A stretch of 38,080 nt of DNA from Lysobacteraceae bacterium (GTDB lineage: Bacteria > Pseudomonadota > Gammaproteobacteria > Xanthomonadales > Xanthomonadaceae): assembly GCA_024710865.1 (NCBI GenBank), contig JANJTY010000363.1, forward strand, positions 1 through 38,080. Reading direction: 5' to 3'. Below are positions 1-38,080 of the stretch, piece after piece. Position 1 is the stretch's first letter. The number at the start of each line of letters is the position of its first letter. Below the pieces are notes generated by a model. That model was given only the letters and a program-made list of their open reading frames with translations, was not told the origin of the DNA and ran no database searches. The position numbers were made by a program, and so were the translations under genes.

Positions 1-81
1 TACCGCTACGCCACCGTGGGCGAGGCGCCGGCCGGCTTCGACGGAGCGGTGCTGAAGGACGCCTTCCAGCGCAAGGTCTGA
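1..81 (+). CDS. 3' end of an unidentified CDS truncated by the window edge
   Basis: Frame +1 is open from base 1 to TGA at 79-81 (YRYATVGEAPAGFDGAVLKDAFQRKV*). Third codon positions are almost all G/C, as in the confident genes here. Too short to identify. Confidence 0.3.
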   Translation, partial: YRYATVGEAPAGFDGAVLKDAFQRKV

Positions 82-136
82 GCCCGGTGCCGACTGCCCC
101 CGCAGGGACGGCAGGGGAAGGGTAGACTCCCCGCCC

Positions 137-490
137 ATGCCTGCACCCCGCCCATCCAGCATCGTCCTGCACCGCGCCTCGCGCGTCCTCGAAGTCGCCT
201 TCGACAGCGGCGAGGTCTTCCACCTGCCCTGCGAGTACCTGCGGGTCGAATCGCCCAGCGCCGAGGTGCAGGGCCACGGTCCTGGCCAGAAGGTGCTGGT
301 GGCGGGCAAGCGCGAGGTCAACATCGACGCGATCGAGCCGGTCGGCCAGTACGGCGTGCTGCTGCGCTTCTCCGACGGCCACGCCACCGGCATCTTCAGC
401 TGGACCGTGCTGCTCGAACTCGGGCGCGAGCAGGACGCTCGCTGGGCCACGTACCTGGCCGCCCTGGCGGCGGCGGGGCTGTCGCGCTGA
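137..490 (+). CDS. DUF971-family small protein (gamma-butyrobetaine hydroxylase-like N-terminal domain)
   Basis: 117-aa ORF with an ATG start. Motifs L.V.F.DG....L..EYLRV.SPSAEV.GHG and G.Y.V...FSDGH.TGI..W match what I recall for DUF971. It sits immediately upstream of ubiE. Confidence 0.7.
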   Translation: MPAPRPSSIVLHRASRVLEVAFDSGEVFHLPCEYLRVESPSAEVQGHGPGQKVLVAGKREVNIDAIEPVGQYGVLLRFSDGHATGIFSWTVLLELGREQDARWATYLAALAAAGLSR

Positions 491-566
491 AGCCTTTGGC
501 GTCGCGGGCCAGCACGCCCGATCCGGAAGAGCGCCGGCCCGACACGGCCGATGCGATAATGCCTCC

Positions 567-1325
567 ATGAGCGAATCCAAGGCGACGCAGACCACCCACT
601 TCGGCTTCTCCGAGGTGCCGGTGGACGAGAAGCAGAAGCTGGTCGGGCGCGTGTTCTCGTCGGTGGCGAAGAACTACGACCTGATGAACGACCTGATGAG
701 CGTCGGCCTGCACCGGGTCTGGAAGCAGTACTTCGTCGCCACCAGCGGGGTGAAGCGCGGCGACCGCGTACTCGACCTGGCCGGCGGCACCGGCGACATC
801 GCCCGCCTGCTGCATCCGCGCGTGGGCGAGGAGGGTCGCATCGTGCTGGGCGACATCAATGCCGAGATGCTGGGCGTGGGGCGCGACCGACTGACCGATG
901 CGGGCCTGGTTCGCGGCCTGGACTACGTGCGCCTGAACGCCCAGGCCCTGCCCTTCCCCGACCGCCACTTCGACCTCGTCACCATCGCCTTCGGCCTGCG
1001 CAACGTGACCGACAAGGACGCCGCACTGCGCGAGATGTTCCGCGTGCTGAAGATCGGCGGCCGTGCCCTGGTGCTGGAGTTCTCGCAGGTCAAGGCCGAG
1101 TGGTTCCGGCCGCTGTACGACTTCCACGGCTTCCAGGTGCTGCCGCGCCTGGGCCGGCTGTTCGCCAACGATGCCGACAGCTACCGCTACCTGGCCGAAT
1201 CGATCCGCAGGCATCCGCCGCAGGCCGAACTGGAGGCGATGCTGCGCGATGCGGGCTTCGACCGCGTCAGCCACCGCAACCTCTCCGGCGGCATCGTCGC
1301 GATCCACTCCGGTTACCGCACCTGA
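567..1325 (+). CDS. ubiE: Ubiquinone/menaquinone biosynthesis C-methyltransferase UbiE
   Basis: 252 aa. The N-terminus THFGF..V....K...V..VF.SVA..YDLMNDLMS.G.HR.WK is characteristic of UbiE/MenG. SAM-binding motif VLDLAGGTGD is present. Confidence 0.95.
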   Translation: MSESKATQTTHFGFSEVPVDEKQKLVGRVFSSVAKNYDLMNDLMSVGLHRVWKQYFVATSGVKRGDRVLDLAGGTGDIARLLHPRVGEEGRIVLGDINAEMLGVGRDRLTDAGLVRGLDYVRLNAQALPFPDRHFDLVTIAFGLRNVTDKDAALREMFRVLKIGGRALVLEFSQVKAEWFRPLYDFHGFQVLPRLGRLFANDADSYRYLAESIRRHPPQAELEAMLRDAGFDRVSHRNLSGGIVAIHSGYRT

Positions 1326-1335
1326 GTGCGCCGCG

Positions 1336-2067
1336 GTGAGCGATGCGCTCGCGCCGCGGCTCGCCTTCTGGGCGCTGCTTCCCTTCGTCCTGCCGCAGGC
1401 CCTGTGGGTCAGGGCGCGCGCGCCGCGTTTCCCGCCCGCACCCGGCGAGCGCCGGGGCCGCATCGACGCCGGCGAAGCACCGGCACTGCGCTTTCTCGCC
1501 CTGGGCGATTCGGTGATCGACGGTGTTGGCGCCGAGACGCTCGAGGGCGCGGTACCGGTGCAGGCCGCCCGCGCCATGGGCGAAGGCCTGCAGCGTGCGG
1601 TGCACTGGCAGGTGATCGGCCAAAGCGGCGTCGACGCGGGCGAACTGGGTGCGCGCCTGGCCGAACTCGAGCCCGAGGCCTTCGATGCGATCCTGCTCTC
1701 GGTCGGGGTGAACGACGTCACCGGGCTGCACACCGCGCGCCGCTACGCGCGCGACCTGCGCGCCCTGTTCACCGCGCTGCGCGCGCACTCGCCGCGCGCG
1801 GTGATGCTGCTGGCCGGCATCCCGCCCCTGCACGGCTTCCCGCTGCTGCCGCAGCCGCTGCGCTGGCTGATGGGCCTGCGCGCGCGTCGGCTGGACGGCG
1901 TCGGTCGGCAGACCGCGGAACGCGTAGGCGCGCTGTTCGCGCCGCTGGACTTCGAGCCCGAGCCGTCCTTCTTCGCCGCCGACGGCTACCACCCCGGCCC
2001 TCAAAGCCATCGCGACTGGGGCCGCGCGCTGGGAGAGCGCCTCGCTGCCGCGCTGCGCCCAACCTAA
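1336..2067 (+). CDS. SGNH/GDSL-family hydrolase
   Basis: The in-frame GTG at 1336, 10 nt after the ubiE stop, gives a hydrophobic N-terminus (VSDALAPRLAFWALLPFVLPQALW). Block I is LALGDSVIDG, block III is GVNDV, block V is DGYHPG. The upstream part of tracked ORF 1063..2067 overlaps ubiE and is discarded. Confidence 0.7.
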   Translation: MSDALAPRLAFWALLPFVLPQALWVRARAPRFPPAPGERRGRIDAGEAPALRFLALGDSVIDGVGAETLEGAVPVQAARAMGEGLQRAVHWQVIGQSGVDAGELGARLAELEPEAFDAILLSVGVNDVTGLHTARRYARDLRALFTALRAHSPRAVMLLAGIPPLHGFPLLPQPLRWLMGLRARRLDGVGRQTAERVGALFAPLDFEPEPSFFAADGYHPGPQSHRDWGRALGERLAAALRPT

Positions 2068-2137
2068 GCCGGCGCTGCGAAGGCGTTCAGATGCCCATGC
2101 ACCGCTCGGGCAATCGGCGCCGTGGCCGCCTCACGCC

Positions 2138-3730
2138 TCAAGCCGCTTGGCGGGCCCCCTCGTCCAGCGCCGGTGCCTCGCGGATCAGGAAATCGAAGGC
2201 CGACAGCGCGGCCTTGGAGCCCTCGCCCATGGCGATCACGATCTGCTTGTAGGGCACGGTGGTGGCGTCGCCGGCGGCCATCACGCCGGGCAGCGAGGTG
2301 CGTCCGTGCGCGTCGATCTCGATCTCGCCACGCGGGGAGAGCGCGAGCGCGCCCTTGAGCCAGTCGGTGTTGGGCAGCAGGCCGATCTGGACGAACACGC
2401 CTTCGAGCTCGAGCGAGTGCGCGCTGCCGTCGCTGCGGTCGCGGTAGTCGAGGCCGATCACGCGCTGGCCGTCGCCGCGCACCTCGGTGGTTTCGGCATT
2501 GGTCACCACGCGCACGTTGCGCAGGCTGCGCAGCTTGCGCTGCAGGACGTCGTCGGCACGCAGGCGGGCATCGAACTCGATCAGGGTGACGTGGCCGACG
2601 ATGCCGGCGAGATCAATCGCCGCCTCGACGCCGGAGTTGCCGCCGCCGATCACCGCCACGCGCTTGCCCTTGAACAGGGGGCCGTCGCAGTGCGGGCAGT
2701 AGGCCACGCCACGGTTGCGGTACTGCGCCTCGCCGGGCACGCCCAGCTCGCGCCAGCGGGCGCCGGTGGCGAGCACCAGGCTGCGCGCGCGCAAGCTCGC
2801 ACCGCTGGCGAGCAGGATTTCGTGCAGGCCATGCGCGGTCTGGCTCGCGGGCACGAGCCGCTCGGCGCGCTGCAGCTGGATCAGGTCGACCTCGTACTCG
2901 CGCACGTGACGCTCCAGCGCCGCGGCCAGCTGCGGGCCTTCGGTGTGGACGACGGAGATCAGGTTCTCGATGCCGGCGGTGTCCTGCACCTGGCCGCCGA
3001 AGCGTTCGGCCAGCAGGCCGGTGCGGATGCCCTTGCGCGCGGCGTAGATGGCGGCCGCGGCGCCGGCCGGTCCGCCGCCCACCACCAGCACGTCGTAGAC
3101 CGGCTTGTGCCTGAGGCTTTCCGCCGCACGCGCGGCGGCGCCGGTGTCGAGCTTGGCGAGGATCTCCTCCAGGCCCATGCGCCCGGCGCCGAAGACCTCG
3201 CCGTTGAGATAGACGCAGGGCACGGCCATGACCTGGCGCGCCTCGACCTCGGCCGTGAACGCGGCGCCGTCGATCGCGACGTGGCGGATGCGCGGATTCA
3301 GTACGCTCATCAGGTTCAGCGCCTGCACCACGTCGGGGCAGTTCTGGCAGGAGAGCGAGTAATAGGTCTCGAAACGGAAGTCGCCGTCGAGGGCGCGGAT
3401 CTGCTCGATCAGCCCGGCCTCGACCTTGGGCGGATGGCCGCCGACCTGCAGCAGGGCCAGCACCAGCGAGGTGAACTCGTGCCCGAGCGGGACGCCCGCG
3501 AAGCCGACCGCGATCTCGCTGCCGACGCGGCGGATCTCGAAGGACGGCGCGCGCTGCGCGCTGCCGTCCGTGCGCAGCGCGACCGTGTCGGACAGCTCGG
3601 CGATGCCGCGCAGCAGGGATTCAAGCTCGCGCGAGGTCTCGCTGTGGTCCAGGGTGGCGACCAGCTCGATCGGCAGCTTGAGCAGGCCGAGGTAGTGCTG
3701 CAGTTGGGTCTTGAGCGCGGCGTCGAGCAT
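2138..3730 (-). CDS. ahpF: Alkyl hydroperoxide reductase subunit F (AhpF)
   Basis: 530 aa starting at [10 protein letters not shown] (ATG 3730, GGAG upstream). It has the thioredoxin-like CxxC (SCQNCPD), FAD motif [12 protein letters not shown], redox CPHCDG and NAD motif [12 protein letters not shown]. It lies downstream of ahpC. The first 264 codons of tracked ORF 2138..4522 are an Arg/Pro-rich read-through artefact. Confidence 0.95.
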
Positions 3731-3872
3731 GGGGGTCTCCTGTACGGATCGGAGTGGGGTCGCTCTTTCGGCTTCACCGCTGCGCGGCGTGAGCCGATCT
3801 ATGTGAAGCGATGCGCAGCCTAGGCTCCAACCTGCGCGGCTTGAGCCGACCTGCGCGAGCGATATCGCGTGG

Positions 3873-3903
3873 GAACGGGGCCGGCGCATGCGCGGCCCCG
3901 TTC
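3873..3903 (-). terminator. Intercistronic GC-rich stem-loop between ahpC and ahpF (attenuator or partial terminator)
   Basis: GAACGGGGCC (3873-3882) pairs perfectly with GGCCCCGTTC (3894-3903), with further pairing inside the loop (GCGCATGCGC). It begins 10 nt after the ahpC stop. There is no U-run, so it is not a classical intrinsic terminator. Confidence 0.4.
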
Positions 3904-3912
3904 GCGGCGGGA

Positions 3913-4476
3913 TCAGATCTTGCCGACCAGATCCAGCGAGGGCGCGATGGTCTTGGCGCCTTCCTGCCACTTGGCCGGGCAGACCTGGCCGGGGTTGGCG
4001 GCGACGAACTGCGCGGCCTTGAGCTTGCGCAGGGTTTCCTTCATGTCGCGCGCGATGGCGTTGTCGTGGATCTCGGCGGTCTTGATCAGGCCATCCGGGT
4101 TGACGATGAAGGTGCCGCGCAGGGCCAGGCCTTCCTCGTCGATGTGCACGCCGAAGGCGCGGGTGAGCTGGTGGGTCGGATCGCCGACCAGGGGGAAGGT
4201 GGCCTTGCCCACCGCCGGCGAGGTCTCGTGCCACACCTTGTGCGAGAAGTGGGTGTCGGTGGTGACGATGTAGACCTCGGCGCCAGCCTTCTCGAACTCG
4301 GCGTAATGGCTGGCGGCGTCCTCGACCTCGGTCGGGCAGTTGAAGGTGAAGGCAGCCGGCATGAACACCAGCACCGACCACTTGCCCTTCAGGCTCTGCT
4401 CGGTGAGGGCGACGAACTTGCCGTTGTGGAAGGCGTTGACCTTGAAGGCGGGAACGACGGTGTTGATCAGGGACAT
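3913..4476 (-). CDS. ahpC: Peroxiredoxin AhpC (alkyl hydroperoxide reductase subunit C)
   Basis: 187 aa. It has the typical 2-Cys Prx motifs: peroxidatic Cys in FTFNCPTE and resolving Cys in [14 protein letters not shown] precedes ATG 4476. Confidence 0.97.
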
Positions 4477-4522
4477 GGTTGCGATCCTGGTTGATGGGAG
4501 GGAGGGGTGAAGAACTGGTCAA

Positions 4523-4588
4523 AGCTTAGGCAATCTGCTGCGATGCAGCAAATCGTTGACGGCGCTCACTCCGATAGGCCTTGCCTAT
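4523..4588 (-). promoter_or_regulatory. Putative ahpC promoter with an abutting OxyR-type operator
   Basis: Read on the minus strand: ATAG-N7-CTAT-N7-AGCG-N7-CGAT (4588..4552). That is 13/16 matches to the OxyR ATAG-N7-CTAT-N7-ATAG-N7-CTAT pattern. It is directly followed by TTGCTG (-35, 4551..4546), a 17-nt spacer and TAAGCT (-10, 4528..4523). Confidence 0.4.
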
Positions 4589-4750
4589 GACACACCCCTG
4601 CAGCAGTGCGATTCGAGCGGCTCGTGCGTGCAGAGCCTGGCCACCAGCCTGAACGGGAGTGATCGCCCCTCGGGCCTCCGCTACGTGCCGACCTGCGCGT
4701 CGGCGAGCGCATCGATCAGACGCTGGCAGGACATCACGCGCGCAGGGAAA

Positions 4751-5109
4751 AGGCGGAGCCGGCCGATAAGCCGGGTTCTGTCGTGGGCAGCCATTCTTCT
4801 AGGCCATGCGTCGCCGCATGGCTCAAGCAACCAACCCGGGCGCGGTGCGGGCCACACCATAGCGCCCCTATTCGGTCTTGCTCCAGGTGGGGTTTGCCGT
4901 GCCCTGCGGCGTTGGCCCCGCAGGCGGTGCGCTCTTACCGCACCGTTTCACCATCACCACGCGCGTCTTGCGACGCCGTTCGGCTGTCTGCTCTCTGTTG
5001 CACTTTCCGTCGGCTCGCGCCGCCCAGGCGTTACCTGGCACCTTGCCCTGTGGAGCCCGGACTTTCCTCGGCGCGGATCGCTCCGCGACGCGACTGCCTG
5101 GCCGACTCC
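4751..5109 (-). ncRNA. rnpB: RNase P RNA, bacterial type A
   Basis: The reverse complement carries the universally conserved blocks GAGGAAAGTCCGGGCTCCACAGGGCA..GTGCCAGGTAACGCCTGG, ..AGTGCAACAGAGAGCA.. and ..GGTGAAACGGTGCGGTAAGAGCGCACCG.., plus ..ACAGAACCCGGCTTATCGGCCGGCTCC. P1 pairs GGAGUCGGCC at the 5' end with GGCCGGCUCC at the 3' end. It is colinear with E. coli rnpB and is followed by a TTTT run. Ends are +/- a few nt. Confidence 0.9.
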
Positions 5110-5156
5110 GCGCCGCGAGTGTAGCGCAGCGCCGCTGGCCGCAGGCCCAATCCGCC

Positions 5157-5987
5157 TCAGCCTCCGCCGTACAGGGCCTTGCGCGGCACACCGCTGAACT
5201 CCGCCGCGACCCGCGCGGCCTGCGAGGGCGGCAGGTGCTCGGACAGCAGCGCGTAGAGCCGGCGACCCTGCGCCAGCGCCGCATCGGCATCGGCCGCTGC
5301 GCCCTCGATCAGCAGCACGAACTCGCCGCGGCGCTGGTCCGGATCTTCGGCCAGGCGCCGGCAGAGCGCGTCGAGCGCGCCATCGAGCAGGGTCTCGAAG
5401 CGCTTGGTCAACTCCCGCGCCAGTACCGCGTGGCGCCCGCCGCCAAGAACGCCGGCGCAGTCGGCCAGGCTCTCCTCGATGCGGTGCGCGCTCTCGTACA
5501 GCACCAGGGTGCGGCTCTCCTCGCGCAGCTCCAGCAGGCGCTGGCGGCGCGCGCCGACCTTGGCCGGCAGGAAGCCCTCGAACACGAAGCGGTCGGACGG
5601 CAGGCCGGCGGCCGACAGCGCGGCGATGGCGGCGCAGGGACCGGGCACGGGGCTGACCGTGAGCCCGGCGGCGCGCGCGGCGCGCACCAGGCGGAAGCCC
5701 GGATCGCTGACCAGGGGCGTGCCCGCATCCGACACCAGCGCGAAGCTGCGTCCGGCGCGCAGGGCCTCGACCAGGCTTGCGGCCTGCTGCGCCTCGTTGT
5801 GCTCGTGCAGCGCCTGCAGCGGCCGCTCGATGCCGAAATGGGCGAGCAGCTGGCGGGTGTGGCGGGTGTCCTCGGCCAGCACCGCATCGCACTCCCGCAA
5901 CGTGCGCAGCGCGCGCGGACTGAGGTCCTCGAGGTTGCCGATGGGCGTGGCGACGACGAACAGCGTGCCGGGCGAAGGCTGGGACAT
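5157..5987 (-). CDS. rsmI: 16S rRNA (cytidine1402-2'-O)-methyltransferase RsmI
   Basis: 276 aa. The N-terminus GTLFVVATPIGNLEDLSPRALRTL...D.VLAEDTRHT is typical of RsmI (tetrapyrrole-methylase fold). It is divergent from lpoA, as in enterobacteria. Confidence 0.92.
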   Translation of the reverse strand: MSQPSPGTLFVVATPIGNLEDLSPRALRTLRECDAVLAEDTRHTRQLLAHFGIERPLQALHEHNEAQQAASLVEALRAGRSFALVSDAGTPLVSDPGFRLVRAARAAGLTVSPVPGPCAAIAALSAAGLPSDRFVFEGFLPAKVGARRQRLLELREESRTLVLYESAHRIEESLADCAGVLGGGRHAVLARELTKRFETLLDGALDALCRRLAEDPDQRRGEFVLLIEGAAADADAALAQGRRLYALLSEHLPPSQAARVAAEFSGVPRKALYGGG

Positions 5988-6050
5988 GGGCGGGCCAGGG
6001 GAGCGGAGCGGCTATGATCTTAGCCCCTGTCCCACGCGCTCCTGTCCGCC

Positions 6051-7835
6051 ATGCTGCGACTCCTGCCGATCGCGCTGCTGCTCCTGCTCGCCGCCTGCGC
6101 CACGACGACGACCCGCGCACCCGAGCCGCCGCAGGCCGGGGCCGCCGAGCAATGGTTCCGTCAGGGCGAGTTCGAGGCCGCCGCACTGGCCTTCATCGAG
6201 GCCAGCGAAGCGCCGCGCGCGCCGCGCGACCGCTACCTGCTGCGCGCGGCCGAGTCCTGGCGCGAGGAAGGGCGCCTGGAGGAGGTGCGCGCCCTGCTGC
6301 CGCGCATCGATCGCAGCCGGCTCTCGCCCGGGCTGCAGACGCGCCTTGCGCTCATGCAGGCCGAGCTCTCGCTGCAGGATGCCGAACCGGCATCAGCGCT
6401 GGATCGCCTCGCCGGCGCGCCGCCATCGGGCGCATCGGCGTTGCGCTGGTATGAGCTGCGCGCCCGCGCGCTGGGCGCGCTGGATCGCCCGCTGGAGGCG
6501 GCGGCCGCGCGCGCGGCGCTGGACCTGCGCCTGCCGGACAGCGAGCGACGCGCCAACGCACGCGAGCTGGCCGCGCTGCTGCGCGCGCTCGACGATGAGG
6601 CCCTGCGCGCCGCAGCCGTGACCCACGCGGAGGATGAGGCCCTGCGGCCCTGGCTCGGCGCCGCCCTGGCCCAGCGCGGCCTGCCCGTGCCCTGGGATGG
6701 CGGGCACGCGGTCGCCCTGCCGTTCGAACCGCTGCCGGCCGACAGCGACGGTTACGCCCCGCCGCGCCGCATCGCCGTGCTGCTGCCGCAGAGCGGCGCC
6801 CTGGCCGCACCGGCACGCTCGGTTCGGGATGGCCTGCTGGCGGCCTTCCACGCCGAAACCCGGGAGCGCCCGGAGCTGCGCTTCTATGACAGCGGCGAGG
6901 CGGTGGAACAGGCGCTGGTCGCCTTTGACACCGCCAGCGCCGAGGGCGCCGACCTGGTGATCGGGCCGCTCACGCGAGAGGCCGTCGCGGCCCTGTTCGA
7001 CCGCGGCCGCCTGGCGACGCCGACCTTGGCGCTCAACCGCGGCGGCGCGGTGCCGCCCCCGCCCGGCAGCCAGAGTTTCGCGCTGAGCCCCGACGAGGAG
7101 GCCGCCGAAGCCGCCGAGCGTTTCAGCCGCCGCGGCATCCAGCGCGTGATCGCCATCGGGAGTGGCGACGAATCCAGCCAGCGCAGCCTGGAGGCCTTCA
7201 CGCAGCGCCTCAGGCAGCGCGGCGGCGAGGTGGTGGCGACGGCGCAGCTGCCCGAGTCCGATCCGAACTACGCGCCGGCACTCAAGACCGCCTTCGCAGG
7301 TCTGCAGGCGCCGATTCCACCCGCCCTGCTCTGGAGCCTGGAGGGCGCCGAGCCGCCAACCCCCGATTTCGACGGCGTGTTCCTGGCCCTGCGTCCGGCG
7401 CAGGCACGCCTGCTCGTGCCCCAGCTCAAGCTGATCGGCATCGAGGGCCTGCCGATGTTCGCCACCTCGATGATCCAGGGCGCCGAATCCGACCCGCGCC
7501 TCGACCGCGAGCTGGACGGCATCGAGTTCACCACCCTGCCTTGGCTGATCGACAGCGCCATCGGCGTGCCGCGCCGCGAACACCTCGCGGCCGACCTCGA
7601 CAGCGCGCAGGGCGCCGGCGCGCGTCTTTTCGCCTTCGGCATCGACGCCTTCCGGCTCGCGGTTTACCTCGGCCACCTGTCCGCGCAGCCGGGCGCGACC
7701 CTGTTCGGCGCCACCGGCGAGCTGTCGCTCGACGGCTTCGGCCAGGTCCAGCGCGTGCCGACCTGGGCCCGCTTCCGCAGCGGCCGGCCGCAGCCGGCCG
7801 AGGGCGCGCTGCAGCCCGATGGCCGCGGGCCCTGA
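6051..7835 (+). CDS. lpoA: Penicillin-binding protein activator LpoA-like lipoprotein
   Basis: 594 aa. The lipoprotein signal is MLRLLPIALLLLLAAC. The N-terminal half is helical and TPR-like. The C-terminal half resembles a type-1 periplasmic binding fold (RIAVLLPQSGALA...DLVIGPLTREAV). Synteny is rsmI / lpoA-yraN. Confidence 0.8.
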   Translation: MLRLLPIALLLLLAACATTTTRAPEPPQAGAAEQWFRQGEFEAAALAFIEASEAPRAPRDRYLLRAAESWREEGRLEEVRALLPRIDRSRLSPGLQTRLALMQAELSLQDAEPASALDRLAGAPPSGASALRWYELRARALGALDRPLEAAAARAALDLRLPDSERRANARELAALLRALDDEALRAAAVTHAEDEALRPWLGAALAQRGLPVPWDGGHAVALPFEPLPADSDGYAPPRRIAVLLPQSGALAAPARSVRDGLLAAFHAETRERPELRFYDSGEAVEQALVAFDTASAEGADLVIGPLTREAVAALFDRGRLATPTLALNRGGAVPPPPGSQSFALSPDEEAAEAAERFSRRGIQRVIAIGSGDESSQRSLEAFTQRLRQRGGEVVATAQLPESDPNYAPALKTAFAGLQAPIPPALLWSLEGAEPPTPDFDGVFLALRPAQARLLVPQLKLIGIEGLPMFATSMIQGAESDPRLDRELDGIEFTTLPWLIDSAIGVPRREHLAADLDSAQGAGARLFAFGIDAFRLAVYLGHLSAQPGATLFGATGELSLDGFGQVQRVPTWARFRSGRPQPAEGALQPDGRGP

Positions 7836-8193
7836 CCGCGCCGGGCGCGGCAGCGCGGCCGAGGACCGCGCGCTGCGCGAGCTGCAGGCACACGGGCTTG
7901 GCCTGGTGGCGCGCAACGTGCGCTACCGGGTCGGCGAGATCGACCTGGTCATGCGCGAACGCGGCGTGCTGGTGTTCGTGGAGGTTCGCCTGCGCAGCGC
8001 GCGCGGCTACGGCGATGCCGGCGACTCGGTCGACGCGCACAAGCAGCGCCGGCTGGTGCGGGCGGCCTCGGCCTTCCTGGCCGCGAACCCGGCCCTGGCC
8101 ACCCTGCCCTGCCGGTTTGACGTGGTCGGCGTGGACGGCGACGACGCGCGTGCGCCGCTACGCTGGATCCGCGATGCGTTCCGGCTCGACTAG
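7819..8193 (+). CDS. yraN: YraN-family (UPF0102) endonuclease-like protein
   Basis: 124 aa. The G..AE..A...L...G......N.R...GEIDLVM......VFVEV..R core is typical of UPF0102. It overlaps the lpoA stop by 17 nt. Confidence 0.85.
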   Translation: MAAGPDRAGRGSAAEDRALRELQAHGLGLVARNVRYRVGEIDLVMRERGVLVFVEVRLRSARGYGDAGDSVDAHKQRRLVRAASAFLAANPALATLPCRFDVVGVDGDDARAPLRWIRDAFRLD

Positions 8194-8210
8194 CGTTGAT
8201 TGCCGAGGGC

Positions 8211-8336
8211 GCGGTCGCGGCTGAAGCCGCTCCTGCAAGAGCGCCGGATCGAGGCGCGAGGAGGGGCTTCAGCCCCGACCAGCACGCTGGATGGCGCGGC
8301 GCCACAGTGGCCGCGGCTGACGCCGCTCCTGCACCG
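8211..8336. repeat. Cluster of three REP-like extragenic palindromic units
   Basis: Unit 1, 8211-8240: GCGGTCGCGGCTGAAGCCGCTCCTGCAAGA. Unit 2, 8258-8280, opposite orientation: CGAGGAGGGGCTTCAGCCCCGACC. Unit 3, 8308-8336: GTGGCCGCGGCTGACGCCGCTCCTGCACCG. Each has a 5-bp GC stem with a 4-nt loop next to a CTCCT/AGGAG arm. The cluster lies in the convergent yraN / CBS-gene spacer. Confidence 0.6.
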
Positions 8337-8348
8337 AAACCAGGCGCC

Positions 8349-8777
8349 TCAACCCACGACGTACTGGCGCAGCTGGTCGATTTCCTGCTGCTGCTCCTCG
8401 ATCACCGCCTTGACCAGGTCGCCGATCGAGAGCATGCCGCTGACCGCGCCGTCCTCGATCACCGGCAGGTGGCGGATGCGGTGTTCGGTCATCAGCCGCA
8501 TGCAGCCGCGCACGCGCTCATCCGGGCCGACGGTGAACACCGGGCTGCTCATGATTTCCCAGACTTCGGTCTCGGCCGAGGAACGGCCGCGCAGGATGAC
8601 CTTGCGCGCGTAGTCGCGCTCGGAGCAGATGCCGGCCAGCTCGTCGCCGCGCATCACCAGCACCGCGCCGATGCCCTCGTCGGCCATGAGCTGGATGGCT
8701 TCGAGCACCGGCGCCTCGGGCGCGATCGACACCACGCGCCGACCTTTCGCATCGAGCAGTTGTCTGACGGTTTGCAT
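8349..8777 (-). CDS. CBS-pair domain protein
   Basis: 142 aa with two CBS repeats (V..I.....V..A...M.....G...V and V.....M....I.HLPV.....V.G..S..DL). Confidence 0.85.
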   Translation of the reverse strand: MQTVRQLLDAKGRRVVSIAPEAPVLEAIQLMADEGIGAVLVMRGDELAGICSERDYARKVILRGRSSAETEVWEIMSSPVFTVGPDERVRGCMRLMTEHRIRHLPVIEDGAVSGMLSIGDLVKAVIEEQQQEIDQLRQYVVG

Positions 8778-8841
8778 GGCCCGGCCCCCGCTCCGATGTA
8801 GTCGGCTTCGATGATAGACCTACGCCACCGCGGCGCAAGGT

Positions 8842-9804
8842 TCAGGCGTCGTGCGACGGCTGCCAGGTGTCCACCAGGTAGAGCGGCCGCTGCTTGGATT
8901 CGTCGTACAACCGGCCGAGGTATTCGCCGATCATGCCCAGCGCGATGAGCTGGATGCCGCCGAGGAAGAGGATCACGGTCATCAGCGAGGGGTAGCCGGC
9001 GACCGGTTCGCCCCAGAGCAGGGTCTTGGCCACGATCACCAGTCCGTAGGCGAAGGCCAGCGCCGCGGTCAGGACGCCGATGTACGTGGCCACGCGCAGC
9101 GGCGCGGTCGAGAAACTGGTGATGCCCTCCAGCGCGAAGTTCCACAGCTTCCAGTAGTTGAACTTGCTCTGCCCGGCATGGCGCGGGTCGCGCCGGTAGG
9201 GCACCGAGCACTGGCGGAAGCCGACCCAGGCGAACAGGCCCTTCATGAAGCGGTGGCGCTCGCGCAGGCCGCGCAGCGCGTCGAGCGCGCGGCGCGAGAG
9301 CAGGCGGAAGTCGCCGGTATCGCGCGGCACCGGCGTGTGCGAGAGCCGGTCCATGACGCGGTAGAAGCCGGCTGCGGTGAGCTTCTTCAGCCAGGTCTCG
9401 CCATCGCGCTGCAGCCGCGTGCCGTAGACCACGTCGAAGCCCTGGCGCCAGTGCGCGACGAACTCGGGGATCAGCTCGGGCGGATCCTGCAGGTCGGCGT
9501 CGATCACAACCACCGCATCGGCCTCGGCGTGGTCGAGGCCGGCGGTCAGCGCGAGTTCCTTGCCGAAGTTGCGCGAGAGCTTGAGCACCTCGACGCGCGG
9601 TTCTTCCGCGGCCAGCGCGCACATCACGTCCCAGGTGTCGTCGCGGCTGCCGTCGTCGACGTAGAGGATGCCGCCGCGCAGGCCATCGAGGCCGTCGAGC
9701 ACCGGCAGCAGGCGCGCCTGCAGCGCACGCAGGCCCTCACCCTCGTTGAAGGCGGGCACGACGACGAGCAGGCGTGGCAAGGGTTCGGACATGTCGGGCG
9801 GCAT
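8842..9804 (-). CDS. Family-2 glycosyltransferase, polyprenyl-phosphate sugar transferase type (GtrB/ArnC/DPM1-like)
   Basis: 320 aa. GT-A signatures are VVVPAFNEGEGL, YVDDGSRDDT and VVIDADLQDPPE. Two C-terminal TM helices are typical of GtrB/ArnC. The start may be ATG 9804 or ATG 9792. Confidence 0.85.
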   Translation of the reverse strand: MPPDMSEPLPRLLVVVPAFNEGEGLRALQARLLPVLDGLDGLRGGILYVDDGSRDDTWDVMCALAAEEPRVEVLKLSRNFGKELALTAGLDHAEADAVVVIDADLQDPPELIPEFVAHWRQGFDVVYGTRLQRDGETWLKKLTAAGFYRVMDRLSHTPVPRDTGDFRLLSRRALDALRGLRERHRFMKGLFAWVGFRQCSVPYRRDPRHAGQSKFNYWKLWNFALEGITSFSTAPLRVATYIGVLTAALAFAYGLVIVAKTLLWGEPVAGYPSLMTVILFLGGIQLIALGMIGEYLGRLYDESKQRPLYLVDTWQPSHDA

Positions 9805-9854
9805 CGCGATGGAGCGCGAATGCTAGCAAGCCTGACCCGGACATCCGAACGGGC

Positions 9855-9887
9855 TTGACAACCGACAAAACTTCGATAATTCTGGAA
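9855..9887 (+). promoter_or_regulatory. Putative sigma70-type ars promoter with an imperfect palindrome (candidate ArsR operator)
   Basis: TTGACA at 9855-9860, a 16-nt spacer, then TAATTC at 9877-9882. A 16-bp imperfect palindrome TTCGATAATTCTGGAA (9872-9887, 12/16 self-complementary) overlaps the -10. The arsR ATG at 9890 has no SD. Confidence 0.3.
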
Positions 9888-9889
9888 TC

Positions 9890-10222
9890 ATGGAAACGAA
9901 AGCCGCCCTCGATGCCCTCGCCGCCCTGGCCCAGCCCAGCCGGCTCGCCATCTTCCGCCTCCTGGTCCAGGCCGGACCGGAGGGTCTCGGCGTGGGCGCG
10001 ATCCGCGAGGGGCTCGGCCTGCCCGGCGCCACGCTCACCGCCCACCTCAACGTCCTGCGCCTGGCCGGCCTCGTGCAGGACCAGCGCGAGGGCCGCCAGA
10101 TCCACTGCTTCGCGAACTTCGGGCAGATGAACGCCCTGCTCGCCTACCTCACCAAGAACTGCTGCGCCGGCGCCGCCTGCAGTCCGTCCCCCTTGGGCGC
10201 CACCTGCAAGGAGCCGTCATGA
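9890..10222 (+). CDS. arsR: ArsR/SmtB-family metalloregulator
   Basis: 110 aa. The winged-helix core is LAQPSRLAIFRLL..........I.......ATLTAHLNVLRLAGLV. The C-terminal Cys cluster is NCCAGAAC. It is the first gene of an ars operon. Confidence 0.85.
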   Translation: METKAALDALAALAQPSRLAIFRLLVQAGPEGLGVGAIREGLGLPGATLTAHLNVLRLAGLVQDQREGRQIHCFANFGQMNALLAYLTKNCCAGAACSPSPLGATCKEPS

Positions 10223-10743
10223 GCCGCTTCCACGTTCACATCCACGTGTCCGACCTGGACCAGAACATCGCCTTCTATTCGCGCCTGTTCGGCGTCGAAC
10301 CCAGCGTGGTCAAGTCCGACTACGCCAAGTGGATGCTGGACGATCCGCGGGTGAACTTCGCGATCTCGACCGACAAGGCCGGCAGCAGCGGCAACGCCCC
10401 CCTCGGCCTGCAGGCCGAGCGGCCCGAAGACCTCGCCGCGATCGGTGAGCGCCTGCAGGCGGCCGATGCCGTGGCCCTGGCCGAGGCCGGCACCACCTGC
10501 TGCTACGCGCGTTCGGACAAGTTCTGGGCGGTCGACCCGCAGGGCGTGCAGTGGGAGAGCTTCCACACCCACGGCGAGGCCACCACCTACTACGCCGACG
10601 CAGCCGGCAGCGCGGTGGCGCGCGCGAGCTGCTGCGGACCGGCGCTGCCCAAGGCTTCTGCCGACACGGCCTGCGGCAGCAGCTGCGACGTACCGGCCGA
10701 GCGCCAGGTCGTGGCGCCCCCGGCCCAGGCCTGCTGCGCCTGA
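10219..10743 (+). CDS. arsI: ArsI/CadI-family VOC metalloenzyme (candidate C-As lyase)
   Basis: 174 aa. Close by-eye match to the ArsI pattern: F.VH..V.DL...I.FYS.LFG.EP...K.DYAK..L..P..NF and the vicinal-Cys motif TTCCYA.SDKFW..DP.G..WE.F.T. The ATGA start overlaps the arsR stop, and AAGGAG SD lies at 10208-10213. Confidence 0.8.
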   Translation: MSRFHVHIHVSDLDQNIAFYSRLFGVEPSVVKSDYAKWMLDDPRVNFAISTDKAGSSGNAPLGLQAERPEDLAAIGERLQAADAVALAEAGTTCCYARSDKFWAVDPQGVQWESFHTHGEATTYYADAAGSAVARASCCGPALPKASADTACGSSCDVPAERQVVAPPAQACCA

Positions 10744-10753
10744 GGCCGCGCGC

Positions 10754-11143
10754 ATGAAGAAGGTCCTGTTCGTCTGCGTGGAAAACTCCAATCGCAGCCA
10801 GATGGCCGAGGCCCTTGCCCGCCTGCACGGCGGCGCGCAGGTCGAGGCCCACAGCGCCGGCTCGAAGCCCTCGGGCCGGATCAATCCGAAGGCGATCCGG
10901 TTCATGGGCGAGCTGGGCGTGGACCTGGCCGCGCATCGCTCGAAGTCGCTGGACGAGATCGCCGGCCTCGACTTCGATGCCGTGGTCACGATGGGCTGCG
11001 GCGATTCCTGTCCCTGGGTGCCGGCGCGGCTGCGCGAGGACTGGGCCCTGCCCGATCCGCGCGACATGGACGACGAGAGCTACCGCGCGGTGCGCGACGA
11101 GATCGGTCGCCGGGTTCGGGACCTGCTGGAGCGCCTGGCATGA
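10754..11143 (+). CDS. arsC: Arsenate reductase, LMW-PTP (ArsC) type
   Basis: 129 aa from ATG 10754. P-loop is VLFVCVENSNRSQMAEA (C8-X5-R14). Additional Cys82/Cys86 occur in GCGDSCPW. The upstream part of tracked ORF 10445..11143 overlaps arsI and is discarded. Confidence 0.85.
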   Translation: MKKVLFVCVENSNRSQMAEALARLHGGAQVEAHSAGSKPSGRINPKAIRFMGELGVDLAAHRSKSLDEIAGLDFDAVVTMGCGDSCPWVPARLREDWALPDPRDMDDESYRAVRDEIGRRVRDLLERLA

Positions 11144-11814
11144 GCCTGGCGCAACGGCTCGCGGCCGAAGCCCTGGGCAGCGCCGCCCTGCTCGCCACCG
11201 TGGTGGGCTCGGGGATCATGGGCGTCGCGCTCGCCGACGGCAACGATGGCCTCGCGCTGCTGGCCAACGCCGGCGCCACCGCCGCCATCCTGTACGTGCT
11301 GATCAGCCTGCTCGGGCCGATCTCGGGCGCGCACTTCAACCCGGCCGTGACCTTGGCGATGCGTCTGCGCGGCGACATCGGCAGCCGCGAGGCCGTGCTC
11401 TATGTGCTGCTGCAGTGCCTCGGCGCGGTGGCCGGCGTGCTGCTGGCGCATGCCATGTTCGAGCAGGCCCTGTGGCAGCCCGGCGATCGCGTTCGCAGCG
11501 GCGCGGCGCAGTGGCTGAGCGAAGGCGTGGCGACCTTCGGGCTGCTGCTCACCATCCTGCTGGCGCTGCAGCAGCGCGTCGCGGCGATCCCCGCCCTGGT
11601 CGCGGCCTACATCTTCGCGGCCTACTGGTTCACCGCCTCCACCTCGTTCGCCAACCCGGCGGTCACGCTGGCGCGCGCGCTGACGCGCAGCTTCGCCGGC
11701 ATCGCGCCCGCCGTTGCGCCCGCGTTAATCGGGGCCAATGTGGGGGGCGCCGCGCTGGCGGTGGCCTGCGCCGCGCGGCTCGCGCCGGCGTCGGCTCAGA
11801 GCCCGTCGAGGTAG
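11140..11814 (+). CDS. MIP-family channel (aquaglyceroporin, AqpS-like) in the ars operon
   Basis: 224 aa and hydrophobic throughout, with two NPA boxes ([12 protein letters not shown] and [11 protein letters not shown]). The ATGA start overlaps the arsC stop. Confidence 0.85.
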
Positions 11815-12506
11815 GCCGGCCCGCCGAGCTGGCGCATCTGCCGCTCGATCCAGGCGCTGCGCTCGCGCACGTAGTCGCCCGGCGGCTGGGCGATGTAGCG
11901 CTTGGGGTTGGGCAGCACCGCGGCCAGGCGCGCGCTTTCGCGTGCGCCGAGCGCACTGGCCGGTTTACCGAAGAAGCGCTGCGCGGCAGCCTCGGCGCCG
12001 TAGATGCCGTCGCCAAATTCGGCCACGTTGACGTACAGCTCGAGGATGCGGCGCTTGGGCAGCAGCAGTTCCAGCAGCACCGTGTACCAGGCTTCGAGGC
12101 CCTTGCGCAGCCAACTGCGCCCTGGCCACAGGAACAGGTTCTTGGCGGTCTGCTGCGAGATGGTGCTCGCGCCGCGCAGGCGTCCACCCTCGCGGTTGCC
12201 CTCCAGCGCAGCCTCGATCGCGGCGCGGTCGAAGCCAGCATGCTGCGGAAACAGTTGGTCCTCGGCCGCGACCAGGGCCAGCGGCAGCTCCGGCGCGACG
12301 CGCTGCAGCGGCACCCAGCGGTAGTCGAGCGCGAAGCCGGCTTCGGCCTCCCGCCAGGCCTGCCAGCGCCGGTCGAGCATGAAGGCGCTGGTGGGCGGAT
12401 CGATCCAGCGCACGGCGAGCACCTGCAGGACGGGGCCCAGCAGCGGCACCAGGGCCAGGAGCAGCAGGCGCCGGAACCACCGGCGAGGACGTGAGGCGGG
12501 GCGCAT
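11796..12506 (-). CDS. mtgA: Monofunctional biosynthetic peptidoglycan transglycosylase MtgA
   Basis: 236 aa from ATG 12506 ([20 protein letters not shown]...). GT51 motifs are [32 protein letters not shown] and ILELYVN.AEFG.GIYG. The 3' end overlaps the convergent aquaporin gene by 19 nt. Confidence 0.9.
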
Positions 12507-12559
12507 GCCAACAGCATACCGGCTGGCCCCAAGGCGCCGGCAACCGGTAGGCTGCGCGG

Positions 12560-13468
12560 ATGGAATCCATCGACTCGATCGCCTTGCCGGAGCGTGACGC
12601 GCTCTGGCGCTTCGTGCTGGAACGCTCCGGCGTACGCGGCCTGCTGGTGCGCCTGGACGAGAGCTGGGCACGGGTGCGCGCCAGCGCCGACTACCCGCCC
12701 GCCCTGGCCGACCTGCTCGGCCAATGCCTGGCGGCCGCCGCGCTGTTCACTGGCCACGTCAAGATGCAGGGGAGGCTCTCGATCCAGCTGCGCGCCGACG
12801 GTCCGGTGCCGCGGGTGTTCGCCGAATGCACCCACCTTGGTCGCCTGCGCGGCATCGCGCAGTGGCAGGGCGACCTGCACCGGCCGCTTGGATTGAGTCA
12901 GCTCGGCGACGACCGCGTGCTCGCCATCACGATCGAGACCGAGGTCGCCACCGGACGCGAACCACGCCGCTACCAGGGCCTGGTGCCGCTGGAGGGCGAG
13001 CGCATCGAGACCGCCTTCGAGGCCTACTTCGACCGCTCCGAACAGCTGCCCACCCGACTGCTGCTGGCCGCCGACGCCGTGCACGCCACCGGGCTGATGC
13101 TGCAGCGCCTGCCGGAGTCGCGCGAGGCCGGGAGCGAAGGCTGGGAAACCGCCGTGGCGCTGTTCGAGACCCTGGCCGAGTCCGAGTTGCTGGAAAGCGA
13201 TCCGCAGTCGCTGCTGTTCCGCCTGTTCCACCAGGAAGGCGTGCGCGTGCTGGATACGCGGCTGCTCGGGTTCGGCTGTTCCTGCTCGCGCGAGCGCGTG
13301 GCGAACGTGCTGCGCAGCCTCGGCCGCGAGGAAGCCTTCGCCGCGGTCGAGGGCCGCGAGCAGGCCGAGATCCGCTGCGAGTTCTGCGGCACGCGCTACG
13401 GCTTCGATCGGGTTGATCTCGGGCGCCTGTTCGACGAATCGGGTCCCGGCCCCAGCCGGCTGCAGTAG
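12560..13468 (+). CDS. hslO: Redox-regulated chaperone Hsp33 (HslO)
   Basis: 302 aa. The C-terminal zinc/redox switch CSCSRERV...CEFCGTRY (CxC...CxxC) and the overall length are typical of Hsp33. Confidence 0.92.
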
Positions 13469-13487
13469 CCGCCAAGCCTCGGCGGCG

Positions 13488-16478
13488 CTAGGCGCCGGGC
13501 GTCCGCACCGTCGCCGCTGCCAGCAGCGCGTGCGGCTGCGGGCGCGCGAACAGAAAGCCCTGACCCGACCGGCAGCCCAGTTCGAGCAAGAGGTCGCGCT
13601 GCAGCGCGGTCTCGATGCCTTCAGCGATCAGTTCCAGACCGAGGGTTTCGGCAAGGGAGCAGATCGCGCGCAGCACCGCCACCGTGGTGGACGGCGCGTC
13701 CGGCCCCAGTTCGCTGACGAAACTGCGGTCGATCTTGAGCACGTGCAGCGGAAACCGATGCAGGTAGCTGAGCGAGGAATAGCCGGTGCCGAAATCGTCC
13801 AGCGCGATGCGGATGCCGGACTCGCGCAGGGCATGCAGGGTCTGGAGCACCTGCGGCGGATCCTCCAGCAAGGTGCGCTCGGTGACCTCGACGCGCAGGC
13901 GCGCCGGGTCCAGTTCGTAGCGCGCGGCAAGCGCCAGCAGCCGCTCGACGAAGGCGGGGCCGTGGAAGTGGCGCGCGCCCACGTTGATGCTGACGAAGCC
14001 GCCGAGGTCCAGCAGGGTGTGGGCCTGGGCGCAGACCTGTTCGTAGATTTGCCAGTCGATCGCCTCGACCAGGCCGGATTCCTCCGCCAGTTCCAGGAAG
14101 TCGCCCGGCAGCAGGACGCCCGACCCGGGTTGCCGCCAGCGCAGCAGGGCCTCGTAGCCCAGCACCCGTCCACCCGGGATCTCGACGATGGCCTGGTAGT
14201 GCGGCTCGAATTCGCAGCGCGCCACGGCTCGGCGCAGATTGCCCTCCAGTTCAAGCTGGGCGAGCGCAACCCGCCGCAGGTCCTCGTCGAACAGTTCGTA
14301 GCGGCGCCGGCCTTGCGCCTTGGCGCGATAGAGCGCCACGTCGGCATCGCGCAGCAGCTCCTCGGGCGTGCGGTAGTGCCGGTGCGACAGCGCGATGCCG
14401 ATGCTGGTCGACGTGTAGAGCTCCTTGCCCGCCACCCGCACTGGCTCGCTCAGTGCCTCGATGACGCGCGCGGCCAGCTCGGTCGCGTCGCGCTCGCTCT
14501 CGATCGGCTCCAGCAGCACGGCGAACTCGTCGCCCCCCAGGCGCGCGACCAGGCCCCAGCCGCGCAGGACCTCCGCGATGCGTCGCCCGGCTTCCTTCAG
14601 CAGCTCGTCGCCGACCAGGTGGCCGACCGAATCGTTGATCACCTTGAAGCGGTCGAGGTCGAGGAAAAGCACGGCGAAACGGCGCTGCGGGAAACGCGCG
14701 AAGCGCGCCAGGGCTTCGCCCAGGCGCTGCAGCAGGTGCGGCCGGTTCGGCAGGCCCGTCAGGCCGTCGTGCAGCGCATCGTGCTTGAGCTGGCGCTCGA
14801 TCCGCTCGCGCCGCACGATCTGTTCGCGCAGGTCGCGGTTGGCGTTGAACAACTCCTCGGTGCGCTCGGCCACGCGCCGCTCGAGCAAGGCGTTGGCGAC
14901 CCTGAGCGAGTCGGCCGCGCGCTTGCGCATCAGCGCATTGGCGATGTGGTACGAGACGAAGGTCAGCACTTCCTGGTCGAGCCGGCTGTAGCGGTGCGAG
15001 CCGTCGTAGCTCTGCACTGCCAGCACGCCGACGGTCTGCTCCTCGCAGATCAACGGCACGCCCAGCCAGACGTTGGACAGCGTGCCGTGACTGAGCACCT
15101 CGCCCTGCGCGGTGAGCCGGCCGATGGTGTCGCGGTCCGCCAGCAGCGGCTTGCCGCTGCGCAGCACGTACTCGGTCAGGCCGCGCCCGAGCCGGCGCGG
15201 CTCGCGCGAGACGTCGAACTCGTCCACCGAATACGGGAAATGGATCTGGCGCGCGTCGCCCGACAGCAGCGCGATGTAGAAATTGCCGGCGTAAAGCAGT
15301 TCGCCGACCACGGCGTGCACGGCGGCGTAGAACTGTTCCAGGGTTTCGCTCGCAGAACCCAGTTCGGCGATGCGGAACAAGGCCGCCTGCAGGCGTTCGC
15401 CCCGCTCGCGCTCCTTGACCTCGCGCTGCAGCGCTTCGGTACGCTCCGCCACGCGCCGCTCCAGTTGCTCGTGCGCCAGCTTGCGTTCAAGCGCGGTCGC
15501 GATGTGCTGCGCGACGAAGTTGAGCAGGGCCTTGTCCTTCTCGCTGTAGCGAAGCCGTTCGTCGTAGCTCTGCACCACGACCGCGCCCATGACTTCGGCC
15601 CCGCGCGGCATCGGCACGCCCAGCCAGTCGGCCGACTGCGGCCCGAAACCGATCGGGGTGCTGCCGATGGCCTCGACCAGGTCGGCCGAGGGCCCCATCA
15701 GGATCGTTCCGGTACGCAGCACGTGCGCGGTGAGCGAGCCCGCGTACTCGCTCATCGGATAGAGCCGGTCCGGCGGCGGAACGTCGCTGTCGGCCGAATC
15801 GCGGAAGTACGGGAAGTACAGCGCATCGTGCTCGGATGAATAGAGCGCGATGAAGAAGTTCTCGGCGTACATGAGCTCGCCGACGACGCAGTGGATGTCG
15901 CCCAGCACCTCGCCCATCTCGCGGTCGGAGCCGGCCAGGTCGGCGATGCGGAACAGCGCACGCTGCAGGCGTTCGGCCTCTTCCAGGCGACGTACCGCTT
16001 CGTGCAGCCGCTCGAGCTCCAGCGCAGCCGGCAGGCGCTGGCGGAACAGCGACAGGGCCTCCTGCAGCTCGGCTTCGATCAGGTCCGGCGCCCCGGCGCA
16101 GGCCTGCACCGCCACCGCCAGCTCGCTGCCCGCTTCGGATCCAAGGTTCATGCACCAGAGCCGACCGCCATCGCGCCGCTCGAACGGCAGCACCGCGCCA
16201 GGGCGGGCGATGCAGTCGACGATCGGCTCCGGCCGCCACTCAACGCCCTCGCCGGCTGCGGCGACGAGGCGCAGGGGACCGCCGGGGTCGCTCTGCCACA
16301 GCGCTACCGCCGCATCACCGCAGCGTTCGTGCACCCAGCGACGCAGGCTTTCGACCAGCTCGCGGGCGCGGCTGCCCGCCAGGACCAGCTTCCCGCGTGC
16401 CGCCCGGCGGCTGCACGGCGCGACTCCGGCGGGCACAGCGTCGGTCGCAGTCTCCATTGCGGTGGGTTCAGGCGTCAC
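13488..16478 (-). CDS. Cytoplasmic multi-GAF sensor with GGDEF and EAL domains (c-di-GMP turnover)
   Basis: 996 aa. GGDEF motif in RLGGDEFAVLL, and EAL motifs in YEALLRW / DDFGTGYSSL / KIDRSFV. Two clearly duplicated GAF-like modules each begin RLQ(R/A)ALFRIA(D/E)L, and a third GAF-like N-terminal region is present. No TM segment was seen. The start is GTG 16478 or ATG 16457. Confidence 0.9.
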   Translation of the reverse strand: MTPEPTAMETATDAVPAGVAPCSRRAARGKLVLAGSRARELVESLRRWVHERCGDAAVALWQSDPGGPLRLVAAAGEGVEWRPEPIVDCIARPGAVLPFERRDGGRLWCMNLGSEAGSELAVAVQACAGAPDLIEAELQEALSLFRQRLPAALELERLHEAVRRLEEAERLQRALFRIADLAGSDREMGEVLGDIHCVVGELMYAENFFIALYSSEHDALYFPYFRDSADSDVPPPDRLYPMSEYAGSLTAHVLRTGTILMGPSADLVEAIGSTPIGFGPQSADWLGVPMPRGAEVMGAVVVQSYDERLRYSEKDKALLNFVAQHIATALERKLAHEQLERRVAERTEALQREVKERERGERLQAALFRIAELGSASETLEQFYAAVHAVVGELLYAGNFYIALLSGDARQIHFPYSVDEFDVSREPRRLGRGLTEYVLRSGKPLLADRDTIGRLTAQGEVLSHGTLSNVWLGVPLICEEQTVGVLAVQSYDGSHRYSRLDQEVLTFVSYHIANALMRKRAADSLRVANALLERRVAERTEELFNANRDLREQIVRRERIERQLKHDALHDGLTGLPNRPHLLQRLGEALARFARFPQRRFAVLFLDLDRFKVINDSVGHLVGDELLKEAGRRIAEVLRGWGLVARLGGDEFAVLLEPIESERDATELAARVIEALSEPVRVAGKELYTSTSIGIALSHRHYRTPEELLRDADVALYRAKAQGRRRYELFDEDLRRVALAQLELEGNLRRAVARCEFEPHYQAIVEIPGGRVLGYEALLRWRQPGSGVLLPGDFLELAEESGLVEAIDWQIYEQVCAQAHTLLDLGGFVSINVGARHFHGPAFVERLLALAARYELDPARLRVEVTERTLLEDPPQVLQTLHALRESGIRIALDDFGTGYSSLSYLHRFPLHVLKIDRSFVSELGPDAPSTTVAVLRAICSLAETLGLELIAEGIETALQRDLLLELGCRSGQGFLFARPQPHALLAAATVRTPGA

Positions 16479-16650
16479 CCGCTCCTCCGAATCGCGCCGG
16501 AACCCGCGTCCCAGCCTGTATCACGGCCCAACCAACCCGGCCGGCGCCGTTGTGGGGGCGCGTGCCTAAGCGTAGCATTCAGCAAACGTCTAGGAACTTC
16601 GACGCGTCCGCCGCGTCGAACCTCCCGTCAAAGCCCGAACCGACCCAAAC

Positions 16651-17604
16651 GTGCTCCGATTCCTGCCGCCGCTGCTGTTGGCCCTGGTCGCCCTGCCGGT
16701 ATCGGCGCAGAGCCTGCGCCCGGACGCCGTGTTTCCGCGCGGGGACGAAGTCGGCCTCCAGGTCGAAGCCCTGTGGCTGCTGGACGGTGCCGCTCCGACG
16801 GCGAGTCCGCTGGAGCGTCTGGTGGCGCCTTCTGCCTTGCCATCGGAGCGCCACGGTCTGCGCCCCGAACGCAGCGGGGGCCCCAGTCTGGGCGCGTCGC
16901 TTTCGGTCGAGCGCGGCTCCGCTGCGATGGCGCTGCTTTGCCGTCAGGGCGCGGTCCTGTCCAGCTTTGGCTCGCTGGCCGAGCACTGCCTGCTGGCCAC
17001 GATCGACGCGGACGATGACCTGCTCGGCGGTCTTGCGCAATCCCGGCGGGCGGGCCTGGAGTTGCGCGACGCCGTCGGCGGTATCGACTTTGGATTTGGC
17101 TTGTTCTGGCTGCGCCCCTCGCTCGCCTCCGGGGCGAGCGCGTGGAGCGGCTTCGGACCGTTCACGCCGGCGCTCCTGCCCGAACTGCGCGGCGCAGAAT
17201 TCTCGCTGTCGCGAGGGTTCGCCCTGGGAGACGGCACGCGTCTCGTCCTCGGTGGCGGTCTGACCCAGCAGCAGTGGCGATCACCGGCGCTGGCCTCTGT
17301 TCTTGACACGCGCTTTGCCGATCTCAGCCTCGCCTTGGAGATGGGGGATTTCTCCGGGCTGCTGAGTGGACGGCGCTACTTCCCCACCCGGTCGGATGCA
17401 TCGCCCCTGCAGGTGCTGGACCTCGGCGTCTCCTGGCGCACGCCATGGCAAGGCCAGTTCAGCGTGGGCGCGCACAACATCCTTGGACGGCAAGCCCCGG
17501 CCAGCCCTGCCGCACAGGCCTTCGGGCTGGGCGCGGATGTCGACCTGCTCGACGAACTGCCGCAGGGGCGCGTGCCGTTCGTGCGCTACCGGCAGGAACT
17601 CTGA
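16651..17604 (+). CDS. Hypothetical secreted protein, possibly a small outer-membrane beta-barrel
   Basis: 317 aa with a GTG start. The Sec signal is MLRFLPPLLLALVALPVSAQS. The C-terminal third has alternating-hydrophobic strands (LDLGVSWRTPWQGQFSVGAHNILG...GRVPFVRYRQEL) that recall OMP or TonB-receptor terminal strands. More T-ending codons than in neighbouring genes. Confidence 0.5.
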   Translation: MLRFLPPLLLALVALPVSAQSLRPDAVFPRGDEVGLQVEALWLLDGAAPTASPLERLVAPSALPSERHGLRPERSGGPSLGASLSVERGSAAMALLCRQGAVLSSFGSLAEHCLLATIDADDDLLGGLAQSRRAGLELRDAVGGIDFGFGLFWLRPSLASGASAWSGFGPFTPALLPELRGAEFSLSRGFALGDGTRLVLGGGLTQQQWRSPALASVLDTRFADLSLALEMGDFSGLLSGRRYFPTRSDASPLQVLDLGVSWRTPWQGQFSVGAHNILGRQAPASPAAQAFGLGADVDLLDELPQGRVPFVRYRQEL

Positions 17605-17680
17605 CCGCCGCGCGGTCCCAGGTCGGCGCGCCTTAGCGCTGTCTCGCTGTCGTCCTCCGTGCGGAGCTTCATCCGCGCGT

Positions 17681-18544
17681 TCAGCCGTGCCTGGCCCGCC
17701 ACCAGGCGCGTGGCGCGGCGAACAGGAATCGCGACCAGATCGCCAGGGTCATGAGGGCTCGCGAGGCGGGCGGCAGGCCGGCCCAGGCAAAACGGCGAAA
17801 GTAGCGCTGCAGGCTTCGATGCTTCTGCCATTCGACCCAGACCGGCCGTCCAGTGCTGGAGGTCCCGCGCAGATGCACCACCCGCACCACGTTGGCGACG
17901 GCCACCCGCAGTCCCGCCTGGCGTACGCGTCGGCACAGGTCGAGGTCCTCGGCGTGCAGGCGATAGGCGGCATCGAATCCGCCGACATTCAGGTAGGCCG
18001 CGCGCGGCAGCATCATCAAGGCGCCGGAGGTCGCATCGACCTCCTGCAGCGGTTGCGCGTCGTCGGGCGCGATCGCGACGCCGCGCGAGCTGCCCATGGC
18101 GCGAAGCAGCTGACGCGGATCGGGATCGCTGCGACGCACCGCGGGGTCGCGGTTTCCGTCGACGTCGACCAGGTCCGCTCCGAGCAGGCCGATGCTCGGG
18201 TTGTCGTCACCGAGTCGGCGCAGCCTGGCGAGGCTGCCGGGCTCGACCAGGCAATCCGGATTGACGAAGGCCAGCCAGGGTGCGCCACTTCCGACCTCGA
18301 CGCCGCGGTTGCAGGCAGTCGCGAACCCAGGATTGTCGGCGAAGTGCAGCAGGCGCACGCGCGCATCGAGCGCAGCCTGCTCCTCGGCGATGGCCAGCGA
18401 GGCGTCCTCGGAGCCGTTGTCGACCACCACGACACTTGCGACCTCGCGCGCGCGGCGCAGGCGCTCGATGCACTCGCGCAGGCTGGCGCCGCTGTTATAG
18501 GCGACCACCACCACGTCGATGGCCGGGCCTCCGGCCGCTTGCAT
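17681..18544 (-). CDS. Family-2 glycosyltransferase (rhamnosyltransferase/WbbL-like)
   Basis: 287 aa. GT-A signatures are VVVVAYNSG..L, VVVDNGSEDAS, NPGFATACN, NPD and the acceptor-side GALMM..R. It is the last gene of the O-antigen operon. Confidence 0.85.
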   Translation of the reverse strand: MQAAGGPAIDVVVVAYNSGASLRECIERLRRAREVASVVVVDNGSEDASLAIAEEQAALDARVRLLHFADNPGFATACNRGVEVGSGAPWLAFVNPDCLVEPGSLARLRRLGDDNPSIGLLGADLVDVDGNRDPAVRRSDPDPRQLLRAMGSSRGVAIAPDDAQPLQEVDATSGALMMLPRAAYLNVGGFDAAYRLHAEDLDLCRRVRQAGLRVAVANVVRVVHLRGTSSTGRPVWVEWQKHRSLQRYFRRFAWAGLPPASRALMTLAIWSRFLFAAPRAWWRARHG

Positions 18545-18545
18545 G

Positions 18546-20390
18546 TCAGAGCGCCGCAGTCAGGCGCGCGTGCTGGGCGCGCGCGGCGTCGAAGGCCTGC
18601 GGCCAGCGCTCCAGGCCGGCCGCGAGGGTTTCGGCTTCCATGCGGAAACGCTGCACGCAGGCCGATTCGTCGAGATCCTCAGGCCAGCCAGCGAAGCGCG
18701 GTGCGCCGCGCTCCAGGATGGCGCGGCCATTGCGCTCGACCAGGCCGCGCAGGTCCGCGGCCCAATAGAGGGGAGGGTCCTTGGCCGTGGCCAGGGCCTG
18801 CTGCAGGGCGTGGACCACGGTGGTGCGCAGGTATGTGAGGTACTCGCGCAGGTAGTTGGCCGACGCGGTTTCGTCCGCTGCGACCAGGTCGCGCAGCCTG
18901 CCCGCTGCCGCACCGAGGCGCCGGCCGGGGTCGTGCGCGTGGACTTCGCTGGCGATGTGGCGCGCGAACTCGGCCAGGCAGAGGTTGATGTCCGGCGTTT
19001 CCGCCCGCTGCATCGCAGCCTGGCGCTCGCGTCCGGCCTCCTGCAGGTGGCCGACGCTGAACGGGGTTTCGAGCGCGACCGCGTCGCGGTGGGCAAGCGA
19101 GACCAGGGCCCCGAACAGCGCGTCCTCGCTGCGGCCGAACGGACTGGTGCAGGGCATCAGCTCGGCGTTGTCAACCATGAAGGGCGTGAAGTTGTTGGCG
19201 ACGCTGGCGCGAAAGGCGCGGGCGCCGTACCACACGGCCGGATCCTTGATGCCGCGCAGGTAGGTGTCGCGGTCAGCCACCAGGCCGGCGCGCGCCACCG
19301 GCGGCAAGGCCAGCAGCCAGGCCATGCCGGAGGCACCGGCGCTGCCGCGGTGGCCGTTCAGGGTCAGGCGGGCGCGACGCTCGGGGTCGAGGCTGGCAAG
19401 TCGGCCGTAGTTGAGGCCGCGCAGCTGCGGCTCGATCACGGCGAGGTCGCCGCCGCGCGCCGTGATCGGACCGAGGCGCTGGCCGCAGAGCCCCAGGTGC
19501 AGGGCCACCGGGTCGGTCTCGATCGGATTGCCAGCGGCGAGCGCCGCCTCGCGCGAGGCGAAGGTGCGCGGCGCCACGCCCCCGGCGAAATGCAGTCCCG
19601 GTTCGAAGTCGGGGTGGCGGCGCAGGTCGAAAACGAAATCGTCGTCCAGCAAGGCGTAACGCTGACCCGCAGTCAGCAGGGTGAGCAGGTTCTTGCCGAT
19701 GCCGCCGCCGCGCGGCGTGGCATCCTGCGCGCCGCGCTGCAGCAGCGGGCGCAGGGCTTCGCCGCCCGGCACCTCGCGCAGGAGGCGATCGACGATCCCG
19801 TCCCAGGCCTCGCGTGCGACCAGATGGGCGCGCAGGCCGCCAGCCTGGGCGAACTCGCGCAGCAGGCGCTGGTGCTCGCGCACCGACTCGTTCAGGCGGG
19901 AATCGTCCAGCACCACGTAGCGGTGGCCGGGCGAGAAGCGACGCTCGTAGTCGAGCAGGCTGGCGAGCAGGCGCTGCAGCTGCGCCGGCCGGTCGCAGGC
20001 GCGGATGCAGATGCCGAAGAACGGCGCCGGATCGAGCGCCGCGGTCGCGGCGAAACGCTGCTCCAGGTCGGGGGCGGACACCAGCAGGCCACCGCGCAGC
20101 AGGCCTTCGAGCACGCGCCGCACGCCCTCGTTCTGCCCGCGCAGACCCTCGATGCCCGCCGCGACCCGCGCCACGTGCTCGTCCAGGCTGCGGAACTCGC
20201 GGCACAGGTTCAGCGCCTGCAACACCTGGTCGGTCATCACGTGGCTCTTCCCCGTGGCCGGCACGAAGAAGATCACCTCGCCATTGGCGAGCGAACTGGC
20301 GCGCCCGTCGACCGAGGCGTACAGCGGACCCGGCGGCGGCTTGGGTGGGGCGCCATAGGTCTGGGTGCCGAGATCGATCGAGAATTCCAT
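18546..20390 (-). CDS. Large hypothetical protein with a possible central GT-A-like segment
   Basis: 614 aa, ATG start, very high GC3 in this frame, whereas the antisense 663-aa ORF looks like a mirror artefact. GT-A-like strings are FGICIRACDRPAQLQRLL, YVVLDDS and YALLDDDFVF. No family was recognised for the N-terminal ~120 aa or the C-terminal ~250 aa. Confidence 0.65.
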   Translation of the reverse strand: MEFSIDLGTQTYGAPPKPPPGPLYASVDGRASSLANGEVIFFVPATGKSHVMTDQVLQALNLCREFRSLDEHVARVAAGIEGLRGQNEGVRRVLEGLLRGGLLVSAPDLEQRFAATAALDPAPFFGICIRACDRPAQLQRLLASLLDYERRFSPGHRYVVLDDSRLNESVREHQRLLREFAQAGGLRAHLVAREAWDGIVDRLLREVPGGEALRPLLQRGAQDATPRGGGIGKNLLTLLTAGQRYALLDDDFVFDLRRHPDFEPGLHFAGGVAPRTFASREAALAAGNPIETDPVALHLGLCGQRLGPITARGGDLAVIEPQLRGLNYGRLASLDPERRARLTLNGHRGSAGASGMAWLLALPPVARAGLVADRDTYLRGIKDPAVWYGARAFRASVANNFTPFMVDNAELMPCTSPFGRSEDALFGALVSLAHRDAVALETPFSVGHLQEAGRERQAAMQRAETPDINLCLAEFARHIASEVHAHDPGRRLGAAAGRLRDLVAADETASANYLREYLTYLRTTVVHALQQALATAKDPPLYWAADLRGLVERNGRAILERGAPRFAGWPEDLDESACVQRFRMEAETLAAGLERWPQAFDAARAQHARLTAAL

Positions 20391-20413
20391 GGTGAACTTC
20401 CGCGCGTAAGGGG

Positions 20414-21253
20414 TTACTCGCCGAGGAGCGCGCGCAGTGCGGCGACTTCGGCTTCAAGTTCGAGGATGCGCTGGCCCGCGGCCATGTTCTTGCGCACTTC
20501 GTGGTCGTAGTGGCTGTAGACGCTCTCGTCCGCGTCGCCGAACAGCGCCAGCGCCGGCAGCTCGGGCGGCAGGTCACGGCGGCCGCAGACCGCGACAAAA
20601 TACAGCGGCGCGTAGTGCAGTCCGACCCGTGGCTCGCCGCCCTCCAAGGTCACGGCCTGCACGCCGCCTTCGCCCTCATCCAGCGCCCACAGCGCGGACT
20701 GGAACAGCAGCTTCTGGCCGTACAGGCGACGTCGCGCGAAGCGCGCCGCGAGCAGGGCCTCGAACTCATCGCGGTAGAGCTCGCGCACATGGAACTCGTT
20801 GCGGTAGCCGCGCAGATCGGAATACGTGCGCTTGTCGGGCGAGGAGATCACCAGCAGGCCATCGTCGCTGAGCAGGCGTACGAAACCGTCGAGCATCCGC
20901 TCCTGCGCTTCCACGTGCTCGAGCGTCTCGATGCTGACGATGAGGTCGAAGGCGCGGTCCGGCAGGTGGTCGAGCGCGGTGCAGTCGGCCTGGGCGAAGC
21001 GCAGCCCGTCGCGCACGTAGCGGCGGCCAGCGTGCGCCACGGCGGCCGGATCGATATCCAGCCCGAGCACACTGTGGGCGGCGCCAGCCAGCAGGGCGCT
21101 GCCGTAGCCTTCCCCGCAGGCGGCGTCGAGCACGCGGCGGCCGCGTGCCAGCGGCAGGGCGAAGGCATAGCGCGCCCAGTGCTCGTAGCGGATCTCGCGC
21201 ACGCACTCGGGCGTGAAGCGCTCGCCAGTGAATTCGAGGACGGGTTCAGACAT
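20414..21253 (-). CDS. Class I SAM-dependent methyltransferase with a short C-terminal coiled-coil
   Basis: 279 aa from ATG 21253 (MSEPVLEF...). SAM motif I is VLDAACGEGYGS, followed by post-I LGLDID and motif II/III LIVSIETLEHV. The C-terminus QRILELEAEVAALRALLGE is heptad-like. It overlaps the upstream GT2 stop by 8 nt. Confidence 0.85.
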   Translation of the reverse strand: MSEPVLEFTGERFTPECVREIRYEHWARYAFALPLARGRRVLDAACGEGYGSALLAGAAHSVLGLDIDPAAVAHAGRRYVRDGLRFAQADCTALDHLPDRAFDLIVSIETLEHVEAQERMLDGFVRLLSDDGLLVISSPDKRTYSDLRGYRNEFHVRELYRDEFEALLAARFARRRLYGQKLLFQSALWALDEGEGGVQAVTLEGGEPRVGLHYAPLYFVAVCGRRDLPPELPALALFGDADESVYSHYDHEVRKNMAAGQRILELEAEVAALRALLGE

Positions 21254-22109
21254 GGGTAGCCGAGGGAAACAGGGAAGGCTGCCAGCCGCTGGCCAGGCGG
21301 TCCAGGCTCTCGGCGAGGCGCAGGCGGAGGCCGCGCAGGGGGTCTTCCAGGATGAAGCGCGCGATACGCTCATTGTAGCCGGGGTAGCGCGCGTTCAGGC
21401 GTGCCAGGGCTTCGCCGCCCGGCTTGAGGCCCAGCGGGCCGAAGCTGGCACTGCCGCGGTGCAGCACGTAGGCGTCGTCGCACAGCACGTGGCGCCAGCC
21501 GTGCGCGGCGGCGCGCAGGCACCAGTCGTTCTCCTCCCCGTAGCCGCGCCCGAAGCTGGCGCGGTCGAAATCGCCGACCGCGTCGAGTGCGGCGCGGCGC
21601 AGGTACATGCAGAAGCCCACCGCGGTCGGCAGCTCCGGGTAGCGCGGCGGACCGGCCTCGCGCGCGGCGCGCGCGATCAGTTCCGCATCGAGTGGCGGAG
21701 GCGCAGCGCGGCACAGATCGGGAAAGCTGCAGATCTCGGCGTTGTTCGACCAGGGCGTGATGCTGGCGATGCGCGCATCGGCCGCGGCGCAGGCGGCGAT
21801 GCGATCAAGCCAGCCGGGGGTGGTCTCGGTATCGGAGTTGAGCAGGACCACATCGCGCGGCCCAACGTCGCGCATCGCCTGGTTGCAGTTGCCAACGAAG
21901 CCTAGGTTTTCAGGTCGGCGTTCGATGCGCACGCTGCAGCGCGCGCGCCGCGCGAAGGCATCGAGGATGGGTCCGACCGCCGGATCGGTGGAGGCATCAT
22001 CGGCGATCAACACCGCATCGGCCGGTTTGAGCGTGCGCAGCAGGCTGCCGAGGCAGGCGTCCAACGCTTCGGGCGCATTGAACACAGGCACGATCACGAA
22101 CGGGTTCAT
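21246..22109 (-). CDS. Family-2 glycosyltransferase
   Basis: 287 aa from ATG 22109 (MNPFVIVPVFNAPEAL). Further motifs are LIADDASTDP, LNSDT and GFCMYLRR. The ATGA start overlaps the wzt stop. The upstream part of tracked ORF 21246..22742 is discarded. Confidence 0.85.
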   Translation of the reverse strand: MNPFVIVPVFNAPEALDACLGSLLRTLKPADAVLIADDASTDPAVGPILDAFARRARCSVRIERRPENLGFVGNCNQAMRDVGPRDVVLLNSDTETTPGWLDRIAACAAADARIASITPWSNNAEICSFPDLCRAAPPPLDAELIARAAREAGPPRYPELPTAVGFCMYLRRAALDAVGDFDRASFGRGYGEENDWCLRAAAHGWRHVLCDDAYVLHRGSASFGPLGLKPGGEALARLNARYPGYNERIARFILEDPLRGLRLRLAESLDRLASGWQPSLFPSATHV

Positions 22110-23293
22110 GCGCCCTCCCCGCCCCAGCGGTGCGGCAGACGCACGATGCCCAGCTCGCGCGAAGCGCCGCGCACCATCAGTCCGCGGTCGACGGTATCGA
22201 ACAGACGCAGGCCTTCGGGGTCGAGCACGTGCAGCTTGAGCTGGTAGCCGCCGGGCAGCAGGGCCTCGGTCTCGATGCGGCAGCGGAAACGGAAGTGCGT
22301 CGCGTCCGCCCGCACGCCGCCCGCGCCGTCGATCTCGGTGCTGGTTCCGTACACCGGGGTTCCGTCCGCCCGCAGCAGACCGAAACCGAAGCGCGGCTCG
22401 CGTCCATCCGGCGAGTAGACCTCGACCTCGAATGCGATCGCCTCGCCTGGCGCCAGGGTGCGGGTGGCGGCGTCTTCGCTGCCGTTCAAGCGCACCGACG
22501 CGATGCGGTAGTCGGCGCCACTGTAGCCCGGATCGCGCTCCGGCCCGCTCTCGCGCAGGCTCTTTCGCTCGTGGTACGCGAGGTAGTCCTGGGTCACTTC
22601 GAACACATCGCCGCAGGCCCTGGCACGTCCGTCCTGCAGCCAGAGCGCCTGCCGGCACAGCTTCTGGACGTGGTACATGGAATGACTGACCAGCAGCAGG
22701 GTTCCGCCACCCTCCAGATAGTCCTCCATCCAGCGGATGCACTTCTTCTGGAAGCTCTCGTCGCCCACCGCCAGCACCTCGTCGGTGATCAGCAGGTCAG
22801 GGCGCCGTGCCGCGACGAGGGCGAACCCCAGGCGAACGACCATGCCGGAGGAGTAGTGCTTCACCGGTTCGTCGATGTAGCGACCGATGTCGGCGAAGGC
22901 GATGATGCCGTCCAGTTTGTCCTCGAACTCCGCCCCGCCCATGCCCATCAGCCGCGCGGCAGTCTCGAGGTTGCGGCGGCCGCTGTACTCGGGGTCGAAT
23001 CCCGCGCCCAGCTCAAGCAGGGCGCCGACCGAGCCGCGCCGCTCGACGCTCCCGGTCGAAGGCGTGAGCACGCCGCAGATGAGCTTCAGCAGGGTCGACT
23101 TGCCGGCGCCGTTCTCGCCGATGATGCCGAGCGACTGCCCGGGGTCGATCGAAAAGTCGATGCCCTGCAGCACGGGCTCGCGCCGCAGCGGCCGTCCCAT
23201 CAGGGTGCGGACGAAGGCGCCCGCGCGTGCCACCGCGCTGCTGCCAGCGGGATAGTGCTTGCCCAGTCCCTCGACACGCAGCAGCGCACTCAC
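22106..23293 (-). CDS. wzt: O-antigen/polysaccharide ABC exporter ATP-binding protein Wzt with a C-terminal glycan-binding-type domain
   Basis: 395 aa with a GTG start. Walker A is GENGAGKST, the ABC signature is YSSGM, and Walker B is LLITDE. A ~150-aa beta-rich C-terminal extension starts about RIASVRLNG. GTGA overlaps the wzm stop. Confidence 0.9.
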   Translation of the reverse strand: MSALLRVEGLGKHYPAGSSAVARAGAFVRTLMGRPLRREPVLQGIDFSIDPGQSLGIIGENGAGKSTLLKLICGVLTPSTGSVERRGSVGALLELGAGFDPEYSGRRNLETAARLMGMGGAEFEDKLDGIIAFADIGRYIDEPVKHYSSGMVVRLGFALVAARRPDLLITDEVLAVGDESFQKKCIRWMEDYLEGGGTLLLVSHSMYHVQKLCRQALWLQDGRARACGDVFEVTQDYLAYHERKSLRESGPERDPGYSGADYRIASVRLNGSEDAATRTLAPGEAIAFEVEVYSPDGREPRFGFGLLRADGTPVYGTSTEIDGAGGVRADATHFRFRCRIETEALLPGGYQLKLHVLDPEGLRLFDTVDRGLMVRGASRELGIVRLPHRWGGEGA

Positions 23294-24075
23294 AGGAAAT
23301 CCTCGATCGCCGGCCGGCAGCGACGGTGCACGAAGACCCCGAGCAGGACCAAGACGCCGGCACCGGCAGCCATGGCCAGCCAGGGCACGTCGCCGGTGGT
23401 CCCCAGCAGCAGATGGCGATGCGCTTCAACCATGCCGGTCATCGGATTCAGATCGAGCGCCGGCTGGAGCCAGTCGGGCACCATGTCGCGCGCGTAGATG
23501 ATCGGCGTCAGGAAGAACCAGAGCGAGAGCGCCAGACCCAGTGCCTGTGCCAGGTCGCGGATGAAGACCTGGGCCGAAGCGACGAGCAGGGCCATCCCGG
23601 CGGCGAGCGCCAGCAGCGGCACCCACAGCGCGATCACGGCAGGAAGCCAGGTCCAGTCGATGCGGACGCCGAGCAGGCCAAGCATGAGCAGTACGGCAAG
23701 GAATCCAAGCCCGTGCAGGAGAAAGGCCGCCAGCACGCGGGCGATCACCAGGGCGGACAACGAGACCGCGACCTTGCGCACCAGGCCGGCATGTTCGACG
23801 TAGGTGCTGGCGCCACGCGCGATCGACTCGCTGAGGGCAAACCAGGGCCAGAAGCCCAAAGCAAGGAAGGCTACGTACCCCAAACCCTCAAGGCCCGGAA
23901 TCCGGGCCTTGAAGATCTGCGCAAAGACCAGGTAGAAGATCGCCAGTTGCAGCAAGGGCGCGAGCAGTGCCCAGAGCAGCCCACCCACATTGCCCTCGAA
24001 GCGCGCAGCGAGATCCTGGCGGGCGAACAGCCGGCAGAGCTGCACCCAGCGCTGCAATCGGCCCTGCATGCTCAA
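23290..24075 (-). CDS. wzm: ABC-2 type polysaccharide exporter permease Wzm
   Basis: 261 aa with about six TM helices. The ABC-2 N-terminal pattern is L......R....RF.G...G..W....PL. The start is TTG 24075 or ATG 24069. It pairs with wzt. Confidence 0.88.
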   Translation of the reverse strand: MSMQGRLQRWVQLCRLFARQDLAARFEGNVGGLLWALLAPLLQLAIFYLVFAQIFKARIPGLEGLGYVAFLALGFWPWFALSESIARGASTYVEHAGLVRKVAVSLSALVIARVLAAFLLHGLGFLAVLLMLGLLGVRIDWTWLPAVIALWVPLLALAAGMALLVASAQVFIRDLAQALGLALSLWFFLTPIIYARDMVPDWLQPALDLNPMTGMVEAHRHLLLGTTGDVPWLAMAAGAGVLVLLGVFVHRRCRPAIEDFL

Positions 24076-25064
24076 TCGGCGTTCTGCCGCTGCTTCATGA
24101 GTTCTTCCCGGTGCTGGCGGATGGCTTCCACCGGCGGCACGCCGCCGGGTGCGTAGCGCCCACGCAGCGAGACCAGCAGGTCGGGATCGAGCTGAAACGT
24201 CTCGCCCTGGAATTCCGACAGGTGCTGCTCGCGCGCGCGCTTGCGGAAGTCTTCGCGCAGCTCGGCGACGATGGCGTCGCGCACCGTCTCAAAGGGCCGA
24301 ACGCGGGCCTCGCGGCGCTCCTCCAGTCGAATGACGTGGAAGCCGAAGTCGCTGCGGACCACCTCGGACAACTGACCGGGCTTGGCAAGGGCGAAGGCCG
24401 CCTCCTCGAAGGCAGGCGAAGTCTGGTTCGGCATCACGTTGCGCAGCAGGCCACCGTTGGAGCGTCCGGCTTCGGTGTCCTCCGAATAGTTCTCGACCAG
24501 GTTGGCGAAGTCCTCTCCTGCGCGCGCCTTCACCAGAACCGATTCGGCGATCTCGCGCGCCTTGGCCTCGCCGTGCTTCTCGACCGTCACCAGCACGTGG
24601 CGCACGTCGACGCTGGCCGGCACGGAGAAGCGGTCCGGCGTCGCCATGTAGCGCTCGCGCGCCAGCGGCTCGAAATCGGGCTCCTGCTGCTGCCGGGCCC
24701 ACTGGTCCAGGTAGCGACGCGCAAGAGCACGGTCCAGTGCCAGGCGGATCTGGGCCGCAACCACCGGGTCCTGGTCGAGCCCGAGTTCGCGCGCGCGTTC
24801 GGCCAGCTGCCGATCCATGATCAGGCCTTCGAGCAGGCGCTCGATGTTGCGCGGACTGTCCATGTAGTTGGCGCGCTTGTCGAACGGAATGCTTTCAACG
24901 GCTGCGTCGATGTCGTGCAGGGTGATGGTCGCGGCACCCCGCTTGACGACCACCTTGTCGGCGTCGGCGCCTTCGCCGGGGGCGGATTCAGCGGCGGCGC
25001 AGGGTGCAGCGATGAATAGAACGGTAACGGCAAGAGGTAGCAACGACTTCATGAACGGGCTCAT
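24072..25064 (-). CDS. Periplasmic parvulin-type peptidyl-prolyl isomerase (SurA/PpiD-like)
   Basis: About 330 aa. The Sec signal is MKSLLPLAVTVLFIAAPCAAA. The rotamase domain is V.VRHVLV.........A...A......AG.DFA.L...YSED......GG.L........P.F...AF.L..G..S..V.S.FGFH.I.L. The start is uncertain: ATG 25064, ATG 25052 or GTG 25088. Confidence 0.85.
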   Translation of the reverse strand: MSPFMKSLLPLAVTVLFIAAPCAAAESAPGEGADADKVVVKRGAATITLHDIDAAVESIPFDKRANYMDSPRNIERLLEGLIMDRQLAERARELGLDQDPVVAAQIRLALDRALARRYLDQWARQQQEPDFEPLARERYMATPDRFSVPASVDVRHVLVTVEKHGEAKAREIAESVLVKARAGEDFANLVENYSEDTEAGRSNGGLLRNVMPNQTSPAFEEAAFALAKPGQLSEVVRSDFGFHVIRLEERREARVRPFETVRDAIVAELREDFRKRAREQHLSEFQGETFQLDPDLLVSLRGRYAPGGVPPVEAIRQHREELMKQRQNAD

Positions 25065-25094
25065 TCTCGGTTGGGTGTCGGCGCCCACAAAGGC

Positions 25095-25118
25095 GCATGG
25101 CCCCTCGCGGGGCCATGC
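25095..25118 (-). terminator. Stem-loop downstream of the 370-aa gene
   Basis: A perfect 10-bp stem GCATGGCCCC / GGGGCCATGC with a 4-nt loop. On the minus strand it is followed by GCCTTTGTGGG, a weak U-tract. It lies 50 nt after the stop at 25168. Confidence 0.45.
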
Positions 25119-25167
25119 TTCGACTGCTAATGGGACGATTGGTTCTGAATGACGCGCGCTGCGCCAA

Positions 25168-26280
25168 TCAGTTCAAGTTGGGCTGGAAGTTGGCTTCGCA
25201 CTTCGTGCCGGTTTCGCAGGAGATCGAGGGCGACTCCGACGTCGGATCCGCGAACAGGATATTGACGTAGTACTGCTTGCCCGCCTCGATCGCGCAGGTC
25301 GACGTGGACGATGCCGCTAGGGTGGTGTTGAAGTTGATGTTGTTCTTCTGGCCGGCCCGGCGGCAGCCGCGCTTGAGCGAATCGTCGCTGCTCTGGTTGT
25401 TTTCCTTGCGGAAATCGCCCCTGCACTTGCGGATCGTCACGTAGACGGCGTGTGCGGGGCGAGCAGCGAAGTAGCCGACAAGCGCAACGGCCTGCGCCTC
25501 GGCCCAGTCGAGCTTGTAGTTCTGGCCAGCAACCGGCGTGAACGGGATCACGATGTAGTTGTTGGAGACCGACTGGTCGTTGATCGTGCGCGATCCGATC
25601 GGGTGCAGGTAGGTGGTCGGCGTGAAGAACTGCGTGTTGTTGAAGGCGCTCGACCAGGACACGACACGCTCGGTATAGCCGGCAGGGGTGTACCAGGGGT
25701 CGGCGAGATTCGGGTCGATCGTGCAGCCGGGGTCAATCACCACGTCGGATTCTTCCACGGTGATGCTCGCCGTGCGCAGCGGTGATGCACCGCCCTCGTT
25801 CCAGCAGCGCAGCGCAAGGTTGTAGTTGCCTGGCGTGGTGAAGGTGAGATCCTGGTTGCTGCCGCCGACGCTCTTCAGCTTCACGTCGGTGGACGTTCCC
25901 GTCCAGGCGCTCAGCGCGGGGCTGCCGCCGGGAATGCTGGGCAAGCAGATCTGCGGGGTGTTTCCGGTCGTCCAGGTCAGCCGGCTGGTCTCGCCAGCCT
26001 TGATCGTCAGCGGGGAGGCGCTGAGCGACAGCGTAGGTGCTGCGGTGCTCGGACCCGTCGTCATGCCCTTGCACACGGTTGTGCCGGTCTCAAGCTCGCA
26101 GCTCGCGACGAGATTTCCGTTCTCGTCGAACTGGATCTGCGAGTTGTTGAGTATCGGCACCTGCACCGGTCCGGCGGTGGTGCTGGTGTTTTGGAACTGG
26201 ATGGATGTGGACTGGGCGGCGGCTCCGATCGGAACCAGCGCCGCCGCCATCATGGCGAGGGCAAGGCGGGTGCGTGTCAT
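25168..26280 (-). CDS. Secreted Cys-rich hypothetical protein (N-terminal Ig-like segment plus unknown C-terminal domain)
   Basis: 370 aa from ATG 26280, with GGAG 7 nt upstream. The Sec signal is MTRTRLALAMMAAALVPIGAAAQS. It has ten Cys. Residues ~75-160 read like a bacterial Ig-like module (LSASPLTIKAGETSRLTWTTGNT..C...WTGT......LTFTTPGNYNLALRCWNEGG). It is Asn/Thr/Ser-rich and lower in G+C than the flanks. Confidence 0.75.
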   Translation of the reverse strand: MTRTRLALAMMAAALVPIGAAAQSTSIQFQNTSTTAGPVQVPILNNSQIQFDENGNLVASCELETGTTVCKGMTTGPSTAAPTLSLSASPLTIKAGETSRLTWTTGNTPQICLPSIPGGSPALSAWTGTSTDVKLKSVGGSNQDLTFTTPGNYNLALRCWNEGGASPLRTASITVEESDVVIDPGCTIDPNLADPWYTPAGYTERVVSWSSAFNNTQFFTPTTYLHPIGSRTINDQSVSNNYIVIPFTPVAGQNYKLDWAEAQAVALVGYFAARPAHAVYVTIRKCRGDFRKENNQSSDDSLKRGCRRAGQKNNINFNTTLAASSTSTCAIEAGKQYYVNILFADPTSESPSISCETGTKCEANFQPNLN

Positions 26281-26320
26281 GGTGACTCCGTTGGGCGGGC
26301 GCTGTAATAGTTGTCCCTGC

Positions 26321-26349
26321 ATTGTCCGCCCGCTGGCGGAGAGCGTCAA
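26321..26349 (-). promoter_or_regulatory. Putative sigma70 promoter of the 370-aa gene
   Basis: On the minus strand: TTGACG (26349..26344), a 17-nt spacer, GACAAT (26326..26321). It sits ~40 nt upstream of ATG 26280 and immediately downstream of the 568-aa gene terminator. Confidence 0.35.
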
Positions 26350-26375
26350 CGCCGTGTTCTAAATCACTCCTGAAC

Positions 26376-26400
26376 AAAAAGGGGCCCCTTTCGGGGCCCC
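26376..26400 (-). terminator. Rho-independent terminator of the 568-aa gene
   Basis: GGGGCCCC (26393-26400) and GGGGCCCC (26381-26388) form a perfect 8-bp GC stem with a 4-nt loop. On the minus strand a TTTTT run follows (26380..26376). It lies 31 nt after the TAA stop. Confidence 0.8.
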
Positions 26401-26430
26401 TTCGGGTACAGCTTTGCAGACCGGACTGGA

Positions 26431-28137
26431 TTACGACCAGGCCAGCGGGTTGCCGTCCAGGTCGAGGACCGGGATCGGCGAACCATCCGCCTCGATGCCG
26501 TCGACGGTGTAGCCGTCGCGGTCGGCGCGGTGCTTGTGGATCTGCGAGTAGTTGCGCAGCGTGCCGGTGCCGGAATCGCCGTTGATGTAGTTGGCGACCC
26601 AGAAGCCCGTCACCGGGAGACCGGCGGCGAGGTTGTGGAAGCCGTCGCCGTCGACGTCATCGTCCACCATGTAGTGGGTCAGATCAGCCGGGGTGAAGAA
26701 CGGAGACGCAAAGTCGACACCGTCGTTGCCAAGCTGCATGCGCAGCCAGCCCTCGTGGAACTCGTCGGCCTCGTCAACCACGGTGTCGCCGTTCGAGTCG
26801 TTGCAGTTGCCCGCAGCGCCGAACACGCGGCAGAGGTTGATGTTACGCGCGACCGCAGCAGCCGAACCGAGGATCTCGGAATCGCCACCACCCTGGTTGT
26901 AGGTCACAACCTGGGCTTCGAAGCAGAGGTTCAGGCCAGGAGCCGTGACAACCGGCGGCGGCGGCGAGAACGGCACTTCGTCCGGAATGGTACCCGGGGT
27001 GTCTTCTTCACGATCCCAGAAGTTGATGTCGATCGGCTCGCACGCGCCGCCGCCACCGAAGCTGCTGATGAACGGACGACGCACGTTGCCGACGGTAGCC
27101 AGGTGCAGGCCCTTGGTCGGGAACGTGATGACCCACTCGGAGGACGCACCCATCGAAGCGGTGGTGTTGTACTCGTTGTAGATCTCGTTGTGCATGAACA
27201 GGGCCGAAACCGCGCGGAAGCGGGCGGTGTCGAACGCCATGGTCACCAGCGTGCCGTTGTCGAAGATGACCGCGGTCGAGGTACCACCGACCGGATCGGC
27301 CAGGAGGTCTTCGGCCTGGGCCAGGTTCGGCAGGATGCTGCCCGGGAAGGCGTGCAGCGGGCTGGCGGCGAGGTCCGGACGCACGAAGAAGCCTTCGATC
27401 GCATCCGGGTTGTACGAGTAGGCGATACCCGCGGCCACGTTGACCACGGAAGCGGCGCCGAACAGGCCACCCTCCGGCGGAGCAACGTCGTCATCGGTGT
27501 TCGGAGCAACACGCCACACGCCACCGGCCTGCCAGGCAGACTGGATCGCCGCGCAGTTGTTCGGCACCGGACGACCCGCAGCGGCCGAAGCGGCCGAGAA
27601 CGGGTTGTGCGTCGCCGCCGTGGCGAGGTTGAACGGAGCGGCACCCTGAAGGTCGCCCACGACGCCCATCTCGATGATTTCGATATGGCCTTCGCGGGTA
27701 CGGCTCAGGCTACTGGTGCCACCGTCGGCGTTCAGACCGGTGTACTGGTAGTTCACGAACGGCTGACCAGCGGTGGGGATCTGGGTCGGCGCGATGCACG
27801 AGGTATCGGACGAGAACAGGATGCCCGGGCCACCGGCGTTGCCGGCATCGGTCAGGGCGCCGGTCCAGACGTCGAACGGCGACAGGTACAGGTTGAAGTC
27901 CAGGACCTCTCGGCTGTTGTGGCCTTCGAGGAAGCGGACCTTGACGGCCTTGACGTCATCGGTGGTGTTGACCACCGAGAACACGGTGACCAGGCCATTG
28001 TTGACGGTGTAGTACGGATAGATGAGCACCTGACCCAGACCGTCCGGGTTGATGTTCATCGCGGTGGCGACATTCGCGAGGCCAGCGGCGCCCGCGATGC
28101 CGGCGACGACCGCAGTCGTCAGAGAACTCTTTTTCAT
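26431..28137 (-). CDS. Secreted hypothetical protein, probably abundant (family not recognised)
   Basis: 568 aa from ATG 28137; the tracked start at 28140 is a GTG one codon upstream. AGGAG SD lies 7 nt upstream. The Sec signal is MKKSSLTTAVVAGIAGAAGLANVATA. It has six Cys and Asp-rich motifs near the C-terminus (MVDDDVDGDGF, NDSNGDTVVDEADEF). Codon choice is enriched in CGT/GGT/GCT compared with neighbours. It has its own strong terminator. Confidence 0.85.
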   Translation of the reverse strand: MKKSSLTTAVVAGIAGAAGLANVATAMNINPDGLGQVLIYPYYTVNNGLVTVFSVVNTTDDVKAVKVRFLEGHNSREVLDFNLYLSPFDVWTGALTDAGNAGGPGILFSSDTSCIAPTQIPTAGQPFVNYQYTGLNADGGTSSLSRTREGHIEIIEMGVVGDLQGAAPFNLATAATHNPFSAASAAAGRPVPNNCAAIQSAWQAGGVWRVAPNTDDDVAPPEGGLFGAASVVNVAAGIAYSYNPDAIEGFFVRPDLAASPLHAFPGSILPNLAQAEDLLADPVGGTSTAVIFDNGTLVTMAFDTARFRAVSALFMHNEIYNEYNTTASMGASSEWVITFPTKGLHLATVGNVRRPFISSFGGGGACEPIDINFWDREEDTPGTIPDEVPFSPPPPVVTAPGLNLCFEAQVVTYNQGGGDSEILGSAAAVARNINLCRVFGAAGNCNDSNGDTVVDEADEFHEGWLRMQLGNDGVDFASPFFTPADLTHYMVDDDVDGDGFHNLAAGLPVTGFWVANYINGDSGTGTLRNYSQIHKHRADRDGYTVDGIEADGSPIPVLDLDGNPLAWS

Positions 28138-28279
28138 CACAACACTCCTAGATCAACCACAGGGCTTTATTGCTAACGGCTAACCCCACCCCGCCATAGC
28201 GGTTTGTCCCGCCTTCTATGGGCGAGGCTAGGCAACAGCGCACGCAGTCTACGACATGGCCGCAGGCGCGTGCAATCCC

Positions 28280-28714
28280 TTAACGAGCGGCCTCGCTGGG
28301 GATGTGGAACCAGTTCCCGTCCAGACGCAGCCAGGTCTCGCGCAGGATGGTGGACTGGTTGATCCGGCCGCCTCCGCGCAGGGGCACGGCCAGTTCGAAG
28401 TCGATGCGGATGCGGACTTCGCAGCGCTCGGCCTCCGGACACTCGACGTCGACCAACTCGGCCTTCTGCCAGCGCACCGGGCGCTGGGCGATCTCGTCGC
28501 GGTAGGCCTCGCGGGTCTTCGTGGCCCGGTAGCCTGGAGTGAGGTAGTCGTAGGCCAGCTCGCCCTGGCGGGCGATGAGGTGCTCCCAGCGCTTGACCGC
28601 ACGGACCTCCACGGTCTCGGCCTGCGGCTTGGAGGGCTTGGAGGGCGTGGCGGCACAGGCAGCGAGGAGAAGGGTCGCGGCGGCAGCAGCCAGACGCAGA
28701 GGGTTGCGGTTCAT
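28280..28714 (-). CDS. Small lipoprotein of unknown function, co-transcribed with gspD
   Basis: 144 aa. Lipobox LLLAAC in MNRNPLRLAAAAATLLLAACAATP. AAGGA SD is present, and the start is only 22 nt after the gspD stop. One internal Cys pair occurs in VECPEAERCEV. Confidence 0.8.
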   Translation of the reverse strand: MNRNPLRLAAAAATLLLAACAATPSKPSKPQAETVEVRAVKRWEHLIARQGELAYDYLTPGYRATKTREAYRDEIAQRPVRWQKAELVDVECPEAERCEVRIRIDFELAVPLRGGGRINQSTILRETWLRLDGNWFHIPSEAAR

Positions 28715-28736
28715 GGTGATCCTTGCTTCGGTTGGG

Positions 28737-31025
28737 TCAGTCCGTCTCGATGTTCACGTCCTGCGTCGGCACCGGGCGCAGGATGTTGAGCGGTTCGAGG
28801 CCACGGAACTGGCGGCGGTAGTCGTCGGTGATGCGGCGGGCATCGGCGTCGTTGTAGATCACGCGCGGGGTGATGAGGACCATGAGTTCCTCCCGGACCT
28901 CCGAGCGCGCCTGGCGTCCGAAGAGGCTACCCAGGACCGGGATGCGCGAGAGGCCCGGAACGCCCTCGCGGCCACGCTGGTCGGTGTTCTTGATCAACCC
29001 GCCCAGGACCACAGTCTGGCCGCTTTGCACGGCCACCTCGGTGGTGATCGTGCGGTTGTCCACGGCCTGGTTGCCACTGGCGTTCGGGGCACCGACCGGG
29101 GCGCTCTCCTGCTGGTCCACCTCCATGAACACGAGACCACCGGGATTGACCCGCGGCGTCACCGTCAGGGTGATACCGGTCTGGCGGAACTGGACGTAGC
29201 TCTGGTTGAGGTTGCCAGTGTTGTTGTTGCCGCCGCTGTTGATGAAGCTGCTGGTCACCGGAATCTGGGTACCCACGTTGATCGTGGCGGACTTGTTGTT
29301 GAGCACGGTGAGCGTCGGCGCCGAGAGCACCGTCGCCTTGCTCACGCTGTCCAGCGTGGAGATGATGGCGGCGGCGCTTGGACCGACGAAACTCCAGCCC
29401 AGTCCACCGCTATTCGCTACACCACCGATTCCACTGAAGCCTCCCCGACCGGCGGCAACCTGGGGAACGTTGACGCCATAGCTCGATGCTGCGGGAAACG
29501 TGGTGACTGCGTTCTCGAAGAACCACTGCACGCCGAACTCGAGTTCCTCGTTCAGCGTCACCCGCACGATCTGTGCCTCGATGAAGACCTGCAGCGGGAT
29601 GGTGTCGAGGCGCTCGATGGTGCGGCGGATGGACTCCCACTGCCCGGAGGTGGCGCGCACCAGCAGCGCGTTGCTCTCTTCGACCGCGGAGATGCGCACC
29701 TCCTCGACCGAGCCAAGCGCGATGCCGCCGGCACCGTCGACGACCGGACCGCTGACCGCCGCGCCGCCACCCGCAGCGACGCCGCCATCCGAACCACGCG
29801 AGCCGCCGCCCGAGGAACGCACCGGAGCGGCCTTGGCCGCATCCGGCAGCTCAGGCTGGCCGCTGCGCCCCAGGGTGCGCACCTCGACCGGGTTGAGGCC
29901 GGGCATGAGCGGATCGCCGGACGGGCTGCGCGTCGAGGTGGCGACCGAACCACCACCCGTGCCGAAGATGTCGCCCAGGGTCGCGGCCAGATCGACCGCC
30001 TTGACGTTCTTGACGTCGTAGACATAGAGCCGCTGCGCGGCCTGGTCGCCGCCGAGATCGAAGCGCTCCAGCCACTCCTCGATCGCGCCCAGGTAGCGCG
30101 GCTGCGGCGTGATCACCATGACCGAATTGACGCCCTCCAGCACGAGGAAGCGGAACATGCCCGCCATCGGGGTGTTGGCGCCCTCGCCGAACAGCTTCTC
30201 CAGCTCGCCAACCACCGTGCCGGCTTCGGCCTGCATGAGCGGGAAGATGCCGACCGACATGCCCTCGAGCCAGTCGACGTCGAAGATCTCGACCGTCTGC
30301 AGGTAGAGCTCCAGCTCGGCCCGCGTGCCGCCCAGGATCAGCAGGTTGCGCGCGTTGTCGACGTTGACGATGGCCTGCGGGCGGGCGTAGGGCTTGAGCA
30401 CCTTCTCCATCTCGGTGGCGGAGATGAAGCGCAGCGGCACGGCGCGCACCTCGTAGCCGCGCTGCTGGGAGAGCGGCCCGCTGCGCGGGCTCAGGTTGCC
30501 GGAGATGGCGCGGTCGACCGGCACGATGGTGTAGCGGCCATCGCCCCAGATCATCGCGGCGTTGTTCCAGGACAGCAGCATCTCCAGCACCGACATGGCC
30601 TGGTCGGCGCGGATCGGCCGCGCCGTCGAGAAGGTGACCGAGCCCTGCACGCCGGGCGCGATCACGTAGTTCTCCTGCAGCAGGTCGCCGAGGATGGTCT
30701 TGATCACCGCCTGCAGCGACTCGCCCTCGAAGTTGAAGGTGACCTCGCCCGCGGCGGAGGTGGCCGGCGGGCGGCGCGCGGCCGCGTCCTCGTCGATGAA
30801 GCGGCCGCTGCCTTCGTCGATCTGGCGCAGCGGCGGTTCTTTCGCGCCCTCGTCCTCCGCGGCATCCGCTCCGGCGTCGCGGGCGGATGATGGATCGGCG
30901 GCGACCGCGGTGTAGGTCGGTTCGCCCTCGCGGTGCGCGGAGTCGCGCAAGGAAGGTCCGGTCGCGCAGCCGCCCAGCAGGACGAGGGCGATCGCTGCCA
31001 GAGCGATGGGGAGAGCGTTCTTCAT
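28737..31025 (-). CDS. gspD: Type II secretion system secretin GspD (XpsD-type, lipidated)
   Basis: 762 aa. N0/N1-type repeats start at VTFNFEGESLQAVIKTILGDLL. The secretin core includes VLNNKSATINVGTQIPV and VVLGGLI...........VPGLSRIPVLG.LF. The N-terminal lipobox is LVLLGGC. Confidence 0.95.
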   Translation of the reverse strand: MKNALPIALAAIALVLLGGCATGPSLRDSAHREGEPTYTAVAADPSSARDAGADAAEDEGAKEPPLRQIDEGSGRFIDEDAAARRPPATSAAGEVTFNFEGESLQAVIKTILGDLLQENYVIAPGVQGSVTFSTARPIRADQAMSVLEMLLSWNNAAMIWGDGRYTIVPVDRAISGNLSPRSGPLSQQRGYEVRAVPLRFISATEMEKVLKPYARPQAIVNVDNARNLLILGGTRAELELYLQTVEIFDVDWLEGMSVGIFPLMQAEAGTVVGELEKLFGEGANTPMAGMFRFLVLEGVNSVMVITPQPRYLGAIEEWLERFDLGGDQAAQRLYVYDVKNVKAVDLAATLGDIFGTGGGSVATSTRSPSGDPLMPGLNPVEVRTLGRSGQPELPDAAKAAPVRSSGGGSRGSDGGVAAGGGAAVSGPVVDGAGGIALGSVEEVRISAVEESNALLVRATSGQWESIRRTIERLDTIPLQVFIEAQIVRVTLNEELEFGVQWFFENAVTTFPAASSYGVNVPQVAAGRGGFSGIGGVANSGGLGWSFVGPSAAAIISTLDSVSKATVLSAPTLTVLNNKSATINVGTQIPVTSSFINSGGNNNTGNLNQSYVQFRQTGITLTVTPRVNPGGLVFMEVDQQESAPVGAPNASGNQAVDNRTITTEVAVQSGQTVVLGGLIKNTDQRGREGVPGLSRIPVLGSLFGRQARSEVREELMVLITPRVIYNDADARRITDDYRRQFRGLEPLNILRPVPTQDVNIETD

Positions 31026-31037
31026 GGCCGTTCCTGC

Positions 31038-31775
31038 CTATTCCTTGCTGTCGTTGTTGCCGCGCGCCGCGGCTTCCCGCATCTGGCGTCGACGTTCTTC
31101 GATCCGCCGCCGGATGAGCTCGGCGCGCGACTCCGGCGTTTCCGCCGCTGCGGTGCCGGGCTCGCTGGGCTGCTCGGCGCTGCCGTCTGCATTGGTGGCC
31201 GCGACCGTGGCGCCGTCGGCGCCGGCCGGCTGCGCGGTCAGCGCGGTCGGGGCTTCGCCGCCGGAGCCGTCGAACACGCGCAACTCGGCCTCGGCTCGCC
31301 CCGTGGGGCCTTCGAAGACCGCCTTGCGCGCCTGGAGTTCAACCAGCTTCCAGCCCACCTGCTCGCCCTCGAGGCTGGACCCGACCCGCACGCTCTGCGA
31401 GGCGCGGCTGCGGTTGTCCTGCACGATGGCAATACGGGTGTCGCCGCTAATGATGACGCTGGTGAGGGTGATCTCGAGCGGCGCAGGCGGCGGGGCTTCG
31501 GCCTCACCGGCAGGCGCCTCGTCCGGCGGCACCGGGCGCCGGTCGGCATTGAATAGCGGACGCTGTCCGACCTCGGCATAGTGCTCGGGCTCGGGCAGCT
31601 CGGTGCGCGCACGGGAGAGGTCGAGGGTCGGCACCGGCGGCACCGCGGCGGGATCGTCGGGGTGCAGCGAGACCCGTCCGCCGAGACCGCCGAACGCCAC
31701 CAGCGCCACCAGCAGGGCCCAGACCGCGAACAGGCCGAGCACGAGGGTCGAAACCGGGATGTCGCGCGCCTGCAT
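31038..31775 (-). CDS. gspN: T2SS inner-membrane component XpsN/GspN (GspC-equivalent of xps-type systems)
   Basis: 245 aa from ATG 31775, a 1-nt overlap with the gspM stop. It has a single N-terminal TM (VLGLFAVWALLVALVAF) and an HR-like beta segment (ITLTSVIISGDTRIAIVQDN...VGWKLVEL....AVFEG). It sits between gspM and gspD as in xps clusters. The C-terminal tail is charged and coiled-coil-like, and no PDZ domain was seen. Confidence 0.65.
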   Translation of the reverse strand: MQARDIPVSTLVLGLFAVWALLVALVAFGGLGGRVSLHPDDPAAVPPVPTLDLSRARTELPEPEHYAEVGQRPLFNADRRPVPPDEAPAGEAEAPPPAPLEITLTSVIISGDTRIAIVQDNRSRASQSVRVGSSLEGEQVGWKLVELQARKAVFEGPTGRAEAELRVFDGSGGEAPTALTAQPAGADGATVAATNADGSAEQPSEPGTAAAETPESRAELIRRRIEERRRQMREAAARGNNDSKE

Positions 31776-32368
31776 CAGTTGCCACCCTTCTGTCGCAGGT
31801 AGCCCGACAGGTCGAAACTGATGTCGAGGTAGCTTGGGTTCCGGTTCTGGCCGCGCGGCACCTGCACGCCGCGACGGCTCACGCTGAGCTGCTCGACCAG
31901 CAACATCGGGCTGCCGCCCTCGAGCCCGTGCAGGACCTCGATGAAGTCCTCCAGCTCGCAGCGCATGCGGACCTTGATCGTGACGCGCTGGAAGACCTCG
32001 GACTCGCGCGACCGGAATGGGGTGCGACTGACCACCGAACAGCGCTCGCTGGACGAGGCGCGCTCGCCGATCAAGGCCTCCAGGCGCTGGATCAGGGCGG
32101 CGGCGGCGAGGTCGAAGTTGGCCTCGGCCAGGAAGCCGGGATTGTCGGCCTCGAAGCGACGCACCTCGGCCAGGCGCTCTTCCACCTGCGGTCGCTGCTG
32201 CGCGGTGGCACGGAACTGGAACTCCTGGTCGCGCAGCTCGATGAGCTGCTCGCGCATGTCGAGGTGCGGCGCCACGAACCACCAGTGCAGGCCCACGAGG
32301 TAGACCAGCAGCAGGGCGATCAGCAGCATCACCACGGCAAGGAAGCCGCCGTGCTTAGCGTCGGGCAT
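31775..32368 (-). CDS. gspM: T2SS protein M (GspM, subtype b)
   Basis: 197 aa from ATG 32368 (MPDAKHGGFLAVVMLLIALLLVYLV...). It has a single TM followed by a ferredoxin-like periplasmic domain, in the expected position after gspL. The longer tracked start at 32440 is Arg/Pro-rich and overlaps gspL. Confidence 0.7.
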   Translation of the reverse strand: MPDAKHGGFLAVVMLLIALLLVYLVGLHWWFVAPHLDMREQLIELRDQEFQFRATAQQRPQVEERLAEVRRFEADNPGFLAEANFDLAAAALIQRLEALIGERASSSERCSVVSRTPFRSRESEVFQRVTIKVRMRCELEDFIEVLHGLEGGSPMLLVEQLSVSRRGVQVPRGQNRNPSYLDISFDLSGYLRQKGGN

Positions 32369-33497
32369 CAGCCGCACCGGCCTTCTCCTCGGTCTGCGGG
32401 CCGTAACCGGCGGTGATCTGGAAGCGGTCCTTGCCGGCACGCTGGTCGGGCTGGATCGGTCCGGACAGGGACGGATCGCGCAGCAGCTGGGAGGACTGCA
32501 GCAGGGTCAGCAGCGCCGCCGCCTGACTTGAGAGCCCGTGCATGGTCACGCGCTCGCCATCGAAGTTGAGCCGTTCCAGGTAGGTATCATCCGGCAGCAG
32601 ACGGGTGAGCTCGTTCAGCAGGTCGGCCATGATCGGCTGCTGCGCCCTGCGCACGGCCAGGAAATTGGCTCCCTCCACCGCCTCGTCCAGGCCGCGGCGG
32701 AACTGGTTGACCGCGCGCGCTTCGGCGCGCTGGGTCTCGACCTCGGCATCGAGCCGCGCCAGGGCGGCCTCGCGGTTGGCCAGGGTCTGGTTCATCGCCA
32801 GGAGCAGCAGCAGCAGGAAGGCCACGACCAGGCCCGTGTTGATCCACAGCCAGAGGTTGGCGCGGCGGACGCGGCGCTCCGGCGGCAGCAGGTTGAAGCC
32901 GGCACGGCGGCCTTCCAGGCCGCGCACATCGACCGCGTCCAGGGTTGCCGCCAAGGGGCCGAGCGCAGCCAGGGCTTCGTCCAGACGCGAGCGCGGCACC
33001 AGGGCGATCTCGACCCGGATCTGCTTGCCGCCCGCCTCTTCGCCGCGCACCTTGGCATCGAAGTGCACCTGGTCGGGCTTGAACGGCGTCTGCCGGTCCA
33101 GTTCGAAGCCCAGTACCGACTGCAGGCGCTCACGCGCCGCGGCCGGCAGGGGCAGGATCCGGCGCAGCACGCGCGCGGGCGGCAGCAGCAGCACGCGCCG
33201 CGCGTCCCGGGCTTCGTGCGCGAAACGCTCGACGATCTCGGCCACCGCCTCCGCGCTGTCGGCCCGCACCGCTTCGCGCGCCTCCCCGGCCTGCCCGGGC
33301 AGGCGCAGGTCCACCCCGCCAGGAACCGGTTCGATCTCGATCCAGGCGCGTTCCGTGCGCAGCGCCGCCTGCCAGCGCGTGGGCAGCAGCGCACGCAGCT
33401 GGCCGAACCACCAGTCCAGGAAGGCCGGCAGCGGTGAAGCTTCGTAGCGGGCCTTGAGCCGCTGGAGCGGAATATCGAGAGCGTCGGCGAGTGGCAT
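32355..33497 (-). CDS. gspL: T2SS protein L (GspL/XpsL)
   Basis: 380 aa. A cytoplasmic N-domain is followed by a central TM (LWLWINTGLVVAFLLLLLLAM) and a PilN-like periplasmic domain. It sits between gspK and gspM. Confidence 0.75.
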   Translation of the reverse strand: MPLADALDIPLQRLKARYEASPLPAFLDWWFGQLRALLPTRWQAALRTERAWIEIEPVPGGVDLRLPGQAGEAREAVRADSAEAVAEIVERFAHEARDARRVLLLPPARVLRRILPLPAAARERLQSVLGFELDRQTPFKPDQVHFDAKVRGEEAGGKQIRVEIALVPRSRLDEALAALGPLAATLDAVDVRGLEGRRAGFNLLPPERRVRRANLWLWINTGLVVAFLLLLLLAMNQTLANREAALARLDAEVETQRAEARAVNQFRRGLDEAVEGANFLAVRRAQQPIMADLLNELTRLLPDDTYLERLNFDGERVTMHGLSSQAAALLTLLQSSQLLRDPSLSGPIQPDQRAGKDRFQITAGYGPQTEEKAGAADARR

Positions 33498-34387
33498 CAG
33501 AGGGCTTCCCCCTCCTGCCAGCGCAGGACGGTGTAGGCAAGTCCGGAGGTTCCGACGCCACCCAGGCGGAGCGTGACCTGCAGCTCCGTCCAGGCCCCGT
33601 TAGGAAGGGTGGCGCGCGACTTAATACTATACGTTCCGCTTCCGCCCTGTGCCATGAGCGGGGTTCCGTCCGGCAGGGTGGGCGGGCTCAGGCCCGAGTT
33701 GGGGTCGAACAGATGGCGCTGGTCGATCACGTCGCGCGCGGTCTGCTCGTCCATGCCCGGCCAGGCCCGCAAGGCCTCGAGCGGAGCAAAGGCCGGATTG
33801 AACTGGCCCTGTCCGGTATAAACGGTAATCGCGCCCTGCAGGCGCTGGTACAGGGCGAAATCGACCCCCAGCACCTGCTGCAGTTCGTCGGTGAGATCGA
33901 AGGGCGCATTCTTCGGGCCATGGCCCAGCCCCTCGGCATCGTACTCATCGACCTCGGCGCCATTCGGCATGACCAGGTCGTCCGGATCGCGGAAGTCGAT
34001 GACGGCATCGGCGAGGCGCACCGCTTCCAGTTCGTCCAGCCCGGCCACCATGAACAGGTTGATCAGGCCCTGCTGGTCGGCGGCGTTGATGTCGATCTTG
34101 CCGGATTCGTCGGTCACCTCGATCACGACCTCGGCCTCCTCGAAGGAAAACTGATAGGGCCGACCATCGGGAATCCAGCGTCGCTCCGGGTCCGGATCGA
34201 ACAGGCTGAGCACGGAACGGTTGATGCCGGCCTCGGCCGCGTAGCGCGCCTGGGTGCTGTCGAACAGGTGACGCGACTGCAGCGCTTCGGTGCGGGCGAG
34301 CAGGGTGAACGCACCCATCAGCACCGCCAGCAGGGCCAGCAGCCAGATCACGACGATGAAGGCGATGCCACGCTGGTTGCGCCTCAT
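33497..34387 (-). CDS. gspK: T2SS minor pseudopilin GspK
   Basis: 296 aa. The N-terminus is MRRNQRGIAFIVVIWLLALLAVL, with a GspK-type hydrophobic segment and no Glu+5. The motif ESGKIDIN and a helix-hairpin-helix-like region are present. Confidence 0.9.
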   Translation of the reverse strand: MRRNQRGIAFIVVIWLLALLAVLMGAFTLLARTEALQSRHLFDSTQARYAAEAGINRSVLSLFDPDPERRWIPDGRPYQFSFEEAEVVIEVTDESGKIDINAADQQGLINLFMVAGLDELEAVRLADAVIDFRDPDDLVMPNGAEVDEYDAEGLGHGPKNAPFDLTDELQQVLGVDFALYQRLQGAITVYTGQGQFNPAFAPLEALRAWPGMDEQTARDVIDQRHLFDPNSGLSPPTLPDGTPLMAQGGSGTYSIKSRATLPNGAWTELQVTLRLGGVGTSGLAYTVLRWQEGEAL

Positions 34388-35202
34388 CGGTCGGGCCTCG
34401 GCCGTCGCCCGCCGTCACCCGGATCCGGACTACCCGGGTTCGGTCCATTCAGGCCCGGCGGCGGTCGCATGCCGGGATTGCCGCCCAGCCCCGCGCCCTC
34501 CAGTCCGACATTGCCGAGTCCCGGCACGGCAACCGCACGCATCAGCGGCACTTCCAGCGGCGGCCAGCGCATCTGCACTCGCTCCGGCCACTCCACGTTC
34601 AGCCGCACCATCAGAGGCAGGCGGGCACGGTCCTCCCAGCTCGACAGCCATTCGCCGAGCATGCCCTCCTCGTCCAGACCGCGGTACTCGAAGCTGGCAT
34701 CGCTTGCGCCCTTCAGCAGCACTACCGGCGGTCGCTGTTCGCGCGGCGCGGGTTCGAGCGGGTCGAAGCCGTTCAGCAGCACGTGCTCGAACTCCAGGCG
34801 CAGGCCGTCGCCGTCCGAGCGCAGGCTCAGGGTCTGGACGTGGGCGCCGCCGCGCGCGAGGTAGCCGGGCATGGGCGCGACGAAGCGCAGGGTCTCGCCA
34901 TCGCCCTCGAAGACCTTGTTTTCATCGGCGCCAAGGTCGACGCGCTCGAACATCATGGGCAGGGCGAAGGACAGCTGGCGACGCAGGAACTGCTGCGCCA
35001 CCCGCAAGCGCTCGGTGCGGTCGATCAGGGCCTCGCCGCGCTCCACCGAGGCCGCGGTGGTGCGGAAAGCGCCGTAGGCCAGGCTCATCAACAAGGCCAG
35101 CAGGACCAGCGCGACCACCACCTCCATCAGGGTGAAGCCGCGCTCGGGGCTCACGGCACTGCGCCAGCGACCGGCGCCACCGCAACGACGGGAGCGCATC
35201 AT
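34384..35202 (-). CDS. gspJ: T2SS minor pseudopilin GspJ with a Gly/Pro-rich C-terminal tail
   Basis: 272 aa from ATG 35202, an ATGA overlap with the gspI stop. The prepilin motif is ERG|FTLMEVVVALVLL. The C-terminal ~50 aa are low-complexity Gly/Pro. The upstream part of tracked ORF 34384..35700 is discarded. Confidence 0.85.
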   Translation of the reverse strand: MMRSRRCGGAGRWRSAVSPERGFTLMEVVVALVLLALLMSLAYGAFRTTAASVERGEALIDRTERLRVAQQFLRRQLSFALPMMFERVDLGADENKVFEGDGETLRFVAPMPGYLARGGAHVQTLSLRSDGDGLRLEFEHVLLNGFDPLEPAPREQRPPVVLLKGASDASFEYRGLDEEGMLGEWLSSWEDRARLPLMVRLNVEWPERVQMRWPPLEVPLMRAVAVPGLGNVGLEGAGLGGNPGMRPPPGLNGPNPGSPDPGDGGRRPRPDR

Positions 35203-35663
35203 TGGCCGGGATCCGGCGTCAGGGCGCGCAGGGTCACGAAGCGGGCGCTGCGGCGGCCGTCCTGGCCCCAGCGCACCTCGAGTTCCAGCCGCATCAGCTC
35301 GGCCGGCACGCTGCTGATGCCGCCGCCCTGGTCGAACTCCTCCAGCAGCAGTGGCTCGACCCGCAGGGTCCATTCGTAGCGTTCGTCCCAGGTGCCCGAG
35401 GTCTCGCCTTCCTGCAGGCGCTCGCCTACGCCGGCGGCGTCGAGCAGGCTTTGCGCGAGCAGCGCGGCCTCGGTGCGTTCGGCGGCGATGCGCGCCTGAC
35501 GCACCGAACCCGCCACGCTCTGCATCGCCAGGCTCATGCCGAGCGCGAGGACGACGAAGGCCGCCACGATCTCGATCAGGCTGTAGCCGCGCTGGCGGCG
35601 GCGGACGGGGAGGCGATGGCGAAGCATGGCGGCTGAGACCGCGCGTTCCCGGCGCAAGTTCAT
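35199..35663 (-). CDS. gspI: T2SS minor pseudopilin GspI
   Basis: Prepilin motif QRG|YSLIEIVAAFVVLAL. The start is ATG 35663 (ATGA overlap with the gspH stop) or ATG 35627. Confidence 0.85.
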   Translation of the reverse strand: MNLRRERAVSAAMLRHRLPVRRRQRGYSLIEIVAAFVVLALGMSLAMQSVAGSVRQARIAAERTEAALLAQSLLDAAGVGERLQEGETSGTWDERYEWTLRVEPLLLEEFDQGGGISSVPAELMRLELEVRWGQDGRRSARFVTLRALTPDPGQ

Positions 35664-36298
35664 CGCGGCGCCGCGCCGGGCTGGAACAGGCTGATCTCAC
35701 CGGTCAGCCACAACGCTTCCACGATCCATTCGCGCTCGCCCATCACCAGGGTGACGCGACCGCCGGTGCAGCTGCCGTCGGGAAAGAAGCGGATCGCGGC
35801 GACACCGTCATCGAGCATCTCCTCGCGCGCGGTGAGCACGCGGATCTCCATGTCCTTCGGCAACTCGACCGGCTTGCGGCCGGGCGCGGTGTAGGTGCGC
35901 TGTTCCAGATCCAGTTCGAATGCCTTGGATTCGCGTTTCACGATCGCCTGGCCGCGGGTGTAGCGCATCGCAGCCACCAGCTCCCGGCCGGCGGCAGAAA
36001 CGCGAGCGCCGGAAAGGCCGCTGCCGACCGAGACCGAGACCACGGTCAGGGCCAGGCCGATCAGCATGATCACTGCGACGATTTCGATCAGGGTGAAGCC
36101 GCGCGCCTTGCCGGCGCGGCCGCAGCCGGCTGCGCGACCGAAGGCCCGCGCGTCCAGCGCGCGGGCCGGAACGAAGCCGCGCGCGAGAGACGTGCGGCGT
36201 GCGCACGGCTTGGCCGCGCCTGCGCCCGGGACTCGCCCGCCGCAGGCCAGATGGGCGGAGCGGGCCGCGTCGGAGACAGCGGGACTGCGGAGGTTCAT
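35660..36298 (-). CDS. gspH: T2SS minor pseudopilin GspH (start and leader uncertain)
   Basis: Prepilin motif KARG|FTLIEIVAVIMLIGL, followed by a GspH-like body. The only in-frame ATG/GTG/TTG upstream of the cleavage motif is ATG 36298, which implies a 66-aa Arg/Ala-rich leader. Confidence 0.75.
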   Translation of the reverse strand: MNLRSPAVSDAARSAHLACGGRVPGAGAAKPCARRTSLARGFVPARALDARAFGRAAGCGRAGKARGFTLIEIVAVIMLIGLALTVVSVSVGSGLSGARVSAAGRELVAAMRYTRGQAIVKRESKAFELDLEQRTYTAPGRKPVELPKDMEIRVLTAREEMLDDGVAAIRFFPDGSCTGGRVTLVMGEREWIVEALWLTGEISLFQPGAAPR

Positions 36299-36342
36299 GG
36301 CCTGGCCTTCGCAGCCGCGCCGTCAGGAACGCGCGCCGGCGC

Positions 36343-36786
36343 TCAGTCCCAGCTGTTGATGTCGCGCGCCCACTTCTCGCCGCCCGGCTTGCCGTCGCGG
36401 CCCAGGCTGGAGAGGTCGAAGGGGCCGTGCTCGCCCGGCGCGCGGTAGGAGAACTCGTTCTTCCACGGGTCCTTCAGCTCCGACTCGCGCGCATAGGGTC
36501 CGTTCCAGCCGGGGGCATTGCCCGGATCCTTGACCAGATCCTCCAGGCGGGCCGGCGGCGAACCGTTGTCGAGCTCGTAGGTTTCAACCTTGGCCGCCAG
36601 CGCCTGCACCTGCGCCTTGGCCAGGTTCCAGTTCGAGCGCTGCGCGTTGTCGCCGATCTGGTTGGCGGCGAAGGCCACCACGCCGCCGATCAGGACGATC
36701 ACGACCACGATCTCGATCAGGCTGAAGCCGCCCTGCCGGCGCGCGGCGCGGGACAGGCCGGGATGGATTCGACGCATCGTGTTCAT
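36343..36786 (-). CDS. gspG: T2SS major pseudopilin GspG
   Basis: 147 aa. Prepilin motif QGG|FSLIEIVVVIVLIG. Conserved GspG body: A..Q...L...V..Y.LDNG..P..L.DLV...........GPY........DPW...F.Y..PG.HG.FDL.SLG.DG..GG. Confidence 0.95.
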   Translation of the reverse strand: MNTMRRIHPGLSRAARRQGGFSLIEIVVVIVLIGGVVAFAANQIGDNAQRSNWNLAKAQVQALAAKVETYELDNGSPPARLEDLVKDPGNAPGWNGPYARESELKDPWKNEFSYRAPGEHGPFDLSSLGRDGKPGGEKWARDINSWD

Positions 36787-36789
36787 CGC

Positions 36790-38007
36790 TTACCCCATTG
36801 CATTGCTGAGACTGAAAATCGGTTCCAGGATCGCCATCATGATGAGGGCGATGAGGAAGGCCATCACGATCACCACCACCGGCACGATCGCCGCCATCAG
36901 GCGGTCGAGCGCGTTCTTTACCTCCACGTCGAAGGTGTCGGCGACCCGCTCCAGCATGGTATCGAGTTCGCCCGACTCCTCGCCGACCTGAATCATCTGC
37001 AGGGCCATGCGCGGGAAGCGCTTGCTCTTGCCCAGCGAGACAGCCAAGCCGTTGCCGGTCTTGACGTCCTTGGCGGCCTCGTCGACCGCCGCGGCCAGGG
37101 CGGTGTTGCCGACCACGTTGCGACCGATCGAAAGCGCGGTAAGCAATGGAACGCCGTTGCGGGCCAAAGTTCCCAGGGTGCGGGTCAGGCGCGCGGTCTC
37201 GACCCGCGCCACCAGGCTGCCGAACAGGCCACGCTGCAGCACCCAGGCGTCGAAGGCGAGGCGCTTGTCCGGGTCCTTGAGCTGGGCGCGCAGGAACACC
37301 ACCGCCAGCACCACGGCCACGATCACCGCCCACCACCAGCCCTGCACGAAGGTGCCCACGCCCAGCACGATCGAGGTCAGGGTCGGGATCTCCCCGCCCA
37401 TGTCCTCCAGCAGCGGGATGAAGGTCGGCACCACATAGCCCATCAGGAACAGCAGCGACACCAGCACCAGCACGATCAGGATGGCGGGGTAGATCAGGGC
37501 GTTGAACACGCCATCGCGCAGGGCCTTGCTGCGCTCCAGGTACACCGCCAGGCGGGAGAGGGTTTCGTGCAGGGCGCCGCCGACTTCGCCGGCACGCACC
37601 ATGTTCACGTAGAGGCGCGAGAACACGCCGTGCTCCTGCTCCAGCGCCTGCGAGAGCGGCGCGCCGCCGCGCACCGCCTCGCGCACCCGCTCGATCACCT
37701 TGCGCGCCTTGGCCGATTCGGGCAGGTCGAGCAGGATCTGCAGGGCGCGGTCCAGGGGCTGCCCGGCGCCCAGCAGGGTCGCGAGCTGCTGGGTGAACTG
37801 CAGCACCTGTCCCGCGCCCATGTCCGAGCGCCGCGTCAACAGGGTCAGCAGGCTACCCGAGCCGTCGCCGTCGGCCGGCTTGGCCTCGACCGGGATGTTG
37901 CCCGCATCCTGCAGCCGCGCGATCACTTCCTCGGCGGAGGCCGCTTCCATCTGCCCGTCGAGCGCGTCGCCGGCGGGACTGAAGGCTTTGTAGCGGAAGA
38001 GGGGCAT
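36790..38007 (-). CDS. gspF: T2SS inner-membrane platform protein GspF
   Basis: 405 aa. The N-terminus is MPLFRYKAFSPAGD. It has two GspF/PilC repeats and three TM segments. It lies upstream of gspG with a 3-nt gap. Confidence 0.95.
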   Translation of the reverse strand: MPLFRYKAFSPAGDALDGQMEAASAEEVIARLQDAGNIPVEAKPADGDGSGSLLTLLTRRSDMGAGQVLQFTQQLATLLGAGQPLDRALQILLDLPESAKARKVIERVREAVRGGAPLSQALEQEHGVFSRLYVNMVRAGEVGGALHETLSRLAVYLERSKALRDGVFNALIYPAILIVLVLVSLLFLMGYVVPTFIPLLEDMGGEIPTLTSIVLGVGTFVQGWWWAVIVAVVLAVVFLRAQLKDPDKRLAFDAWVLQRGLFGSLVARVETARLTRTLGTLARNGVPLLTALSIGRNVVGNTALAAAVDEAAKDVKTGNGLAVSLGKSKRFPRMALQMIQVGEESGELDTMLERVADTFDVEVKNALDRLMAAIVPVVVIVMAFLIALIMMAILEPIFSLSNAMG

Positions 38008-38020
38008 TTAGTTGAAGCCG

Positions 38021-38066
38021 CGGGATTCGGGATTCGGGATTCGGGATTCGCCAAGGCAGAATCCCG
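38021..38066. repeat. Tandem heptanucleotide repeat (CGGGATT)x4 with a distal complementary arm
   Basis: CGGGATT is repeated four times at 38021-38048. AATCCCG at 38060-38066 can pair with any one of the repeat units. The element lies 14 nt upstream of the gspF start, in the presumed gspE-gspF spacer. Confidence 0.9.
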
Positions 38067-38080
38067 CAGCCCCAACCGCC

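Follow-up and report, generated by a model that had tools for sequence, protein, structure and literature searches.

Organization of the locus

The window (the whole stretch of DNA analysed, 38,080 nucleotides) carries a gene for a putative S-layer protein between the genes of a type II secretion system (T2SS) and genes for the synthesis and export of a glycan. The features are as follows.

17681..22103, minus strand: glycan synthesis genes, syntenic in most gammaproteobacterial loci, comprising the next four entries
17681..18544, minus strand: GT2
18546..20390, minus strand: 614-aa protein, family unassigned
20414..21373, minus strand: methyltransferase
21246..22103, minus strand: GT2
22106..23293, minus strand: Wzt, ABC-2 exporter part with Wzt_C carbohydrate-binding domain
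23290..24075, minus strand: Wzm, ABC-2 exporter part for an O-polysaccharide-type glycan
24072..25088, minus strand: periplasmic parvulin-type PPIase (SurA/PrsA-like) with Rotamase domains
25168..26349, minus strand: variable secreted protein of an uncharacterised family, likely true start near 26280 (MTRTRLALAMMAAALVPIGAAAQ)
26370..26403, minus strand: intrinsic terminator of npdA, with 11-bp GC-rich stem, GAAA loop and U-run
26431..28137, minus strand: gene for the putative NpdA-family S-layer protein, ATG-start ORF of 568 aa
28060..28137, minus strand: Sec-type signal peptide, 26 codons, cleavage predicted between ATA and MN
28138..28279, minus strand: npdA upstream intergenic region, 142 bp, from sequence reading
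28145..28149, minus strand: Shine-Dalgarno sequence AGGAG, 7-nt spacer before the npdA ATG
28280..28714, minus strand: small lipoprotein gene, 144 aa, with lipobox LAAC and two further invariant Cys
28737..31025, minus strand: GspD/XpsD secretin, with Secretin, Secretin_N and GspD N0 domains
31038..38007, minus strand: remaining genes of the Xps-type T2SS operon, in the order gspF, G, H, I, J, K, L, M and N, by Pfam

The Pfam matches of the T2SS operon were T2SSF, T2SSG, GspH, N_methyl, T2SSK, PilN and T2SSM_b. The orthologue of the 31038–31784 gene in another locus (L161) matched PF28060 (XpsN), and gspE lies past the window end. A reading of 21374–22105 as a gene-free gap was dropped, as the region holds a GT2 gene.

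The earlier note had placed the S-layer gene next to the xps secretin operon. The adjacency holds, with the 144-aa lipoprotein gene intervening. This lipoprotein, of an uncharacterised family, is weakly NTF2-like, with weak DUF4440, DUF4864 and DUF6491 matches only, and a PDB search with its family returned no relative. We set aside its possible role as secretin pilotin for two reasons. GspD has its own lipobox (LLGGC, by sequence reading) and is probably self-piloting, like the lipidated secretins HxcQ and XpsD. Furthermore, in locus L018 the lipoprotein co-varies with npdA and not with gspD: the flanking genes of that locus are 57–86% identical to their counterparts in the window, whereas identity falls to 27–44% for npdA, the variable protein, the PPIase and the lipoprotein. 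The lipoprotein is instead a candidate for an S-layer assembly or anchoring factor.

The npdA gene and its product

The ORF has a GC3 of 0.84, which is typical for coding DNA here, and an alternative GTG lies at 28140, one codon 5' of the ATG. The upstream intergenic region contains a CCATAG...CTATGG inverted repeat and is the presumed site of npdA's own promoter and 5' leader; a consensus scan of this region reported no consensus sigma-70 site. The terminator hairpin, AAGGGGCCCC-GAAA-GGGGCCCCUU followed by UUUGUU, was missed by a simple consensus terminator scan and found by direct folding, in which the surrounding 81 nt (26355–26435) had a minimum free energy of −32.2 kcal/mol (z = −3.1). 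The earlier note had described a 568-aa ORF, a near-ideal Shine-Dalgarno sequence (AGGAG-N7-ATG) and a terminator made of a hairpin and a T-run, and all three were borne out.

Direct reading of the sequence also bore out its claim of a Sec signal: in MKKSSLTTAVVAGIAGAAGLANVATA, which MN follows, a basic n-region, a hydrophobic core and an A-x-A site can be made out. Conservation of the signal peptide is unusually high, with a mean column identity of 80% over residues 1–40 in 56 homologues. The predicted mature protein has a mass of ~57 kDa and a pI of ~4.2. Its AlphaFold2 model is beta-rich and confident overall (pLDDT 86.7, pTM 0.88), with pLDDT < 50 at residues 1–21.

The six Cys counted in the earlier note lie at positions 114, 195, 366, 405, 436 and 445. 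All of the 56 homologues keep the first four, and these match the four Cys of Paracidovorax citrulli NpdA in the alignment; Cys436 and Cys445 occur in only 18–20 of the 56. The Asp-rich, Ca-binding-like strings of that note are likewise present (residues 446–460, 490–500 with an exact DxDxDG as DVDGDG, and 558–564), but Ca binding as a family feature did not hold. These segments have 8–21% column identity and 35–91% occupancy among the 56 homologues, across which no family-wide Ca-binding loop motif (EF-hand or DxDxDG) was found. They are insertions, variable and specific to this sub-lineage, and no feature of the NpdA family. A PDB sequence search with the protein gave a calmodulin-related protein as its sole match (E = 1.4).

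The N-terminal ~160 residues are near-invariant among homologues, and the protein has many invariant charged residues. Across families NpdA conservation is 40–55%. This exceeds the conservation of many S-layer proteins, an observation that counts against S-layer identity.

The earlier note had read no family signature in the product and had proposed HMM and structure searches. No family match was obtained in Pfam, NCBIfam, PDB sequence or PDB profile searches, and Foldseek of the model against the PDB and BFVD returned nothing at E ≤ 1e-3. The best resemblance, to galectin/LamG-type beta-sandwiches, was dropped because its E value of 0.025 is too weak.

Relationship to the NpdA family

BLASTP against P. 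citrulli AAC00-1 NpdA (WP_011797163, Aave_4148) found 30% identity over 389 aa (E 1e-25). In hhalign, the family profile matched the same protein with a probability of 99.9% (E 1.5e-36; residues 1–514 against 1–532), with four Cys aligned. The homology to NpdA of P. citrulli and of Delftia sp. Cs1-4 and D. acidovorans thus extends over the full length, and these proteins share with ours the motifs GxxLxxPYY/F, VVNT, KAVKVRF, LDFxxxxSPxDVWT and TREGxxExxxM besides the four Cys. The differences are the overall identity of ~30%, and a Cys436/445 loop, Asp-rich insertions and a C-terminal tail peculiar to our protein.

Orthologues from Lysobacterales are closer, at 37–45% full-length identity and in the same locus type (E 1e-76 to 3e-122). 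The identity was 45–46% with Chiayiivirga sp. (homologue P0107; E 3e-122), 41% with Rudaea cellulosilytica (E 7e-100) and 37% with Dokdonella koreensis. The Chiayiivirga protein is the sequence listed in PMC10765051, to which it is 96.6% identical despite OCR errors; the orthologues listed there include Chiayiivirga, Rudaea, Dokdonella, Rhodanobacter and others. A short Cys-x-Cys tail (...SC...C[S/N]) closes the proteins of Rudaea, Dokdonella and Rhodanobacter, whereas our protein and that of Chiayiivirga have a longer tail with ...[F/W]xxS.

The general traits agree as well. Like the P. citrulli and Delftia proteins, ours has a Sec signal of ~25 aa (25 aa in P. citrulli; PMC10765051), a mature size within 52–61 kDa and no database domain, and its gene follows a gsp type II secretion cluster. 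The acidic pI of 4.2, the mass of ~57 kDa and the lack of a known domain are typical of S-layer proteins.

NpdA was named in 2011 in Delftia sp. Cs1-4 (PMC3110197) and was shown in 2023 to form the S-layer of P. citrulli (PMC10765051). Immunogold labelling, knockout and cryo-EM identify it as the S-layer subunit, and the layer is bead-like by cryo-EM, with an SDS-resistant oligomer of > 150 kDa (PMC3110197, PMC10765051). The protein can be extracted from cells with LiCl (PMC10765051). S-layer formation has been demonstrated in this way for Delftia and P. citrulli only, with imaging of other cultures (PMC3110197, PMC10765051). Sixteen additional npdA-bearing cultures, including R. cellulosilytica (Fig. 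S6P), were examined by cryo-EM, and the abstract counts an NpdA-like S-layer in 15/16; the only exceptions that the text names are P. valerianellae and S. psychrophila (PMC10765051). P. valerianellae has npdA and shows no clear bead-like S-layer, an observation that counts against inferring a lattice from the presence of npdA (PMC10765051).

We found at least 3,931 homologues of the protein, and its homologous clusters at the 50% identity level number at least 4,201. In the genome collection scanned, at least 557 reference genomes carry a member of the family. The earlier note had called the product an orphan of an undescribed family. Neither description stands, because the product is a full-length NpdA homologue with thousands of relatives, in a family published in 2011 and 2023 (PMC3110197, PMC10765051). 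Its broader reading, an abundant, T2SS-linked, surface-associated structural protein, was essentially right, given membership of the NpdA S-layer family and the codon bias described below. From homology, the T2SS locus and the codon signature, we conclude that 26431..28137 very probably encodes an NpdA-family S-layer protein. The link to LPS described below and the co-variation in L018 also count in favour of this reading.

Codon usage

The codon usage of npdA was evaluated against the neighbouring genes, the window being without ribosomal-protein genes. In npdA, the counts are 8/18 for CGT, 22/62 for GGT, 15/69 for GCT and 35/37 for CCG; its neighbours reach no more than ~0.22 for CGT and GGT and ~0.19 for GCT. 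The shift towards CGT, GGT and GCT seen in the earlier note is strong in this gene, and it recurs in npdA homologues at 73–74 of 74 loci, far beyond chance. The AhpC gene in the window, whose product is often an abundant protein, is without the shift, a point against taking the shift as a mark of high expression.

In the four-fold boxes of npdA, U-ending codons were enriched at all loci (74/74 gammaproteobacterial, 20/20 betaproteobacterial). In the two- and three-fold boxes they were depleted, exceeding the neighbours in only 3/74 gammaproteobacterial and 0/20 betaproteobacterial loci. Horizontal transfer or AT-drift was rejected as the cause of the shift, since the latter boxes show a depletion of U and no enrichment. 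A gain of U in four-fold boxes together with a loss in two- and three-fold boxes follows the 'fold rule', a pattern of genes with high expression (PMC3424539). Since the shift fits translational selection, it supports very high expression of npdA, as do the strong ribosome-binding site and the gene's own terminator.

Conservation of the gene order

We examined the best 80 gammaproteobacterial loci (mostly Lysobacterales, ~20 kb each) together with betaproteobacterial loci. The synteny with xpsD that the earlier note had proposed to check was confirmed: gspD lies upstream of npdA in 68/68 gammaproteobacterial and 17/20 betaproteobacterial loci. The lipoprotein gene is directly 5' of npdA in 72/74 and 24/30 loci of the two classes, the parvulin PPIase gene is 3' of it in 60/62 and 19/19, and Wzt is found nearby in 58/62 and 19/19. 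The variable secreted protein is confined to Lysobacterales-type loci (detectable in 22/80 gammaproteobacterial loci and in no betaproteobacterial one).

From the T2SS through the small lipoprotein, npdA and the parvulin PPIase to Wzm/Wzt, the gene order is thus kept in gamma- and betaproteobacteria. In P. citrulli and Delftia, npdA is 3' of a gsp cluster whose last members are gspD and a small hypothetical ORF, with the parvulin and Wzm/Wzt genes coming after npdA; unlike these, Lysobacterales have the variable secreted-protein gene between npdA and the PPIase. A cluster of 12 gsp genes upstream of npdA has been reported, as have two gsp clusters in P. citrulli (PMC10765051). The conserved order as a whole goes beyond what the excerpts of the two NpdA papers describe (PMC3110197, PMC10765051).

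Comparison with other S-layer systems

In Aeromonas salmonicida, the gene of the A-layer protein VapA, a major cell protein, similarly lies with a T2SS (Sps) in a wzm/wzt O-antigen cluster (PMC4483657). There, vapA and the sps genes are located between wzm and wzt (PMC4483657), whereas in our locus wzm and wzt are adjacent and downstream of npdA. Aeromonas also has a separate general T2SS besides Sps. The likeness to the VapA/AhsA system is meant as one of gene architecture and not as family membership.

RsaA of Caulobacter crescentus depends on Ca2+ and is tethered to O-antigen LPS through a domain at its N-terminus. Unlike NpdA, it has type I export and RTX-like repeats. No sequence similarity between NpdA and RsaA emerged from a profile search of the PDB, where RsaA structures are deposited. 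Both are Gram-negative S-layer proteins whose genes are clustered with secretion genes (PMC10765051).

The conservation of the locus order across both classes and its resemblance to the vapA locus suggest that NpdA may be anchored to a dedicated O-polysaccharide. In vitro assembly of Delftia NpdA needs LPS (PMC3110197).

Alternative explanations

It is improbable that this NpdA homologue forms no cell-covering lattice and is loosely surface-associated, a vesicle sheath ('nanopod') or condition-dependent. Such a role would be in line with the P. valerianellae case (PMC10765051), with the nanopod tubes that NpdA also builds around outer-membrane vesicles (PMC3110197, PMC10765051), and with the extra insertions and C-terminal tail that set this lineage apart from Rudaea and Dokdonella. 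However, Rudaea, the closest relative examined, is not among the two exceptions that the text names for the 16 cultures (PMC10765051), and the codon signature of translational selection speaks for constitutive very high expression.

Less probable again is a soluble enzyme or binding protein (lectin-like or glycan-degrading) that the T2SS releases to the medium. The adjoining T2SS, the weak galectin/LamG-type resemblance of the model (Foldseek) and the many invariant charged residues would suit such a protein, but there was no structural match at the threshold used for the PDB and BFVD, no catalytic family match, and the homology extends over the full length of a subunit whose S-layer role was proven by knockout, immunogold labelling and cryo-EM. 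An abundant outer-membrane beta-barrel such as a porin would account for the beta-rich model, the probable abundance and the porin-like codon bias. We rejected this reading as extremely improbable: Foldseek matched no barrels in the PDB, which holds many porins, and the C-terminus (...NPLAWS) lacks a terminal aromatic residue. In addition, the protein is homologous to an S-layer protein extractable with LiCl (PMC10765051).

Proposed mechanism and implications

With an NpdA S-layer protein as the preferred reading, the pre-protein would cross the inner membrane via Sec and fold in the periplasm, probably with two disulfides formed from the four invariant Cys. The adjoining parvulin PPIase, a candidate NpdA chaperone, may aid folding, and the adjoining Xps-type T2SS would then export the protein, which would form a paracrystalline lattice on the outer membrane. 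We propose that the near-invariant N-terminal ~160 residues are a membrane-proximal core or anchor and that the variable insertions, including the Asp-rich DxDxDG-like segments of this lineage, are surface-exposed. From conserved synteny and by analogy, attachment may be LPS-dependent, through a methyl-capped O-polysaccharide made and exported by the products of the adjoining wzm-wzt-methyltransferase-GT genes, and the small conserved lipoprotein may be an assembly or anchoring accessory.

We regard as evenly balanced the case for a conserved NpdA S-layer system of this kind, which is absent from the excerpts of the two NpdA papers. It would consist of an Xps-type T2SS with lipidated secretin, an NTF2-like lipoprotein, NpdA itself, a parvulin chaperone dedicated to it, and a Wzm/Wzt pair dedicated to the export of methyl-capped O-polysaccharide as lattice anchor. 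Its central cassette (npdA, PPIase and lipoprotein; in Lysobacterales also the variable secreted protein) may be swapped as one block among close relatives.

NpdA builds the crystalline S-layer of Delftia, Paracidovorax and relatives (PMC3110197, PMC10765051). Judged by its sequence, the protein described here is a further member of this published family, in the family's usual type II secretion locus. A large family whose members are still annotated as 'hypothetical', and for which Pfam and NCBIfam have no entry, would thereby gain a name and a function. As the AlphaFold model is confident and has no PDB relative, NpdA is a worthwhile target for structure determination, and its lipoprotein, parvulin and Wzm/Wzt companions are candidates for the folding and anchoring of a presumably T2SS-exported S-layer. 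Our findings imply that, among the Lysobacterales of the environment and of wastewater, many (Chiayiivirga, Aquimonas, Rudaea, Denitratimonas and others) may be S-layered, which would bear on their interactions with phages and predators, on the formation of vesicles and 'nanopods', and on their surface chemistry.

Family assignment

The gene at 28137 to 26431 (minus strand; 568 aa) had been described in an earlier note as an orphan of an undescribed family. The orphan status fails: a word-indexed search gave at least 3931 homologues, and an exhaustive profile search gave at least 4201 clusters at 50% identity, 2005 of these with E<1e-30. Relatives occurred in at least 557 genomes (scan with one genome per species). 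The best 80 of these were mostly labelled as Lysobacterales or its genera and families, the others having broader labels only; the labels included Chiayiivirga, Aquimonas, Rudaea, Denitratimonas, Pseudomarimonas, Ahniellaceae, Marinicellaceae and Rhodanobacteraceae. In the profile search no homologue cluster had a Pfam domain and every named member was a 'hypothetical protein'. As the note had said, the target carries no family signature, in that Pfam, NCBIfam and PDB sequence searches returned no match.

We compared the target with NpdA sequences from the supplement of Gajbhiye et al. 2023 (PMC10765051). It was 30% identical to Paracidovorax citrulli NpdA over 389 aa (BLASTP, E 1e-25), and the family profile aligned with that protein over its full length with four Cys matched (hhalign, 99.9%, E 1.5e-36). 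Identities were higher with NpdA of Chiayiivirga sp. (45%, E 3e-122), Rudaea cellulosilytica (41%, E 7e-100) and Dokdonella koreensis (37%, E 1e-76); one of our homologues, P0107, is the Chiayiivirga protein of that study. By this homology to published sequences, membership of the target in NpdA is established at the sequence level. The family is thus a described one that domain databases have not yet absorbed, and the functional guess of a surface structural protein or type II secretion system (T2SS) cargo was a good one, the target being an NpdA-family S-layer homologue. Several homologues (P0121, P0122, P0124, P0127, P0135 and others) are ~930–970 aa long (one 1647 aa), matched the NpdA profile in at least two stretches and appear to carry more than one NpdA unit.

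NpdA received its name in work on Delftia sp. Cs1-4, in which an npdA knockout lost the S-layer and nanopods (Shetty et al. 2011, PMC3110197), and was identified as the S-layer protein of P. citrulli by deletion, proteomics and cryo-EM (PMC10765051). The latter paper gives orthologues in 62 Betaproteobacteria and 49 Gammaproteobacteria, including Chiayiivirga sp., Rudaea cellulosilytica, Dokdonella, Rhodanobacter denitrificans, Tahibacter and Lysobacter sp., every one with 12 gsp genes clustered upstream. Sixteen cultures were imaged, Rudaea cellulosilytica among them, the only named exceptions being P. valerianellae and S. psychrophila.

Sequence features and predicted structure

The features read earlier from the sequence are present. 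The N-terminus is Sec-like on direct reading (MKKSSLTTAVVAGIAGAAGLANVATA, then MN), six Cys lie at 114, 195, 366, 405, 436 and 445, and there are three Asp-rich strings, one with an exact DxDxDG. The start codon is preceded by a near-ideal Shine–Dalgarno sequence (AGGAG-N7-ATG), and the gene is followed by a terminator with an 11-bp GC stem, GAAA loop and U-run (26370–26403); the 81-nt stretch around it folds at −32.2 kcal/mol (z=−3.1). GC3 is 0.84, as usual for coding sequence in the window, and the predicted mature protein has ~57 kDa and a pI of 4.2.

In a 56-sequence alignment of homologues, identity is ~80% over the first ~80 residues, a stretch that takes in the signal peptide. Four Cys never vary, and the Asp-rich strings fall within poorly conserved insertions. 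The protein presumably forms disulfides. Among Lysobacterales homologues the signal peptide (28060–28137, minus strand) is near-invariant (MKK[SN]SLTTAVVAG[ILV]AG[VA]AGL...). Such conservation is unusual for a signal peptide; selection may act here on how efficiently a very abundant protein is exported, or on features of its mRNA.

An AlphaFold2 model built with this alignment was confident and mostly beta (pLDDT 86.7, pTM 0.88), with low confidence only in the signal peptide and residues 386–397. Foldseek returned nothing at E≤1e-3 in PDB or BFVD, the best PDB matches being galectin-type sandwiches (E 0.025), and a profile search of PDB sequences with the family was empty. There appears to be no solved NpdA structure, and we infer rather than observe how conserved and variable regions are oriented in the lattice.

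Organisation of the npdA locus

Features around npdA in the window
28737–31025, minus strand: GspD/XpsD secretin, N-terminus MKNALPIALAAIALVLLGGC, lipobox LLGGC
28280–28714, minus strand: small lipoprotein of a ~140-aa family (alignment A3)
25168–26349, minus strand: variable secreted protein, ~370 aa, Thr/Ser/Asn-rich, between npdA and the PPIase
24072–25088, minus strand: parvulin-type peptidyl-prolyl isomerase (PPIase), following npdA
22106–24075, minus strand: Wzm/Wzt (Wzt_C) ABC-2 exporter, following npdA
21246–22103, minus strand: GT2 glycosyltransferase, inside a longer out-of-context ORF (21246–22742)

The target is syntenic with the secretin gene: in all best 80 loci the gene order is near-identical and on one strand (gspF-G-H-I-J-K-L-M-N-D, small lipoprotein, target, in many cases a variable ORF, then parvulin PPIase, wzm, wzt, methyltransferase, a 614-aa protein and GT2). 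In the window, an additional GT2 gene (21246–22103) occupies what had looked like a gap after wzt and before the methyltransferase; the true methyltransferase start is probably near 21253. A few genes past the glycan cluster is a large cyclic-di-GMP signalling protein with GAF-GAF-GGDEF-EAL architecture (13488–16478, minus strand), and at the edge of the window a perfect 7-bp tandem repeat (CGGGATT, 4.3 copies; 38021–38050) lies immediately upstream of gspF.

For comparison, published NpdA sequences of Betaproteobacteria were aligned and used to retrieve 80 Comamonadaceae-type loci. The lipoprotein lay directly upstream of npdA in 72/74 gammaproteobacterial and 24/30 betaproteobacterial loci. 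Downstream were the PPIase (60/62 and 19/19, respectively), Wzm (58/62 and 14/19) and Wzt (58/62 and 19/19). The extended module is thus conserved across Gamma- and Betaproteobacteria.

Besides its lipobox Cys, the lipoprotein family (A3) has two more Cys and two Trp that are invariant; no Pfam, NCBIfam or PDB relative was found, only weak NTF2-like matches (DUF4440/DUF4864). Judging from the lipobox at its N-terminus, the secretin is probably lipidated and self-piloting, and since it carries its own lipobox the small lipoprotein is probably not a pilotin.

Cassette variation between relatives

In the near relative L161, all usably aligned genes (gspN, an off-frame query, was left out) were 79–96% identical to the window except the variable secreted protein, at 66% even in this '86% relative'. 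That protein matches no known family, is confined to Lysobacterales-type loci and has ordinary codon usage. In a second locus, L018, the T2SS and glycan genes were 57–86% identical, whereas npdA, the variable secreted protein, PPIase and lipoprotein (L018:9998–15037 versus window 24072–28714) were 27–44% identical, and the lipoprotein is relocated to after the PPIase. GC in the window dips to 0.63–0.66 over 25–29 kb versus ~0.70 elsewhere. The four genes thus vary together, as one unit, which is the pattern expected when a surface protein evolves fast and its partners interact with it. In L018 the central S-layer cassette looks as if it had been exchanged.

Codon usage and expression

The codon shift pointed out earlier is real: the target uses CGT 8/18, GGT 22/62, GCT 15/69 and CCG 35/37, fractions far above those of neighbouring genes. 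Family-wide, NpdA medians versus neighbours were 0.42 versus ~0.12 (CGT), 0.38 versus ~0.16 (GGT), 0.23 versus ~0.05 (GCT) and 0.86 versus ~0.57 (CCG). Highly expressed prokaryotic genes favour U-ending codons for four-fold amino acids and C for two- and three-fold ones (Wald et al. 2012, PMC3424539), whereas a rise of U in both classes is what AT-drift or foreign origin would produce. We therefore determined U/(U+C) per class, with the 21 other window genes pooled as reference (no ribosomal-protein genes among them). In four-fold boxes the target had 0.27 versus 0.105, and NpdA exceeded its neighbours in 74/74 gammaproteobacterial and 20/20 betaproteobacterial loci. In two- and three-fold boxes it had 0.11 versus 0.139, and NpdA lay above its neighbours in no more than 3/74 and 0/20 loci. 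The rise is confined to the four-fold class and is a signature of translational selection. It fits a protein that, in Delftia and P. citrulli, runs as a dominant band in preparations of cell envelope and of surface extract (PMC3110197, PMC10765051).

Elsewhere in the window (2138–4476, minus strand), an AhpC peroxiredoxin gene (3913–4476) adjoins an AhpF-like thioredoxin/pyridine-nucleotide disulfide reductase gene, fused in the ORF list into a 794-aa ORF overlapping ahpC. AhpC, though usually abundant, shows no U-ending codon shift. A complete bacterial class A RNase P RNA (302 bits) lies at 4751–5109 (minus strand).

Glycan export and possible anchoring

In L081, a locus encoding an NpdA with 79% identity to the P. 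citrulli protein, counterparts of the PPIase and Wzm/Wzt lie at L081:11696–14875, in the order npdA, parvulin, Wzm, Wzt (with Wzt_C), methyltransferases and a large MT-GT2-GT4/GT1 protein. Such a gene set is typical of methyl-capped, ABC-transporter-dependent O-polysaccharide pathways (WbdD/Wzt systems). The examined portions of PMC3110197 and PMC10765051 do not mention the PPIase or Wzm/Wzt. PMC10765051 limits its discussion to the gsp genes upstream and a single hypothetical ORF, 'X'; the main text is silent on LPS, isomerase and lipoprotein, and ABC, isomerase, lipoprotein and wzt were not found in the supplement.

The synteny of the best 80 loci recalls the A-layer locus of Aeromonas salmonicida, in which vapA and a dedicated T2SS are placed between wzm and wzt (PMC4483657), an arrangement that the npdA locus mirrors. 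NpdA would be exported by the T2SS and anchored by O-polysaccharide, and the PPIase and lipoprotein would have roles in the system. What may be new here is the conserved accessory module, a modest lead; the NpdA family itself is already described. Lattice reconstitution of D. acidovorans NpdA needed LPS (PMC3110197). Together with the conserved glycan-export module, this supports, but does not prove, the view that a dedicated glycan anchors the NpdA lattice, as happens in Aeromonas and Caulobacter.
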